Source: Spirochaetota bacterium
Lineage (GTDB): Bacteria; Spirochaetota; UBA4802; UBA5550
Assembly (NCBI GenBank): GCA_963664815.2
Contig: CAXXHB010000003.1
Location: 2,944,001-3,008,000 of the forward strand
Length of the DNA: 64,000 nucleotides
Direction of reading: 5' to 3'
The notes beneath the pieces are model-generated. The model was given only the letters and a program-made list of their open reading frames with translations. It did not search any database and had not been told where the DNA came from. Below are positions 1-64,000 of the stretch, piece by piece. The stretch's first letter is position 1. Each line of letters opens with the position of its first letter. The position numbers and the translations under genes were made by a program.

Positions 1-22
1 AATATTTCTTTTTAAATTTAAC

Positions 23-1435
23 TTATTGCACCCTATCGCACACTACAACTTTTCCCATCATTGAAAGCTCTTTTTCAAGTTTACGGCTGCCAACCACAAC
101 TGTTACCAAACCTTGCTTAAAAATTTTACTGCTTTCACCTGTAACATCCAATTGAGTAACACTATTAATGTTATCAAGATAATTTTTAAAGTATTCCGTA
201 TCAAGGTCATTGTATTCAATTTCGAAGAAATTAGCCAGCAGGTCATCAATATTATTAAACTTAAAAACATAACTATTTTTTATCGATTCTTTCGCCCATT
301 CCAGCTCCTCTTTAGTGACAGGTTCGTTACACATTTTATTGATATTATCACGTATAAGAGAAAGAACCTCTGTTACAGATTCATTTTTTGTCTGTGCAAA
401 AGATATAAATACACCGGTATTTCGCCTGTTCCTGATTAAAGAATACACGGAATATGCAAGCCCCCGCTTGACTCTTATTTCGTTCATCAGTCTTGAATTA
501 AATGATCCTCCACCCAGAATATAGTTCACAATGTAAAGGGCATAGTCTCCACTGTACTTTATATCTGGAGCAAGTGTTCCTGTATAGATAGTAGCCTGTT
601 CCAATTCAGACGGGATAAGATATATTACACCTGATGAAGATTTTATATCAGCTAAAACCTTCTCCCTATCAACAGAATAGTATTGCCTCTTGCCACTAAC
701 AATTTCAGAAAGTTCACTTCCGGCAAGAGTTATGATCTCTCTCTCTCCAATGGAGGAAGATACCGCAATATTAATATTGCCACCTGTTACAAATTTCTTC
801 CATAATTCTTTAAGTATTTCAGTATCAACCCCCCCAATACTTTTTTCAGTGGGTACCGAACCGTAACCAGAACCTCCGAATATAATTTCCCGCAATTTCA
901 GTACTCCTGCCTCTTCAGGTTCATCCATATCTCTTCTCACTTTTTCTATTACCAGTTTTTTTGATAATTTTACACCCGCTTCATCAAAAACAGGATTTTT
1001 AAGGATATCTCCAAGTATTTTGAATGCCAGGCTGCTGTATTTACTCAAAACCTTTATTTCAATCCCGATATTTTCCCACCCTGCAGAAATCTGAATCTGT
1101 CCACCAACAGATTCAAGCTCCTCATTAAGTTTATTCCCCGGATAAGCTGCCGATCCTCCAATGGTTAACGCTTTGTTCAGAACTTCTGTGATTCCGGCAT
1201 TACTGCTGTTTTCATACAACTTGCCAAAAGATATTGATACATATATAACAGTAACAGGCAGATCGTTTTCAAGATAATAGAAGTTTATCTCATTCTTCAT
1301 CCTGTTTTTTTTCACTTCCGGGAGAGAAGAAAGAAAATCTGAACTGAATGATTTTCCAGTTTCAGCCACCGATAAATCCGGAGAAAACAACAATACGGAC
1401 AATAAAACCGTATAAATTGATAATATTTTTTTCAT
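23..1435 (-). CDS. M16B family peptidase, non-catalytic partner subunit (exported)
   Basis: M16 fold motifs (LGGGSFNSRL..EIRVKRGLAY), no HxxEH, signal-like N-terminus; 4-nt overlap with the catalytic paralog. Confidence 0.85.
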   Translation of the reverse strand: MKKILSIYTVLLSVLLFSPDLSVAETGKSFSSDFLSSLPEVKKNRMKNEINFYYLENDLPVTVIYVSISFGKLYENSSNAGITEVLNKALTIGGSAAYPGNKLNEELESVGGQIQISAGWENIGIEIKVLSKYSSLAFKILGDILKNPVFDEAGVKLSKKLVIEKVRRDMDEPEEAGVLKLREIIFGGSGYGSVPTEKSIGGVDTEILKELWKKFVTGGNINIAVSSSIGEREIITLAGSELSEIVSGKRQYYSVDREKVLADIKSSSGVIYLIPSELEQATIYTGTLAPDIKYSGDYALYIVNYILGGGSFNSRLMNEIRVKRGLAYSVYSLIRNRRNTGVFISFAQTKNESVTEVLSLIRDNINKMCNEPVTKEELEWAKESIKNSYVFKFNNIDDLLANFFEIEYNDLDTEYFKNYLDNINSVTQLDVTGESSKIFKQGLVTVVVGSRKLEKELSMMGKVVVCDRVQ

Positions 1436-2931
1436 TTGCCACTCCTGTCATCACAAAGTACTGCCACTGTCCTGTAATTATCCCTTACAAACTTGTCATA
1501 AGCAATCTGAATATCCTCAACAGTTAACTTATTAATTGTTTCAATATAATCCGCTATATATCGCCAGTCTCTGAATACTGTCTGAAAATAACTCAGCTGT
1601 CCTGCAATACCTCCATTGTTATCAAGCATAAAAATGAACGACGATTCGGAAAGAGTTTTAACTCTGTCAATCTCTACCGCATCAACTTCTTTCCGGAATT
1701 TGGCCATTTCTGAATATATCTCCTTTTCAATATCCTCAGGACTTACTCCATCAACCGGAACTGCATAGATCATAAACATATTATCATACCTTGAACCCGG
1801 AGCGCCATTCCAGGTATATATTGCTGAGGCCATTTTTTTCTCAAGAACAAGTGATCTGTAAAATCTTGATGCCTTACCGCTGCCAAGCGCAGATGAAATT
1901 ATATCAAACGCATAATCATCTTTTGATGGAGCTGTTGGTTTCTTCCACCCGATTATCATGGATGGCCGTGATTTAAAATAGACTTTAATTCTTTTTTCAC
2001 CAGTCTGTTCCGGTTCAATCACCTTTATTTCACCAGGCTCTGGACGGGGTTCTATACCTTCAAAATACTTTTTTATAATTCTATAAGTCTCTTCTGTATC
2101 CTGTTTCCCGACTACTGTTATAGTCATCCTCGAGGGAATATAAAAGTCATTATAAAACTTTTTAATGTCATTGATCGACATGTACTTTATATTGGATTCC
2201 CATCCTATAGTAGGATGCCTGTATGGATGCGCGGAGTATGCTGCTGCAAAAAAAGCCTCCTGCAGAATTCCGTCGCCACCAGACTGTGACCTCATTAATC
2301 TCTCTTCAAATACATTATCTCTTTCACTGTAGTATTCCCTGAAAACAGGATGTTTCAATCTGGCAGATTCAGTTTCTGCCCACATTTCTATTCTGTCTGA
2401 CGGGAGTTCTATATAGTAACCCGTCATGTCCCTGGAGGTAGAAGCATTAAACATCACGCCGCCATTAGATGTATAAAGCATATCATATGGAGAACTTATA
2501 ATCAGTTTTGCATTTTCTTCCTGAAGCTTCTTAAATTCAGCTTCCAGTTTTTTAATCTCTCCACTTGAAGGATTTTCAAGTTTAAGACGGTCAATAGTTT
2601 CCCCTACAGCCTCAAGGCGGTCAAGAACCGGTTTCTCCTTCTTATAATCCTTTGTACCGAGTTTATCAGTTCCTTTAAAAAGCATATGCTCCAGAATATG
2701 CGCTGCACCCAAGGTTTTATAACTCTCATCAACAGAACCAACTCTGAAAGATATATGAAAAGCAAGCGTCGGAGAAAAACCCCTGTCCAGCATTAATAGC
2801 ACTATGCCATTATTCAGTTTCTTTTCCACAACCTTGTTTCTGAAATAACGTGTAGCGCTAAGTTCAGACGGATAATTATCACTCGATACCATCATGAAAA
2901 TCAATATTACTAAAAAATAAAACTTTTTCAT
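1432..2931 (-). CDS. M16B (pitrilysin-like) zinc peptidase, catalytic subunit
   Basis: Inverted zinc motif HILEHMLFKGT, NAST motif, HPYRHPTIGW; signal-like N-terminus. Confidence 0.9.
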   Translation of the reverse strand: MKKFYFLVILIFMMVSSDNYPSELSATRYFRNKVVEKKLNNGIVLLMLDRGFSPTLAFHISFRVGSVDESYKTLGAAHILEHMLFKGTDKLGTKDYKKEKPVLDRLEAVGETIDRLKLENPSSGEIKKLEAEFKKLQEENAKLIISSPYDMLYTSNGGVMFNASTSRDMTGYYIELPSDRIEMWAETESARLKHPVFREYYSERDNVFEERLMRSQSGGDGILQEAFFAAAYSAHPYRHPTIGWESNIKYMSINDIKKFYNDFYIPSRMTITVVGKQDTEETYRIIKKYFEGIEPRPEPGEIKVIEPEQTGEKRIKVYFKSRPSMIIGWKKPTAPSKDDYAFDIISSALGSGKASRFYRSLVLEKKMASAIYTWNGAPGSRYDNMFMIYAVPVDGVSPEDIEKEIYSEMAKFRKEVDAVEIDRVKTLSESSFIFMLDNNGGIAGQLSYFQTVFRDWRYIADYIETINKLTVEDIQIAYDKFVRDNYRTVAVLCDDRSGK

Positions 2932-2959
2932 CTATACCTCTTTTCTCCATCCATCATTA

Positions 2960-3385
2960 TTACTTTTTTCTGTTTTCATCATCCCTTATAATCTCTTCAG
3001 CAAGAATCTTAAGTTTAGGATGAATTTTCACTTCAATTTCATCACTGGAAATATGACCATCTGTTTCTATATCGTTTTTATCTTCAGACGGAGACTTCAG
3101 CCATTTGTTAAGCGCAAACATCATTCTTGCGAAAATCTCGTCTACTCTGTCCTGCCTGTTGATCATTTTATAAAATTTAAAGGCTATCAGAGGTTGTTTC
3201 TTATCAAAATAATAATAATCAGCCACGCGCATTATACCGTCACGATAACCGGCCTTAACAAAATATTTTATCGCTTCCGTAATGTTTCCATCGTTGAAAT
3301 ATTCATTACCTTTTCTGGCAAAAGCAACTTTTTCATCATCTTTCATATCACGCACCCGTATTTCATACGTATAATTACCCGGCAA
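2960..3385 (-). CDS. Hypothetical helical/TPR-like protein
   Basis: 141-aa ORF (TTG start); KGNEYFNDGNITEAIKYF resembles a TPR helix; 29 bp upstream of the M16 pair. Confidence 0.6.
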   Translation of the reverse strand: MPGNYTYEIRVRDMKDDEKVAFARKGNEYFNDGNITEAIKYFVKAGYRDGIMRVADYYYFDKKQPLIAFKFYKMINRQDRVDEIFARMMFALNKWLKSPSEDKNDIETDGHISSDEIEVKIHPKLKILAEEIIRDDENRKK

Positions 3386-3497
3386 AATGCTAAAAAAAAA
3401 TTATAACTTGACAAAGATATTTTAATTATCTCAAATCAGGCGTCTACATTTAATTATTATATAATCTTAGCTATTATCAATAATGATGGTGTTTCAA

Positions 3498-3526
3498 AGA
3501 CTAATTAAAGAACACAAATTTGTCAA
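3498..3526 (-). promoter_or_regulatory. sigma70-type promoter for the hypothetical-M16 operon
   Basis: TTGACA-N17-TAGTCT read on the minus strand. Confidence 0.5.
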
Positions 3527-3550
3527 TGCTGTTTATTAAGGGAGAAATAT

Positions 3551-4318
3551 ATGTATCCTATACTTTTTAATTATAAATTAATAACAATAGGTTCATACGG
3601 ACTGCTTCTCGGTCTTGCTTTTTACATTTCCTTTCTGCTTCTTGAAAGAGAATTCACACTAAAAGAAATTGACCCTGAACTTGCGTATAAACTACTTATC
3701 ATAATTATCCCTTCAGCTATCATCGGGGCAAAAATATTTCATATTTTTGAAAATTTTGAAGAATTTATATCCGCTCCATCTGCAATGATATTTTCCGGCG
3801 CAGGGCTTTCAGTTTACGGAGGATTTGTACTGTCGTTTATTGCATCAATAGTTGTAATAAAAAAGAATAATGAAGGCGTGCTTAAAATATTCGATACAAC
3901 ATCTCCATCAATGGCTTTAGGTTATGCCATAGGACGACTGGGCTGTCACGCTTCAGGTGACGGATGTTACGGTATACCTACTGATTCTTTTTTCGGCATG
4001 GCCTATCCTAATGGGATTGTTCCTATAACAGTAAACGTATTCCCGGCTCCTCTTTTCGAATCATTCGCTTCATTGATTTTTTTCCTTATTTTAATGAGAC
4101 TCCGCAAATCTGGATTTAAAACAGGCACTCTTTTTTTTACTTATCTTATCATGAACGGGTTAGCAAGATTCTCGATTGAGTTTATAAGACTCAATCCAGT
4201 AACAACCATCGGGCTTACACAGGCGCAAATTATAGCTATCTGTTTTATCTTTTGTGGAATTGCAGGATTTATTTATATCAATAAAAAAAGTCCTGTGTTA
4301 AAACAAAATGCCGCTTGA
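3551..4318 (+). CDS. lgt: Prolipoprotein diacylglyceryl transferase
   Basis: MYP start, GLSVYGG, GRLGC..GDGCYG, RFSIEFIR motifs; multi-TM; RBS AAGGGAG. Confidence 0.92.
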   Translation: MYPILFNYKLITIGSYGLLLGLAFYISFLLLEREFTLKEIDPELAYKLLIIIIPSAIIGAKIFHIFENFEEFISAPSAMIFSGAGLSVYGGFVLSFIASIVVIKKNNEGVLKIFDTTSPSMALGYAIGRLGCHASGDGCYGIPTDSFFGMAYPNGIVPITVNVFPAPLFESFASLIFFLILMRLRKSGFKTGTLFFTYLIMNGLARFSIEFIRLNPVTTIGLTQAQIIAICFIFCGIAGFIYINKKSPVLKQNAA

Positions 4319-4390
4319 GCAATAGGAGAGATCTTCAAATAATTGCCCGATTATCTCTGCAAATGGAACACTTTTTATTAACTAATAAAT

Positions 4391-4430
4391 AAAAAAATAA
4401 AGGATGAGCTGTATTAAAACTCATCCTTTA
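4391..4430 (-). terminator. Intrinsic terminator after rpmE
   Basis: taaaggatgag/ctcatccttta stem (4398-4430) followed by a T7 tract on the minus strand. Confidence 0.75.
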
Positions 4431-4457
4431 AGATTCAAATTTATTAATTAAATATAA

Positions 4458-4658
4458 TTATTTAATGTTGTATTTCTTCTTAAATTTATCAACTCTTCCT
4501 GCAGTATCAATAATCTTCTGCTTTTTAGTATAAAAAGGGTGACAATTAGAACAGATCTCAACGTGAAGATCTTTTACAGTGGACCTTGTTTCAATAACAT
4601 TCCCACATGCACAGTGAATCTTTGTTTCAGCATAATCCGGATGTATTCCAGGTTTCAT
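4458..4658 (-). CDS. rpmE: 50S ribosomal protein L31, zinc-binding type
   Basis: [28 protein letters not shown]; start moved to ATG 4658, which has RBS CAGGAG. Confidence 0.97.
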
Positions 4659-4709
4659 AGCTTTTTTTATCTCCTGTAACTTGTGTATTTTCTTTTTTAT
4701 CATGCATTT

Positions 4710-6062
4710 TCAGGCTGTATTCATCGCCCTGAAAAATGCCTTGTTATTCTTTGTAGCCTTCATCTTCTCAACAAGAAGCTCCATTGCTTCAGTGGCACTC
4801 ATGGAAGCAAGAGCTTTTCTTAATACCCATAATTTATTTAACTCTTCTTCGTCAAGCAGTAATTCTTCTTTTCTTGTGCCCGACTTATTAATATCTATAG
4901 CAGGATAAATCCTTCTATCCGAAAGCTTTCTGTCAAGATGAAGTTCGCTGTTTCCTGTACCTTTAAATTCTTCGAAAATAACCTCATCCATTCTGCTTCC
5001 TGTATCAATCAAAGCTGTTGCCAGAATAGTAAGACTCCCACCCTGCTCAATGTTTCTTGCAGCTCCAAAAAACCGTTTTGGCTTATGAAGAGCATTGGAA
5101 TCAACGCCACCAGAGAGTATTTTTCCACTTGTAGGGACAACCTGATTGTAGGCTCTGGCAAGCCTTGTTATTGAATCAAGAAGAATAACAACATCCATTT
5201 TTCTCTCTACAAGCCTTCTTGCTTTATTTATCACCATTTCGGCTACCTGAACATGCCTGGTTGCCTGCTCATCAAAAGTTGAAGATACTACCTCTCCTCT
5301 TACTGATCTTGCCATATCGGTTACCTCTTCAGGCCTCTCATCTATGAGAAGAACAATAAGGTATATTTCCGGATGATTCTTTGTTATTGCATTTGCTATT
5401 TTCTGAAGAAGAATGGTTTTCCCTGTTCTTGGAGGTGCTACTATAAGTGCTCTTTGACCTTTGCCTATTGGTGTCATGAGGTTCATAATCCTCATCTCAA
5501 CTTCAGTGCCTTCAGTTTCAAGATTTATTCTCTGTTGCGGGTAAAGAGGAGTGAGATCATCAAACATTACTCTCCTGTGAAGATTTTCCGGATTTTCATA
5601 GTTAATCGCCTCAATTCTCAGAAGCGCAAAAAATCTCTCATTATCTTTTGGAGGACGTATCTGACCCGCAACTGTATCACCGGTTTTAAGTCCAAACAAC
5701 CTTATTTGAGACGGAGAAACATAAATATCATCAGGACCTGGAAGATAATTGTAATTAGGCGATCTGAGGAAACCGTAACCATCACTGAGTATCTCAAGTA
5801 CTCCACTGGCAAAAATCAGCCCTTTCTGCTCGGTCTGCCCTTTTAAAATCTCAAAAATGAGATCCTGCTTTTTCAGACCTGATGTTCCTTCGAGTTTCAT
5901 TTCTTTGGCAAGACTGTATAGCTCAGTAATAGTCTTCGCCTTCAGTTCACCAAGATCAAGCTTATAGCCTTCGTTCCCTTTTACCCCTGCGAGTTTATCG
6001 TCAATTAAACCTTCTTCACAATCTGCATTCAGGTTGTCATTCATTTCACTGGCTTTTGGCAT
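4710..6062 (-). CDS. rho: Transcription termination factor Rho
   Basis: [17 protein letters not shown]-loop [27 protein letters not shown]. Confidence 0.98.
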
Positions 6063-6222
6063 GTTTTATCCTTTGAGTATTGTTTTATTCTTTTCATTCT
6101 AACTTAAGAGGTAAATCAAAAATGCCTTTGCTTAAAAATCTATTCGTTTCGAAATTTATGATTATTAAACAGCAAAAAGAGGTGTTCGGGGTAAAACAAC
6201 AAAGACACTTATATTTAAAAAT

Positions 6223-6251
6223 ATGATATAAAAATGATAATTTTGAGTCAA
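6223..6251 (-). promoter_or_regulatory. sigma70-type promoter of rho-rpmE
   Basis: TTGACT-N17-TATCAT about 160 nt upstream of the rho ATG. Confidence 0.6.
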
Positions 6252-6341
6252 GAGAAATATATAAAAAAAATATTTTTTTTTAATATATCTTTTTTTATTA
6301 TTCCTGCCATTATGGCATAGTTAATGTAATAAAAAATTGAA

Positions 6342-7292
6342 TTACTTGTTAACTTCTATGCTGAATTTCCGGATCTTTGAACTCAATGCCTGCCGCGAAA
6401 GCTTCAGAACTTCTGCTGATTCATCAAGGTTTTTGCATTTTCTGATTGTATCCACTAATATATGTCGTTCAACAGCCTCTATAATTTCATTAAAGGATTT
6501 TGCTCTCAGGTCAACTCCAGGAAGTCTTACATCCTCAGATCCTGAATTTTTTTTATCACAGAAGATAAGAAATCCAGATTTCCTTTCATTACTAACAAGT
6601 GGAATTTTTTCATAAAATATATCAAGCTCATCATTATGAAATATTAAATCATTTTCATCAAGGCCTGAAAAAAGCTCATTCTTAAGAGGATCACTGAATA
6701 TTTTTTCAAGCAGTTCTACGTTTACTTCTGCTCCATACTTTTCTGTATAAAGATCCTCAAAATGACTATTATAAAAAATTGTTCTCCCATTTTCATTGAT
6801 TGCATAAAGTCCTCTGGGTATATGTTCAAGAATAAGATAAATCATCCAGTCAAGAGCCTGATCCTCCTGCTGTTTTTTCACCTCGCTTTCCTGATTCACC
6901 CCCCTTGTATCGCACGCAGTAAAAAGCTGAACTCTGTTCCACTTTCCCTGCACTTCACCGAAAATATTAATTACAACAAATTCCCTGATTTTCCCATATT
7001 GGAGAAGATCATCAAAAGACATTTTAGCCGCATTGCGGGTTATAAATTCATCAATCTTTAATTTTTCAACACGTTCAATATCACTTAATTCAGATATGAT
7101 ATTCTGTTTTTTAAGTATACCGATTAAAAGACCTCTTTTTGATATTACAGGTATTATCGGTACATCATGGACATAAAAAAGACGCACAACATCTTCCGGA
7201 CGGGCGCTCTGGTAATCATAGGGATTTTCGGTGAACTCTTTTGTTTCAATATCACCGTTTCTTGTCTCTTTATTTATTTCTTCTTCACTCAT
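6342..7292 (-). CDS. CBS-like + PAS-like + Fis-type HTH protein (putative regulator)
   Basis: N-terminal IPVISKRGLLIGIL (CBS-like); ILEHIPRGLYAINENGRTIFYN (PAS-like); C-terminal VERHIL..NLDESAEVLKLSRQALSSKIRKF (Fis HTH). Confidence 0.7.
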   Translation of the reverse strand: MSEEEINKETRNGDIETKEFTENPYDYQSARPEDVVRLFYVHDVPIIPVISKRGLLIGILKKQNIISELSDIERVEKLKIDEFITRNAAKMSFDDLLQYGKIREFVVINIFGEVQGKWNRVQLFTACDTRGVNQESEVKKQQEDQALDWMIYLILEHIPRGLYAINENGRTIFYNSHFEDLYTEKYGAEVNVELLEKIFSDPLKNELFSGLDENDLIFHNDELDIFYEKIPLVSNERKSGFLIFCDKKNSGSEDVRLPGVDLRAKSFNEIIEAVERHILVDTIRKCKNLDESAEVLKLSRQALSSKIRKFSIEVNK

Positions 7293-8086
7293 TTAAATCC
7301 CAGAACATCATACATTGTATAAAAACCGGGTGCTTTGTTCAGTAGATACTCAATGGCAGAAACAGCTCCGCGGGCAAATACATCTCTGCTTGCAGCCCTG
7401 TGAGTCAGTTCAATTCTGTCATCAAGGCCTGTATAGAACACAGTATGCTCTCCGATAATGTTACCGCCGCGCATTGCATGCATTCCTATTTCGTTATTTG
7501 TCCTCTCTCCTTTAATCCCCTCACGACCGTTGACATCAACAGCATCTGAAAGGCCTGTCATATTTTCCTTTACTATATCCAGAAGTCTTTTAGCTGTTCC
7601 AGAAGGAGCGTCTTTTTTAAACCTGTGATGTGCTTCAAAAATTTCAACATCGTAATCTGTAGTAAGAGCCCTGGATGCTATTTCAGTTAATTTAAAAAGG
7701 AGATTAACACCAAGTGACATGTTTGGTGATAGTATTACAGGTATTTTATCAGAATAAGATCTGATCTTGGCGGTATCAGTATCTGAGAAACCGGTAGTTC
7801 CTATCACAACAGGTTTTTTTATCTCCGCAAGCAGCTTTAACAATTCAAAAGTTGCCGCAGGACCGGAGAAGTCAATAATTCCGTCAATCCCCTTAAGCGA
7901 CACTGAATTCACCGGAGTAATAATACAATCAGCAAGAGATGATTTAACCAGAAGGGATGCATTTGTGTTTATCAGTGGCGATCCTGCCGCATCAAACGCA
8001 GCGCATAATTTATGCCCCCGCTCAACTGCAATCCGGAGAATGGCGTTTCCCATTCTCCCACCTATCCCGCAAATGCCAATATTCAT
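7289..8086 (-). CDS. dapB: 4-hydroxy-tetrahydrodipicolinate reductase
   Basis: GIGGRMG, IDFS, VIGTTG, EAHHRFKKDAPSGTA. Confidence 0.97.
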   Translation of the reverse strand: MNIGICGIGGRMGNAILRIAVERGHKLCAAFDAAGSPLINTNASLLVKSSLADCIITPVNSVSLKGIDGIIDFSGPAATFELLKLLAEIKKPVVIGTTGFSDTDTAKIRSYSDKIPVILSPNMSLGVNLLFKLTEIASRALTTDYDVEIFEAHHRFKKDAPSGTAKRLLDIVKENMTGLSDAVDVNGREGIKGERTNNEIGMHAMRGGNIIGEHTVFYTGLDDRIELTHRAASRDVFARGAVSAIEYLLNKAPGFYTMYDVLGFK

Positions 8087-8964
8087 TTGAGTTTTACTCC
8101 ATAATCAGCAAGAGTTTTATGGAGTACTCCCCGGTTTTCATCGCTTAATGATACAAGTGGAAGCCTTAATTCGCCACTGCAAAATCCAGCCATTTCCATT
8201 GCAGCTTTTATCGGTATGGGATTGGTTTCCAGGAACATTGCACGGCAAAGAGGGAGAAGTCTGTAAAACTGTGCCCTGGCCTCATCTATTTTATTCTCAT
8301 TGTACAAGGTGACAACTTTTTTCACATCCGCCGGAAGTATATTGGAAAGTACGGATATAACCCCCTTTCCCCCTATGGAGAGCAAAGGAAGCAGAAGATT
8401 ATCATCCCCGGAAAGAACAGTCAGCCTGCCACCACAGAGTTCTATCAGCCGCATAATCTGTGCTATATCACCAGATGCTTCCTTCATTGCAACAATATGA
8501 TCAGTTCTCTTAAGAAGCTCAGCGACACTCTCGGGTAAAAAGTTTACTCCGGATCTTCCAGGTATATTGTACAAAATAATAGGGAGTTTAGTTGCTTTTG
8601 CTATTGCCTCATAATGGGCAATGAGTCCCCGCTGTGTCGGTTTATTATAATACGGGTTAACAGAAAGAGTTGCATCCACTCCGGAATCCTCTGCTCCTTT
8701 CGTAAGCCAGATAGCTTCACTTGTGGAATTTGCACCTGTTCCGGCAATAACTTTAATCCTGCCGTTTACGATTTTTACCACTCGTCTGATAAATTCCTCA
8801 TGCTCCTCAAATGAAATTGTCGGAGACTCACCCGTTGTACCCATGGGAATGATTCCATCAATACCTTCACTTATTTGCCTCTCTATCAGCAATTCAAGCG
8901 AGCTATAATCAATTTTATCATTCTTAAACGGGGTAATAATTGCTGTAAATGCACCTTCAAACAT
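8083..8964 (-). CDS. dapA: 4-hydroxy-tetrahydrodipicolinate synthase
   Basis: GTTGES, PYYNKP, YNIPGR, Schiff-base lysine in KEASG. Confidence 0.97.
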   Translation of the reverse strand: MFEGAFTAIITPFKNDKIDYSSLELLIERQISEGIDGIIPMGTTGESPTISFEEHEEFIRRVVKIVNGRIKVIAGTGANSTSEAIWLTKGAEDSGVDATLSVNPYYNKPTQRGLIAHYEAIAKATKLPIILYNIPGRSGVNFLPESVAELLKRTDHIVAMKEASGDIAQIMRLIELCGGRLTVLSGDDNLLLPLLSIGGKGVISVLSNILPADVKKVVTLYNENKIDEARAQFYRLLPLCRAMFLETNPIPIKAAMEMAGFCSGELRLPLVSLSDENRGVLHKTLADYGVKLK

Positions 8965-8971
8965 ACTATGC

Positions 8972-9397
8972 TTATCCTTTTATTTTTTTACTTTTAGTCT
9001 CTTTTTTAATAACTTTTTTTTCTGCCTTAGCCCCGGAAATTTTAGGCTTTACAAGTTTCAGAAGTTCAGCATCAAGAAACTCCTGGCTGAACTTTTCATC
9101 AGGAAAGTCACTCTGAAAAAGATACAGCAACAAAACTCTCTTTGATACAAGAAGCTCTTCACTGGAATCATATGCATAGATTTTTACCCACTCATCACCT
9201 GGTACAACAATAAGCTTTACAATGCTATTTGCAGGTAAAATTTCTTCATTCCGGCTTATATTCTGCAGCAGTACAAACTCGCCGGCCTGGTATTTTAATA
9301 ATAAAGTTCCCGAATCTTCATCACGTATAAAAGTGGAACAGGCTGAAGTAAATATCAATGCGATGAAAAAAATTCTGCCAACACTTGTTTTTATCAT
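8972..9397 (-). CDS. Lipoprotein, resembling the spirochete T2SS-associated lipoprotein family
   Basis: Hydrophobic signal ending FTSA-C; Lys-rich tail; family assignment from recalled resemblance only. Confidence 0.55.
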   Translation of the reverse strand: MIKTSVGRIFFIALIFTSACSTFIRDEDSGTLLLKYQAGEFVLLQNISRNEEILPANSIVKLIVVPGDEWVKIYAYDSSEELLVSKRVLLLYLFQSDFPDEKFSQEFLDAELLKLVKPKISGAKAEKKVIKKETKSKKIKG

Positions 9398-9691
9398 AAT
9401 ATCGTCTCTATTTAATATTTGAAAAAATCACACATATATTCTTATTGTCAAGTCAATAATAAAGCATTTTTAATACATCATTAAACTCTTTAAGTAAAAC
9501 AAATGCTCATTGAAAATCTTAACACGTTTTATAAAACTGAAAACAATTGCCGTGATATGCAGGAGTTAATACAGTCTTAATTGCACAAAGGTTTATTAAT
9601 CTAAACTGTTCAGAAAATATCAGTACACAAAGATTTATAAATTAAAGTAAACTGCCAGAATCGATCACTTTCCCTTATCAGTTTAGACAAT

Positions 9692-9720
9692 AAAGGCTGC
9701 CCCTGCAGGAAACAGCCTTT
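9692..9720 (-). terminator. Terminator hairpin after the response regulator
   Basis: aaaggctg...cagccttt inverted repeat, extendable with G:U pairs on the minus strand. Confidence 0.6.
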
Positions 9721-9760
9721 GTATAGCATAATTAAAAATAATAAAAAGCCGGTATTTCAA

Positions 9761-10132
9761 TTATGCTCCAATCGCTTTTTTTATCTGAGAAAGAAGAGTA
9801 TCGGGATTGACCGGTTTCTGAAGTACTCCATTAAATCCTAAATCTACCACATTGATGTTACTTGCCGTAGCATTCCCGATACTGCTTAAAAGGTATACCG
9901 GAATCTGACTGTTTTCTTTCCTGATCATCTCGGCTACTTTGCTGCCTGCATCAACCCTCTCCATCATCATGTCACAGAGAACAAGGTCAGGCTTTTCACT
10001 TTTAAATTTTTCTATCCCCTCTTTGCCATCCATAGCAGTGATAACATTATATCCTTCAGAGTTCAACACTGCACTGATAGAATCCAGAATATCCGGATCA
10101 TCATCTATCACAAGTATATTTTTTTCGGACAT
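9761..10132 (-). CDS. Stand-alone response regulator receiver protein
   Basis: ILVIDDD, phospho-acceptor LCDMMM, QKP; no output domain. Confidence 0.92.
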   Translation of the reverse strand: MSEKNILVIDDDPDILDSISAVLNSEGYNVITAMDGKEGIEKFKSEKPDLVLCDMMMERVDAGSKVAEMIRKENSQIPVYLLSSIGNATASNINVVDLGFNGVLQKPVNPDTLLSQIKKAIGA

Positions 10133-10173
10133 TTCAGTCTCCTTATAGTAAAAAGATTCAAACCTCTTAATAC

Positions 10174-10202
10174 AGTTTATTTCCGGAATAAATCCATGTC
10201 AA
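10174..10202 (-). promoter_or_regulatory. sigma70-type promoter of the receiver gene
   Basis: TTGACA-N17-TAAACT; spacer contains TTCCGGAA. Confidence 0.65.
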
Positions 10203-10215
10203 CAAAGATGTCTAT

Positions 10216-10249
10216 TGTGTCGATAAAAACTGTATTTTTTATCGACACA
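10216..10249. repeat. Perfect 14-bp inverted repeat (operator or terminator)
   Basis: tgtgtcgataaaaa-ctgtat-tttttatcgacaca. Confidence 0.8.
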
Positions 10250-10310
10250 TAATTTTTATACAAGCTTTAAAAAATGTGAATCCACCTTAATTTCTAAGCA
10301 TATTTTTACA

Positions 10311-10643
10311 TCAACTATGCCTGTATTTTATAACCCGCATTTTTTCTATGGTTACAAGTCCCTCCTCCACCGTTTCATCAATGAACGGCATAAGCATATT
10401 GATCTTCTCTTCAATATCCACAATTTCAATGATAACAGGGAGATCTTCAGACAACTCCAGTATTTTAGAGGTATGAATTCTACTGTCAGCGCCAAACCCC
10501 ATAAGCCCTCTGGTTACAGTAGCACCGGCAAGATCCAGCTCCCTGGCCTTTAAGACTATCTGCTCGTATAAGGGTTTGCCTTTGTAGCGGTCGCTTTCAC
10601 CAATAAAAATTCTGAGCATAACCGCCTGTTCGGGTAACTTCAT
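10311..10643 (-). CDS. DUF190 PII-like protein (CrcB-associated)
   Basis: LRIFIGESD..GATVTRGLMGFG..LSEDLPVIIEIVD. Confidence 0.92.
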   Translation of the reverse strand: MKLPEQAVMLRIFIGESDRYKGKPLYEQIVLKARELDLAGATVTRGLMGFGADSRIHTSKILELSEDLPVIIEIVDIEEKINMLMPFIDETVEEGLVTIEKMRVIKYRHS

Positions 10644-10648
10644 AAAAT

Positions 10649-11032
10649 CTACCTCAACACCTTAAAAAATAAACGGGATGTTATCATACCCGCGATGACC
10701 ATCAATAAACATAAAATATTGCTTAGAAATATGTTTAAAAAACCTGCTTTAAATTCACCATCCCTTATCAGATTAATTGTTTCGAGAGAATAGGTTGAAA
10801 ATGTGGTATATGCCCCCAGGAATCCGATCAGTAAAAACGATCTTAAATTATCCGGCAACATGAGATTATCAAACAGAAAAAAAAGAAATCCTATTAAAAA
10901 TGAACCGCTTGCATTAATAAAAAGAGTTCCTAACGGGAAAATCGGAGCATAAATGTTATGTATTACTTTTGAAACAATATACCTTGCCACTGCTCCCAAA
11001 CTCCCTCCTATTGCAATATATATCAAATGCAT
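10649..11032 (-). CDS. crcB: Fluoride channel Fluc/CrcB
   Basis: GGSLGAVARY, GTLFIN, GFLGAYTTFSTY. Confidence 0.95.
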   Translation of the reverse strand: MHLIYIAIGGSLGAVARYIVSKVIHNIYAPIFPLGTLFINASGSFLIGFLFFLFDNLMLPDNLRSFLLIGFLGAYTTFSTYSLETINLIRDGEFKAGFLNIFLSNILCLLMVIAGMITSRLFFKVLR

Positions 11033-11086
11033 TCACTTTCCCCTGAAAAAAAAATTAATATGTTCTAATTATACAGTACTTTCACA

Positions 11087-12394
11087 TCAACCATGCAGTG
11101 ATAACCTGTCATTGTCAAGGAAAAGGGTAATTATGAATCCTGCCGCAAGGAGACTCGCTCCGGCAATAAAAGTATATACTGCGGCCACTCCATGCGCATT
11201 ATCCTTCAAGAATGCGACAATCTGCGGTCCTGCAATACCGGCGATTCCCCATGCTGTGAGAATTGCACCATAAATAACAGGCATCAGCCTCACCCCGAAA
11301 ACATCGCTCACATATGATGGCATTGAACCGAACCCTCCGCCATAACACAAAAGAACGTAGCAAACAAGTACGCCGAAGAGAACCGGAGTTTTAACGAAGA
11401 TTAAAACAGTAAAAATAACTACCTGCGTACCAAGTATTAATCTGAATGTCTGGATTCTCCCTATCCTGTCAGAGATACCTCCCCAGAACATTCTCCCGAC
11501 TCCGTTAAATAATGAACTGATACCTATCAGTGTTCCACCGGCAGCCGCAAGGGCAGCAGCATCCATTGATTGATTCTGAATTTTTAACAGATCCTGAATC
11601 ATTGGAGACTGAAAACTGATAAACATTATACCGGCAGTTATGTTTAGAAAAAAAACAATCCACATTTTTATAAATTTAGATGACGCAAGGCAGATTGCTG
11701 CCGTAAGGTTATCCTGATTAACAGTTGCTGAAGCTAATGACATTCCTACAGACGATGAATTCATGTCATACCCTGTCGGACAAAAATCTGCAGGGGGATT
11801 TTCAAGAATAAAACCGGATACCAATATAAGAATCATTGAGGATACACCGTAATATATAAAGAACGGAATAAGATTTCCCCCCGTAATAAGAAGAATCTGC
11901 GGTGCAACTATCTTTGACATAATTAGAGCACCCAGACCAAAACCCATTAGTACCATCCCGGTCACAAGCCCTTTTTTATCCGGAAACCACTTCGATGCAG
12001 TAGCAACCGGAGTTACATATCCCAGGCCCAGGCCACAACCATGAATTACACCATACCCTATATAAAGAAGAGGGAGATTATGAATTGATAAAGCATATGC
12101 GGAAACGATGTGGCCTGTTCCATAAAAGAGACCTCCGGTCATGGCAAGTTTCCGCGGACCATATTTCGGAAGCCAGACTCCGCCTGCTGCTGCGGAAAGC
12201 CCGAGGAACATAATGGCAAGTCCGAAAATCCATGCAACCTGGCTGTTATTCCAGCCATAGGTTGACATTATCGGTTTCTGAAAATAACTCCATGCATACA
12301 CCGAACCCAGAACAACCTGAAGAAAAATCCCGGCAAATGTGATTACCCATCGTTTTACAGAATAATTACTGCTGCTCATAGCTTGAATCTCCAA
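11087..12394 (-). CDS. OFA-family MFS transporter (YhjX/OxlT-like)
   Basis: GSVYAWS, KWFPDKKGLVTG, FNGVGRMFWGGISDRIGR, YGGGFG; about 12 TM. Confidence 0.9.
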   Translation of the reverse strand: MEIQAMSSSNYSVKRWVITFAGIFLQVVLGSVYAWSYFQKPIMSTYGWNNSQVAWIFGLAIMFLGLSAAAGGVWLPKYGPRKLAMTGGLFYGTGHIVSAYALSIHNLPLLYIGYGVIHGCGLGLGYVTPVATASKWFPDKKGLVTGMVLMGFGLGALIMSKIVAPQILLITGGNLIPFFIYYGVSSMILILVSGFILENPPADFCPTGYDMNSSSVGMSLASATVNQDNLTAAICLASSKFIKMWIVFFLNITAGIMFISFQSPMIQDLLKIQNQSMDAAALAAAGGTLIGISSLFNGVGRMFWGGISDRIGRIQTFRLILGTQVVIFTVLIFVKTPVLFGVLVCYVLLCYGGGFGSMPSYVSDVFGVRLMPVIYGAILTAWGIAGIAGPQIVAFLKDNAHGVAAVYTFIAGASLLAAGFIITLFLDNDRLSLHG

Positions 12395-12428
12395 TTTAAA
12401 CTTATTTTATTTAGTTTTTATATTTGAA

Positions 12429-13010
12429 TTAATTACCAGAATTTTTTTCATTAATAAGTCTCACCATTTTCTGATATGCCTCTCCCTCTTCCCTCCATGT
12501 AAAACATGAATTCTTAAGCCCCCGACTCATTATGCCGGATTTGTTTCTGTCTTTAATTTTTGAGAGGTCAGGTTTCTGCTGATAAATATATGCCCAATAT
12601 CCCTGCATTAATGCAGGAGCCATTGTTACAAGAAGGTTTAAAAGATGTGTACACCCTCTGGTACCTCCCGCCGCCTCTCTCACCTTCGCAGTAAAACCTC
12701 CGGTTACCGGCATCCCTATTATCGGATTAAGACTCTTTGCTATAAGAAGGCAATCCTCTCGTGGAACAGTTTCAATAACGACCTCAAGATCTTCTATTAT
12801 CATTTCAGGAATTTTTACAAGAAGAATCAGCCGTAAATCATGAAGAGTTCCCGCATCTACCCTCTCCCCGGTAAATTTATAGTAATCTTTAAGTCTTACA
12901 TCCGTAAGCCTTCCCTCGGTAATAATATGACCACCTTCTGCGGGGTAAGTGGATATTTCGATTTTTCTGTTATGCGCCGGCTCTCCCGCCATTTTAAGAA
13001 GTCTGCTCAT
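12429..13010 (-). CDS. DUF2889 domain protein
   Basis: HNRKI, GFTAKVRE..GGTRGCTHL, LKNSCFTW pattern. Confidence 0.75.
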   Translation of the reverse strand: MSRLLKMAGEPAHNRKIEISTYPAEGGHIITEGRLTDVRLKDYYKFTGERVDAGTLHDLRLILLVKIPEMIIEDLEVVIETVPREDCLLIAKSLNPIIGMPVTGGFTAKVREAAGGTRGCTHLLNLLVTMAPALMQGYWAYIYQQKPDLSKIKDRNKSGIMSRGLKNSCFTWREEGEAYQKMVRLINEKNSGN

Positions 13011-13173
13011 ATTTACTCAACCCCCATTATCACTGTATCTATATATAACCGGCGGATAGATAATAATATTATCTGCCGATATACATCTTCAACCAAAATC
13101 CGGAAGCCGGATATTACAAAATAAAGATTATTATAAGAGTTAATATAACCAGGCCTTAACTTTTTGATTTGCA

Positions 13174-14124
13174 CTATAATAAAAACTTCAAAGGCCTGTA
13201 CTTTATTTCATGAAGATTTTCCCTGATCATAATTCTCTCCCCCCCGGAATTGATGTATTCAGCTGAGAAATTATCCGATAAGGATGCGCCAGTATTCAAT
13301 GTTATTATACCGTAATCAATCAACGATCGTAAATATGTCCGGATTATACCGAAACTCATTTTCTGAATATTGATGTCGTTGTGATGCTCATGATCGTAAA
13401 GTCCCAGGTTTACATCAGCAAGAATATAATCTCCGCTTACAGCATCAATAAGTATCCCTGTTTCAACTCCATACATCTGCCAGAACGATACAGAGTTAAA
13501 GAAGCTCAGAGTTCCGGCGCACTCCCCTGACAACGGATAAGAAAACTCGGCAAGTGAGTCAAGAGAAGGATGATTTATCGATGAAAACATAGGCTGCGCC
13601 ACATACTTCTTAACCCTCCCCATCTCCCGCCAGAATCCCCCCTTTGCATAATCAGCACCCTTCATTACAGCTCCGGCAAGTCCTGTAACAAAATGTGCCC
13701 CGAAATATTCCGGGATAACATCTGCATCAAGAAAAACAACAACTACATCTCCTGGAGTAACCCCGCAGAGATACTCCATATTTAATCTGAATAAAGTTCT
13801 CCTCATATCAGCCCCTTTTCCCTTCTCTGAGCCCATATCAGGAACGGAAGCAATATTGGAAACCATTATATCTACATCATCATATACTGATGAAATTCCG
13901 GATTCGGTTTTATCCGTTTCACACCCTGTACGCCGGTGATTAATAATTATTCTATCTATAATTACTCCGGTATTTTTTTTTAATAGTCCGACCTTTTCGA
14001 TAACAAGATCAGCCTCCCGCTCCCCGAATGTAGAGAAAACGACATATATTTTTTTGTTGCCCTTCAATTCAGTAATTTTGTCAATAGTGAAGTCTGAGTG
14101 GTTATATTTATATATTTGTTTCAT
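13174..14124 (-). CDS. gpgS: Glucosyl-3-phosphoglycerate synthase-like GT-A enzyme (GT81)
   Basis: GKGADM, FLDAD, GRV, YPLSGE, YGVETGILID, HEH motifs. Confidence 0.75.
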   Translation of the reverse strand: MKQIYKYNHSDFTIDKITELKGNKKIYVVFSTFGEREADLVIEKVGLLKKNTGVIIDRIIINHRRTGCETDKTESGISSVYDDVDIMVSNIASVPDMGSEKGKGADMRRTLFRLNMEYLCGVTPGDVVVVFLDADVIPEYFGAHFVTGLAGAVMKGADYAKGGFWREMGRVKKYVAQPMFSSINHPSLDSLAEFSYPLSGECAGTLSFFNSVSFWQMYGVETGILIDAVSGDYILADVNLGLYDHEHHNDINIQKMSFGIIRTYLRSLIDYGIITLNTGASLSDNFSAEYINSGGERIMIRENLHEIKYRPLKFLL

Positions 14125-14268
14125 CGAAGATGCTTCCTTTAATTTCTACATTTTATGTACTGTTATTTTCCGGGATTTATAGCGTAAATTTATCGTGAAG
14201 ATAGTAAAACTTATCCTGATCATTCTGTTATCCACAAAGACTGAACGATTCTAACCGCCAATGGAAAT

Positions 14269-15219
14269 TTAATCCGGCAGTTTTTTTTTCTCTCTCTTCA
14301 GTACAATCATAGAAACTCCTATTGACAGAGTCAGGGTTGCAAAAATTACCATCAATGAAACGGAAACCGGTATTTTATAAAAATGTTCTATCAGCATTTT
14401 TATACCGACAAAAAACAGTATAAACGCAACACCATGTTTGAGATATGTAAAATATTTCAGCATACCAGAAAGAACAAAGTACAGCGCTCTGAGCCCCAGT
14501 ATCGCCATTATATTTGAAGTAATTACTATGAATGAATCCTGCGTAATGGCAAGTACTGCCGGAATTGAATCCACCGCAAATATAATGTCTGATGTTTCAA
14601 TAATAATAAGTGTTATAAAAAGTGGAGTCAAAGCTCTGGATCCGTTTATTTTTGTAAAAAATTTTTTTCCTTTATAAGCTGTATCAATTTTAAAATGCCC
14701 GCTGAGAAACTTTATAATACGGCTTTTTTCAAGATCTATTGACTCTTCCTCATCAGAGAAGGCATCCATCATCATCTTAAATGCCGCATAGAGAAGAATT
14801 AATCCGAATATATATATAGTAGCTTCAAAATGTTGTATAAGACTGACTCCAAGGAAAATAAAGAATATTCTGAAAACAATAGCCCCGAGAATTCCCCACT
14901 TCAGAATATGAGGCTGGTTAATCCTTTTTATGTTCATCGCCTGAAAAATCATTATAAAAACAAACAGATTGTCTACAGAGAGAGACTTTTCTATGAGATA
15001 ACAGGCCAGAAATTCCATTGCCTTTTCATGACCATTATCATAAAATAAATATAATGAAGCATTAAATGAAAGAGCCACACCAATCCATATCAGGCTCCAG
15101 ATAGCACTGCTCTTCAGTGTTTTTTCATGATCTTCATGATCTGAAATATAGAGATCTATGTATAGCATTGCGCTGATCAGAACAACAAAGATAATCCAGT
15201 ATAAAAAATGTACGCTCAA
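14269..15219 (-). CDS. TerC/Alx family membrane protein
   Basis: YLIEKSLSVDNLFVF, DIIFAVDSIPAV, SNIMAILGLRALYF. Confidence 0.95.
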   Translation of the reverse strand: MSVHFLYWIIFVVLISAMLYIDLYISDHEDHEKTLKSSAIWSLIWIGVALSFNASLYLFYDNGHEKAMEFLACYLIEKSLSVDNLFVFIMIFQAMNIKRINQPHILKWGILGAIVFRIFFIFLGVSLIQHFEATIYIFGLILLYAAFKMMMDAFSDEEESIDLEKSRIIKFLSGHFKIDTAYKGKKFFTKINGSRALTPLFITLIIIETSDIIFAVDSIPAVLAITQDSFIVITSNIMAILGLRALYFVLSGMLKYFTYLKHGVAFILFFVGIKMLIEHFYKIPVSVSLMVIFATLTLSIGVSMIVLKREKKKLPD

Positions 15220-15507
15220 GAATAATCTCCTCTAAATTATATTTTTTTTATATCATCAGAATAAGAACAATCAAAATATAGTTAATAATTATTTATGTTT
15301 ATATAACAGCATTTATGTTACACTTTCAAGTTATATAAAAACTTAATTATTAACTATACAAAATATATTTAAGGTCACTAAATTACAATTCAATTTTATT
15401 GAGAACAATTCCAATAATAATCCCATAACATATATTTTAGTTTAAAATAAACGATTATATCTATCCGCCGCCAAAAATGGCGTAAATAATAGAGCAATTC
15501 AGGTTAT

Positions 15508-15534
15508 AAAAAAACCGCCCTTTAAAGGGCGGTT
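15508..15534 (-). terminator. Intrinsic terminator after the aldehyde dehydrogenase
   Basis: Perfect palindrome aaccgccctttaaagggcggtt plus T-tract on the minus strand. Confidence 0.85.
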
Positions 15535-15568
15535 AAAAATATATTTTAAGTCAGAATAACCTTCACTT

Positions 15569-16969
15569 TTATTTGAGAACTGATTTAATCACCCTTGCTG
15601 CAAACTTAGTATATGGCGCATACATCAACGGATTATCAAAGAAGTTTACATTATGATAAACGCTCTTGTAATGAGTAAATGTATCAAAGCTCCCCTTGCC
15701 GTGATATGAGCCCATGCCGCTCAAGCCCACTCCACCAAATGGAATATGACCGTTTGCAAAATGCTTCAATGTGTCGTTCACACACCCACCGCCGTATGAA
15801 GTTTCACCAATGACCCTCTTTTTGGTCTTTCCGCTCTTTGTAAAAAGATAAAGCGCCAGCGGTTTTGGTCTTGCATTAATAAAGTTTATCGCATCATCAA
15901 GTGATGATATCGAGATAACCGGCAGCACAGGTCCGAATATCTCCTCCTGCATAATAGGGTCTTTAGGTGTAATCCCGTCAATGACTGTCGGAGCAATATA
16001 CCTTGTTTTGGGATCGACCTCTCCACCTATGACGATTTTACCCTTATGAAGTAATCTTTCCACTCTTGCCCAGTGTCTGTCTGATATTATCCGCGCAAAA
16101 TCAGGACTAGACTTCGGATTTTCTCCAAAGAATTTTTTTATCTCTTTTTGTAAAGCTTCAAAAAAAGGTTTTTTCGCGTTCTCGGAAATCAGAAGATAAT
16201 CGGGTGCAACGCATGTCTGTCCACAGTTAAAGAATTTACCCCAGGCAAGTCGTCGTGCCGCGATTGTAAAGTCCGCATCATCCATAACTATACATGGACT
16301 CTTTCCGCCAAGTTCCAGGGTAAGAGGCGTAAGGTGTACAGCAGCCTTCTGCATCACCATTTTACCCACATCAGCGCCACCGGTAAAGAATATGTAATCA
16401 TACTGCAGATCAAGCATAAAATTCTTTACCTCCTCCTCCTGAAATACCGCAACCCATTCCGTGGGGAAAACACCGGTAAGAATTTTATAAAGTACCTTTG
16501 AAGTCATGGGAGATGCTGATGAAGGTTTCAGAAACACCGTATTTCCGGCAGAAATTGCACCTATGACCGGAGCCAGCGCGAGGTTAAAAGGATAATTCCA
16601 TGGAGAGATAACCAATACCGTCCCATAAGGCTCCGCGTAAATTCTTGATCTCCCGGGAAGATGGCTTAACGGTGTTTTTCCGCACTTTATCCCCGCCCAG
16701 GACTTAAGATTGCTGATTGTATGTCCAAGTTCAACAAGGACAGTACCGATCTCTGACATGTAGGTTTCGAATGGAGGTTTACCAAAATCGGCTGACAGTG
16801 CATCATAGATATCATCTTCGTGATCCTTTATGGACTGCTTCAGTTTTTTTAAATGCTGTATCCTGTTTTTCACATCCCTTGTTTTGCCTGCTGCAAAAAA
16901 TTCCCTCTGCTTTTTCATAATTTCGTCAAGATCTGATCTTGTTACTTTAAGATCTGTTTTCTTTGCCAT
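15569..16969 (-). CDS. Aldehyde dehydrogenase, ALDH3 (YwdH/CalB-like)
   Basis: PWNYP, FTGG, LELGGKSP, NCGQTCVAPDY, EEIFGP; start moved to ATG 16969, which has a GGGGG RBS. Confidence 0.93.
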   Translation of the reverse strand: MAKKTDLKVTRSDLDEIMKKQREFFAAGKTRDVKNRIQHLKKLKQSIKDHEDDIYDALSADFGKPPFETYMSEIGTVLVELGHTISNLKSWAGIKCGKTPLSHLPGRSRIYAEPYGTVLVISPWNYPFNLALAPVIGAISAGNTVFLKPSSASPMTSKVLYKILTGVFPTEWVAVFQEEEVKNFMLDLQYDYIFFTGGADVGKMVMQKAAVHLTPLTLELGGKSPCIVMDDADFTIAARRLAWGKFFNCGQTCVAPDYLLISENAKKPFFEALQKEIKKFFGENPKSSPDFARIISDRHWARVERLLHKGKIVIGGEVDPKTRYIAPTVIDGITPKDPIMQEEIFGPVLPVISISSLDDAINFINARPKPLALYLFTKSGKTKKRVIGETSYGGGCVNDTLKHFANGHIPFGGVGLSGMGSYHGKGSFDTFTHYKSVYHNVNFFDNPLMYAPYTKFAARVIKSVLK

Positions 16970-17321
16970 ATGAAAAGTACCCCCTTGTAATATGCAATAT
17001 ACCTGACATACATTATAAGGAAAATCGCCTGAATTTATAATTCCGGACAGAAAAAAGATGACTATTTTGAATTGTTTCACATTACGTTAGAAAGTGGCAG
17101 AAATTTCAGTTTCGTGATTTACTCTGAAGCAACAATTCCCGCAGAGGATAACATCACCTGGGTGCATAAAATTAACATGTCAGAATATAAATTTATTCTG
17201 ATAATTATACCTGCCAGATCAAAAAATAATATGCCTGAATTGAAATAATAAAACAGGATATGATTTTTTAATAACCGGCTTTATCAGTATTGGATCTATT
17301 AAATCAATAATGAAGTTAAAT

Positions 17322-17356
17322 AAAAAAAGGTGTCCCTTTTAAAGAACACCTTTTTT
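17322..17356. terminator. Bidirectional-type terminator after the hydrogenase operon
   Basis: aaaaaaggtgt...acacctttttt. Confidence 0.8.
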
Positions 17357-17376
17357 ATTATCAGTCAATATTATAA

Positions 17377-18942
17377 TCAGCAGACTCTGAATTTACCGAT
17401 TTCTTTGTCACCTTCAACAACATGAATAGCACATGACAAACATGGGTCAAATGATCTTACAACCCTTGCTGCCTCAATCGGATTCATATTATCAGCAACA
17501 GGTGTTCCGATGAGAGCCTGTTCAACAGGACCTCTTCCACCCTTATCATCTCTGGGTGAACAGAACCATGTTGTCGGAACGATAGCCTGATAATTTTCAA
17601 TCTTTCTGTCTTTGACAACTATCCAGTGACCAAGAGCTCCACGTGCAGCTTCAATGAGACCCTCACCTTCTCCTGTATCAGGAATAGTGTATGAATTTCT
17701 CGGACTTGCACCCGGCTCAAGATCCTCTATCCAGTTTAACATCTCACCACCGATAATCTTGGACTCAATCGCTCTAGATGCATGTCTTCCAAGAACAGAA
17801 AATGCAGCGGGAACTTCTGAATTAAATATTTTAAGTACTCCATCAAGTTCCTTTTTAACCTGTTTATTCCCTGATTGATAAGCAATCACCATCCTGGCAA
17901 GAGCGCCTACTTCCATAGGTCTGTCATCATATCTTGGCGCTTTAACCCAGGTATATGCACCGTTCTTATTGGGATCAGCGATAGTTTCACCTTTCAGCGG
18001 ATGGAGATTTGAACCTGATTTATATCTCGCATATTTAACCTGCTCCCTGATCTTTGAAGTATCAAGTTTTTCGAGTTTTCCGTCAAATATTCCCTGCTCA
18101 AACATAAAATTTTTACGGTCTTCATCTTTGTCATAAACTCCGTATGACATAAATTTGTCATATTTTCCAAGCTTGAAATAATCGGGGAAAGCTTTTGCAA
18201 CAGCAACAACATGAGGAGTATATGTTTCAGCAACAAACGCATTAACTTCTTTAAGGAGTTTTTTAAACTCTTTTATGTTACTTCTGGTAGGTACTGTTGT
18301 TATACCGCCTGGAACAAGAGCTATCGGATGGGGAGCTCTTCCACCAAAAAGAGCAACCATCTGGTGAGCCTTCTGTCTTATATCAAGAGCTTTCACATAT
18401 CCCGCGATAGCATCAAGATTGGTGGCTGTATCTTTTATATAAAAATCTTTCCCTTCATATCTTGGAAGAAACGGTCCGCCCGCAGTTATCTCGTCTTTTC
18501 TCCCTTTTTTAACTGACAGTTCATTTTTTACCCAGTCTCTTATTCTGACCATTCCGTCATCTGAACCTTTATACTGCAGAACCGCTGTAATATCAACAAA
18601 ATCAAGAGCCGCAAGATGATAAAAATGAAGAATATGTGACTGAAGTGTATTTGCTCCTAAAATCATATTACGTAAAATACGTCCGTTTTTTGTCGGTTTA
18701 ATTTTAAATGCATCATCAAGAGCTCTGCTTGAAGCTTCTCCGTGAGATACCGGACAAACACCGCAGATCCTCATAACTATCTGATTAGCATCTACAGGAT
18801 TTCTTCCCTGGAGTATAGTCTCATACCCGCGGAACATATCTCCACGACATTTAGCGTCAACAACCTTGCCGTTCTGAACATCCATCTCTATCGATAGATG
18901 GCCCTCTATCCTTGTTAGTGGATCTATATATACCTTAGCCAT
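17377..18942 (-). CDS. [NiFe] hydrogenase large subunit (group 1, HysA-like, Cys not Sec)
   Basis: DPLTRIEGH, L1 RICGVCP, L2 DPCLSCAIH (TGT codons), 14-aa cleavable C-terminal extension. Confidence 0.95.
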   Translation of the reverse strand: MAKVYIDPLTRIEGHLSIEMDVQNGKVVDAKCRGDMFRGYETILQGRNPVDANQIVMRICGVCPVSHGEASSRALDDAFKIKPTKNGRILRNMILGANTLQSHILHFYHLAALDFVDITAVLQYKGSDDGMVRIRDWVKNELSVKKGRKDEITAGGPFLPRYEGKDFYIKDTATNLDAIAGYVKALDIRQKAHQMVALFGGRAPHPIALVPGGITTVPTRSNIKEFKKLLKEVNAFVAETYTPHVVAVAKAFPDYFKLGKYDKFMSYGVYDKDEDRKNFMFEQGIFDGKLEKLDTSKIREQVKYARYKSGSNLHPLKGETIADPNKNGAYTWVKAPRYDDRPMEVGALARMVIAYQSGNKQVKKELDGVLKIFNSEVPAAFSVLGRHASRAIESKIIGGEMLNWIEDLEPGASPRNSYTIPDTGEGEGLIEAARGALGHWIVVKDRKIENYQAIVPTTWFCSPRDDKGGRGPVEQALIGTPVADNMNPIEAARVVRSFDPCLSCAIHVVEGDKEIGKFRVC

Positions 18943-19933
18943 TGATTATACCTCCCTTCACAACTCTGCCCGCAATCCCGGCAACTGTTGTTTTATCATC
19001 ATCTTTTTTTGCATGCAGATTCTGATAAATACCTCTTTTGCCATAATCGGGAAAAACCTTTTCCGTACATCCAATACATCCGGAACCGCATTCCGTACAG
19101 GAATTTGCTCCGTTATTCCATTTTCTCACAGGAATATCACATCCTGAATCCATACCCAGACATCCGAGATTGTAAAGACAACCTTCTGCTTCTCCCCACT
19201 CTTTTGCAAATATTCCACGTTTGTAAAAATTAAGCCTTTCACACTGGTCATGAACTGTTTTGCCATAGAACATTTTAGGTCTGTTATACTCATCAAGAGC
19301 GGGCATTCCTTTAAGCAGTACATGAAGGAGTGTACCAACTATCCAATCCGGATGAGGCGGGCATCCCGGAATATTTAAAACAACTTTATCTTTAAGTATC
19401 TCCTGTGCAGATACGGCACCGGTCTGGTTATCCCCGAATACAGGGCTTTTCCCTGCAGGTATTCCGCCATATGACGAACATGTTCCGACTGAAACAACTG
19501 CCATAGCGTTTTTCCCGAGTTCTTCAATCCATTTTTTTATACTGACAGTTTTACCATCCATTTCACCTTCCGTACAGTAAATGTCATTTTTTGTCGGTAT
19601 TGAGCCTTCAACTATAAGAACAAAATCCTTTCTCTGCTTCTTTATTGCTTCTTCAAGAACCTTTATTGAAACTGATCCGGTTCCTGCCATAATTACTCCC
19701 ATATAATTAATACTGATATGCTCTGTTATTACAGACACTATATCAGGATTAAGCTTATTTAGAAGAGAAACCGAGCAACCCGAACATGACTGGGCTTCAA
19801 TCCAGATAACATTAGTTCTTGCAGAAGCCTGTTCCAGCGCTTTCTTACATCCTTGAATCATAACACCCGGAAAAGCAAGGGCAGCAGTAGTCCCACCCAT
19901 AATTTTCAGGAATTCTCGCCTGTTCAATGCCAT
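18935..19933 (-). CDS. [NiFe] hydrogenase small subunit with Tat signal
   Basis: NRREFLK; CSGC, GTCSSYGG, GCPPHP; distal and medial Cys motifs; start ATG 19933 with GGAGG. Confidence 0.95.
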   Translation of the reverse strand: MALNRREFLKIMGGTTAALAFPGVMIQGCKKALEQASARTNVIWIEAQSCSGCSVSLLNKLNPDIVSVITEHISINYMGVIMAGTGSVSIKVLEEAIKKQRKDFVLIVEGSIPTKNDIYCTEGEMDGKTVSIKKWIEELGKNAMAVVSVGTCSSYGGIPAGKSPVFGDNQTGAVSAQEILKDKVVLNIPGCPPHPDWIVGTLLHVLLKGMPALDEYNRPKMFYGKTVHDQCERLNFYKRGIFAKEWGEAEGCLYNLGCLGMDSGCDIPVRKWNNGANSCTECGSGCIGCTEKVFPDYGKRGIYQNLHAKKDDDKTTVAGIAGRVVKGGIING

Positions 19934-19949
19934 AAAATCCTCCATCAAA

Positions 19950-20423
19950 TTATTTAACTGCAGCGTTTAAAATATATTCTACAGCTTTTGGTATTGATTG
20001 TTTTACAGAATCACTTATGCCTATTTCCAATGACTGAATGTCCTCAGGTACGACACCGATAATTTCAATTTCCGGTTTCTCACCTGTCAACGAAAGCATA
20101 TCAATGATTTTTTTAACACCCATTTCATGAAGAGAAAACTTATTATTTGTATCGGTCAGATGTTTTGCCGGAAACCTGTATATACTCCCCGGTTTATCAC
20201 CGACTTTCAGTGCATCAACAATTATAATTTTTTCCCTTCCTGACATCAATGGCAGAAGGTCATACCCCAAAGTTCCGCCATCAGCAACCTCAACATATTT
20301 CGGAAGATCTTTGATAGATGCGGTAATTTCATTAACGATAGAAACACCCAAACCATCATCTTTGTGAAGAATATTTCCGATCCCCAGAATAAGTACCTTT
20401 TTTTTTGTTTTAATGCCTTTCAT
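19950..20423 (-). CDS. Hydrogenase maturation protease (HyaD/HybD family)
   Basis: GIGNIL.KDDGLG, DGGT, IVDA, SLHE. Confidence 0.93.
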   Translation of the reverse strand: MKGIKTKKKVLILGIGNILHKDDGLGVSIVNEITASIKDLPKYVEVADGGTLGYDLLPLMSGREKIIIVDALKVGDKPGSIYRFPAKHLTDTNNKFSLHEMGVKKIIDMLSLTGEKPEIEIIGVVPEDIQSLEIGISDSVKQSIPKAVEYILNAAVK

Positions 20424-20438
20424 TAGAGCTAATCCAGA

Positions 20439-20825
20439 TTAGTGGCACTCCTTACATTTCTGAGGCCCCTTACCTTTCGCGATATGACAGTCTACACATA
20501 AACCATGCATGGTATTATAACCAGCCTGCCCGGTATGACATTTACCACATTGCTTGATTCGCGCATCATTCCCTTTCTTATGATGGCAATCAAAACAACC
20601 CAGCCCCTGATCTGCGTGTACCTTGTGCGACATTGTAACCGCACCAACCTGCCCTTTGTAAGGCGATACACCGTCTTTCTGCGTTCCATGGGCGGTAACT
20701 TTTGTTATAACCACTTTATCAGTATCAACACGATTACCCCCCTGAATCCATGGATCGGTTCCACAGGCCAGCATTACAAAAGCGAGCATGCATAACAGTG
20801 CAGGGAAAAGTTTTAAAATTTTCAC
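20439..20825 (-). CDS. Tetraheme class III cytochrome c3, predicted lipoprotein
   Basis: Four CxxCH (CFDCH, CGKCH, CVDCH, CKECH) plus four candidate distal His (SHKVH, CHH, MH); lipobox MLA-C; GTG start with AAGGAG. Confidence 0.9.
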   Translation of the reverse strand: MKILKLFPALLCMLAFVMLACGTDPWIQGGNRVDTDKVVITKVTAHGTQKDGVSPYKGQVGAVTMSHKVHADQGLGCFDCHHKKGNDARIKQCGKCHTGQAGYNTMHGLCVDCHIAKGKGPQKCKECH

Positions 20826-21351
20826 ATCACTTCTCCTTTCTTGGAATTTTACTTCTAAATGACAATTAATTAATAAAATGTACTAAATTATTTTAATATA
20901 ACCGGCATATAACACTTTACTTTTAATTATGGTCATTTCTGGCACATCAAATTTAAACAGTCAAATATATTTTATTTAACTACCTGAAATTGTTTATATT
21001 AAAAGACGTAGTCTGTCCATCAGTTACTATTCATATTATAGATATAATACATTTATTTTTTACATATTTTTTTGCCCATAAAAATTTCTGTAATATTTCT
21101 CTTTTAACAGTATATTCGGGAATTATTTTACTGATATTATACAAATATCAGATAATAAATGTTACACGCATAGTGAATGAATTAAAAAAAAGTGATGATG
21201 CAGCTTCATGGAATAATCATATAATAATATTAGGAATATTTCCTTGATTAAGCCCGGATATCCGGATGGTGGGGTATAGTCAAACTTTATAAATATACAG
21301 AGGTGTTGTAATATAATCTTTGCCGGTATATGAAAAATCTTCAAATAAATC

Positions 21352-21424
21352 TGGGTTGCCCGGGGCTCGAACCCGGAACCTACTGATTAAGAGTCAGTTG
21401 CTCTACCAGCTGAGCTAGCAACCC
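21352..21424 (-). tRNA. tRNA-Lys(CTT)
   Basis: GGGTTGC/GCAACCC acceptor stem, TAGCTCAGCTGGTAGAGC D-arm, ACTGA-CTCTTAA-TCAGT anticodon arm, GTTCGAG T-loop; CCA not encoded. Confidence 0.97.
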
Positions 21425-21431
21425 GTTTATG

Positions 21432-21503
21432 CTGAGGCACAAGGATTCGAACCTTGGAATAACGGAGTCAGAGTCCGTTGCCTTACCGCTTGGCGATGCC
21501 TCA
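21432..21503 (-). tRNA. tRNA-Gln(CTG)
   Basis: TGAGGCA/TGCCTCA acceptor stem, ACGGA-CTCTGAC-TCCGT anticodon arm, GTTCGAATC; CCA not encoded. Confidence 0.97.
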
Positions 21504-21733
21504 AAAAATAAAGGAACCTTATTCCTTAAAATGAAGAATTTTAAAAGGAAGTAATGTTTAAAAAAGTATAATCTAAACAACCTTTACACAGATAAAAAAC
21601 CCCTGAATAAAAATCAATTAAATTTATTCATTAAACTTATATTTTTCATATTTATACACACTTTAAACAATCCTGAAAATAAAAACTTCAGCCCTAATAC
21701 GGTAAGCATACATTTAAAGCAGTGATATCAATA

Positions 21734-22324
21734 TTATTCCGTCATTTTCAGGGGCGAAATTTCAAGATATGGCGATTCACTATTGCAGTTTTTACATTTA
21801 TCACCATGTTTTCCCGGGTAAGCTTCTCCACATACCGGGCATATTACAGTCGGCCCCATCTTCTTTCGACTCACCTTCTCAGGTTCAACACGAACACGCT
21901 GCATACTGAGCATGGAATATCCAGCCTCTTTTATCTGACTTATGAGAAGATCTATATCCTGCTCCTTCTTTGTTTTTAGTTTAAAAAACCAGCTATAAAC
22001 CTCAGACCATTTTTTAAGCTTCTCCATATCCAGATAAACTCTGACTCCGTTTCCGCTTTTTTTGTCGTACAGTGTCACGGCAAATTTTCCGAAATCAAGA
22101 ACAGTAAGCCACCCATTGCCGAAAGTACACGGAGTTAAAAGCTGGACTGAATCCGGAAGACATACCGGTGTTTCACATATGGCGTCGAAAAACTCCCCTT
22201 CAGGAAGGTTTTTCAGCGCCAGGTCAACAACGAACCCTCCTATAAGAAGTCCGGGAGCAGCAGCGCCATGGAACGATATAATAAGCTCAACATACTCTTC
22301 ATATGAGTAGGTTCCTATATTCAT
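21734..22324 (-). CDS. FmdE family protein with C-terminal zinc finger
   Basis: FHG..APG, CLPDSVQLLTPCTFGNG, CPVCGE..CKNC; RBS AAGGAG before ATG 22324. Confidence 0.85.
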   Translation of the reverse strand: MNIGTYSYEEYVELIISFHGAAAPGLLIGGFVVDLALKNLPEGEFFDAICETPVCLPDSVQLLTPCTFGNGWLTVLDFGKFAVTLYDKKSGNGVRVYLDMEKLKKWSEVYSWFFKLKTKKEQDIDLLISQIKEAGYSMLSMQRVRVEPEKVSRKKMGPTVICPVCGEAYPGKHGDKCKNCNSESPYLEISPLKMTE

Positions 22325-22617
22325 GAACAAAACTCCTTAAATGTTTTTCAATTCTGCAGAAAATCAATCTTGTTGAATTAAAATAAAATTAATCTTATCT
22401 GAATTTATATATTAAAGAATAGTCAAGGTTATTTTATAAATGAACAGCTTGTTATTTCCGGAATTGTATTTGATCCAAATAATATAATAATAAAGATTTT
22501 CCAAACCGGAATTTATATCTATCAAGAAACCTTAAGAGACCATTCTACAGGGTTCAGCACATTATACCTGTAAAAAATCCGGGAAGCAACAAGTCGTATA
22601 AAATGATAATAATTGGA

Positions 22618-22646
22618 TTGACTGCATTTGAAGATTTTATTATTTT
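22618..22646 (+). promoter_or_regulatory. sigma70-type promoter for UPF0182-malQ
   Basis: TTGACT-N17-TATTTT. Confidence 0.5.
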
Positions 22647-22742
22647 AATTGATATATCTGACAGAAACATAAATCACATTATCAAAGTCAGATTAATAAA
22701 TCTAAAAGTTATAATTTTTCACTAAATATAAGAGGTTACACA

Positions 22743-25457
22743 ATGAATAAAAGGGCAGTATGGGTTCTCGCAGGTTTTTTCGTGCTATACTTTCTGGCGA
22801 AATATCTTTCCAATTTTTATATAGATTACGAATGGTTCAGGCTTAATAACGGCCTGCAGGTCTTCTGGGTTTTATTTATGACCAAATTCAACGTGCAGGC
22901 TATTTTTGGCGCCTCCTTTATAGGTCTGTTTATGCTGAATTTTCTTCTTATAAGGCTGCTGGGAGGTAAAGGGAGATTCTTCGTGGAGAATTTCCTCGAC
23001 AGAATACAGATCCCGGCAATCGGGTCATCAAGACACCTCCTTCTGATTCTTCTGACCTGTGCAATAGTTTTCATAGGATTCTTAATGGGAGGGACGGCTT
23101 CAGCTTTCTGGAAAGAATACCTTATGTATAAAAATGCCGTACCATTCGACGGATTCGCGGTTGATCCGATATTCGGCAGAAATATAGGATTCTATGTTTT
23201 CTCACTGCCATTCTACCAGTTCCTATACGGTTGGCTGATGAGCACACTGATCATCATAACTATTTTTTCAATAGTAATTCATTTTTTCAACGGTGGAATA
23301 TTTTTCAGAAACGGGCAGATCGATTTTTCATCATTCTGCAGGGCTCACGTTTCCATACTCCTTGCGATGCTGGTAATACTTTACGGTTTCAGCTACCAGA
23401 TTTCCGCCTATGAACTCCTGTTTTCACAGGTTGGGAAATTCTACGGAGCCGGATACGCGGCAGTCAACTCCAAACTTCTGGCATATCGTGCTGCGGAGGT
23501 AATATCTTTTCTTGCCAGTGCACTGCTTCTCTTTAATGTCTTCAAAAGGAGTTTTAAACTCCCGGTAATAGTAATGCTTACGATAATACCGGTTTACTTT
23601 CTGCTCGGCACCATCTACCCCGCTCTACAGCAGAGATTCGTGGTTGTACCAAACGAACTGGATAAGGAAAAACCATTTATCCAGAATAACATCAACTTTA
23701 CAAGACTTGCATACGGAATCGACAAAGTCGAGGAGATACCTTTCGAGAACAAGAGGGAACTCAGCTATAAAGACCTTACAGACAATAAAGCTACTCTTGA
23801 AAGTGTAAGGCTCTGGGACTGGAGGCCACTGAAACAGACATATAAACAACTCCAGGAGCTTAAACAGTATTACTTTTTTAACGATGTCGACATCGATCGT
23901 TACGTTGTTGACGGCAAGAAAATCGCCGTAAACCTCTCCGCCAGAGAACTTTCAATAGAGGGGCTGGGGGGCAACAGCCAGACATGGCAGAACAGGCACC
24001 TGATCTACACCCACGGATATGGCGCTGTCATGAGCAGGGTTGACAGGATCTCGTCTGAAGGACTCCCTGTTTTCATGATACAGGATATACCTCCAAAAAC
24101 CGATACAAATATAAAAATTGACCGGCCGGAGGTTTACTACGGTGAGCATGATAACTCGTATGCCATTACAAATACTTCCATTAAACCGGGTGAGTTTGAT
24201 TATCCTTCAGGCGAGGAGAACAAGTACACAACTTACAGCGGATCAGGAGGGATCAAGCTCAATTCGTTCTTCAAAAGATTTATGGCGTCTGTGGCTTTTG
24301 GAGACATCAACCTTCTTATATCAGGGAACATCAGCAATGAAAGCCGTATTCTTTTTAAAAGAAACATTGTTGAAATTGCACAGACCTACGTGCCGTTCCT
24401 TGAGCTTGATGATGATCCATACCTTGTCATATCCGATGGTAAAATGTACTGGATAATAGATGCATATACCGAATCTGACCAGTTTCCCTACTCAACACCT
24501 ATAAATATTGGCGAAAAAAAAGTTAACTACATAAGAAACTCCGTAAAAATAATTATTGATGCCTACGACGGAAAGATCAGCTGCTACATCTCAGACAATA
24601 CCGATCCTATTATAAAAGCATACGACCGAATCTTCCCAGGTCTTTTTAAAGAATTGAAAGATGTCCCTGAGGGACTCAAGTCACATATCAGATATCCTGA
24701 AACCATTTTCAATATTCAGAGCCAGATGCTTCTCAAATACCACATGACAAATCCCAATGTCTTTTACAATAGTGAAGACGCATGGGCAATACCAACACAG
24801 ATATACGGCGACAAAGAGGAACTCGTTCACAGTTACTACCTTGTGACAACATTACCGAACGAAAAACGGAGTGAATTTATACTTATACTCCCTTTTACTC
24901 CATACAAGAAAAACAATATGCTTTCATTCCTCACCGCGAAGTGCGACATGCCCGATTACGGCAAACTGCAGCTTTACCAGCTGCCGAAAGACAAGCTCAA
25001 TTACGGGCCGATGCAGATTGAAGCAAGAATAAATCAGGATCCGGAGATTTCAAAACAGCTCACATTATGGAGCCAGAAGGGATCAAACGTCATACGGGGG
25101 AATATGCTCGCCATCCCTATCAAAGAATCTATTATTTATATAGAACCCCTGTATCTTAAAGCTGAAACCAGTGAAATGCCTGAGCTGAAAAAAGTTATAG
25201 TCTCTTTTGCGGATAAAATTGTGATGGAAAATGATCTCCCGTCTGCACTTGAAAAACTTTTTTTCGGCGGAGGGTTTACATCAGGCAGGGAAGATAATAA
25301 TACAAAGGGCATGAATCTTAAATCACTGGCAGACCGCGCGTCATTTCACTTTTCCAAAGCCGAGGAATATATGCGTGCCGGCAACTGGAAGGGTTATGGG
25401 GAAGAGCTTGGAAATCTTAAAAGCGTTCTCAATCAGATGAAGAGTCAGGGGAATTAA
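22743..25457 (+). CDS. UPF0182 family membrane protein
   Basis: DPIFGRNIGFYVFSLP, VRLWDWRPL, DVDIDRY, YTHGYG, NYIRNSVK, HIRYP. Confidence 0.95.
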   Translation: MNKRAVWVLAGFFVLYFLAKYLSNFYIDYEWFRLNNGLQVFWVLFMTKFNVQAIFGASFIGLFMLNFLLIRLLGGKGRFFVENFLDRIQIPAIGSSRHLLLILLTCAIVFIGFLMGGTASAFWKEYLMYKNAVPFDGFAVDPIFGRNIGFYVFSLPFYQFLYGWLMSTLIIITIFSIVIHFFNGGIFFRNGQIDFSSFCRAHVSILLAMLVILYGFSYQISAYELLFSQVGKFYGAGYAAVNSKLLAYRAAEVISFLASALLLFNVFKRSFKLPVIVMLTIIPVYFLLGTIYPALQQRFVVVPNELDKEKPFIQNNINFTRLAYGIDKVEEIPFENKRELSYKDLTDNKATLESVRLWDWRPLKQTYKQLQELKQYYFFNDVDIDRYVVDGKKIAVNLSARELSIEGLGGNSQTWQNRHLIYTHGYGAVMSRVDRISSEGLPVFMIQDIPPKTDTNIKIDRPEVYYGEHDNSYAITNTSIKPGEFDYPSGEENKYTTYSGSGGIKLNSFFKRFMASVAFGDINLLISGNISNESRILFKRNIVEIAQTYVPFLELDDDPYLVISDGKMYWIIDAYTESDQFPYSTPINIGEKKVNYIRNSVKIIIDAYDGKISCYISDNTDPIIKAYDRIFPGLFKELKDVPEGLKSHIRYPETIFNIQSQMLLKYHMTNPNVFYNSEDAWAIPTQIYGDKEELVHSYYLVTTLPNEKRSEFILILPFTPYKKNNMLSFLTAKCDMPDYGKLQLYQLPKDKLNYGPMQIEARINQDPEISKQLTLWSQKGSNVIRGNMLAIPIKESIIYIEPLYLKAETSEMPELKKVIVSFADKIVMENDLPSALEKLFFGGGFTSGREDNNTKGMNLKSLADRASFHFSKAEEYMRAGNWKGYGEELGNLKSVLNQMKSQGN

Positions 25458-26992
25458 TGATACTTGAAAGATCATACGGGGTTCTCCTGCATATAACCAG
25501 CCTCCCGGGAAAATCCGGGACAGGTACAATGGGTGATGAGGCTTACGAATTTATTGATCTTCTCGCAGAGAACGGCGCCTCATACTGGCAGATACTCCCC
25601 ACGGGCCCTGTGTCGGAATCAATGTGTTATTCACCCTACTCGTCACTCTCCGCCTTTGCCGGTAACGAACTCTTTATCAATACAGAGAGACTAGAAGACA
25701 AAGACTGGTTTAAAGATAAAACAGAGTTGCCGGCTTTACCAGAGAATTCATTCGCCGATTTTAAAAAGGCAGGTGAGTCTGTCATAAGTTTTCTTAAAAT
25801 CGCCGGGAAGAATTTCAGCGAGTATGCAAACACCGGCGAAAGGGATGATTTTAACCTTTTCTGCCTTCAAAATGGCGAGATATGGCTTAATGACTATGCT
25901 CTCTACAGAGCTCTCGCCGGGAAATATAAAACATTCAACTGGCTTAAATGGGATAAAGATATTGCATTTAAAAAAATTAACGCATTAACATCGGCCCGCA
26001 GTGAGCTCGAAGATGAAATTAATTTTATAAAATTCACACAGTATATCTTTTTCTCCCAATGGAAGGAGATGAGGGAATATGCAGAAGAAAAAAAAATAAA
26101 GATAATAGGCGATATACCTATATACATGTCTATGGACAGTGCCGACTCATGGATTGCACAGAATATTCTTGAAATTAATCCGGATGATATGGAACCTTTT
26201 TCTGTCGCCGGAGTGCCGCCCGATTATTTCAGCGAAACTGGGCAACTATGGGGTAACCCTGTATACAGATGGCACAATGATGACGGAAAACTTAATGAAG
26301 ACACATACAACTGGTGGTTACGGCGGATGCGCCATTCTCTCATGATGACTGATATTGTGCGGATAGACCATTTCAGGGGATTTGAATCTTTCTGGTCTGT
26401 TAAATATGGAGAAGAGACTGCCGTGGATGGTGAATGGATAGACGGCCCGGGGAAGGTTTTTTTCGATCGTCTGATAAACGATCTTGGTGACATACCTGTC
26501 ATAGCCGAAGACCTTGGAGTCATAACCCCCGCCGTAAAAAAGCTACGCAACGATCTTGGACTTCCCGGCATGAAAATACTCCTTTTCGCCTTTGATCAGA
26601 ACAACAAAAATGAGTATCTTCCGCATAATATAACAGATAAATACTGTGTAGTATACACCGGTACTCATGACAATGACACGGCAAACGGATGGTTTTACGA
26701 TTCTTCAATGTACGAAAACGACCGGGCATATATAATGGAATACCTTTCAATGAAAGAGTGGAGTGATTTCCATCTAAGGATTATACGTGAAGCTATGGCA
26801 ACAATTGCAGATCTTGTAATAATTCCCGTCCAGGATATTCTCGGCTACGACAGTAAATTCAGAATGAATACTCCCGGCACAATCGATAATAACTGGATAT
26901 GGAAACTTACCAGCGGGGCATTGAACAGTGATAACATGGAAAAAATAAAGCGTATGGCTCACCTTTTTTCAAGGATAAGGGAGGAGGAGTAA
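25457..26992 (+). CDS. malQ: 4-alpha-glucanotransferase (amylomaltase, GH77)
   Basis: GVLLHITSLP, WQILP, GVPPDYFS.TGQLWGNP, RIDHFRG, AEDLG, YTGTHDNDT. Confidence 0.97.
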   Translation: MILERSYGVLLHITSLPGKSGTGTMGDEAYEFIDLLAENGASYWQILPTGPVSESMCYSPYSSLSAFAGNELFINTERLEDKDWFKDKTELPALPENSFADFKKAGESVISFLKIAGKNFSEYANTGERDDFNLFCLQNGEIWLNDYALYRALAGKYKTFNWLKWDKDIAFKKINALTSARSELEDEINFIKFTQYIFFSQWKEMREYAEEKKIKIIGDIPIYMSMDSADSWIAQNILEINPDDMEPFSVAGVPPDYFSETGQLWGNPVYRWHNDDGKLNEDTYNWWLRRMRHSLMMTDIVRIDHFRGFESFWSVKYGEETAVDGEWIDGPGKVFFDRLINDLGDIPVIAEDLGVITPAVKKLRNDLGLPGMKILLFAFDQNNKNEYLPHNITDKYCVVYTGTHDNDTANGWFYDSSMYENDRAYIMEYLSMKEWSDFHLRIIREAMATIADLVIIPVQDILGYDSKFRMNTPGTIDNNWIWKLTSGALNSDNMEKIKRMAHLFSRIREEE

Positions 26993-26995
26993 CAG

Positions 26996-27040
26996 CCTTC
27001 CACATTTCTCATAGGGAAGGTGCCCGAAGGGCGGATGGGG
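26996..27040 (+). repeat. REP-like palindromic element (GGGAAGGTGCCCGAAGGGCGGATGGGG type)
   Basis: ccttcc..gggaagg stem then gccc-gaa-gggc hairpin; related copy at 30250-30296. Confidence 0.7.
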
Positions 27041-27086
27041 AAATAGTGCAATAATAAATTTTTACAAACATACAGGAGAATCAAAA

Positions 27087-27674
27087 ATGAAAAAACTTGT
27101 CACACTATTAGCAGCTACAGTCACAACTTTCGGACTGACATCATGCGGGTACAACACAATGCAGGCAAACGAGGAGGAGGTTTTTAAAGCATGGGGAGAT
27201 GTCGAGGCAGCATACCAGAGACGGATGGACTTAATACCAAATCTTGTTGAAGTGGTAAAAGGTTACGCAACGCATGAAAAAGAGACCTTGACAGCGGTAA
27301 TCGAAGCGCGTTCCAAAGTTGGTTCGTTCCAGATAACGAAGGATGTTCTTAACGATCCGGCTGCATTCCAGAAATTCCAGAGCGTTCAGGGAAACCTTTC
27401 TTCAGCCCTGTCAAAACTCATGGTAGTGGTTGAAAAATATCCGGATCTTAAGGCAAATCAGAATTTCACCGACCTGCAGCATCAGCTTGAGGGTACAGAG
27501 AACAGGATTAACGTGGCACGCGTGAGATATAACGAGGTTGTGCAGAAATTCAACACATCTATAAGGATATTTCCCAACAGCCTTACAAACAGTATACTTC
27601 TTCACCTTGACAGAAAAGAGCCCTTTAAATCGCAGGAAGGAGCTTCTACAGCCCCGAAGGTAAACTTCAAGTGA
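27087..27674 (+). CDS. lemA: LemA family protein
   Basis: CGYN, YQRRMDLIPNLV, YPDLKA, LEGTENRINVAR..YN. Confidence 0.95.
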   Translation: MKKLVTLLAATVTTFGLTSCGYNTMQANEEEVFKAWGDVEAAYQRRMDLIPNLVEVVKGYATHEKETLTAVIEARSKVGSFQITKDVLNDPAAFQKFQSVQGNLSSALSKLMVVVEKYPDLKANQNFTDLQHQLEGTENRINVARVRYNEVVQKFNTSIRIFPNSLTNSILLHLDRKEPFKSQEGASTAPKVNFK

Positions 27675-28513
27675 AAAGACTTATACCGTTAGCACTTTCA
27701 CTGGCCATTTTTATCCCGGCATCATTTAGCTTCGCGCTCGATGTCCCGCCATTGAAGGGGCGTGTTAACGATTATGCTGATATGATATCACCTGCAGCTG
27801 AATCTATGCTTGAGATGAAACTTAAATCCTTCGAAGAGTCAGACTCCACACAGGTAGTGATACTCACGGTCAACTCTCTGGATGGTGATTCACTGGAGGA
27901 TTTCACAATCCGCGTTGCCGAAAACTGGAAAATCGGCCAGACAAAAAAGGATAACGGAGTAATACTCTTTGCTTCAAAAAATGACAGAGCCATGAGAATA
28001 GAGGTGGGGCGCGGGCTGGAGGGTGTCCTGACAGACCTTCTTTCTGGGCGCATTCTCGATAATGTCATAAGACCAAAATTCAAAGCAGGGGATTTTGACG
28101 GGGGATTCGCTGAAGGAACAGATTCAATTATCAAAGCATGCAGAGGTGAATTCAAAAATGATTCCCCTGTCGTTACTTCACAGCCTGAAGGGCCGAGAAA
28201 CAATCTCGTGATATTCTTTTTTGTGATCTTCTATTTTGCCGCAGTAATAGCATCACGATTTTCAAAAATATTGAGCGGCACAATCGGAGCAGCAGCTATG
28301 CCTGCAATTATCAATTTCGGATTATTCCCGATAGGGCTGACAGGAATTCTTATTTCGGCAGTCGCAGGATTTATTTTAGCGCTCATATCTCCATATTTAC
28401 CGATTGGCGGAGGATCTTCCGGCGGTTCCGGCAGTGGATCGAGTTTCGGCGGAGGCGGTTTCTCCGGCGGCGGTGGAAGTTTTGGCGGAGGGGGAGCATC
28501 AGGAGGATGGTAA
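27671..28513 (+). CDS. TPM domain protein (YgcG-like) with Gly-rich tail
   Basis: GRVNDYA, WKIG..DNGV, RIEVGRGLEGVLTD, GGGGASGGW; GTG start overlaps the lemA stop. Confidence 0.92.
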   Translation: MKRLIPLALSLAIFIPASFSFALDVPPLKGRVNDYADMISPAAESMLEMKLKSFEESDSTQVVILTVNSLDGDSLEDFTIRVAENWKIGQTKKDNGVILFASKNDRAMRIEVGRGLEGVLTDLLSGRILDNVIRPKFKAGDFDGGFAEGTDSIIKACRGEFKNDSPVVTSQPEGPRNNLVIFFFVIFYFAAVIASRFSKILSGTIGAAAMPAIINFGLFPIGLTGILISAVAGFILALISPYLPIGGGSSGGSGSGSSFGGGGFSGGGGSFGGGGASGGW

Positions 28514-29229
28514 TGAAAAAAAATTCAGAAACTTTTTTTACAGAAAACGAAAAAAACGCTGTTGAATCCGCCATTAAAGAGGCGGAATCAAACACATCTG
28601 GCGAAATAGTTGCAATTGTTGTTGCAAAAAGCGACTTGTACAGAGACATAGATGTAATTGCAGGAGTAATTTTCTCCGCAATGATTTCGGTTTTACCTGC
28701 TGAAATATTCCATGCACATTCAGAATCCATATTAAAAAAACTAATCCCCTCGATGAACTGGCTGACACAGGTACCTGACGGGATGCGTTTCATGTCGGGT
28801 CTTACAGTATTTATTGCACTGACAGTAATTATTTATTTCCCGGCTAAATTTTTATTTAAAAAGGCTCCATCTCTTAAAAGAATTCTTCTGTCCATTAAAA
28901 GAATGGATGAGGAAGTGAGGGAAAGGGCACTACGTGCTTTTCACGAACATGGACTTACAGATACAAAAGATGCTACAGGTGTTCTGTTCCTTATATCAAT
29001 ATTTGAAAAGCGGGTACACATACTGGCAGATCATGGAATATACTCAAAGGTAAGGCAGGAAACTCTTGATAAATACGCAGTTTCAATAGGTGAAGGTATC
29101 GCATCCGGTAAGGGTTGTGAAGCCCTGTGCTGCGCAATTAAAGATGTGGGGGATGAACTTGCAAGATATTTCCCGCACAGTGCCGATGACAGAAATGAGC
29201 TCCCTGACCGGATAGTAACGGAAAAATAA
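28507..29229 (+). CDS. TPM domain membrane protein
   Basis: AIKEAESNTSGEI, TKDATGVLFLIS..ILADHGI, NELPD. Confidence 0.9.
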   Translation: MVMKKNSETFFTENEKNAVESAIKEAESNTSGEIVAIVVAKSDLYRDIDVIAGVIFSAMISVLPAEIFHAHSESILKKLIPSMNWLTQVPDGMRFMSGLTVFIALTVIIYFPAKFLFKKAPSLKRILLSIKRMDEEVRERALRAFHEHGLTDTKDATGVLFLISIFEKRVHILADHGIYSKVRQETLDKYAVSIGEGIASGKGCEALCCAIKDVGDELARYFPHSADDRNELPDRIVTEK

Positions 29230-29246
29230 CCAGGAGAAGAAAAACC

Positions 29247-30143
29247 ATGAAAAAGATAATACTTGTTCTCGCAATTCTTCTTTCAGGAGTCATTCTCTAT
29301 GCAGATGAGCCGGTATTCCCCGCTCTTACAGGCCCGGTTGTTGACACTGCCAGCCTTCTCTCCACGGAGCAGGTCAAGCTGCTTTCTGAAAAATCATTAA
29401 GCTTCCAGAATAGTAAAGGAAGCCAGATTGCTGTTTGTATTGTGCCTACCACGTCCCCTCTGACGATTGAGGATTACGGTATCCAGCTTTCGAAGAGGTG
29501 GAAAATCGGACGATCGAAAATTGATGACGGTATTATAATCATTGTCGCAAAAAATGACAGGAAGATGCGTATTGAGGTCGGTTACGGTCTTGAACATGCA
29601 GTTACAGATCTTCGCGCCGGAAGAATCGTTGATTACATAATGGCTCCGGAATTCTGCAAAGGTGATTTCTACAAGGGAATTGATGCATCAATAGATTCAT
29701 TAATTACATTTATCAATGGCGGTGATATAACTGCACTGTCATCTGAAAAGTCGGAATCTTTAACATCTTCATCAGCAGGCAGCAACCCGGGATTTAGTTT
29801 TGGGGTTGCATTGATTGTCGCCAGTGTTATATTGTTTATAGTATTCATGGCAAAGGGTAAAGCAATTCTTTCCCTTTTCTTAACTTACTTCCCTTTAAGC
29901 AGCGGTCTTTATTTAACAGGTGCAGGGAGTATTTCCGAATCCGCAATAATCGGAGTTGTTTTGATGGTACTTTTTGAATTAATAGCAATAATGATAAAAA
30001 AATCTCCCTCAGGAGGCAGCTCAGGATCATCAGGTTATTCATCCTATTCATCATCGTCGGACTACAGCAGTTCGTCAGGCAGCGATTCATACAGCGGCGG
30101 CGGGGGAGATTACGGAGGAGGTGGAGCTTCCGGAAGCTGGTGA
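29247..30143 (+). CDS. Second YgcG-like TPM domain protein with Ser/Gly-rich tail
   Basis: VVDTA, GSQIAV, WKIGR..DDG, RIEVGYGLE, GGGGASGSW. Confidence 0.92.
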   Translation: MKKIILVLAILLSGVILYADEPVFPALTGPVVDTASLLSTEQVKLLSEKSLSFQNSKGSQIAVCIVPTTSPLTIEDYGIQLSKRWKIGRSKIDDGIIIIVAKNDRKMRIEVGYGLEHAVTDLRAGRIVDYIMAPEFCKGDFYKGIDASIDSLITFINGGDITALSSEKSESLTSSSAGSNPGFSFGVALIVASVILFIVFMAKGKAILSLFLTYFPLSSGLYLTGAGSISESAIIGVVLMVLFELIAIMIKKSPSGGSSGSSGYSSYSSSSDYSSSSGSDSYSGGGGDYGGGGASGSW

Positions 30144-30157
30144 CAGGACAACAGTGC

Positions 30158-30296
30158 CCCCCTCTGTCACTCCCCCTCTGTCACTACGTGACATCTCCCC
30201 CGTAAACGGGAGGAGAGATTATAATAGATATTATCTGTTTATTGTTTATCCTTTTTCCCATTCATGGGAAAAGGTGCCCGGCAGGCGAATAGGGGC
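30158..30296. repeat. Inverted pair of REP-like elements with a 14-bp tandem duplication
   Basis: ccccctctgtcact x2 (30158-30185), tgtcac-tac-gtgaca and tctcccccgt/acgggaggaga hairpins; second unit cctttttcccat-tc-atgggaaaagg-tgcccggcaggcgaatagggg. Confidence 0.7.
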
Positions 30297-30352
30297 GGAC
30301 TATTATCGGTTGTTATTCATTTTATACTTCAATTGATATTCGGAATATAAAT

Positions 30353-31798
30353 TTAAACAATATAATTATATTCCGGCACAAATCTTTTTATAAAAGTCCT
30401 GATATCTTCACTCTCCATGTACGGAACTCTATCCTTTACTGACTCAATCAGTATATTGAATTCTGTTTCAGTCAAAACAGGACTATCGTTCTTCAACAGG
30501 AGTATTTTATTGTTCCCGGTTCTTATCATCTCCTCTTTATTGTAAAAAAGTTCCTCGTAAAGTTTCTCTCCTGGACGAAGGCCGGTGTACTCTATCTTTA
30601 TATCACGACCCGGGGTGTATCCGTAGATCTCAATCATCTTTTCGGCAATATCCGAAATCCTGAACTGCTCACCCATATCAAGTACAAATATCTCACCACC
30701 TTTTGATATAGCTGCTGAGTTAATTACAAGGAGTGACGCTTCAGGAATGCTCATGAAATATCTTTTAATATCGGGATGTGTAACCGTGACAGGCCCCCCC
30801 CTCTCAATCTGGTCCCTGAACAGTGGTATAACACTCCCCCTGCTGCCGAGAACATTTCCGAATCTTACTGCAGTAGTGTTTAGACCGCGATATTGCATGT
30901 AATATAATGAAAGTATCTCTGCAATACGTTTGGTTGCACCCATAACATTAGTCGGTCTCACTGCTTTATCCGTTGAGATCAGAACAAATTTCTGTACATG
31001 GTTTTTCGATGAAAGTTCCAGAACATTATTTGTTCCAAGTACATTATTCTGCAGCGCCTCAGCCTCATTGAATTCCATAAGGGGCACATGCTTATGCGCT
31101 GCCGCATGAAACACTATATCCGGCTTATCCGTTTCAAATACACGGCCAAGCAGCCTGTAATCCTTAATATCGATTATACGGTAAACAACATTCGGTACAG
31201 GAATCTTCATCATACGGATAAAATCATCCATATCCCTTTTAAGATTATATATAGAGTTTTCGCCTCTCCCTGTTGCAATAATCTTTCCGACACCGAATTT
31301 CAGCAGCTGTCTGCATATCTCCGAACCGATACTCCCCCCTGCCCCGGTTATCAGGACGGTCTTCCCTGAAAAATACTTTTCCATAAGATGGAGATCGATG
31401 GAGAACTCATCGCGGTCCAGAAGTTCGGAGTAGGAGAACTCTCTTAATGAAGGGAATATTGGAACAGAATCAAAAAACTTTTCAGCTGAAGGTACAAAAT
31501 AGAGATTAATATTGCTGTTAAAGGCAAGAACACCTGTCACTATCCTGTTTATAAAAGAAGATGATGCCGAAGGGATTGCAATCATAACTTCCGAGATTTC
31601 AAGTTCAGCGCATACGTCACCTATGGAATCAGCAGGCCCGTAAACTATAATATCTGAAACGATACCCCCAATCTTGGAGCTGTCATCATCGATAAAACCT
31701 TTTATTGCATTTCCCAGACCTCGTTGTCTGAGATCGCCGGCAAGAGCAACACCAGCTTCCCCTGCACCGACTATAAGTATTCTGTTAAGCTTTTTCAT
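30353..31798 (-). CDS. UDP-GlcNAc 4,6-dehydratase, CapD/PglF-like, lacking the N-terminal membrane domain
   Basis: IVGAGEAG, ITGAGGSIGSE, HAAAHKHVP, STDKAVRPTNVMGATKR, RFGNVLGSRGSV, LRPGEKLYEEL. Confidence 0.92.
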   Translation of the reverse strand: MKKLNRILIVGAGEAGVALAGDLRQRGLGNAIKGFIDDDSSKIGGIVSDIIVYGPADSIGDVCAELEISEVMIAIPSASSSFINRIVTGVLAFNSNINLYFVPSAEKFFDSVPIFPSLREFSYSELLDRDEFSIDLHLMEKYFSGKTVLITGAGGSIGSEICRQLLKFGVGKIIATGRGENSIYNLKRDMDDFIRMMKIPVPNVVYRIIDIKDYRLLGRVFETDKPDIVFHAAAHKHVPLMEFNEAEALQNNVLGTNNVLELSSKNHVQKFVLISTDKAVRPTNVMGATKRIAEILSLYYMQYRGLNTTAVRFGNVLGSRGSVIPLFRDQIERGGPVTVTHPDIKRYFMSIPEASLLVINSAAISKGGEIFVLDMGEQFRISDIAEKMIEIYGYTPGRDIKIEYTGLRPGEKLYEELFYNKEEMIRTGNNKILLLKNDSPVLTETEFNILIESVKDRVPYMESEDIRTFIKRFVPEYNYIV

Positions 31799-31873
31799 CG
31801 GTATATTATTCCACTTTATTTTCTGTCTGGTATACTATTTCCCACGGTTACACCCGGTACCTATCCTCCCGCG

Positions 31874-31932
31874 CAGCCCCCGCACCCCCGGAGTGGGCAA
31901 GACAGCTAGATCTTCCGGGGGTGCGGGGGCTG
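31874..31932. repeat. GC-rich perfect 19-bp inverted repeat
   Basis: cagcccccgcacccccgga-N21-tccgggggtgcgggggctg, with an imperfect outer stem. Confidence 0.85.
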
Positions 31933-31970
31933 TCGAAGCAGGTGCAGAGGATACCGGAGGCGTCTGGTAC

Positions 31971-33119
31971 CTATCTTTTATTCCTCTTCAGTATATCCAG
32001 GACATTTTCTATTACATAATCAGTTTCCATTTCAGTCATTTCAGGATATATCGGCAATGAAATCTCCCTTGGAAACATATCCTCACATCCCGGGAAATCT
32101 TTTTCGGTATACCCGGAGTTTTTTAAAGCGGAAAACCTGTACAAAGGTATATAATGTACACTGGTATTTATACCCCGATTTTTCAAATCAGAAATAAACT
32201 CATTTCTGCTGATTCTGATTGCTTCAAGCTGTAATCTTATGGGGTAAAGATGCCATGCGCATTCTTTCGCATCTCTTACCCCCCAGAGATCAACAGATCC
32301 CGAACCGCTGAATGAGCGGTTGTATTTTTGTGCTATCCCATACCTTGCCAGGTTCATCTTATCTATTTTTTTCAGCTGTTCAATACCAATGGCTGATGCT
32401 ATATCAGTTATATTATATTTATACCCAGGCTCGGAGACATCGTATTCCCACGAGCCTTTATCTGAATACCTGTTCCATGCATCTTTTGTAATACCATGAA
32501 GCCTGAGCCTTTTCATCCTCTCTGCCCATTCCATGTTATCAGTGGTAATCATCCCCCCTTCACCTGTAGTGATGGTTTTTGTCACATAAAAGCTGAAACA
32601 TGTAATATCACCAATTGTTCCGATCATTTTACCCTTATAGAAAGTCGGCAGAGCGTGCGCAGCATCTTCTATTACAGAGAGATTATGTCTCTGCGCAATA
32701 TCCATAACAGCATCCATATCACAGGATTCCCCGCCATAATGAACCGGAATTATCGCTTTTGTTTTCGAAGTAATTTTTTTCTCTATATCATAAACATCAA
32801 TAAGAAAGTTATCTTTATTAATATCACAGAGCACAGGAACAGCACCGAAATATGTTATAACCTCCCAGGTCGCAATAAATGTCATGGCAGGAATAATAAT
32901 CTCATCTCCCTCTTTTATATCAATAGCTTTAAGCGCCAGATGGATCGCAGCCGTACATGAGTTAACCGCAATTGAAAATGCAGACCCGGTATAATCCGAA
33001 AAAGCGCGTTCAAACTCAAATGTCTTCTCACCCATAGTAAGCCAGCCGCTGCGTATAACTTCAGATACAGCATTTATCTCTTCACTGCCGAGCTCAGCTT
33101 TATGGAAAGGTATTTTCAT
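31971..33119 (-). CDS. DegT/DnrJ/EryC1/StrS sugar aminotransferase
   Basis: SGWLTMG, EDAAHA, FSFYVTKTITTGEGG (PLP lysine), GYKYN; start moved to MKIPF. Confidence 0.93.
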   Translation of the reverse strand: MKIPFHKAELGSEEINAVSEVIRSGWLTMGEKTFEFERAFSDYTGSAFSIAVNSCTAAIHLALKAIDIKEGDEIIIPAMTFIATWEVITYFGAVPVLCDINKDNFLIDVYDIEKKITSKTKAIIPVHYGGESCDMDAVMDIAQRHNLSVIEDAAHALPTFYKGKMIGTIGDITCFSFYVTKTITTGEGGMITTDNMEWAERMKRLRLHGITKDAWNRYSDKGSWEYDVSEPGYKYNITDIASAIGIEQLKKIDKMNLARYGIAQKYNRSFSGSGSVDLWGVRDAKECAWHLYPIRLQLEAIRISRNEFISDLKNRGINTSVHYIPLYRFSALKNSGYTEKDFPGCEDMFPREISLPIYPEMTEMETDYVIENVLDILKRNKR

Positions 33120-33178
33120 ATGGTTTTCTCTGATATTTATTATTCTTATCGTCAGATATTCAAATTTAATTACAGCAT

Positions 33179-34267
33179 TCATCTGTTAAGATAATTTTTT
33201 TCCATCCATTTTCTGTAATCACCGCTCCTTATATGATCAATCCATTCATCATTGGACAAATACCATTCAATTGTCATATCAAGTCCGCTGTCAAAATTAA
33301 AACTCTGCTTCCAGGCAAGTTCATTCTTGATTTTATCGCAGTTAATTGCATAGCGCCTGTCATGACCAGGCCTGTCCTTAACAAAAGAGATAAGATTTTT
33401 ATAATGTTCTTTATCTTTACCGTCACGGATTGCCATCTTTTCACAAAGAACATTTACAAGCTTAATATTCTCCCACTCATTCTCACCGCCGATATTGTAT
33501 GTTTCACCAGCTCTCCCTTTGCTGATTACAGTCCACACTGCGCTGTTATGATCGTCCACATAAAGCCAGTCCCTTATATTTTTACCGTCGCCATACACAG
33601 GGAGTGGTTTCCCGTCCCTTATATTAAATATTATCACAGGAATAAGCTTTTCAGGAAACTGATATGGTCCGTAATTATTGGAACAGTTTGTCATCGTAAC
33701 GGGCAACCCGTAAGTATGGTTATACGCCATAACAATATGGTCAGACGATGCCTTTGATGCAGAGTATGGGCTTCTGGGATCATAGGGTGTAGTTTCCATG
33801 AAGTATCCCGTTTCACCAAGCGAACCATAAACCTCATCAGTACTGATATGATGAAAAAGAACGTCATTCCTGCCGTTCCAGAATTTTCTGGAACATTCGA
33901 GCAGACTGAAAGTTCCCATTATATTGGTGTTCATAAATTCAGCAGGCCCATGGATTGACCTGTCTACATGTGATTCTGCCGCAAAATGAACAACAGTATC
34001 AATCTCATATTTCGAAAATAAATCTTCCAGCATCACGGCATCACAGATATCCCCATGCTGGAAAAAATATTTCTTGCCGCCAAACTTCAATTCGATGTCA
34101 GCAAGATTTTCCCTGTTTCCTGCATAGGTCAGTTTATCCAGATTAATAATCCGGCCGGTAAAATCTGTTCTGTTAAACACATAACGTATGAAATTTGAAC
34201 CGATAAAACCTGAACCGCCGGTTACCAGTATGTTGTCGAGTTGTCTCATTTTTCTATCCTCTGTCAA
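33179..34267 (-). CDS. rfbB: dTDP-glucose 4,6-dehydratase
   Basis: TGGSGFIGSN, DKLTYAG, HFAAESHVDRSI, STDEVYG, YSASK. Confidence 0.96.
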   Translation of the reverse strand: MTEDRKMRQLDNILVTGGSGFIGSNFIRYVFNRTDFTGRIINLDKLTYAGNRENLADIELKFGGKKYFFQHGDICDAVMLEDLFSKYEIDTVVHFAAESHVDRSIHGPAEFMNTNIMGTFSLLECSRKFWNGRNDVLFHHISTDEVYGSLGETGYFMETTPYDPRSPYSASKASSDHIVMAYNHTYGLPVTMTNCSNNYGPYQFPEKLIPVIIFNIRDGKPLPVYGDGKNIRDWLYVDDHNSAVWTVISKGRAGETYNIGGENEWENIKLVNVLCEKMAIRDGKDKEHYKNLISFVKDRPGHDRRYAINCDKIKNELAWKQSFNFDSGLDMTIEWYLSNDEWIDHIRSGDYRKWMEKNYLNR

Positions 34268-34283
34268 TAATGCCGGTTAATAT

Positions 34284-35426
34284 TTAGATGTCATAAAACT
34301 CAAATATAGAATCGGTCACTCTTTTTATCGATTCTTCATCAATTCCATACCATAGAGGAAGACGCAATATTCTTTCGCTCTCAAGGGTTGTCCAGGTATC
34401 ATTTCCATAAAATATTCCGAATTTTTTACCGGCAATTGATGAATGAAGGGGTATATAATGAAAAACAGCGCTTATCTCTCTCGCTTTCAAAAAACTTATC
34501 AGAGCTGATCTCTCCTCAAGATCTCTGGCTTTAATATAGAAGAGATGCCCGTTATGTGTACAATTTTCAGGAACGAAAGGGAGAGATATCTTGCCGCTCT
34601 TCTCAAGCTCCTGCAACCGTAAATTATAAATATCCCATGATTTTATTCTGTCAGCAATAATAATCTCCGCCATCTGAAGCTGGGCATAAAGGAAAGCGGC
34701 ATTAAGTTCAGACGGGAGGTAAGATGATCCCATTTCGACCCATCCATATTTGTCGATCTCCCCCCTGAAAAACCGCGATCTGTTTGTCCCTTTTTCCCTT
34801 AATATTTCGGCATTTTCACTATATACGGAATCATTTATAAGCAGCGCCCCACCCTCTCCGCACTGAATATTCTTTGTTTCATGGAAACTGAACGATCCCA
34901 GATCACCGATTGTACCCGCCTGTTTCCCTTCATATTCCGACAATATCGCCTGGGCGGCATCTTCAACCACCAGCAGGTTATATTTATCCGCAAGCGACAT
35001 AATTTTATTCATTTCACAGGAGACACCTGCATAATGAACCGGAACAATCACTTTTGTTTTTTCTGTTATCGCTTCCTCTATTTTGTTTTCATCAATATTC
35101 ATAGTGTCGGGACGTATATCAACAAATACAAGTTTAGCCCCTCTCATAACGAATGCATTTGCAGTTGAAGTAAAAGTAAATGAGGGGAGAATAACCTCGT
35201 CACCATATTTTATATTAAACAGTATAGCAGACATTTCAAGAGCATGGGTACATGATGTTGTAAGCAATACCCCACTGCACCCGATATTTTCCATGAACCA
35301 TTTATTACAGAGGCTGGTATAATATCCGTCGCCGGAAAACTTATCTTTCATTATCACAGATTCCAGGTTGCGGATTTCGTTTCCTGTAACTGCCGGTTTA
35401 TTAAATGGAATCATGCTACTCCTCAT
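34284..35426 (-). CDS. wecE: dTDP-4-amino-4,6-dideoxygalactose transaminase (WecE/RffA)
   Basis: IPFNKP, SCTHALEM, SFHETKN, REKGTNRSRFFRG.DKY. Confidence 0.92.
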   Translation of the reverse strand: MRSSMIPFNKPAVTGNEIRNLESVIMKDKFSGDGYYTSLCNKWFMENIGCSGVLLTTSCTHALEMSAILFNIKYGDEVILPSFTFTSTANAFVMRGAKLVFVDIRPDTMNIDENKIEEAITEKTKVIVPVHYAGVSCEMNKIMSLADKYNLLVVEDAAQAILSEYEGKQAGTIGDLGSFSFHETKNIQCGEGGALLINDSVYSENAEILREKGTNRSRFFRGEIDKYGWVEMGSSYLPSELNAAFLYAQLQMAEIIIADRIKSWDIYNLRLQELEKSGKISLPFVPENCTHNGHLFYIKARDLEERSALISFLKAREISAVFHYIPLHSSIAGKKFGIFYGNDTWTTLESERILRLPLWYGIDEESIKRVTDSIFEFYDI

Positions 35427-35829
35427 TTTTATTCAATTTTTGGGTATTGTTGAAAACGTAATACTTCAGTAAAAAGTACAAAACAACAGGAACATACATA
35501 AGTGCAATAATCTGGCCTATGTAAGGATGTATTTTCCAGATATCACAAAACAGGACAAGAGAATAATAGTTCAATACAAATGACAGAATATAAACAGCTA
35601 TAAACCTTATTATCCTTCTGTTATTTCCGGAATTAAATACAAGTATTGAATATGACTTAAAATTAAAAATAATCCCCAGCATATAATCGAATATAAGGGC
35701 AACTGTTTTATCTTTAAAAACCCAGTAAAAAAACACATAGACCAGATATCCGAATAAGGTATTAAGCGCCCCGGTAAACAGAAATCTTATGAATTCAATA
35801 TCAAATATTTTTTTTATTAATACCCGCAC
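35416..35829 (-). CDS. GtrA family small flippase-like protein
   Basis: FIRFLFTGALNTLFGY; 4 TM; ends KYYVF. Confidence 0.85.
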   Translation of the reverse strand: MRVLIKKIFDIEFIRFLFTGALNTLFGYLVYVFFYWVFKDKTVALIFDYMLGIIFNFKSYSILVFNSGNNRRIIRFIAVYILSFVLNYYSLVLFCDIWKIHPYIGQIIALMYVPVVLYFLLKYYVFNNTQKLNKNEE

Positions 35830-36739
35830 CAGTCTTTTCCCTTACTATAAATTGTGGAAGATGATTTATATTCAGATATGCCTTGCCTAAATATTCTCCG
35901 ATAACTCCCAGTGAAAGAAGAATTAATCCTCCAATAAAGAGAACAAGGACAACAAGGGTTGTCCACCCGGCTACTGCCTCTGGTTTAACAAAATGCTCTA
36001 TTATATAATATATTCCAAGGGAAAAACCTATTATTGAAAAGAAAATTCCGGCCATTGATGCCATCCTCAACGGTTTCTCGGAAAAATTGACTGCAAGTTT
36101 CATAAATACCTTTATTGATTTTAAAAGATTATAATTGGTCTTCCCTTTGAACCGTTTATGATGTTCAATTTCAATCTGTGTAATGCTGTCTGTAACCTGG
36201 AAGAGCAGACCGTCAACATAGGGATATGGACCTTTATATTTAATAATCTCTTTAACAACATCAATGCTGATAATTTTATATGGTGAGAGATAAATATCAG
36301 CAGGCTTATTTATAAGAAGCTCTGCAAGCTTGCCATTAAGCCAGCTTCCGAAATTTTTCCATAGTGCCTGATTCTTTTTTTTAAAATTTGCATAACATAG
36401 ATCATAACCCCTGCGGATCTCTTCATACAGTTTTAAAATATCGGAGGGATCGTGCTGGAGATCATCATCCATTATAACAACATATTCCCCTGAAGCATTG
36501 TTCAGTCCGGCCATAATCGCGTTATCCTGACCGAAATTTTTTCTGAGATTTATTCCAGTTACATTTTTATTGGTTTCAGATACTCTCCTGATCTCTGACC
36601 AGCTTTTATCCCTGCTGCCGTCATTAATCATTATCTGCTCATAGGATAAACCTTTTAACGATTGCTGAATTCTATCGGACAATTCGGCAACACACTCGTC
36701 ACTGTTATAAACCGGTATTATAACGCTTATTTTTTTCAT
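35801..36739 (-). CDS. GT2 polyprenyl-phosphate glycosyltransferase (GtrB/ArnC-like)
   Basis: SVIIPVYN, NDGSRD, RKNFGQ, MDDDLQH, two C-terminal TMs, IGEYLG. Confidence 0.9.
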   Translation of the reverse strand: MKKISVIIPVYNSDECVAELSDRIQQSLKGLSYEQIMINDGSRDKSWSEIRRVSETNKNVTGINLRKNFGQDNAIMAGLNNASGEYVVIMDDDLQHDPSDILKLYEEIRRGYDLCYANFKKKNQALWKNFGSWLNGKLAELLINKPADIYLSPYKIISIDVVKEIIKYKGPYPYVDGLLFQVTDSITQIEIEHHKRFKGKTNYNLLKSIKVFMKLAVNFSEKPLRMASMAGIFFSIIGFSLGIYYIIEHFVKPEAVAGWTTLVVLVLFIGGLILLSLGVIGEYLGKAYLNINHLPQFIVREKTGAGINKKNI

Positions 36740-36785
36740 AAATCCTTTCCTCATTTGCACATCCGATAATTATATTGTAGTTTTT

Positions 36786-36990
36786 AGATTTCTCAGCCGC
36801 AAACATTTCAGATATGTAATAACTCCATCTGCTACTCCATCGAAATGACAGGTTTATATCTCCACTGTCATTTCTAAAGTATGTGAGTGCTTCGACTCCG
36901 CTCAGCAACCGTTTATAACGGTCAGTGAGCCTGCCGAACTGTTCAGTCGCTATCGCTTCTTCGAAATGCGATGTATTGAGCCTGTCGGAA
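36786..36990. repeat. Cluster of degenerate REP-like palindromes
   Basis: gaaatgacag/ctgtcatttc IR (36842-36874); gcttcgactccgctcagcaaccgt..acggtcagtgagcctgccgaac; tgagcctgtcggaa. Confidence 0.6.
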
Positions 36991-37063
36991 TAATTGACAA
37001 TTTTCTATTTCAATCGGGAAATGCTGTAAACTTTCAATTCTGAGTTTAATAAAATACTTCTCA

Positions 37064-38062
37064 TTACAGGAACTCCCTGACAGCAGAAATCACTTCATCT
37101 ACAGTAATACTTTTCATGCAATTATAGTTATTATCACATTTAATTCTGACTTTATTCCTGATACATGGAGAACAATTTAAATTTTTATAAATTGTCTTAT
37201 AAACAAAGCCCTCCCCGTATGGCATCCGATCTTCAGGATTTACAGGTCCGAAGAGAGCAACTACAGGCGTCTTTAAACAGTAAGACATATGGAAATAGAA
37301 TGTATCCATTGACACGACAACAGATGCATTTTTAATAAGGTAAAGGAGCTCCTTAAAATTTGTCCTGTTTACAAGATCAACAACTTCCGGGAATTCATTA
37401 TGATTTTCATTAATTCCTGCAACAACAATATGTTTCCCTGTTATTTTTTTTAAAGAAAAAATAAGATCATTAAAATATGGCCATTGTCTCGGATCTTCTC
37501 CAAGATACTGAGCATATATATCCAGAAGGATATAATTTTTCTCTTTCAGATTAAATTTTGTCAGCAGGTCGCATGTATAATCAAAATCAACTGAGTAGTC
37601 TCTTATGACAGGAATTTTAAGATAATCGAGGATTTTAGCCACTTCAAAAAATTTATGTATATTTTCCCTGTTATAAATCTTTCTTTTTGCAGGGAGCATA
37701 AAGTATAACAGATTTCGCAGCGGATTAGGGTGGGTTATAATAAAAAGATCATATTTTTCCGTTTTAAACAGCGTATAGAGTTTATGAAAATTCAGTCGGA
37801 AAAATTTAATAAGCCCTTTTAAAGTAAAATCCATTTCAAAAACTTTGACAGAATCTATATTTTTGTTGTAAGAGAGGAGATTTCCGGAAGCAGTATTAAA
37901 TGTCATAACAGTTATATTCATATCCCTGTTGTATGCTTTAAGAGAGGCTAAAAGGGGGAAGCACATAATCTGATCACCCAGCCCTTGTGGAAGATCAATG
38001 AACACTTTGTTTATATCCCCAGGTTCCCATTTAACCCTGAGTTTCTTTTTTAAATTAATCAT
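37064..38062 (-). CDS. GT9 heptosyltransferase-like protein
   Basis: GLGDQI, DLVNRTN..EL, SMDT..HMS, VALFGP, CSPC..C..C. Confidence 0.88.
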   Translation of the reverse strand: MINLKKKLRVKWEPGDINKVFIDLPQGLGDQIMCFPLLASLKAYNRDMNITVMTFNTASGNLLSYNKNIDSVKVFEMDFTLKGLIKFFRLNFHKLYTLFKTEKYDLFIITHPNPLRNLLYFMLPAKRKIYNRENIHKFFEVAKILDYLKIPVIRDYSVDFDYTCDLLTKFNLKEKNYILLDIYAQYLGEDPRQWPYFNDLIFSLKKITGKHIVVAGINENHNEFPEVVDLVNRTNFKELLYLIKNASVVVSMDTFYFHMSYCLKTPVVALFGPVNPEDRMPYGEGFVYKTIYKNLNCSPCIRNKVRIKCDNNYNCMKSITVDEVISAVREFL

Positions 38063-38603
38063 TTATCAGATACCCTGCAAAATCTATTAGTGACGGGAAT
38101 GTAATATCAGCCATGCTGTTTGATTGTAATGATTCGGAGATAAAAACATTATTAAGAGATCTGCTGCGCCCCAACTCCATATCCGAATCGGAGTCTCCCA
38201 CCATAATGGATCTGCTGAAATCGATTCCGGGAAAGTCACTCTTTGCCTGCAGCAGCATCCCTGGCCGGGGTTTTCTGCAATTGCAATTATCACCCCTGTC
38301 ATGAGGGCAGTGATAGATCCCGTCAATCCTTCCACCGTTCCTTATAATTTCTTTAATCATATATTCATGAACCGATGCAAGATCATCAACGCTCATTACC
38401 CCCAAAGCAATACCGCGCTGGTTTGTCACTATAAATATTCTTTTAAACATCCGGTTGAATATATTCAGCGAATCAAGCACTCCATCGATAAAAACAAACT
38501 CATCAATGGTCTTCACGTAATCGTCAACTATTCTTTTATTTATAACCCCATCCCGGTCGAGAAAGAGAGTCCATGATGTGTCTATATTAAAAATCTTTTT
38601 CAT
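38055..38603 (-). CDS. gmhB: D-glycero-D-manno-heptose 1,7-bisphosphate phosphatase
   Basis: FLDRDGVIN, VTNQRG, CPH..CNCRKP, MVGD. Confidence 0.9.
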   Translation of the reverse strand: MKKIFNIDTSWTLFLDRDGVINKRIVDDYVKTIDEFVFIDGVLDSLNIFNRMFKRIFIVTNQRGIALGVMSVDDLASVHEYMIKEIIRNGGRIDGIYHCPHDRGDNCNCRKPRPGMLLQAKSDFPGIDFSRSIMVGDSDSDMELGRSRSLNNVFISESLQSNSMADITFPSLIDFAGYLIND

Positions 38604-38608
38604 TCAGT

Positions 38609-40015
38609 TTAAGATCGCAGTCTGTTTATTATTCTTGATGTAGAGTAACCCTCAACAAAATCGATGAGCACAACTTCACCGGCATATTCCCCTCCTACAA
38701 CATTCTCAACTGAATAATCTGCACCCTTAACAAGGTAATCCGGCCTTACTTTCTCAATCAGAGAAAGCGGGGTATCTTCATCAAATTTAATTATATAGTC
38801 AATGGATGCAAGCCCTGATAAAACAGCCGCACGGTCATTCTCTTTATTCACAGGGCGGTCTTCCCCTTTAATTCTCTTAACTGAATTATCCGTATTCAAA
38901 CCCAGAATAAGAATATCCCCCAGCTCCTTTGCTTTTTCAAGGTATTTGACATGCCCAATGTGAAGAATATCAAAGCAGCCGTTTGTAAAAACAATACTCT
39001 TCTTCTCTGATCTGAGACTCTCAAGCAATCCGGGTAAATCGTCATACCCGATAATTTTGTTATAAGAGATGTGCAGATCCCTGAAAAGATCAGCCTTCCT
39101 GATAGGAACCGTGCCAAGCTTCCCTACAACAATTCCTGCAGCCATATTGGCAAACTCCACAGAATCACGTAATTTATACCCCGAGGCAATCCCTGCAGCG
39201 AGCGCTGCAATGACTGTATCCCCTGCCCCGGAAACATCATAGACCTCTTTGGCAAATGTGGGGAAATGCTCAACCTGCTTTCCATCAAAAAGTGTCATAC
39301 CCTTCTCGGAACGCGTGATAAGCAGGTTTTTAAAACCTGACCCGGAAAATACAGCAGGGATAGATTTTTCAACTGAGGAATCTTCATTGGGAATGTTATC
39401 ACCGAGAAATTCATTCAGCTCCTTCATATTCGGAGTCACAAGCTCAGCTCCGCTGTATTTTTTCCACTCCTTCCCCTTGGGATCAATAACAACCGGTATA
39501 TTCCTTTTATTTGCCTCGGATATTATAAACCGGCATAACTCCTCTTCGCAGACCCCCTTGTTATAATCGGAGATTACAACAACATTATAATCATCAATAC
39601 AACTTACAACTGCATCCTTAATCCCCTTTTTTGTCTCTTCCGGCAAAGGCCCGGGCTCTTCGTAATCAAGTCTCATCATCTGCTGTCTGTTGCCGACAAC
39701 TCTCACTTTCGTGATTGTCGGAGTGTTTACTTTAAAAAGCAGATGCTTTATGGAATTACGATTTAATACTTCCGCAAGCTGTTCTCCGTTATAATCATTA
39801 CCCGCGATACCGATCAGCATAACTCCCGCTTCAAGTGAGACAATATTATTCGCAACGTTAGCAGCTCCGCCAGGGGCCAGAGTTGTATTTTTTATTCTGA
39901 CAATCGGTACAGGGGCTTCGGGAGAAATTCTGTCAACACTGCCCCACAGGTACTGATCAAGGATAATATCCCCGACTACAAGAACCGATATATCCGAAAA
40001 ATTAAATTTTTCCAT
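38609..40015 (-). CDS. hldE: Bifunctional heptose-7-P kinase / heptose-1-P adenylyltransferase
   Basis: [30 protein letters not shown]; start moved to MEKFNF. Confidence 0.95.
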
Positions 40016-40583
40016 TTTCCACCAGTCCCTTTTCAAAGAGATCGCACAATATATGAATAATAAGAATATGGCCCTCCTGAACCCTTGCAGTTGTTTCCGA
40101 TGGGACAATCAGTTTATAATCTGAATAATTTTTTAAAATTCCGCCATCTCTCCCCAGGAGCGCAACAGTTTCACATCCCCTCTTTTTCGCTTCTGTAAAA
40201 CCCTCCATAACATTACGGCTGTTACCGGAGGTTGACAACCCCATTACAACATCACCCTCAACCCCCAGCGATTCAATCTGCCTGGAGAATATCCTGTCAA
40301 AGGAGTAGTCATTCCCTATTGATGTTATTATAGAGGTATCTGTAGTCAGCGCAATGGCGGGATAACCGCTTCTTTCAATTTTATACCTGCCTACAACTTC
40401 TGCTGCAAAATGCTGCGAATCGGCAGCGCTTCCTCCATTCCCCATTATTAAAAGTTTATTCCCGTTAAACAGAGCTTTATTTATTACAGCAGATATTTCA
40501 TTTATTATATCTTTCATTGAATCAATTTTTCTGACAACATCTATATGTTCTTTTAAAATTTCATCTATCATAGCATCCGCCAT
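40002..40583 (-). CDS. gmhA: Phosphoheptose isomerase
   Basis: [30 protein letters not shown]. Confidence 0.97.
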
Positions 40584-40834
40584 TTATTCTAAAAATTTAA
40601 CATTAATTGCTGTGACTCTCTTTTATAAAGACTCAGTGAGAACAACCCTTTAATAGTCACTACCGGATGTGTCAAACCGGATTTTTAATGAAATCCATTT
40701 GAAATTCATTATTTTTTTGGCGATAAAGTAAAGAAAAAAATAAATCCGGTTCCTTGAATTTGTATTTATAATTAGGGTCGTCAACTATCTGATAATTGTT
40801 TATTTTAACCAAGGTGCATTTCCATGAGGATAAA

Positions 40835-40863
40835 TTGTTGATCTTCAAAAAAGGTTGTATAAT
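40835..40863 (+). promoter_or_regulatory. sigma70-type promoter of the plus-strand flippase
   Basis: TTGTTG-N17-TATAAT. Confidence 0.5.
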
Positions 40864-40934
40864 ATCATATCATGAATTCAATGTGTAATAATTTTTCTGA
40901 TATCTCATTAATTTAAAACATATAAAGTAATAGA

Positions 40935-42353
40935 ATGGCAAATGTAAAAAAATCATTTTTTTTAAATTCCCTGTTTTTAATGACATCCACAATATTGGAA
41001 AAATCTTTCTTCTTCATTATAAATATAATAATTGCCCATTATTTAAGTAAAAATGAATTTGGAGAGTATTCCGCAGCATTAGCCTTCGGTACTTTCTTCT
41101 CAGTCTTTTCAAATATGGGGATAGGCACATCTTCAATCAGAGCAATCAATTACTATAAAGATGATATAAACGAAAATTATACAAATACAATAGTACTGAA
41201 ACTGATATTATCAATGCTGACATTTTTAATACTGATTATCGCAATTTTCACTACAAATTTTAACAGAAATACAATTATACTGGCTTTAATACTTGGTCTG
41301 GTCAGAATTATTAATGAGTTTCTCAATTCTATTAATCAGCTGTTTGAAGCCAGGTCAAGGTTTTTCATATCTTCAATTTACAATTCCCTCTTCGCATTTC
41401 TTTTTCTTGGGGGGACATATATAGTTATACTTTTCAAAGGGGACTATTTTGATCTGTCATACATCAGGCTGGCAACAATATCAGCAATTGCATCTGCAGC
41501 ATTTTTTCATACTTTAAAATTTTACAACTTGAAATTCAATTTCAGTAAATTTAAAAAATTTATTTTGGAGACTATACCCTTCTCCTATTCTGTAATATTA
41601 TCAAATGTTACAACAAATTTCACTCCCATTATACTGCCGGTAATGCATGGCACAATCTACTCAGGAATATACAATAATGCATATATTTTCTATATTTCTC
41701 TACTCTTTATACCGGGAAATCTGAGCAGAGTTTTGATGCCATATCTCTATCAGCATAAGTATAATGATGATAAAGAACTATTCAGATATGCTTATGAAAC
41801 TTACGCAAAAATATTTTCTATTATTTCTTTCTATTTTGCCATAGTATTTTTTATGTATTGCGGGCCTATTATAACACTGATATTCGGTACTAAATATTCC
41901 GATTCAATTGATCTGCTTCAGTTTTTCGCCTTTGCAATTCCATTCGCGTTTAATGTTGCAGGATATATTATAAGTTCTCTTAATAAACAGATTATCAATT
42001 CCAAGATAGATATGGTTGTTTCTGTAATAAGTATAATATCTTCATTAATCCTGATTAGATTTTATAAAGCAGAGGGTGCCGTTCTTTCTGTAGTTATTGC
42101 ATCATTTATTTCATATCTATTATCAAACGGATATCTTGTTAAAAACAGTTATATTGATTATAAAAGAACCTGGAGAGTACGGTTAACTCTGCTGACAATT
42201 TCATTGATCTGTTACGGGATTAAAATTTCCCTCTCCGGTTATCACCGGCATGTTCTGTCGATGCTGTTTGTATCTTTGATTTATTGTTTTATGGTCTGGA
42301 TACTGCTGGTTAATAAAAACGATATAAAACTGGTGAAGAATATTTTAAAATAA
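40935..42353 (+). CDS. Wzx-type oligosaccharide flippase (MOP family)
   Basis: 12-14 TM; YLSKNEFGEY, GIYNNA, FGTKY, GAVLS pattern. Confidence 0.85.
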   Translation: MANVKKSFFLNSLFLMTSTILEKSFFFIINIIIAHYLSKNEFGEYSAALAFGTFFSVFSNMGIGTSSIRAINYYKDDINENYTNTIVLKLILSMLTFLILIIAIFTTNFNRNTIILALILGLVRIINEFLNSINQLFEARSRFFISSIYNSLFAFLFLGGTYIVILFKGDYFDLSYIRLATISAIASAAFFHTLKFYNLKFNFSKFKKFILETIPFSYSVILSNVTTNFTPIILPVMHGTIYSGIYNNAYIFYISLLFIPGNLSRVLMPYLYQHKYNDDKELFRYAYETYAKIFSIISFYFAIVFFMYCGPIITLIFGTKYSDSIDLLQFFAFAIPFAFNVAGYIISSLNKQIINSKIDMVVSVISIISSLILIRFYKAEGAVLSVVIASFISYLLSNGYLVKNSYIDYKRTWRVRLTLLTISLICYGIKISLSGYHRHVLSMLFVSLIYCFMVWILLVNKNDIKLVKNILK

Positions 42354-42371
42354 CTATATTTTAATTGTGAA

Positions 42372-43475
42372 TTATAACGAATTAAAAAAATTAATATACT
42401 CCCGTGCAATAATATCTATATCATATTTTTTAATATAATTAAAGCCGGTTTTTGACATCTTCCGCATCTTCACAGGATTAAAGAGAATAGAAACCATTTT
42501 ATCTGCAATATCTTCAGGTGATAATGGATCTGCATACTCAGGTATTTCGCCGAAGACTTCCGGAATAGCCCCTCTGCGGGAAGTCAGAACCGGAGTTCCG
42601 CAGGCAATAGCTTCAGCTATTATTAAGCCGAATCCCTCATGCAGAGAAGGTGCAACAAACAATTCAGCCTTCTGGTATAGTTGTATTAACTCATTATTTG
42701 AAACAAAACCCTTAAAATGAATTCTCCTGTTTACAGATTCAGGCAGTGATAATATTTTTTCAGACAGGTTACTGTTCTTCCACCCGGACGCCCCTACAAT
42801 AACAAGATCATGCTCAATTTTATCTGCAGCAAATTCAAAGGCCCGGATTAAGGAGATAAGATTCTTTCTTGGCTGAAGTGTGCCTACAAAAAGAATAATT
42901 TTTTTCTTTTCAGAATGTTCTGACCGCATATATTTTTTTAAATCAATACCGCAATTAATAACTGAAATTTTATCCGCTTTTATCGATAAATATTCCACCA
43001 TTTCATGTTTTGAATAATCGGAGATTGTCGTGAACGTATCAGTTTTCCTAATAGATAAAGGTAATAAAAAATTATAAAATACTTTATTGTTTGTTGAAAC
43101 CGTCTCCGGTAAAACTTTAAAAACTACATCAAGTATTGTCGCGCATGTCTTTATTCTTCCAGGTAAAGTTACCGGTATGTATTCTCCGCCACCCCAGAAT
43201 ATCTCCACATCATTTCTTAAAATTGCTTTTCTTAAATTTAAACTTTGCAGCCACAATCTTCTTGAAGAAAAAAACGATTCGACAATTACTATTTTAAAAT
43301 TTTTATTTTTTAATATTTCTTCTGCAATTATTGAATGATAAACTGCCGGCGTAAAAAGTATATATTCGTTTTTATCATCTATTTTTGATATGCCTAGAAG
43401 AACATCCAGAACATTATTGCCAATACCGGTGTTGTTTTCCATTGAAAGATAAAATGCATCAATACCTAATTTCAT
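42372..43475 (-). CDS. GT4 glycosyltransferase (mannosyltransferase-like)
   Basis: GIDA..TGIG, FVGTLQPRKN, PSLHEGFGL..AEAIACGTP. Confidence 0.92.
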   Translation of the reverse strand: MKLGIDAFYLSMENNTGIGNNVLDVLLGISKIDDKNEYILFTPAVYHSIIAEEILKNKNFKIVIVESFFSSRRLWLQSLNLRKAILRNDVEIFWGGGEYIPVTLPGRIKTCATILDVVFKVLPETVSTNNKVFYNFLLPLSIRKTDTFTTISDYSKHEMVEYLSIKADKISVINCGIDLKKYMRSEHSEKKKIILFVGTLQPRKNLISLIRAFEFAADKIEHDLVIVGASGWKNSNLSEKILSLPESVNRRIHFKGFVSNNELIQLYQKAELFVAPSLHEGFGLIIAEAIACGTPVLTSRRGAIPEVFGEIPEYADPLSPEDIADKMVSILFNPVKMRKMSKTGFNYIKKYDIDIIAREYINFFNSL

Positions 43476-43659
43476 AATAACTCCTTAATTCCCCCGGTTT
43501 TCCAGAAAAAATTCCCGGGATAAAAGATAATGAAATTCTGTTTTAAAATAACTTACATGAAAAGGATTATTTACTATATTTTCATTATACATAAATTGAA
43601 TCGTCCTGTTTGATTTACCCTTATTATTTACAGATTAATCTTTCTAAATCTTAATTATA

Positions 43660-44541
43660 TCACAATGATCTAATCGTTGTTGTACATATTTTCAATAACT
43701 GAAAACATCCATTGCCTCTGAAGCTGATTAAACGACGAAATAATTTCTGTATCAAACCGCTGAATGCAGGGATAATCCAGATATGCGGATAATTTTCCCT
43801 GAAAAAAAGAATCAGTCCTTTAAGTCCATGAATTTCCATAAACATATTGTCTCTAATACTTCTTTTAATCGAAGCACTTTCTTTATGGTATATTATTGAA
43901 CCGTTTGCTGTAACAAGATTATAACCGGCAGATTTAACACGGTATGAAAATGCCACATCCTCCCAATACATGAAATATCTTTCATCCAGCATACCAGCTG
44001 ACTTAATAATCTCCGCAGGAACAAAAAGACTGGCACCCATAATATAATCCAGCCTGTCATCTTCATTTTTACAAAAACTGGTAGATGCCCTGAAAAAAAG
44101 AAGAGTGCCGCCGCCAAAGGACTGAACAATTTCACTCCGGTTGTAATACTTTATAACAGAACCGCATATACACAGATTCCTGTTGTTTTTACATTTCTGC
44201 AGTAATGCAGAGTAGGTCTCCTTATCAATAACGGTATCATTGTTTAAAAGCCATATATATGCAACATCACTGGCCAGCGCATAATTAATTCCTTTATTAT
44301 TCCCCGCTGCAAAACCACTGTTTTCACTGTTTTTTATAAGATTATAAGAGTTCTTTTTTTTCGGGAAATTAATCCATTCTTCAATATTTTTAAGGGAATC
44401 ATCTTCAGATTTATTATCAACCACAATAACCAGCAAACCCACTGTATATAATTCCAGGCTTTCCAGACATTCGATGGTATCAATCCAGCCATTATAGTTT
44501 AATATAATTACTGCAGTTTCAATATCTTTTTTATTTATCAT
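43660..44541 (-). CDS. GT2 glycosyltransferase (rhamnosyltransferase-like)
   Basis: ILNYNG, VDNKS, GFAAGNN, LLNND, YFMYWED. Confidence 0.9.
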   Translation of the reverse strand: MINKKDIETAVIILNYNGWIDTIECLESLELYTVGLLVIVVDNKSEDDSLKNIEEWINFPKKKNSYNLIKNSENSGFAAGNNKGINYALASDVAYIWLLNNDTVIDKETYSALLQKCKNNRNLCICGSVIKYYNRSEIVQSFGGGTLLFFRASTSFCKNEDDRLDYIMGASLFVPAEIIKSAGMLDERYFMYWEDVAFSYRVKSAGYNLVTANGSIIYHKESASIKRSIRDNMFMEIHGLKGLILFFRENYPHIWIIPAFSGLIQKLFRRLISFRGNGCFQLLKICTTTIRSL

Positions 44542-45793
44542 TATCAGACCAGGGATTAATCTGTGAGGGGAGAATTAAAAAAAACATATAAAAAATACTT
44601 TCAATCCACATTTCTGTAAATAACAAAAGATCATCAAAAAACTGGTGAGCAATAAAAGAGAGTGGTACAGCAATTAAAAAAACAAGCTGCCTGTTTTTTA
44701 CAGTATTGCTCATTAAATAAACTGTAAAAACAAGATATAACAGAAGACCAATTAAACCAAACTTGGTATCAATTGTAAAAAACATATTATGAAAATGGTA
44801 CTCAGGATGCAATGGATTGGTGACAGAAACAAAACCTTTTCCAAGGAAAAACTCCTTACCGGGGAAAATCTGACACTGATGATTGATGAAATCAATCCAG
44901 AAACCAGCCCTGTATGTTGTTCCCTGATTTACAAATTTAGCAACTACCCGTTCAATAATACCACCATTATACAATAATGCCAGAAAAATTACAGATATAA
45001 GCAGGTAAACAGCTGACTTCCGTTGATTTAATATATTCTTATTTTGCTTCAAAATAAGTAAACCGGCAATCGATATAAAAACTGCAAAACCGAAAATAGC
45101 ACCTCTTCCCACAGAGATCATAAGACAATAGATAAAAAATAGTCCCAAAACAATACTTAGAGCTTTAAGTATTGTTTTATTTTCATTTTTTTTATTAAAA
45201 ATAAAAAGTATAACCATACACTCTGCTCCAATCATCATCGTATAGCCATATAAATTAGTGTTTCTGTTCAACCCCTCACAAGAAATGTTTTTGAAGTAAT
45301 ATAAAAACGTTTGAGAGCTGTTCTCCAATACACCTATCACCAGACCACCAAAGGCATGAAATAATGCCCCGAATATAAATACAAATAGTATTATAAATAT
45401 ACTATCCCTTTTTATCTGTGCCGCACTGTTTTTTATTATTTCAAAATATGAAAACAACCCTATAAAAACAGCTGTAAACCTGACAGGAAAAAGAAGATTT
45501 TTATAATTCAAACCACCGGTAACCGACAGACTGGAAATAACTGCATAAACTGCAAAAAAAATAACCATATACTCGGGCAAATAAAGCCTTGTCTTGTCTT
45601 TGCTTTTATAAAGACGTAAAAAAAACAACCCGCCAAGACCGGCAAACATCAAAAGATTCCAGATTTTATGAAGTAAAAGATTTAAACGAATCTGCGGTAA
45701 TCCATATACTGACGATAGCAGAATGATAAAAATCAATAATATATTTGCAGAGTAAATCAGATTGAATTTTGTAATACTTTTATTTATATTCAT
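44531..45793 (-). CDS. O-antigen ligase/polymerase family protein (WaaL/Wzy_C)
   Basis: Multi-TM; NTN, GRGA, R..FW, G.G, HFHN motifs. Confidence 0.75.
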   Translation of the reverse strand: MNINKSITKFNLIYSANILLIFIILLSSVYGLPQIRLNLLLHKIWNLLMFAGLGGLFFLRLYKSKDKTRLYLPEYMVIFFAVYAVISSLSVTGGLNYKNLLFPVRFTAVFIGLFSYFEIIKNSAAQIKRDSIFIILFVFIFGALFHAFGGLVIGVLENSSQTFLYYFKNISCEGLNRNTNLYGYTMMIGAECMVILFIFNKKNENKTILKALSIVLGLFFIYCLMISVGRGAIFGFAVFISIAGLLILKQNKNILNQRKSAVYLLISVIFLALLYNGGIIERVVAKFVNQGTTYRAGFWIDFINHQCQIFPGKEFFLGKGFVSVTNPLHPEYHFHNMFFTIDTKFGLIGLLLYLVFTVYLMSNTVKNRQLVFLIAVPLSFIAHQFFDDLLLFTEMWIESIFYMFFLILPSQINPWSDNDK

Positions 45794-46262
45794 TTTAAAT
45801 ACACTTAATTCTTATTTATATATACTGCCGGACAGCACTGCTTATTATATATTAAAATATTTAATTGCACGAAAAGTAGTTTTTCGTCTGATAATCCAGA
45901 TATAAAAGAATATATCCCATTTGTCAAACCACAATTGATGATATGCAGCTAACATGGCAGGAATTTGCTTCAATATTTTTTAATTTATTACTCTCCGGGA
46001 TTTTATTCTCAATGAATTATCGCTGTGACATGAAGAACATGAATATTTATAAAAATTGAATACAATTTCCGGATTTTATATAAAAAAAAGCTTTTCCTGT
46101 AACATTAAATTCTGATTTGTAATTCCGGTAATATAAAACATTCTTTAGAAATATTTTAAAAATATTATTACCGATTCTTACTTGACTATTCTGCCCTGTT
46201 AAAATAGTTTTAAAAAAATCTTATTTAAATTCACTTTTAATCACAAAGTCGTAAAATATCAC

Positions 46263-47438
46263 ATGGACTCATTAATGAAAAAAAATATACTTGTATTGAA
46301 CCAGAGCAAAATAATAGGCGGGGCTGAACTGGCTCTGAAAAATTTCATTGATGCCGATGATAAATTTATCTTTTTTATTCTGACAGATCCGAAAATTGCG
46401 AATCTCTACCATGGAATTAACAATACTTCAACAATATATACTTCAGGATATTTTAAAAAATATCCCTTTAAAAAGATACTGGATCTTGTCTCCGTTTTTC
46501 CTTTCATATATTCAATTATAAGAAACCTGATACTTATCAGCAGGATTGTCAGAACAAATCAAATTCATTTAATATATGGTAATAACAGTTATGACTGCAT
46601 CCTGGTCAGCCTCTACAGGTTTATAAATCCCGGAATAAAGACTGTTCAGCATATTCATGATACCCTCCCTAAAAAATCATTTCTGGCGGAGTGGATAAAA
46701 TTATTTATTAAAAAGTATGACCATATAATAGTCCCCTCCACCCATACAGATTCACATCTGAAATCAATTTTTGGAAACAACAGACCTGTCTCTGTAGTAC
46801 ATAATGGCATTGATTTCAATGAAATAAAAACAATTCAAAAAGAATCAAAACTCCTCAATAATTTAAAACTGGATAAAAACAGAATAATTATAGCCACAAT
46901 CTGCAGAATTGACAAAAATAAAAGGGTCGATATTTTTATTGAATCCCTCTGCAAACTGCAGCAGTTCAGAAATGACTTTACAGGAATTGTAGTGGGAGAA
47001 AGCGATGATGATGAATTATTAAAATCCCTGAAGATGAAAATAAAAAGCGCCAGGGTTCCGGTTTACTTTACAGGTTCAGTGCCATATGAAAATATTTTAA
47101 ACCTCTATAATAACATTGATCTGCTGATGATTAATAGTGATACTGAAACATTTTCTCTGGTGACAATCGAGGCAATGTCAAATAACTGCATAGTACTTGC
47201 CCGCAAGGTTGGTGGAATTAATGATATTATTCAGGACAATGTTAACGGATATTTTTATGATTATAATGCAGGCACTGATACAATTGCAAAAAAAATAAAT
47301 ACTTTATTACAGATGAGTTCTGCTGAAAAGAAAAAAATAAAGAAAAATGCACTGGAGCATGTTAAACAGAACTTTCAACATAAGCAAAAGGTAGAAAAAA
47401 TAAACGAAATTTTTTATGAGCTTTTAAACAATATATAA
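46263..47438 (+). CDS. GT4 glycosyltransferase
   Basis: GGAE, VHNGID, RIDKNK, ETFSLVTIEAM. Confidence 0.9.
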   Translation: MDSLMKKNILVLNQSKIIGGAELALKNFIDADDKFIFFILTDPKIANLYHGINNTSTIYTSGYFKKYPFKKILDLVSVFPFIYSIIRNLILISRIVRTNQIHLIYGNNSYDCILVSLYRFINPGIKTVQHIHDTLPKKSFLAEWIKLFIKKYDHIIVPSTHTDSHLKSIFGNNRPVSVVHNGIDFNEIKTIQKESKLLNNLKLDKNRIIIATICRIDKNKRVDIFIESLCKLQQFRNDFTGIVVGESDDDELLKSLKMKIKSARVPVYFTGSVPYENILNLYNNIDLLMINSDTETFSLVTIEAMSNNCIVLARKVGGINDIIQDNVNGYFYDYNAGTDTIAKKINTLLQMSSAEKKKIKKNALEHVKQNFQHKQKVEKINEIFYELLNNI

Positions 47439-47440
47439 CC

Positions 47441-48430
47441 TTACATTTTTGATTTAATATAACATGTAATTTTAAAAAAACGCTGAGAGATTCCGTACAT
47501 ACTTAAAAGCGGATAATTGTAAGTTTCAACCGATTTCTCAAGATTTTCCAGCATTTTTTCATAATTCTTCTGTGTATATGCATTGTATCCCGCAAATAAA
47601 TAGCTTTTTGATTTTCTTTTATGATAAAACATCATAGTTTCCTCAGTTTCAGCATTTTTGTTACTGAGTATCAGGTCATCAATTACGTTATACATGACAG
47701 GCAGCTCCATACTCTTGCTCCAGAAAGCGGAACCATTATTATTACTGATTCTATAGTTTAATAAAAATTCATTTATAATCGCAAGTTTAAATCCATCCTG
47801 CAGATACCGGACCCATAAATGGAGATCTTCATTTGATGGATATGCATCATTAAAGCCGCCCACCTTCAAATAAATGCTTTTCCGTGTCATAAAACTGGGA
47901 CAAACAAAAAAATTACCAAGTTTTAAAATCCACGGGTAAAAATCTTTATAATAACCTGTAATTAAATTGGTCCCTTTATTCATCAGAGAACTTTTAATCA
48001 GTTCGTTATAAATAGCCGGTTTAACATGTTTTCTATCAGGATAATACTGATACATTTTTACAAAAACTCCGCTGATTGAATTATCCAGCGATAATACAGT
48101 CAGCTGCTTCTTAATTATTTCCGGTTCATACAAATCATCCGCATGATATATAGCAATAAAATCCGATGTTGCTTTGTTTACAGCCGACTTGATATTTCCA
48201 CAATACCCTAAATTGAAGTCATTGCGAAAATATTTAATCCGGGGATCCTTCTCACAAAACATTTTAATGATCTCCCCGGTATTATCAGTTGAAGCATTAT
48301 CTGAAACAATAATTTCAATATTTTCATAAGTCTGTTTTATAAGACTTCTCAAAGTCTCTTCTATATACAAAGCACCATTATAAACAGGAATACAAATCGA
48401 AACCAACTGGTTATCATTCATTGAACACAC
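47441..48430 (-). CDS. GT2 glycosyltransferase
   Basis: SICIPVYNG, SDNASTD, HADD, EDLHLW. Confidence 0.9.
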   Translation of the reverse strand: MCSMNDNQLVSICIPVYNGALYIEETLRSLIKQTYENIEIIVSDNASTDNTGEIIKMFCEKDPRIKYFRNDFNLGYCGNIKSAVNKATSDFIAIYHADDLYEPEIIKKQLTVLSLDNSISGVFVKMYQYYPDRKHVKPAIYNELIKSSLMNKGTNLITGYYKDFYPWILKLGNFFVCPSFMTRKSIYLKVGGFNDAYPSNEDLHLWVRYLQDGFKLAIINEFLLNYRISNNNGSAFWSKSMELPVMYNVIDDLILSNKNAETEETMMFYHKRKSKSYLFAGYNAYTQKNYEKMLENLEKSVETYNYPLLSMYGISQRFFKITCYIKSKM

Positions 48431-48433
48431 CCT

Positions 48434-49954
48434 TCATATGATTTTCTTTTTTAAGAGTTTTATTTTAAATTCAGATTTCATATTGTCAGGAATTATTCTG
48501 TTGCAGAGAATCAGGTAAAAAGAAAAAATAATAATTCCTGACAATAACCGCAGATACCATTTATCAATATAGATCTGCTGCAAATAAGAAACCGGGACTG
48601 AAACAATAAATGTAGATAATACTATGAACAGAATTCTGAAATTATATTTTAACCTTCTGCCAGATTTTTTAAATATCATCAGTGGCAAAGCCCATTGAGT
48701 TACCAGTAAAGATCCGATTAACAAACCTGCCGCTACCCCGGCAATACCTGCAAACCTTATGAGAACAATCGAACTTGAAATAAAAATCAGAGCTTCACCC
48801 CAGCTGATTAAGGCAATACCCTTAGTATAATTAAAGGAGTTTACAACTACATAATTTAAATTTGAAAGGCAGGATGTAAATATCCATGCTCCCAATAAAA
48901 TCACGGTTAATATTCCTGCATAACCCTGATTCCCTACCCAGATATAAATAATGTCTCTCAAAAAGAGCATTCCACCCAGCCATATCCCGCCGCCAGCCAG
49001 TGCAGAAATAATAAAAAATGTTTCATACTTATTTACTAACCAATTCCAGTTTTTATCAGCGAACTCCTTCCCGTACAATGGCGCTGCGGATAAATTAATT
49101 GCAGTTAAAAATGTAAAAGCAAGAAAATAAAGCTTATATGTCAGCTGATACGGGGTTACACTGGCCACATCGATTGAATTGGAAATAATCAGGTTGCTGA
49201 TGCTTGAAGAAACCATGATGGCAATTCCATATAAACTGAGTCTTGCCCCGGTTATAATTATTGTACTATATGTATCGTCTATTGTGATATCAGAATCAGT
49301 TTCTATAAAGTCATATCTTCGAGAGAAAAAAAAGTGTGCAAAACATTTAAATATATTTACCAATAGCGTAACACATCCATAAATCAGAGCATACTGTACC
49401 AGATTCCCCCTGATATATATAACTATTAAAAGAGCAATAAACAATAAAACATTCAGCAGCGTATTAAAGATATTATTAATATAAGCTTTTTTATATGCAG
49501 CAAAACTGTTAGCCACTACACCAAACGGCAGATTAATCAGAAAAAATCCGATAAAAATAACTGCTGTTATTTTTGCTGTCGGGATTAACCTTACATCCAT
49601 TTTCCCCAGATATTGTATCCATTCCGGACGTATTGCATTAATATATAATATAATAAATAAAATTATAAGTGCAGCTGATACAACGACAACCAGACTTTTT
49701 CTGAAAATTCTTTTTTTAACTTCGGCGGAATTGTTTTTTGTCATCAGAATCCCGGCAGCAACATCTACTCCCAATCCTGAAACCGAAAGATATGCTGCCA
49801 ATGAAGTAATGATTGCCCAGACACCATACAACTCAACTTTCCAGTAGTTCAAGGCTACAGGAGCAGAAATAAACCCTACAATTGATGTAATAATGGTAAG
49901 GCCATACTGGGAAAATAAGTTGAATTTATAATGCTTCTTATTATCGTTTTCCAT
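48434..49954 (-). CDS. Second Wzx-type flippase
   Basis: Multi-TM; YGVWAII, IWVG, GIAGVA pattern, inside the glycan operon. Confidence 0.8.
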   Translation of the reverse strand: MENDNKKHYKFNLFSQYGLTIITSIVGFISAPVALNYWKVELYGVWAIITSLAAYLSVSGLGVDVAAGILMTKNNSAEVKKRIFRKSLVVVVSAALIILFIILYINAIRPEWIQYLGKMDVRLIPTAKITAVIFIGFFLINLPFGVVANSFAAYKKAYINNIFNTLLNVLLFIALLIVIYIRGNLVQYALIYGCVTLLVNIFKCFAHFFFSRRYDFIETDSDITIDDTYSTIIITGARLSLYGIAIMVSSSISNLIISNSIDVASVTPYQLTYKLYFLAFTFLTAINLSAAPLYGKEFADKNWNWLVNKYETFFIISALAGGGIWLGGMLFLRDIIYIWVGNQGYAGILTVILLGAWIFTSCLSNLNYVVVNSFNYTKGIALISWGEALIFISSSIVLIRFAGIAGVAAGLLIGSLLVTQWALPLMIFKKSGRRLKYNFRILFIVLSTFIVSVPVSYLQQIYIDKWYLRLLSGIIIFSFYLILCNRIIPDNMKSEFKIKLLKKKII

Positions 49955-50001
49955 TTAATTCATTGATACCATATACCAGCAATCTATATTTTTTATTCAC
50001 A

Positions 50002-51000
50002 TTATTTAAGCAGTTCTCTTGCAACAACTTCAGCGAAACATTGAGGGGAAAAGGGATACATTTTGCTGCTTTCAAGAAAAGATTTAATATTGTTAAGATA
50101 TGAGCAATATTCATTCTCAGGCATATTATTTAAAAATTGATAGAGTTCTTCATATGAATTAAAATTATTTTTATCAATAAAACAGCCCCCTGGTATAAAA
50201 TCCTTTATATTTGACGCTCCCAGATATACCGGTACACATGCCGATACAAAACAATCAAAGATTTTTTCTGTAATATAACCTGTTATATCCAGAGCATTTT
50301 CATAGCAGATTGAAAACCGGTACCTGGATAGAACCTCTTTCTTTTCTTCAATTTTTCCCTTATATGATGGATAATATGGCGCAAATATTTTACGGAGAAC
50401 ATTAAATCTGTTTAAATATTTTGATAATCTCCCGGAAAAGCGTTTATCCCAACCCATTCCGTAGAGATCAAAATCTTCCGGATGATATTTTTCAAACCAG
50501 CGGATAGCCTTAATACGTTCACTGTAAAGTTCATTTGAAGCTTTTGCACTCTTATTACCCGATACTATAACACATAATTTCTCTTTTTTAACAGTTCCCG
50601 GAAATTCTTTATCCCATAAAACCGGGAAGGTATTAACTTTAATATACTTTATATTGTCTACAAGCCTGTCGTTCCATGTAAAAATCTTTTTAAAATACTG
50701 ATGATTATCAGTATTCCAGTTTTCTGGTTTTATAATATCGCTCTCAATGATTATCAAGTATGATTTTTCTATCTGATCTGATGTCGGAAGGTTTTCCGGC
50801 ATATCGCAATAAATCACAAGCTCCGATTCTGCGGGTTTATTTATATCAGATGTTGCAAAATCAATACTGTTTTTTTTTAATTCTTCTTTTAAAAGGTAAT
50901 AGTGATATAAACAGTTATCACGGTTAAGAATCTTATTATTTATATCAAAGATATTATTATTCGTATATGGATGTAGTACAAAAATTGAGGCTTTCTTCAT
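50002..51000 (-). CDS. GT10 (alpha-1,3-fucosyltransferase-like) protein
   Basis: YRFSICYEN..GYITEKIFD..CVPVYLG motif. Confidence 0.88.
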   Translation of the reverse strand: MKKASIFVLHPYTNNNIFDINNKILNRDNCLYHYYLLKEELKKNSIDFATSDINKPAESELVIYCDMPENLPTSDQIEKSYLIIIESDIIKPENWNTDNHQYFKKIFTWNDRLVDNIKYIKVNTFPVLWDKEFPGTVKKEKLCVIVSGNKSAKASNELYSERIKAIRWFEKYHPEDFDLYGMGWDKRFSGRLSKYLNRFNVLRKIFAPYYPSYKGKIEEKKEVLSRYRFSICYENALDITGYITEKIFDCFVSACVPVYLGASNIKDFIPGGCFIDKNNFNSYEELYQFLNNMPENEYCSYLNNIKSFLESSKMYPFSPQCFAEVVARELLK

Positions 51001-52082
51001 TTTTCAATCTCCCTGAAAATATCCAGGAAACGCTTTTCATAAGTATAATTCTTCGTTCTCCTGTATCCGGCAATTCTTATCCTCTCTCTCTCCTCTTCAT
51101 TGAAAAGATAATATATAACCATTCTTTTCAGATCATCGATGTTGGAAAAAACAGAAATCTCGGTACCAATTATATAATAATCCTCAACACCTGGCGAGTA
51201 CTGAGATAGTTCAAAACCACCACATCCAGGTATTTCAAAATTGCGGGCCTTTATCTGTTCAACATTTTTCAAACTTCTGCCCGGAAAGAGGAAAGATTTA
51301 ATCATAAATAATTTACTTCGTAATTGAGAAAAAAGTGAATCTTTAAAACCAAACACAACAAAAGTCATAATTATTTTTTTCAACAAATACTTCCGATACC
51401 TGTAATCAACCGGTATTGAGTTGGAGAGATTAAGATTGATTTTAGAAGCTTTAAATATTTCATTCATCTCACTGAAGGATACACGGCCATTTTTCCACCC
51501 GGTCCCGAAGCAGATAACATCAATGCCGCTTCTTTTTAATTCATAAATTATCCACTCCCGCGTAAGATTTTTACCTCCAACAAATGTAATATCGTATTTA
51601 TAGCTAACTTTTTTTATATCATTCTCTTCAGTGAGAAAATGAGTGGCCCACTGGGACAGGATCACATTTTTACAACCAAACTTTTTATAATCAACTATGC
51701 TGAACTTATCTACTGTAACCGAATATGTAAGCAAAGGTGCGATCCGAGATGTAAAGGAATTAAACCTCCATTGATCATCACAGAACCAGTTTACAGTTTT
51801 ATATTTTTTATTAAGAATTTTCAGGGTGTTTGAAGTAATTTCATTATTCATTAATACAAAGAAAATATAAACAGGATTTAATTCTTCAGCCCTGGCGATA
51901 AGCCTCTCCTGCAGTAAATGGATATCATGCGGATATCCATTATCTTCAAGCCAGAAGGTTGATACATCAGCACCAGCTTTCTTCATCGCCGGCAAAAAAA
52001 CGGCTTTTTCTATTGATTCTCCTCTATCTATAAATCCATAGTCATACTTTAAAAAAGCAGCTAAAATCAGCATTTTATACAA
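50997..52082 (-). CDS. CgeB/DUF3880-like glycosyltransferase
   Basis: WFCDD.WR, FVGG, SKINLN, KARNFEIPGCGGF. Confidence 0.8.
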   Translation of the reverse strand: MYKMLILAAFLKYDYGFIDRGESIEKAVFLPAMKKAGADVSTFWLEDNGYPHDIHLLQERLIARAEELNPVYIFFVLMNNEITSNTLKILNKKYKTVNWFCDDQWRFNSFTSRIAPLLTYSVTVDKFSIVDYKKFGCKNVILSQWATHFLTEENDIKKVSYKYDITFVGGKNLTREWIIYELKRSGIDVICFGTGWKNGRVSFSEMNEIFKASKINLNLSNSIPVDYRYRKYLLKKIIMTFVVFGFKDSLFSQLRSKLFMIKSFLFPGRSLKNVEQIKARNFEIPGCGGFELSQYSPGVEDYYIIGTEISVFSNIDDLKRMVIYYLFNEEERERIRIAGYRRTKNYTYEKRFLDIFREIEK

Positions 52083-53280
52083 TTACCTCTTCAAACGCTT
52101 TAACAATTGTTTTAAGATCATCTATGGAAAGATACTGATGACACCCTATGTAAAAAGCATTGTTGCCAATATAATCTGCATTAGGAAGCTTTTCGTTATA
52201 AATTGTCTTGAAATCCTTATAGGCTGGCTGCTGAGTGGGGATACTTAAAAAAATCGGACGGGATTCTATCCCTTTTTTAAGAAGTGCTGATCTTAGATCT
52301 TCACGCTTTATTTTAGAAGATGGTCTTACAATTATCGGATATGCCAGATAGCTGTAGTCCTCAGAATATTTTGGCAAAATAAGTGAACCGGAATATTTTG
52401 ATAAATGTTCATTAAGAAATTTAACATTAAACTGCCGTTTCACTATTATCTCATCAAATTTTTTAAGCTGCAGCAGACCAAGAGCGGGCTGGAACTCAGT
52501 GGTTTTAAAGTTATACCCGATAAATTCATGTAAAAACCGGGGATCATGTTCCATTTCAGATTTTGGACATATACCTTTTGGACGGGTACATACAGGGCAT
52601 TCACAAACACGGCCATTGGCCTTTATCTTCTTAATATTCTTATAAATTTTTTCATCATCCGTTACGACAGCTCCCATTTCACCAACCTGAATATTGTGGG
52701 CAATATAAAATGAATAATCTGCAAGTAGTGAGAGTGTCCCGGTATTTTTACCTTTATATTTTGTGCCATGAGCCTGCGCAGTGTCTTCAAAAGTAAGAAG
52801 ATCATATTTTTTTGCTATTTCATTTATACGATCCATATCAGCAGGATACCCCATAAGGTGTACCGGTAGAATTATACAGTATTCATCTGGATTACTTTGA
52901 GAAAGTAACAATTCCACCTGGTCTGCAATAATATCGAATGTTTCCAGATGAACATCAACATATACAGGTTCAAGGCCAACCAGCTTTATAGCATTAGATG
53001 TTGCAATGTAAGTCGTCGGTGTAGTAATAACCTTTGCTCCCTTCCTTACCTTTGGGAATCTGTCATCATATAGCAGAGCAGTCAAGCCGGCAATAAGAGC
53101 TGATGTTCCGGAGTTAACAAGAACACAATATTTTGTTCCTATAATTTTAGAGAATTCTCTTTCAAAATTTAAAACAAACTTTCCTTCAGATACACGTCCT
53201 GTTTCGAGTACCTCCATTACTGCTTTTTTCTCTTCATCACCTATTATATAATCACCGACCTGAATCATTTTTTTTAACAT
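52075..53280 (-). CDS. PLP/PMP-dependent 3-dehydratase, ColD/RfbH-like
   Basis: DegT fold with His in place of the PLP Lys (SFYIAHNIQVGEMG); Cys-rich GRVCECPVCTRPKGIC. Confidence 0.75.
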   Translation of the reverse strand: MLKKMIQVGDYIIGDEEKKAVMEVLETGRVSEGKFVLNFEREFSKIIGTKYCVLVNSGTSALIAGLTALLYDDRFPKVRKGAKVITTPTTYIATSNAIKLVGLEPVYVDVHLETFDIIADQVELLLSQSNPDEYCIILPVHLMGYPADMDRINEIAKKYDLLTFEDTAQAHGTKYKGKNTGTLSLLADYSFYIAHNIQVGEMGAVVTDDEKIYKNIKKIKANGRVCECPVCTRPKGICPKSEMEHDPRFLHEFIGYNFKTTEFQPALGLLQLKKFDEIIVKRQFNVKFLNEHLSKYSGSLILPKYSEDYSYLAYPIIVRPSSKIKREDLRSALLKKGIESRPIFLSIPTQQPAYKDFKTIYNEKLPNADYIGNNAFYIGCHQYLSIDDLKTIVKAFEEVIV

Positions 53281-53295
53281 ATATTCCCCTTCAAC

Positions 53296-54210
53296 TTATA
53301 CTAGTGTCTTATAATACTCATAGGTATTTGCTATTCCCTCTTCAAGAGATACCCTGGCCTGCCATCCGATACCTGCAGCGAGTGAAACATCAACCAGTTT
53401 CTGTTTCATACCTGTTGGTTTTGACAGATCATGTTTAAATTCGCCTTTATAACCTATTACTTCGGCAGCTATTCTATAATAATCATTCACTGAATAATCA
53501 TGACCAAGTCCTACATTTATTATCTCAGGGATAGAATCATAGTTTTCAATTGAAAACATTACAAATCTTACAAGATCATCAACATGCATAAACTCGCGGC
53601 GCGCTGTCCCGTCTCCCCATATTTCCACACTATCTTTTTTATTGATAACAGCATCATGAATTTTAGTAATAATCGCCGGAATCATGTGAGAATTTTCAGG
53701 ATCAAACTTATCATACTTCCCGTATAAATTACACGGCACCAGCGTTTTATAATTATATTGCGAATTTTCACTCTTTATATAACTACATAATCTCTGCGTT
53801 ACTATTTTCGCAAGGGCGTATCCTTCGTTGGTCGGTTCAGGTTCACCCTTTAATATATAGCTTTCCCTCAATGGATTGGGAGCATCATGGGGGAACATAC
53901 AGGAAGTCCCTATGTTGATCAAACGGGTTATCCCAACTCTGTATGCTGCTAGAACTACATTCCGTCCCATATCCATGTTTTCGACAAGAAACCGGACTGG
54001 ATTCTTTATATTAGCAGCTATACCACCCACAAGCCCGGCGCAATGAATAATAAAATCAGGTTGCTCTGTTAAAAAATAATTAAAAACCTGATCATATTCG
54101 CATAAATCAAGTTCATCAATAGATGGTGTTAGAACATGGTAACATTTATCAAGCGATTCTTTTATATTACGCCCTACAAGCCCGGAACCCCCGGTCAATA
54201 AAATACGCAT
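53296..54210 (-). CDS. GDP-fucose/GDP-colitose synthase (Fcl/ColC-like)
   Basis: TGGSGLVG, AGLVGGI.AN, SC, EPTNEGYALAK, SHMIP, WGDG..RREF. Confidence 0.9.
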   Translation of the reverse strand: MRILLTGGSGLVGRNIKESLDKCYHVLTPSIDELDLCEYDQVFNYFLTEQPDFIIHCAGLVGGIAANIKNPVRFLVENMDMGRNVVLAAYRVGITRLINIGTSCMFPHDAPNPLRESYILKGEPEPTNEGYALAKIVTQRLCSYIKSENSQYNYKTLVPCNLYGKYDKFDPENSHMIPAIITKIHDAVINKKDSVEIWGDGTARREFMHVDDLVRFVMFSIENYDSIPEIINVGLGHDYSVNDYYRIAAEVIGYKGEFKHDLSKPTGMKQKLVDVSLAAGIGWQARVSLEEGIANTYEYYKTLV

Positions 54211-54328
54211 TTCTACTCCTCTTTATCGCCATAATTGTCATATGTAAAAATTTACGATAACATTATACTGCAGGTTTCACGTACATCAATTTTTACTTAC
54301 CAGCCAAGATTTTTCAATACAATATTGC

Positions 54329-55261
54329 TTATATATTTTTATTTAACAACATTCTGACTTCCTGTGTAATAGCATCCATAGAATTAAACTGTGGTAAATA
54401 TCCAAATTTTTCAGCAGTTTTATTTTTAGAATAGTATATATTCTTGATTCCTGTTGCCTGAATTATACCGACAGATTGATTGATATGATAACATAAACCA
54501 AACTCTTTGCTAAAAGCTTCAAGAATTTCAAATTTTCTGACCGGTAAAGAGCTATAACAATCCAATACACCATTAAATGGATTTTCTGTAACCAGCAGCA
54601 CTAATTTAAAAAGATCGCGCGGATCAATATAGTCTCTGACAATATCTGAATCATTTGTTAACAATTCAGTTTTATTTATTATAGATCTTACAATATCTGT
54701 CATCAGATAGGATGATCCTAAATCTATAAATCGACTGAAAAAGCTGAAGACTCTTAAATCGACAATTTTTAGTTCTTGCAGGGATCTATGTTTAGATTCA
54801 CTGTATATTTTTGACAATCGATAATGATCAGAGCTTCGGATGTTATTCACAGGTATTTCAGTTGTTGATTTTTCTGTAACAGGAGCGCTGAACTCAGTAC
54901 CATAGACTGCACCGCTGCTGAAATTTATATAAAGTGTTTCCTGATTGTTATAGATATAACCTATTATTAAATTATCAAACATTTCTGTAATTCTATAAAT
55001 ATCATATCCGGCGGCAATCACTTTATCAGGAGTACCAAAACCTATACAATTAATAATAACATCCGATTTACCTTTAAACGTTTCAAAATAATTAATATCC
55101 AGAATTGTAATCCTGTTATCAGTATTTACATTTTCTATTAAAAACTCTTTAACAGATTCCGTATTCCGTGCGAACAAGAGCAATTCATAATCTCTGAAGA
55201 AATGCAGAATCAGGTTTTTTGCAATATGGCTTGTTGCTCCTAATATGATTACTTTCTTCAA
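54329..55261 (-). CDS. NAD-dependent epimerase/reductase (extended SDR)
   Basis: GATSHIA, SSGAVYG, YRLSK. Confidence 0.85.
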   Translation of the reverse strand: MKKVIILGATSHIAKNLILHFFRDYELLLFARNTESVKEFLIENVNTDNRITILDINYFETFKGKSDVIINCIGFGTPDKVIAAGYDIYRITEMFDNLIIGYIYNNQETLYINFSSGAVYGTEFSAPVTEKSTTEIPVNNIRSSDHYRLSKIYSESKHRSLQELKIVDLRVFSFFSRFIDLGSSYLMTDIVRSIINKTELLTNDSDIVRDYIDPRDLFKLVLLVTENPFNGVLDCYSSLPVRKFEILEAFSKEFGLCYHINQSVGIIQATGIKNIYYSKNKTAEKFGYLPQFNSMDAITQEVRMLLNKNI

Positions 55262-57072
55262 GACAAATCCTTTATCAATTCATTGAAAATCTCATCATCA
55301 ATAAACGGAGACATATTCTGAAGCGGCATCGATACCATCGATCCATTTTCAAGTTTTTTTGAGCTCACTGTCGGTATTACTTCCTGATTAATATTTGTTA
55401 ATACTTCAATTACACATGGTCCTTTAGAATTCAATATTTCAGAAACATTACTATCTAACTCGCTTTCAGAATCAAAATAATAGTATGATAATTCAAATGC
55501 CTCTGATATTTTTTTTATAGAAGGAATAAAAACACCGGAATTTTTATCCACACCTGCATATAGGCTATCAAAATAGTTGTCCTGAGTATTCTTTATTGAT
55601 AAATATCCATCATTGTTAAATATTATTATTTTTACATTGACCCTGTTTTTAGAGATTACAGCCAATTCATGAATATTAGTACAGAATGAACCATCTCCAG
55701 TAAAACATAAAACTGTAGAATTTTCTTTTGCCAGAAAAGCACCAGTAGCAGCAGGGAGCGCCCAGCCCATTGCACCCAATCCTCCGGAAGTTATGATTCT
55801 CTGATTATCTTTGACCTTCCATGCATGACCGATAGTATAAAATGCTGACCCGGCATCATTTACAATAACTTCATTGCCTTCCGTCTTTTGATTAATAATA
55901 TCAATAGCTTTATAAATATTAATTCTGCCGTCTTCTTTTTTATGAGGTTCTTTCATAATATCAAATGAATACTTGGTCTGCAACAGCCATTTATTCCAGC
56001 CTGATCCTCTATTTTTTTCAAATAATTTTCGATCTGTTTTACTCAGCACAGAATGTACAAAACTTTGCACATCAGAATAACAATGGCATGAAACATTCAC
56101 CTCCTCCCTCTCAAAAAGTGATTTATCCATATCAACTCTGACAATATATGCATCAGGAGCAAATTTCTCCATCTCATAGCCGGTTGTCAAAGTATGCAAA
56201 CTTGATCCAATACACAAAATAAAGTCTGCATATTGAACAGCAAAATTACCAGCCCGGTCACCCTTTATACCCGGATGCCCGATGAAACTCTCATCATGAT
56301 AACCAATAATATCTTTACCCAGTTGAGTTGTAACAACAGGCGTGTGTGTCAGTTCAGATAGTTTTTTTATTTCATCGGGAATATTTGCCACCCTTACCCC
56401 ATGCCCAGCCAATATTACAGGTTTTTTGGAATTCCTCCACTTATTAATTATTATATCAAGAATTTCATCATTCGGCTTGATTTTTTGATCTACCGGATTA
56501 TAATATCGCACCTTTTCAAAATCAATATAAGAACCTTGTATATCTACAGGTATATCTATAAGTACCGGACCAGGCCGTCCAGCCCTGGCTTCGGATATTG
56601 CTTTACCTAATATATATGGAATATCATTGGGATTATCAAGAAACCATGTAAACTTTGTTACAGGTTTTACTATTTCTATTATATCAGCTTCAAAAGTTCC
56701 GAATTGTCTCAACCCATCAATTCCGGAATTATGTATTGTCTGACTTTTTTTGCTTTGCCCGGTGATGAATACTAAAGGAATTGAATCATACCATGCTCCG
56801 GCTACCGGCATTACAATATTTAATGCACCGGGGCCGCTTGTTGCAAAACAAACACCAATGTCACCTTTCAGCCTGGAATATGCTTCTGCAGCAACCCCTG
56901 CACATTGTTCGTGGTGATGAAAAACAAGTTTCAATTCCGGATTTCTTGCAACCCCATCCAGAATATGCATCATCCCCCCTCCGGATAAAAGAAAAACTGT
57001 ATCAACACCATGACTGGACAATGTATTAGCAATATAATCAGCAACCCTTTGTTTCATAGTAACCTGTGTCAT
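55258..57072 (-). CDS. ThDP-dependent carboligase, YerE/acetolactate synthase-like
   Basis: GGG.MH, HHEQ, TSGPG, GAMGWALP, GDGS..NN ThDP motif; located in the CDP-dideoxysugar operon. Confidence 0.9.
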   Translation of the reverse strand: MTQVTMKQRVADYIANTLSSHGVDTVFLLSGGGMMHILDGVARNPELKLVFHHHEQCAGVAAEAYSRLKGDIGVCFATSGPGALNIVMPVAGAWYDSIPLVFITGQSKKSQTIHNSGIDGLRQFGTFEADIIEIVKPVTKFTWFLDNPNDIPYILGKAISEARAGRPGPVLIDIPVDIQGSYIDFEKVRYYNPVDQKIKPNDEILDIIINKWRNSKKPVILAGHGVRVANIPDEIKKLSELTHTPVVTTQLGKDIIGYHDESFIGHPGIKGDRAGNFAVQYADFILCIGSSLHTLTTGYEMEKFAPDAYIVRVDMDKSLFEREEVNVSCHCYSDVQSFVHSVLSKTDRKLFEKNRGSGWNKWLLQTKYSFDIMKEPHKKEDGRINIYKAIDIINQKTEGNEVIVNDAGSAFYTIGHAWKVKDNQRIITSGGLGAMGWALPAATGAFLAKENSTVLCFTGDGSFCTNIHELAVISKNRVNVKIIIFNNDGYLSIKNTQDNYFDSLYAGVDKNSGVFIPSIKKISEAFELSYYYFDSESELDSNVSEILNSKGPCVIEVLTNINQEVIPTVSSKKLENGSMVSMPLQNMSPFIDDEIFNELIKDLS

Positions 57073-57077
57073 TCATT

Positions 57078-57821
57078 TTATAATAAATTCATAATACATT
57101 TTTTCAACTGGAAAGTATCAGGCTTGAGTACCAGAAAATCACCATCTGAATCTTTTTTTAAACCGGAATAATTATCAATCATGTAACCGACTGTTTTCCC
57201 CGCATTTTTTATTTTTTTTGTTGCTTCATTTACAAAATTACTGACCAGCGGATGCGTAAGCTGCCCACGAACTCCAAGATTGCATGACATATCATATATG
57301 CCAAGATAGAATACATCAATATCTTCTATTTTTAAAATAGAATCCAGGTTCGAATAAGATTCATTGTTTTCAATTATCACTCCAAGCAACGGGAAACCGG
57401 AAGCCATATAAACCGAATCATCATTACCTGTGAAATCGCCCGCTTTTGTAAATGGATTATACCCTCTGTTACCCTTCGGTGAAAACAGCGAATATTCAAC
57501 CAGACGTTCCGCATCGGAGAGGGTTTTAATTTGCGGACAAATTATTCCATGAGCTCCGACATCGAGGACACGCTGAATGACCGTATGTTCAATTTCAGGT
57601 ATTCGTACTAACGGAGAACAACCATACATGGATACTGCCTGCACTGATCCTGCTATTATGTCCGGATCAAATGAACCATGCTCCATATCAAGGATAATAA
57701 AATCCAGACCAGTTGATGCAAGAATTTCTGATACAACTGTATTGGGAATAATTGACCAAATACCGATAACGTCTTTTTTTAAAATAATTTTATTTTTTAC
57801 ATAATTATTTATATTAAACAT
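57078..57821 (-). CDS. HpcH/HpaI class II pyruvate aldolase
   Basis: LDMEHG, VRIP, LDVGAHG, P.GNRG, IIEN, G.YD; start moved to ATG 57821. Confidence 0.88.
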   Translation of the reverse strand: MFNINNYVKNKIILKKDVIGIWSIIPNTVVSEILASTGLDFIILDMEHGSFDPDIIAGSVQAVSMYGCSPLVRIPEIEHTVIQRVLDVGAHGIICPQIKTLSDAERLVEYSLFSPKGNRGYNPFTKAGDFTGNDDSVYMASGFPLLGVIIENNESYSNLDSILKIEDIDVFYLGIYDMSCNLGVRGQLTHPLVSNFVNEATKKIKNAGKTVGYMIDNYSGLKKDSDGDFLVLKPDTFQLKKCIMNLL

Positions 57822-58872
57822 AAATCTTTGTATTCCATTTAATAGTTCTTTCAACAGCAGTCTTTATATCTGTATATACCTTTAAACCGAATTCATCCCG
57901 TGCAGAACTTATATCCGGGATAATTCTGTTATTCGGAATAACTCCAGCCAGTGAACAATTCAGCAGTACATCAGGTCGCGGATTAAAACAACCCGAGACA
58001 ATCTGGGCCAGCTCCTGAAGTGTTTTCCCCTCATCTGATCCAACATTATATACCCGGCCGGTCATTGTTTTTATCATTATTGTCAGGAGCCAGAGAGCCA
58101 GATCTGCTCCATACATAATCGTCCGTACAGTTGTTCCATCACCCAGGATTCTGATTGATCTGCCATGCATTGCATCAGAGATGAAGCTGTTAGTAGCCCA
58201 TGGCGCATCTTTATCCTGATATGGCCCCAGAAATGAAAAAGGACGGACAATTCCAACCGGGAGCCTTAATTCCCCTCTTGCAGCTGTTATTAAAGATTCA
58301 GCAAATTTTTTTGCTTCTGCATAAACCGAATTCACATTGGTTGAAGATATAATACCGATATATTCTTCCCTGATTTTGTCCATAGTATCAGGCTGTGCTC
58401 CATAAACATTACCGGAACTCAGGTAAAGCAGCATTTTAAGATTGGCTACACGATCAGCCGCCCGCAGCAGTGAACTTGTTCCTTCAGAAATTGTGGTAAT
58501 TGTATCAAACGGTCTAGTACTGTGAGTGCGGTTATCAGGATTACCGGCAGCATGTATTATATAATTAAGGTTTCTTGGCAATTCACTGATTGTTCTGATA
58601 TCACTTCTTATAAAATTGATATAACTCTTATTTGCAAGATGTGGAACCGCAGACAAAAACTTTTCTCTATTCCTCGACATGACGTGTATTTCAATTCCAC
58701 TATTCATACTATCATTCATAAAAGCTAAAAATTCAGTCAGCCACAATCCGATAAAACCTGTTCCGCCGGTTATCATAACAGATGAATTGCTCAAATCCTC
58801 CAGTGAAATAGAAGCGCTTTTAAAAACCCGCTCACAATCTTCCCGTATGAAATCAGATGCGGCTATTGTCAT
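57814..58872 (-). CDS. NAD-dependent epimerase/dehydratase/reductase (extended SDR)
   Basis: TGGTGFIG, SSGNVYG, YAEAK, GDGTTVR. Confidence 0.88.
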   Translation of the reverse strand: MTIAASDFIREDCERVFKSASISLEDLSNSSVMITGGTGFIGLWLTEFLAFMNDSMNSGIEIHVMSRNREKFLSAVPHLANKSYINFIRSDIRTISELPRNLNYIIHAAGNPDNRTHSTRPFDTITTISEGTSSLLRAADRVANLKMLLYLSSGNVYGAQPDTMDKIREEYIGIISSTNVNSVYAEAKKFAESLITAARGELRLPVGIVRPFSFLGPYQDKDAPWATNSFISDAMHGRSIRILGDGTTVRTIMYGADLALWLLTIMIKTMTGRVYNVGSDEGKTLQELAQIVSGCFNPRPDVLLNCSLAGVIPNNRIIPDISSARDEFGLKVYTDIKTAVERTIKWNTKIYV

Positions 58873-59903
58873 TTCATAACTCCTTCTGTTTTCCCCTTAT
58901 TGGCAAGGTCAGAAGCTACTTCAATTATAATATCTTCCTGACCTGCTATAATTTTCCGTCTGCCTAATTCAACAAATATATCTCTCGGATCAACATTAAA
59001 CTCCTGCGCTATACGGAGAACCGGTTTTACAAATCCGGAGAAAACACCAGACATACCACTGACAATACTGATTGATCTGATAACAGGTATTTCCTTCATC
59101 AATTCATTCTCGGCTAAATCACTTGCATCAAGCAGTTTATACAGGTCAATGCCTGTTTTATAACCCATTCTCTGTAATACGGCTACCAGAACTTCAAGCT
59201 GCGCATTACCTGCCCCGGCACCGAACCCGCGCGCACTGCCATCAACAATTGTTGCACCGGATTCGATTGCTGTAATTGAATTAGCAACCCCCATACCCAG
59301 GTTATTATGGGCATGAAAACCAACTGGTATAGACAGATTATCACATAAATAATTGACCCTTTCTTTTACGTCTTTTTGAATATAGTATCCGGCTGAATCC
59401 ATTATTATAACTGCTTCAGCTCCATAGATTTCCATCTTTTTTGCTTCTTCACAGAGCATCTCTTTTGATAACATATGCGACATCATCAGTACGCCAAATA
59501 CATCTTTACCCTGCTCCCTGCAGAACCGGATATGTCTTTCAGTGATATCGGCTTCAGAGCAATGGGATGCAATACGGAATACATCCACACCATAATCTAT
59601 TGCAGGTTTTAAATCACGTTCGATTGTAGCAAATCCGGGAATTACATGAATCCCGAGTTTTGACTTTTTCAAATTTTGACGTGCAGTTTTAAGCATAACT
59701 TCATCAGATGTTTTTGATATCCCCACCTGCAGCGATGACGCACCAAGACCATTCCCATGTCCGACCTCAACAATTTTAATACCTGCGCCATCAGCCGCTT
59801 TACAATATAAAGCAATCTGCTCTTTAGATAATTGATGCGCTATCGCATGATTCCCATCACGTAATGATGCATCACTTACTAATATTTTTTTTTCATTCTT
59901 CAT
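58869..59903 (-). CDS. dmpG: 4-hydroxy-2-oxovalerate aldolase
   Basis: DASLRDGNH, EVGHGNGLG, HCSEAD, GFHAHNNLG, GAGAGN, GQED. Confidence 0.93.
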   Translation of the reverse strand: MKNEKKILVSDASLRDGNHAIAHQLSKEQIALYCKAADGAGIKIVEVGHGNGLGASSLQVGISKTSDEVMLKTARQNLKKSKLGIHVIPGFATIERDLKPAIDYGVDVFRIASHCSEADITERHIRFCREQGKDVFGVLMMSHMLSKEMLCEEAKKMEIYGAEAVIIMDSAGYYIQKDVKERVNYLCDNLSIPVGFHAHNNLGMGVANSITAIESGATIVDGSARGFGAGAGNAQLEVLVAVLQRMGYKTGIDLYKLLDASDLAENELMKEIPVIRSISIVSGMSGVFSGFVKPVLRIAQEFNVDPRDIFVELGRRKIIAGQEDIIIEVASDLANKGKTEGVMK

Positions 59904-60771
59904 TTATCAGGTCTGTCTTTGCAATTTCTTCCGCTATTGCTATAGCAGCACAATTAATTATATCAAGGTTTCCCGCATATTCAGGCAGGTAATCCCCTAA
60001 TCCCCTTACTTTTACCATAATAACAATCCTGTCATTTTCAACAATAGGTTCAACTAATAAACGGTAGCCTGGTACGTACATATTAACTTTTTTTATTATA
60101 TCAAATAATACCGGTTTAAGTGAAAGCAGATCCGGTTTAGCCACCTGAGCAAAAATTGTAGTCTGCATATCAATACAGGGAATCGCAGGATTCAGATTAA
60201 GAATTGCCTTTGTATGCTTTGCCCCGGAAAACTGTTTAACTCCCTGTTCTGTAGTAGCTACATACTCATCAAGATTCATTCTCGTTGCCGGTCCTGCACT
60301 TTTAGATGCTATACTTGAGACAACTTCTATATATTCAACATCCTTCTGTGATTGGCCTATGGCATAAGCAATTGGAATTGATGCCTGTCCTCCGCAGGTT
60401 ATCATATTTAAATTCGGCTCACTCAGGCATTCCTGCAAATTTACAGCAGGCGCACACATTTTACCCACCCTTGCGGGAGTTAAATCAATAGCCTTTATCC
60501 CCAGATTCTTCAAAATCGGTGCATGAATATAATGATCTTTTGCAGATGTAGCATCAAATACCAGATCAATTAAATCAGGATTTTCCTTTATATAATTTAT
60601 ACTTTTATCAGAACATAATACACCAACAGATTGCGCTTTTGACATACCTGGCGAAGAAAACTCCCTGCCAATAAATGCAACACAATCCAGATATGAAGAT
60701 CTTTTTATTTTAATTAATAAATCAGTCCCGATATTTCCGGATCCTAATATTGCAACGCTATATTTTTTCAT
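59893..60771 (-). CDS. dmpF: Acetaldehyde dehydrogenase (acylating)
   Basis: GSGNIGTDL, DATSA, DLTPA, NMITCGGQA, SAGPATR, GDYLP.YAGNLDI. Confidence 0.95.
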   Translation of the reverse strand: MKKYSVAILGSGNIGTDLLIKIKRSSYLDCVAFIGREFSSPGMSKAQSVGVLCSDKSINYIKENPDLIDLVFDATSAKDHYIHAPILKNLGIKAIDLTPARVGKMCAPAVNLQECLSEPNLNMITCGGQASIPIAYAIGQSQKDVEYIEVVSSIASKSAGPATRMNLDEYVATTEQGVKQFSGAKHTKAILNLNPAIPCIDMQTTIFAQVAKPDLLSLKPVLFDIIKKVNMYVPGYRLLVEPIVENDRIVIMVKVRGLGDYLPEYAGNLDIINCAAIAIAEEIAKTDLINEE

Positions 60772-60798
60772 AAATCCTGCTGACAAACATTAATATAA

Positions 60799-62154
60799 TT
60801 AATTTTCAGTAACAAACCAGGTAATTCTTTCAATCATATACTCAATCGCCTCCCTGCTCATACCCGGATAGAGACCAATCCAGAAACTGTCATTCATTAT
60901 TCTGTCTGTATTTTCAAGTTCATCAATAATCCTGTAGTCGACACCAGGTATAAGGCTGTTAAAACATGGGTGACGAGTTATATTCCCCGCGAAAAGATTA
61001 CGTGTCTGTATGTTCCTGCTTTCAAGATGTTCAACAAGCTGATTCCGTGTAAATTTAACACCATTTCGCAGGGTCATAATGAAACCGAACCAGCTTGGAT
61101 CGCTGCATTCAGTTGCTTTGGGGAGAATAAGCTTATCCTCAAGCGGCTTGAGGCCATTATATAATAACGAAAAATTCTCTTTCCTCTTTTCAACAAATTC
61201 CGGAAATTTTTCCAGCTGCGCACATCCTATCGCTGCCTGCATATCAGTAGCTTTAAGGTTATATCCGAAGTGGCTGTAAACATATTTATGATCATACCCG
61301 AAAGGGAGAGTTCCATGCTGACCGCTGAACCTGTTCTTGCAGGTATTGTCAACTCCGCTGTCACACCAGCAGTCACGCCCCCAGTCCCTGATTGACAGCA
61401 TTATTTTTTTTAAAACAGGATTATCCGTATAAACAGCACCACCTTCCCCCATTGTCATATGGTGCGGTGGATAGAAACTCGAAGTACCAATATCACCCCA
61501 TGTACCGGTAAGTTTTCCGTCAAACTTTGAACCTAAAGCATCACAGTTATCTTCGATAAACCAGAGGTTGTTCTTTTTACAGAAATCAGATACAGCTTTG
61601 AGATTAAACGGGTTTCCAAGAGTATGAGCAATCATCACTGCCTTTGTTTTTGATGACAAGGCTTTCTGCATGAGGCTCACATCAATATTAAATGTTTCCA
61701 GTTCAACATCAACAAAAACCGGAACTGCCCCATACTGAATTATCGGCGCAACTGTAGTAGGAAAACCTGCAGCCACAGTAATTACTTCATCACCACGTTT
61801 TACAGCACGGCCTTTCAACAAAGGTGATGTTAAAGTCATAAATGCCAGCAGGTTTGCCGAGGAACCTGAATTGACCAGAAAAGACCATTTAACTCCGAGA
61901 TACCCGGCCAGCTTCCTCTCAAACTCGGCAGAAAAACGTCCATATGTCAGCCAGAATTCAAGAGATGAATCAACGAGATTTGCGATCTCCCTTTCATCAA
62001 ACACCCGGCCTGCATAATTGATACGTGACTTTCCCGGTGTAAAGGATTTATCCTTTTCCGCATCAACAGCGTAATAGTATTCCTTCACTTTATCAAGAAT
62101 CTCTTTTTTTAACGATTCACTTCTATTCATGCCTGTTCCTGTTTTCATCGTCAT
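60799..62154 (-). CDS. rfbH: CDP-4-keto-6-deoxyglucose 3-dehydratase (E1)
   Basis: VNSGSSANL, SFYPPHHMTMGEGG, DWGRDCWC..DNTC, YDHKY. Confidence 0.95.
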   Translation of the reverse strand: MTMKTGTGMNRSESLKKEILDKVKEYYYAVDAEKDKSFTPGKSRINYAGRVFDEREIANLVDSSLEFWLTYGRFSAEFERKLAGYLGVKWSFLVNSGSSANLLAFMTLTSPLLKGRAVKRGDEVITVAAGFPTTVAPIIQYGAVPVFVDVELETFNIDVSLMQKALSSKTKAVMIAHTLGNPFNLKAVSDFCKKNNLWFIEDNCDALGSKFDGKLTGTWGDIGTSSFYPPHHMTMGEGGAVYTDNPVLKKIMLSIRDWGRDCWCDSGVDNTCKNRFSGQHGTLPFGYDHKYVYSHFGYNLKATDMQAAIGCAQLEKFPEFVEKRKENFSLLYNGLKPLEDKLILPKATECSDPSWFGFIMTLRNGVKFTRNQLVEHLESRNIQTRNLFAGNITRHPCFNSLIPGVDYRIIDELENTDRIMNDSFWIGLYPGMSREAIEYMIERITWFVTEN

Positions 62155-63255
62155 TCATTTTAATGCCCACGGAGTATCAATATTTTCCGCATCTTTTATA
62201 TAGCATACAAGCTGTTCTGTACTGATTATATTTTTACTCTTATAAAATTCCCTGTACCATGATGCAGTTTTTTCAAAAGTCTGTTCAGCACCCCATATCC
62301 CTTTCCATTTGAGTTTAATATGGGCCTTTGAACAATCAAGTTTTAAAAGACCGGCCTCATGCGGATTGCTGCAGTCCGGCTGAAGCCTGTATTTTAAATC
62401 CGGCCATGATTTTTTAATAGATTCCACTACACTTTTAACCGTAATAGACTCTTCATCTCCAGGGCCAAAATTCCATGCTTCGGCAAACTCTCTTTTCCCC
62501 TCCAGAAGCTTCTGCCCCAGCATCAGATATCCGCTTAACGGCTCAAGTACATGCTGCCAGGGCCTTGTTGATTCAGGAGACCTTATTACAACTTCTTCCC
62601 CGCGACTTACAGCCTTCATTATATCCGGGATAAGCCGGTCTTCAGACCAGTCCCCGCCACCTATAACATTTCCAGCCCTTACACTTGAAACAAGGACACT
62701 ATGATCTTTTCCGTATCTATCAATATTGAAAAACGAATTTCTATACGCAGAAGTAACAAGCTCTGCACAACCTTTTGACGCACTGTAAGGATCATGCCCA
62801 CCCATGGGATCATTCTCCCGGTAACCCCAGACCCACTCCCTGTTTTCATAACACTTATCTGTTGTTATGTTTACTACAGCTTTTACAGAATCAGAACCCC
62901 GGCATGCATTTAACAGATTTACAGCTCCCATTACATTTGTTTCAAAAGTTTCACGAGGTTCCCTGTATGATAATCTTACAAGTGGCTGCGCGGCCATATG
63001 AATTACAATATCAGGTTTAAAATTTTTAATCGCATTATAAAGTTTATTATAATCCCTTATGTCATCTATCGTTTCAGATATTTTAATTCCAAGCAGATTA
63101 TAATGTGAAGGCTCATAAAGGGGTTTAAGCGAATATCCATAAACCTCCGCCCCGAGTTTATTCAGCCATAAAGACATCCAGGACCCTTTAAAACCGGTAT
63201 GGCCTGTGAGAAAAACTTTTTTGTCTTTATAAATTCCGCCAAAGAGATTATCCAA
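62155..63255 (-). CDS. rfbG: CDP-glucose 4,6-dehydratase
   Basis: TGHTGFKGSW, AAQPLV, TTDKCY, DPYSASK, RAGNVIGGGDW, RPWQHVLEPL. Confidence 0.97.
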   Translation of the reverse strand: MDNLFGGIYKDKKVFLTGHTGFKGSWMSLWLNKLGAEVYGYSLKPLYEPSHYNLLGIKISETIDDIRDYNKLYNAIKNFKPDIVIHMAAQPLVRLSYREPRETFETNVMGAVNLLNACRGSDSVKAVVNITTDKCYENREWVWGYRENDPMGGHDPYSASKGCAELVTSAYRNSFFNIDRYGKDHSVLVSSVRAGNVIGGGDWSEDRLIPDIMKAVSRGEEVVIRSPESTRPWQHVLEPLSGYLMLGQKLLEGKREFAEAWNFGPGDEESITVKSVVESIKKSWPDLKYRLQPDCSNPHEAGLLKLDCSKAHIKLKWKGIWGAEQTFEKTASWYREFYKSKNIISTEQLVCYIKDAENIDTPWALK

Positions 63256-63264
63256 TTCATTACC

Positions 63265-64000
63265 TCACCAGAATTTCCATGGAGCATTGTTTGCCTCCCA
63301 CATTGCATTCAGATCAATTTTATCACGCAGTGTATCCATCGGTTTCCAGAAACCGTTGTGTTTATATGCCGAAAGCTCACCGGTTGATGCAAGTTTTTCA
63401 AGAGGATCCCTTTCCCATACTGTAGAATCATTTTTCAGAAGATCAAATACTGATGGCTCAAGTACAAAAAAACCGCCATTTACCCAGCTCCCGTCACCCT
63501 TAGGTTTTTCCTGAAATGATTTTATCATACTGCCTTCTATTTCAAGCGCACCAAATTTCCCTGAAGGGAGAACAGCTGTTAAAGTGGCCTCTTTCCCGCC
63601 AGATTTATGAAATTTGATTAGTGCATTTATATCAATATCTCCTACGCCATCACCATATGTCATCATAAAGGTTTCATTCCCTATATACTCTTCAACTCTT
63701 TTTAAGCGCCCGCCGGTCATAGTTTCAGCGCCGGTATCTACAAGTGTAACTTTCCACGGTTCTGCCTTGGTATTATGTACTATTCTTTCCTGGCTCTGAT
63801 TTGAAAAATCAAAGGTTATATCAGAATTATGAAGAAAATAGTGATAAAAATATTCTTTAATATAATATCCCTTATAGCCGAGACAGACAATAAAATCATT
63901 AAATCCATAATGTGAATAGATTTTCATAATATGCCATAGTATCGGTTTACCTCCAATTTCGACCATAGGTTTAGGACGAATATCTGTCTCCTCGCTGAGT
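63265..64000 (-). CDS. rfbF: Glucose-1-phosphate cytidylyltransferase (5' end outside the window)
   Basis: Frame stays open to the window edge (LSEETDIRPKPMVEIGGKPILWHIMK); TMTGGR, TYGDG, GFWKPMDTLRD. Confidence 0.95.
   Translation of the reverse strand, partial: LSEETDIRPKPMVEIGGKPILWHIMKIYSHYGFNDFIVCLGYKGYYIKEYFYHYFLHNSDITFDFSNQSQERIVHNTKAEPWKVTLVDTGAETMTGGRLKRVEEYIGNETFMMTYGDGVGDIDINALIKFHKSGGKEATLTAVLPSGKFGALEIEGSMIKSFQEKPKGDGSWVNGGFFVLEPSVFDLLKNDSTVWERDPLEKLASTGELSAYKHNGFWKPMDTLRDKIDLNAMWEANNAPWKFW

Follow-up and report, generated by a model that had tools for sequence, protein, structure and literature searches.

A predicted erwiniose-type sugar operon in an uncultured spirochete and the wide distribution of its gene module

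Introduction

Acylating acetaldehyde dehydrogenases and 4-hydroxy-2-oxo acid aldolases of the BphI-BphJ and DmpG-DmpF type are catabolic complexes. What would such a pair contribute when it is encoded next to CDP-sugar genes and a ThDP-dependent carboligase in the O-antigen locus of an uncultured Spirochaetota genome? In Pectobacterium atrosepticum, DmpFG-type enzymes were proposed to feed 4-hydroxy-2-oxopentanoate (HOPA) to the carboligase ErwE for erwiniose, a sugar with a four-carbon (C4) branch, the DmpG- and DmpF-like enzymes being ErwI and ErwJ (Steitz et al. 2022, PMC9306805). Here, we analyzed the whole stretch of 64,000 nucleotides that carries the spirochete operon (hereafter the window). 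Judged from gene content and residue patterns, we assign a probability of roughly 75% to the reading that the product of the operon is a CDP-activated erwiniose-type sugar destined for the spirochete O-antigen, namely a 3,6-dideoxyhexose with a 1,3-dihydroxybutyl branch at C4.

Nine packed genes in an O-antigen locus

The open reading frame (ORF) list and the Pfam and NCBIfam scans revealed nine consecutive, tightly packed genes on the minus strand (54329-64038) in the order rfbF-rfbG-rfbH-dmpF-dmpG-SDR1-HpcH-ThDP-SDR2 (Table 1), which confirmed the packed operon described in a previous sequence-only reading of this DNA. According to the ORF coordinates and the called protein lengths, neighboring genes overlapped by at most 11 nt and were at most 20 nt apart, and a 118-nt gap followed SDR2. 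The 5' end of rfbF lies 38 nt past the window end, and the full protein has 257 aa (L002:266-1039). The operon is embedded in a large O-antigen locus, with neighbors encoding glycosyltransferases, Wzx- and Wzy-like proteins, and rml and heptose genes. The assignment to a spirochete is supported by Rho, whose nearest named relatives (89-96% identity) carry the label of Spirochaetota MAGs. Scanning of 49 window ORFs gave 0 matches to aromatic meta-cleavage families, in agreement with the sequence-only reading, and no hydratase or dioxygenase genes neighbored the DmpF/DmpG-like pair.

Table 1 Genes of the operon, with window coordinates and best family evidence
Gene and product	Coordinates	Strand	Evidence
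rfbF, glucose-1-phosphate cytidylyltransferase	63265-64038	-	TIGR02623 equivalog, 416 bits vs cutoff 300
rfbG, CDP-glucose 4,6-dehydratase	62155-63255	-	TIGR02622, 494 bits vs cutoff 278
rfbH (E1), PMP- and [2Fe-2S]-dependent CDP-6-deoxy-4-keto-glucose 3-dehydrase	60799-62154	-	NF011936, 727 bits vs cutoff 423
DmpF/BphJ/ErwJ-like acylating acetaldehyde dehydrogenase	59893-60786	-	TIGR03215, 374 bits vs cutoff 282
DmpG/BphI/ErwI-like 4-hydroxy-2-oxopentanoate (4-hydroxy-2-oxovalerate) aldolase	58869-59903	-	TIGR03217, 400 bits vs cutoff 286
SDR1, extended SDR, nucleotide-sugar type	57814-58872	-	Pfam Epimerase, 116 bits
HpcH/HpaI-family class II pyruvate aldolase	57078-57821	-	PF03328, 71 bits
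YerE/ErwE-family ThDP-dependent carboligase, 599 aa	55258-57057	-	Three TPP domains
SDR2, YerF/ErwF-like side-chain ketoreductase (predicted)	54329-55261	-	Pfam Epimerase, 55 bits

Of the enzymes for CDP-4-keto-3,6-dideoxy-D-glucose (cytidylyltransferase, 4,6-dehydratase, E1 and E3), RfbF, RfbG and RfbH all scored above their equivalog cutoffs, and their family membership suggests that they would form this compound from glucose-1-phosphate. The E1 enzyme RfbH keeps four cysteines (Cys204-X57-Cys262-X-Cys264-X7-Cys272), which were invariant in 51 of 51 homologues. An orthologue of the E3 reductase (RfbI/DdhD) was not found in the genome, where the sole match was weak (25% identity over 199 residues), and E3 was also missing from 74 of the 80 related loci that were retrieved for gene-content counts. 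Electrons for RfbH would have to be delivered by a reductase encoded outside the operon.

The gene set matches the erwiniose cluster of Pectobacterium

A locus of Pectobacterium versatile (L015) contained these nine genes and, in addition, one for an E3 reductase, and its ThDP protein fell into one 90% cluster with ErwE (WP_011093010.1). In P. atrosepticum SCRI1043, the HpcH gene (CAG74335.1, 90% identical to the L015 copy) adjoins erwE (CAG74336.1, the same protein as WP_011093010.1) directly upstream, with consecutive accessions. The erwiniose cluster of this strain (ErwE, ErwF, ErwI and ErwJ plus CDP-sugar genes) has all nine window gene families in common with the spirochete operon, including the adjacent DmpG/DmpF-like pair (ErwI/ErwJ) and the YerF/ErwF-like NAD(P)H reductase (SDR2) that are required of an erwiniose-type cluster. 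The two DmpG-like enzymes carry the same His/Phe substitutions, and the ThDP enzymes belong to one clade. The clusters differ in gene order (dmpF-dmpG-SDR1-HpcH-ThDP-SDR2 in the window versus HpcH-ThDP-SDR2-dmpF-dmpG-SDR1 in Pectobacterium), in the E3 gene, which the window locus lacks, and in their hosts, an uncultured member of the Spirochaetota versus an enterobacterium. Proteins of the two clusters were 37-63% identical, with values of 54% for the DmpF-like protein, 61% for the DmpG-like protein, 47% for the ThDP enzyme and 37% between SDR2 and the gene directly after erwE in L015.

In the proposed pathway, the DmpF-like enzyme would, by family membership, reductively convert acetyl-CoA into acetaldehyde, and the DmpG-like aldolase would combine acetaldehyde with pyruvate to form HOPA, predicted to be the 4R enantiomer. 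The ThDP enzyme would decarboxylate HOPA and add the resulting 3-hydroxybutanoyl unit onto the C4 ketone of the CDP-sugar, and SDR2, which resembles YerF/ErwF and retains the Tyr-x3-Lys motif, would reduce the new side-chain ketone. The sequence-only reading had likewise assumed a biosynthetic DmpF/DmpG pair supplying 4-hydroxy-2-oxovalerate, followed by YerE-like decarboxylation and C4 addition to an erwiniose-type sugar, and both steps coincide with the scheme of Steitz et al. (2022, PMC9306805). This core inference is sound, yet the pathway was already known, because the gene set equals that of the erwiniose cluster; since its logic was published in 2022, the finding itself changes little. 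The same reading regarded HpcH and a second SDR as extras, and it would have yielded if a known sugar had already been linked to an identical set of genes. The Pectobacterium erwiniose locus with the same nine genes is such a set, and HpcH is a regular member of dmpFG loci, as detailed below.

The module is distributed over more than ten phyla

Among the 80 related loci, 43 contained dmpFG, and these 43 were accompanied by HpcH in 43 cases, by SDR1 in 41 (adjoining dmpG in 38 of the 43 loci) and by SDR2 in 19. The exact gene order of the window occurred in five loci. The module was spread over more than ten phyla, with loci labelled as Pseudomonadota, Bdellovibrionota, Bacillota, Acidobacteriota, Planctomycetota, Armatimonadota, Nitrospirota, Peregrinibacteria, Spirochaetota and others. 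This wide spread of the erwiniose-type module is new in this analysis, and acyl-branched 3,6-dideoxyhexoses are therefore probably far commoner in surface glycans than one would expect from the small number of solved structures. The distribution, together with the aldolase rule and the HpcH/SDR1 puzzle described below, may interest glycobiologists and biocatalysis groups. In a kin genome (G117), dmpFG was located directly beside the gene for a ThDP enzyme of the other, non-ErwE clade, and neither HpcH nor SDR1 was found on this 8.6-kb contig (L086), which stops just after the ThDP gene. This arrangement indicates that the module is not obligatory in every setting.

HpcH and SDR1 stand outside the published scheme

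The HpcH protein scored 133 bits against TIGR02311 (HpaI), below the cutoff of 369, and its best solved match was 7et8 (E = 4e-29). We take the active-site positions of HpaI to be His45, Arg70, Glu149 and Asp175, of which Glu and Asp bind the metal, Arg is catalytic and His belongs to the Glu-His element. The alignment to chain 4b5s matched window His59 to residue 45 and Arg84 to residue 70, and the Glu-His, Arg, Glu and Asp positions were invariant in 48 of 48 sequences. The HpcH gene always immediately precedes the ThDP gene. Where ErwE-clade loci lacked HpcH, the gene immediately upstream of ThDP was PanB-like in both loci scanned from one subclade (2/2) and an aminotransferase in the single locus scanned from another (1/1). 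The occurrence of other keto-acid-forming enzymes in the HpcH position supports the view that this slot is donor-forming. As our best guess from this analysis, HpcH most likely acts as another pyruvate aldolase and would supply the carboligase by forming or equilibrating the same 4-hydroxy-2-oxo acid, the role proposed for MMAR_2331.

MMAR_2331 (aldolase/citrate-lyase family) is an HpcH-family aldolase whose gene, in the caryophyllose cluster of Mycobacterium marinum, adjoins a ThDP gene (MMAR_2332) as in the window, and the same acceptor sugar was proposed for that cluster (PMC9306805). Compared by description only, the caryophyllose cluster differs from the window in its C6 branch and in that no DmpF/DmpG pair is described for it in the main text of PMC9306805. 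A caryophyllose-type assignment, with HpcH as the sole donor-former and a C6 branch, was rejected because the window also has DmpFG and the corresponding Pectobacterium set leads to a C4 branch. If DmpG is selective for 4R, a further aldolase for HOPA would appear redundant, which counts against the explanation of HpcH that we prefer.

The best solved match of SDR1 was 8vr2, followed by UDP-xylose synthases. SDR1 has the GxxGxxG motif, a Ser-Tyr184-Lys188 triad and the conserved Arg after beta-2, and, as a best guess, it probably reduces the C4-branch intermediate as an NADPH-type enzyme.

HpcH and SDR1, two strictly co-inherited genes, stand outside the erwiniose scheme given in the main text of PMC9306805, where neither has a step. 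Both are near-constant though the scheme needs neither; either the scheme is incomplete or both have another role. Their co-inheritance with dmpFG across many phyla suggests that they may carry an undescribed obligatory step, and we tentatively entertain, as the less probable case, that the four-enzyme scheme (ErwJ, ErwI, ErwE and ErwF) is incomplete. HpcH may in that case be the true donor-forming or a stereo-editing aldolase from which the carboligase receives the keto acid, and SDR1 may reduce the branch a second time. In certain hosts, among them this spirochete, the two may lead to a branch unlike that of erwiniose.

The ThDP enzyme belongs to the ErwE clade

A tree of 79 ThDP enzymes separated a 58-row ErwE-type clade (SH-aLRT 99) from another clade of 20. 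The window enzyme was located in the 58-row clade together with the Pectobacterium ErwE orthologue, and this clade held all 43 rows with dmpFG and HpcH (42 loci, the Pectobacterium one included, and the window), whereas neither dmpFG nor HpcH occurred in the 20-row clade. The window enzyme retained 30 of the 31 signature residues that separate module-linked enzymes from the 20-row clade, the one deviant position being Tyr500, which is Phe in 91% of module-linked enzymes. In vitro, ErwE converts HOPA with a preference for the R enantiomer and does not accept pyruvate (Steitz et al. 2022, PMC9306805), properties demonstrated for the Pectobacterium orthologue only.

These data bear on the proposal, also made in the sequence-only reading, that the spirochete uses a different or longer donor. 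HpcH and SDR1 would then extend or alter the donor, and the branched sugar would be longer or undescribed in some other way, for example through 3-hydroxybutanal from HOPA and a second pyruvate, yielding a C7 dihydroxy keto acid. The catalytic residues of HpcH are all retained, the published scheme offers no step for HpcH and SDR1, HpcH-family aldolases were proposed to form the C6 and C7 branch donors in caryophyllose and gastriose (PMC9306805), and ErwE converts 4-hydroxy-2-oxohexanoate better than HOPA (76% versus 49% conversion; PMC9306805, Table 1). However, the same gene set in P. atrosepticum is linked to erwiniose with a C4 branch only, the window operon holds nothing beyond the Pectobacterium set, and 30 of the 31 signature residues are shared with the Pectobacterium enzyme, so we regard this proposal as improbable.

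It is considerably less probable still that the enzyme uses pyruvate and adds a C2 acetyl branch as in yersiniose, with the aldolase genes serving another purpose. YerE and YerF of yersiniose A in Yersinia pseudotuberculosis share with the window the acceptor pathway, the ThDP family, the YerF-like reductase and the logic of adding a decarboxylated 2-keto acid to the C4 ketone. The window enzyme belongs to the YerE family, and its best solved relative, JanthE (8rph, 303 bits), also accepts pyruvate according to a portion of PMC12188165. In contrast, YerE uses pyruvate in a pathway without an aldolase, whereas the window encodes two aldolases and an acetaldehyde dehydrogenase with the ThDP gene, and the characterized clade-mate ErwE rejects pyruvate. 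Moreover, dmpFG, HpcH and SDR1 were gained and lost together with this ThDP clade. Membership in the yersiniose type was rejected on the dedicated donor-forming genes in the operon and the position of the ThDP enzyme outside the 20-row clade, which lacks aldolase genes. Assignment as the large subunit of acetolactate synthase (ALS) was also rejected, with 363 bits against TIGR00118 (cutoff 538) and all other listed ALS models below cutoff.

The DmpG-like aldolase carries putative stereo-inverting residues

The window pair has the fold and family of the BphI-BphJ and DmpG-DmpF complexes in common, as well as the catalytic Arg, Asp and His, the communication domain and the dehydrogenase Cys (Cys131 of the DmpF-like protein, conserved in the motif ITCGGQ); unlike these complexes, it is predicted to work towards synthesis. 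The catalytic and metal residues of the DmpG-like aldolase (Arg, Asp and three His) were retained in 45 of 45 sequences. At the positions equivalent to BphI Leu87 and Tyr290, the window aldolase has His86 and Phe288, whereas Leu and Tyr occupy them in four of four solved catabolic aldolases. An identity as catabolic DmpG/BphI was rejected, as the equivalents of Leu87 and Tyr290, the determinants of 4S specificity, and any meta-cleavage match among the 49 scanned ORFs were missing. Chance placement of ordinary metabolism, in which DmpFG would serve catabolic meta-cleavage and the ThDP enzyme would be an acetolactate synthase, has a negligible probability: DmpF and DmpG do exceed the NCBIfam equivalog cutoffs for catabolic enzymes and the best NCBIfam matches of the ThDP enzyme are ALS models, but those models all fall below cutoff, the 49 scanned ORFs contain no meta-cleavage family, the genes overlap or abut within an O-antigen operon, the stereo-determining residues differ from those of the solved catabolic aldolases, and conserved synteny in 43 loci of many phyla contradicts chance.

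The sections of the Baker and Seah review (PMC3962088) on BphI describe this enzyme as strictly 4S, its Y290F variant as having lost stereocontrol, and the L87N/Y290F and L87W/Y290F variants as 4R-specific. Among 45 cluster-linked DmpG-like aldolases, the Tyr290 position was Phe in all 45, and the Leu87 position was His in 43 and Phe in 2, a sequence pattern that is new in this analysis. His86 and Phe288 thus lead us to predict that the window aldolase is selective for the 4R enantiomer of HOPA, the models being engineered BphI with Asn or Trp, not His. The inverting BphI changes at these sites fit the preference of ErwE for the (R)-donor. The cluster-linked enzymes would be natural counterparts of the engineered stereo-inverting mutations, and His/Phe plus Phe would serve as a sequence rule for 4R-selective pyruvate aldolases and would explain the R configuration in erwiniose.

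The nine-gene operon and its O-antigen setting

Nine consecutive open reading frames (ORFs) were assigned by NCBIfam and Pfam searches, as listed in the table. Their intergenic junctions, which rest on the called lengths of the ThDP enzyme and the HpcH protein, varied between an overlap of 11 nt and a gap of 20 nt, and the full rfbF gene was taken from the source genome, beyond the window. The ThDP enzyme stayed below the cutoff of every acetolactate synthase model (TIGR00118: 363 bits against 538). No match to a meta-cleavage family was found among the 49 window ORFs scanned. The sequence-only reading of a packed nine-gene operon free of other meta-cleavage genes was borne out.

Features of the operon, its surroundings and related loci (L002, source-genome stretch covering rfbF and the region upstream of the operon; L029, L060 and L043, related loci; scores in bits against model cutoff)
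Feature	Position	Strand	Assignment and evidence
Operon	window 54329-64000	minus	nine consecutive ORFs
RfbF		minus	glucose-1-phosphate cytidylyltransferase; NCBIfam 416 against 300; gene extends 38 nt beyond window end
RfbG		minus	CDP-glucose 4,6-dehydratase; NCBIfam 494 against 278
RfbH (E1)		minus	NCBIfam 727 against 423
DmpF-like		minus	acetylating acetaldehyde dehydrogenase; NCBIfam 374 against 282
DmpG-like		minus	4-hydroxy-2-oxovalerate aldolase; NCBIfam 400 against 286
SDR1		minus	extended SDR, 352 aa; Pfam
HpcH		minus	HpcH/HpaI aldolase, 247 aa; Pfam
ThDP enzyme		minus	599 aa; three TPP domains, all present; Pfam
SDR2		minus	SDR, 310 aa; Pfam
SDR and DegT pair	window 52075-54210	minus	GDP-fucose-synthase-like SDR (296 against 500); DegT-family enzyme, best model RfbH (246, below cutoff)
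Heptose genes	window 37064-40583	minus	GmhA, HldE, GmhB and family-9 heptosyltransferase
Radical SAM set	L002:5227-10948		pair of radical SAM enzymes; B12-binding domain in the first (Pfam)
PanB-like gene	L029:9068-9955		ketopantoate hydroxymethyltransferase-like
PanB-like gene	L060:9114-9977		ketopantoate hydroxymethyltransferase-like
Aminotransferase gene	L043:8745-9911		class I/II aminotransferase

The operon is flanked by a long O-antigen locus encoding glycosyltransferases, Wzx- and Wzy-like proteins, RmlACD, a dTDP-glucose dehydratase and ADP-heptose enzymes. Because GmhA, HldE, GmhB and a family-9 heptosyltransferase are all encoded, the spirochete apparently produces ADP-heptose for an LPS-like core. 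The SDR and DegT pair directly downstream of the operon presumably resembles the ColC and ColD genes for colitose. The radical SAM set lies 4.2-9.9 kb upstream of the window end, beside genes for a SAM methyltransferase, an FAD amine-oxidase-like protein and a GT2/DUF2304 pair, a hint that the same O-antigen locus may specify sugars that are C-methylated or unusual in another way.

The gene set matches the erwiniose cluster of Pectobacterium

A unifying scheme for acyl-branched sugars was proposed by Steitz et al. (Angew. Chem. 2022; PMC9306805). In Pectobacterium atrosepticum SCRI1043, ErwE (ThDP enzyme, WP_011093010), ErwF (reductase), ErwJ (acetaldehyde dehydrogenase) and ErwI (BphI-like pyruvate aldolase) were identified, encoded by genes adjoining those for CDP-4-keto-3,6-dideoxyglucose (PMC9306805). 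Purified ErwE coupled 4-hydroxy-2-oxopentanoate (HOPA) to a ketone surrogate, preferring the R enantiomer and refusing pyruvate (PMC9306805). The route put forward by the sequence-only reading, from DmpFG through HOPA and a YerE-like ThDP enzyme to an erwiniose-type sugar, was right but had already been published in that work. Extension of erwiniose and caryophyllose at C6 instead of branching at C4 was ruled out; according to the available part of PMC7821131, caryophyllose, a longer-branched relative of erwiniose, bears its C6 chain on C4, and the branching scheme therefore stands. A literature search returned no paper on Leptospira rfb genes with a 4-hydroxy-2-oxovalerate aldolase.

To place the operon among related loci, a scan with an alignment of ThDP homologues, taking one genome per species, yielded 80 loci, which were searched by tblastn with the window proteins as queries. 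The Pectobacterium versatile locus (L015) was ordered E3 (the RfbI/DdhD reductase partner of RfbH), rfbF, rfbG, rfbH, HpcH, ThDP, SDR2, dmpF, dmpG and SDR1, followed by genes for a 438-aa protein and a GT2. Its ThDP protein clusters at 90% identity with ErwE (WP_011093010.1 = CAG74336.1), and the HpcH homologue of SCRI1043, 90% identical to the L015 copy, carries the accession just before that of ErwE (CAG74335.1), an adjacency also seen in four further Pectobacterium records. Given this gene order and adjacency, the erwiniose cluster of Pectobacterium matches the window operon in all nine gene families. The gene set is thus not new, and the suggestion that HpcH and the second SDR are extras leading to an undescribed sugar was not supported, since both are standard in the known erwiniose cluster. 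By its predicted gene content, the operon is a further member of the published erwiniose-type family, in an uncultured spirochete.

Both dmpF and dmpG, counted at 40% identity or more, were present in 43 of the 80 loci, and a 44th (L073) had a more divergent pair. All 43 loci also encoded HpcH, 41 SDR1, 19 SDR2 and, within the fetched flanks, 29 RfbH. HpcH occurred without dmpFG in four loci, at least two of them cut by contig ends and one being L073. Close spacing prevailed for dmpF and dmpG (no more than 150 nt apart in 41/43), dmpG and SDR1 (no more than 200 nt in 38/43) and HpcH and the ThDP gene (no more than 150 nt in 37/43); the exact nine-gene order of the window recurred in 5 loci. 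The remaining interest lies in the breadth of this distribution of the module (dmpFG and HpcH, mostly with SDR1), in a His/Phe stereochemical signature of its aldolase, and in the conserved HpcH and SDR1.

The CDP-sugar arm commonly lacks E3

Four invariant Cys residues with spacing X57, X1 and X7 were found in all 51 RfbH homologues, a pattern that we take to match the E1 [2Fe-2S] motif. No E3 orthologue was found in the source genome, where the search gave only a weak match to the FAD/NAD domain (25% identity over query residues 118-316). A missing E3 is typical of these clusters, as E3 was detected in just 6 of the 80 related loci. SDR1 as a substitute for E3 was ruled out, because the Pectobacterium locus has both.

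The ThDP enzyme falls in the ErwE clade

A quick maximum-likelihood tree of 79 ThDP enzymes contained two clades, one of 20 rows whose loci were free of dmpFG and HpcH, and one of 58 rows (SH-aLRT 99) that took in all 43 module-linked rows (42 loci and the window), including Pectobacterium. The rows nearest the window enzyme were two from metagenome-assembled genomes (MAGs), one of Holophaga and one of Planctomycetota (100 support), which points to horizontal spread. Module-linked enzymes were set apart from the 20-row clade by 31 alignment columns, and the window enzyme agreed with the module consensus at 30 of these, the exception being Tyr500 in place of Phe. Its best solved relative was 8rph (303 bits), which is JanthE, a YerE-like enzyme (PMC12188165, available part).

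The DmpG-like aldolases carry a His/Phe signature

According to the available part of the review by Baker and Seah (PMC3962088), BphI makes and cleaves 4S-HOPA only, loses stereocontrol in the Y290F and Y290S variants, and turns 4R-specific in L87N/Y290F and L87W/Y290F. In HMMER alignments, each of the four solved catabolic aldolases compared (8ih7, 1nvm, 4jn6 and 4lrs) had Leu and Tyr here, and the window aldolase had His86 and Phe288. Among 45 DmpG-like proteins (the window protein and 44 encoded by the loci), the Tyr position was Phe in every case and the Leu position was His in 43 and Phe in two; the Pectobacterium copy follows the same His/Phe rule. The active-site Arg, Asp and three His were retained in all 45, and Cys131 of the DmpF-like protein was conserved. 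As the His/Phe positions match the sites of the engineered BphI variants with altered stereocontrol, we infer that the cluster-linked proteins form a naturally 4R-selective, or at minimum 4R-permissive, subfamily of HOPA aldolases. The preference of ErwE for the R donor and the R centre in erwiniose agree with this prediction.

Candidate roles of HpcH and SDR1

HpcH is probably active, since its Glu-His, Arg, Glu and Asp positions were kept in 48/48 sequences and its best solved and curated relatives were HpaI-type pyruvate aldolases. A donor-forming aldolase is our best guess for its role, considering the other keto-acid-forming enzymes that fill its slot upstream of the ThDP gene in some module-free loci and the MMAR_2331-MMAR_2332 pairing described for caryophyllose (PMC9306805); such an activity would be redundant with that of DmpG. 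A HOPA racemase correcting a 4S product of DmpG was rated less likely because the DmpG-like enzymes carry His/Phe.

SDR1 and SDR2 each contain a Tyr-x3-Lys motif and an Arg after the second beta-strand, a residue that usually accompanies NADP(H) in SDRs. SDR1 would be expected to have a target peculiar to the C4 branch, as it is gained and lost together with dmpFG and HpcH. Ring epimerization by SDR1 was rejected, because on our reading of the erwiniose name C2 retains the gluco configuration and C4 that of yersiniose. Neither HpcH nor SDR1 is mentioned by name in the available main text of Steitz et al., and the legend of its Scheme 2A gives five gene classes only (PMC9306805). Searches of the literature on caryophyllose aldolases and on ThDP/HOPA branched sugars found no paper assigning either protein, and a search on structure 8VR2 gave no relevant paper.

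Where ErwE-clade loci lacked both dmpFG and HpcH, genes for other keto-acid-forming enzymes lay directly upstream of the ThDP gene: a PanB-like gene in both scanned members of one subclade (L029 and L060) and an aminotransferase gene in the single locus scanned of another kind (L043). As apparent alternative donor modules, they would predict other, undescribed C4-branched sugars. The upstream genes of L041, L049 and L045 were of other kinds, encoding an inositol-monophosphatase family protein and a nucleotidyltransferase.

The module in the host and kin genomes

The source genome comprises 5.2 Mb in three contigs, and the window sits on the one of 4.27 Mb. Homologues of its Rho protein, 89-96% identical, were labelled as Spirochaetota or Spirochaetes MAGs, supporting the earlier description of this uncultured organism as a spirochete. 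A DmpG-like gene was found in none of the seven other genomes of the GTDB genus (eight genomes; E <= 1e-30) and in one of 121 other genomes of the order (E <= 1e-60), several of these genomes being incomplete. That one genome (G117), of the same family, carries on an 8652-nt contig rfbF, rfbG and rfbH 81-84% identical to those of the window, yet its dmpFG genes are 54% identical, with Tyr/Phe at the stereo positions, and lie directly beside a ThDP gene whose product falls in the other clade (32% identity). Neither HpcH nor SDR1 was found on this contig. The branch module thus behaves as a cassette that can be swapped behind conserved CDP-sugar genes. The nearest relatives of the window ThDP enzyme (P0002, 76% identity) and HpcH (P0122, 78%) were each encoded on a 28,754-nt contig in Logan assemblies, probably from a close relative with the same module.
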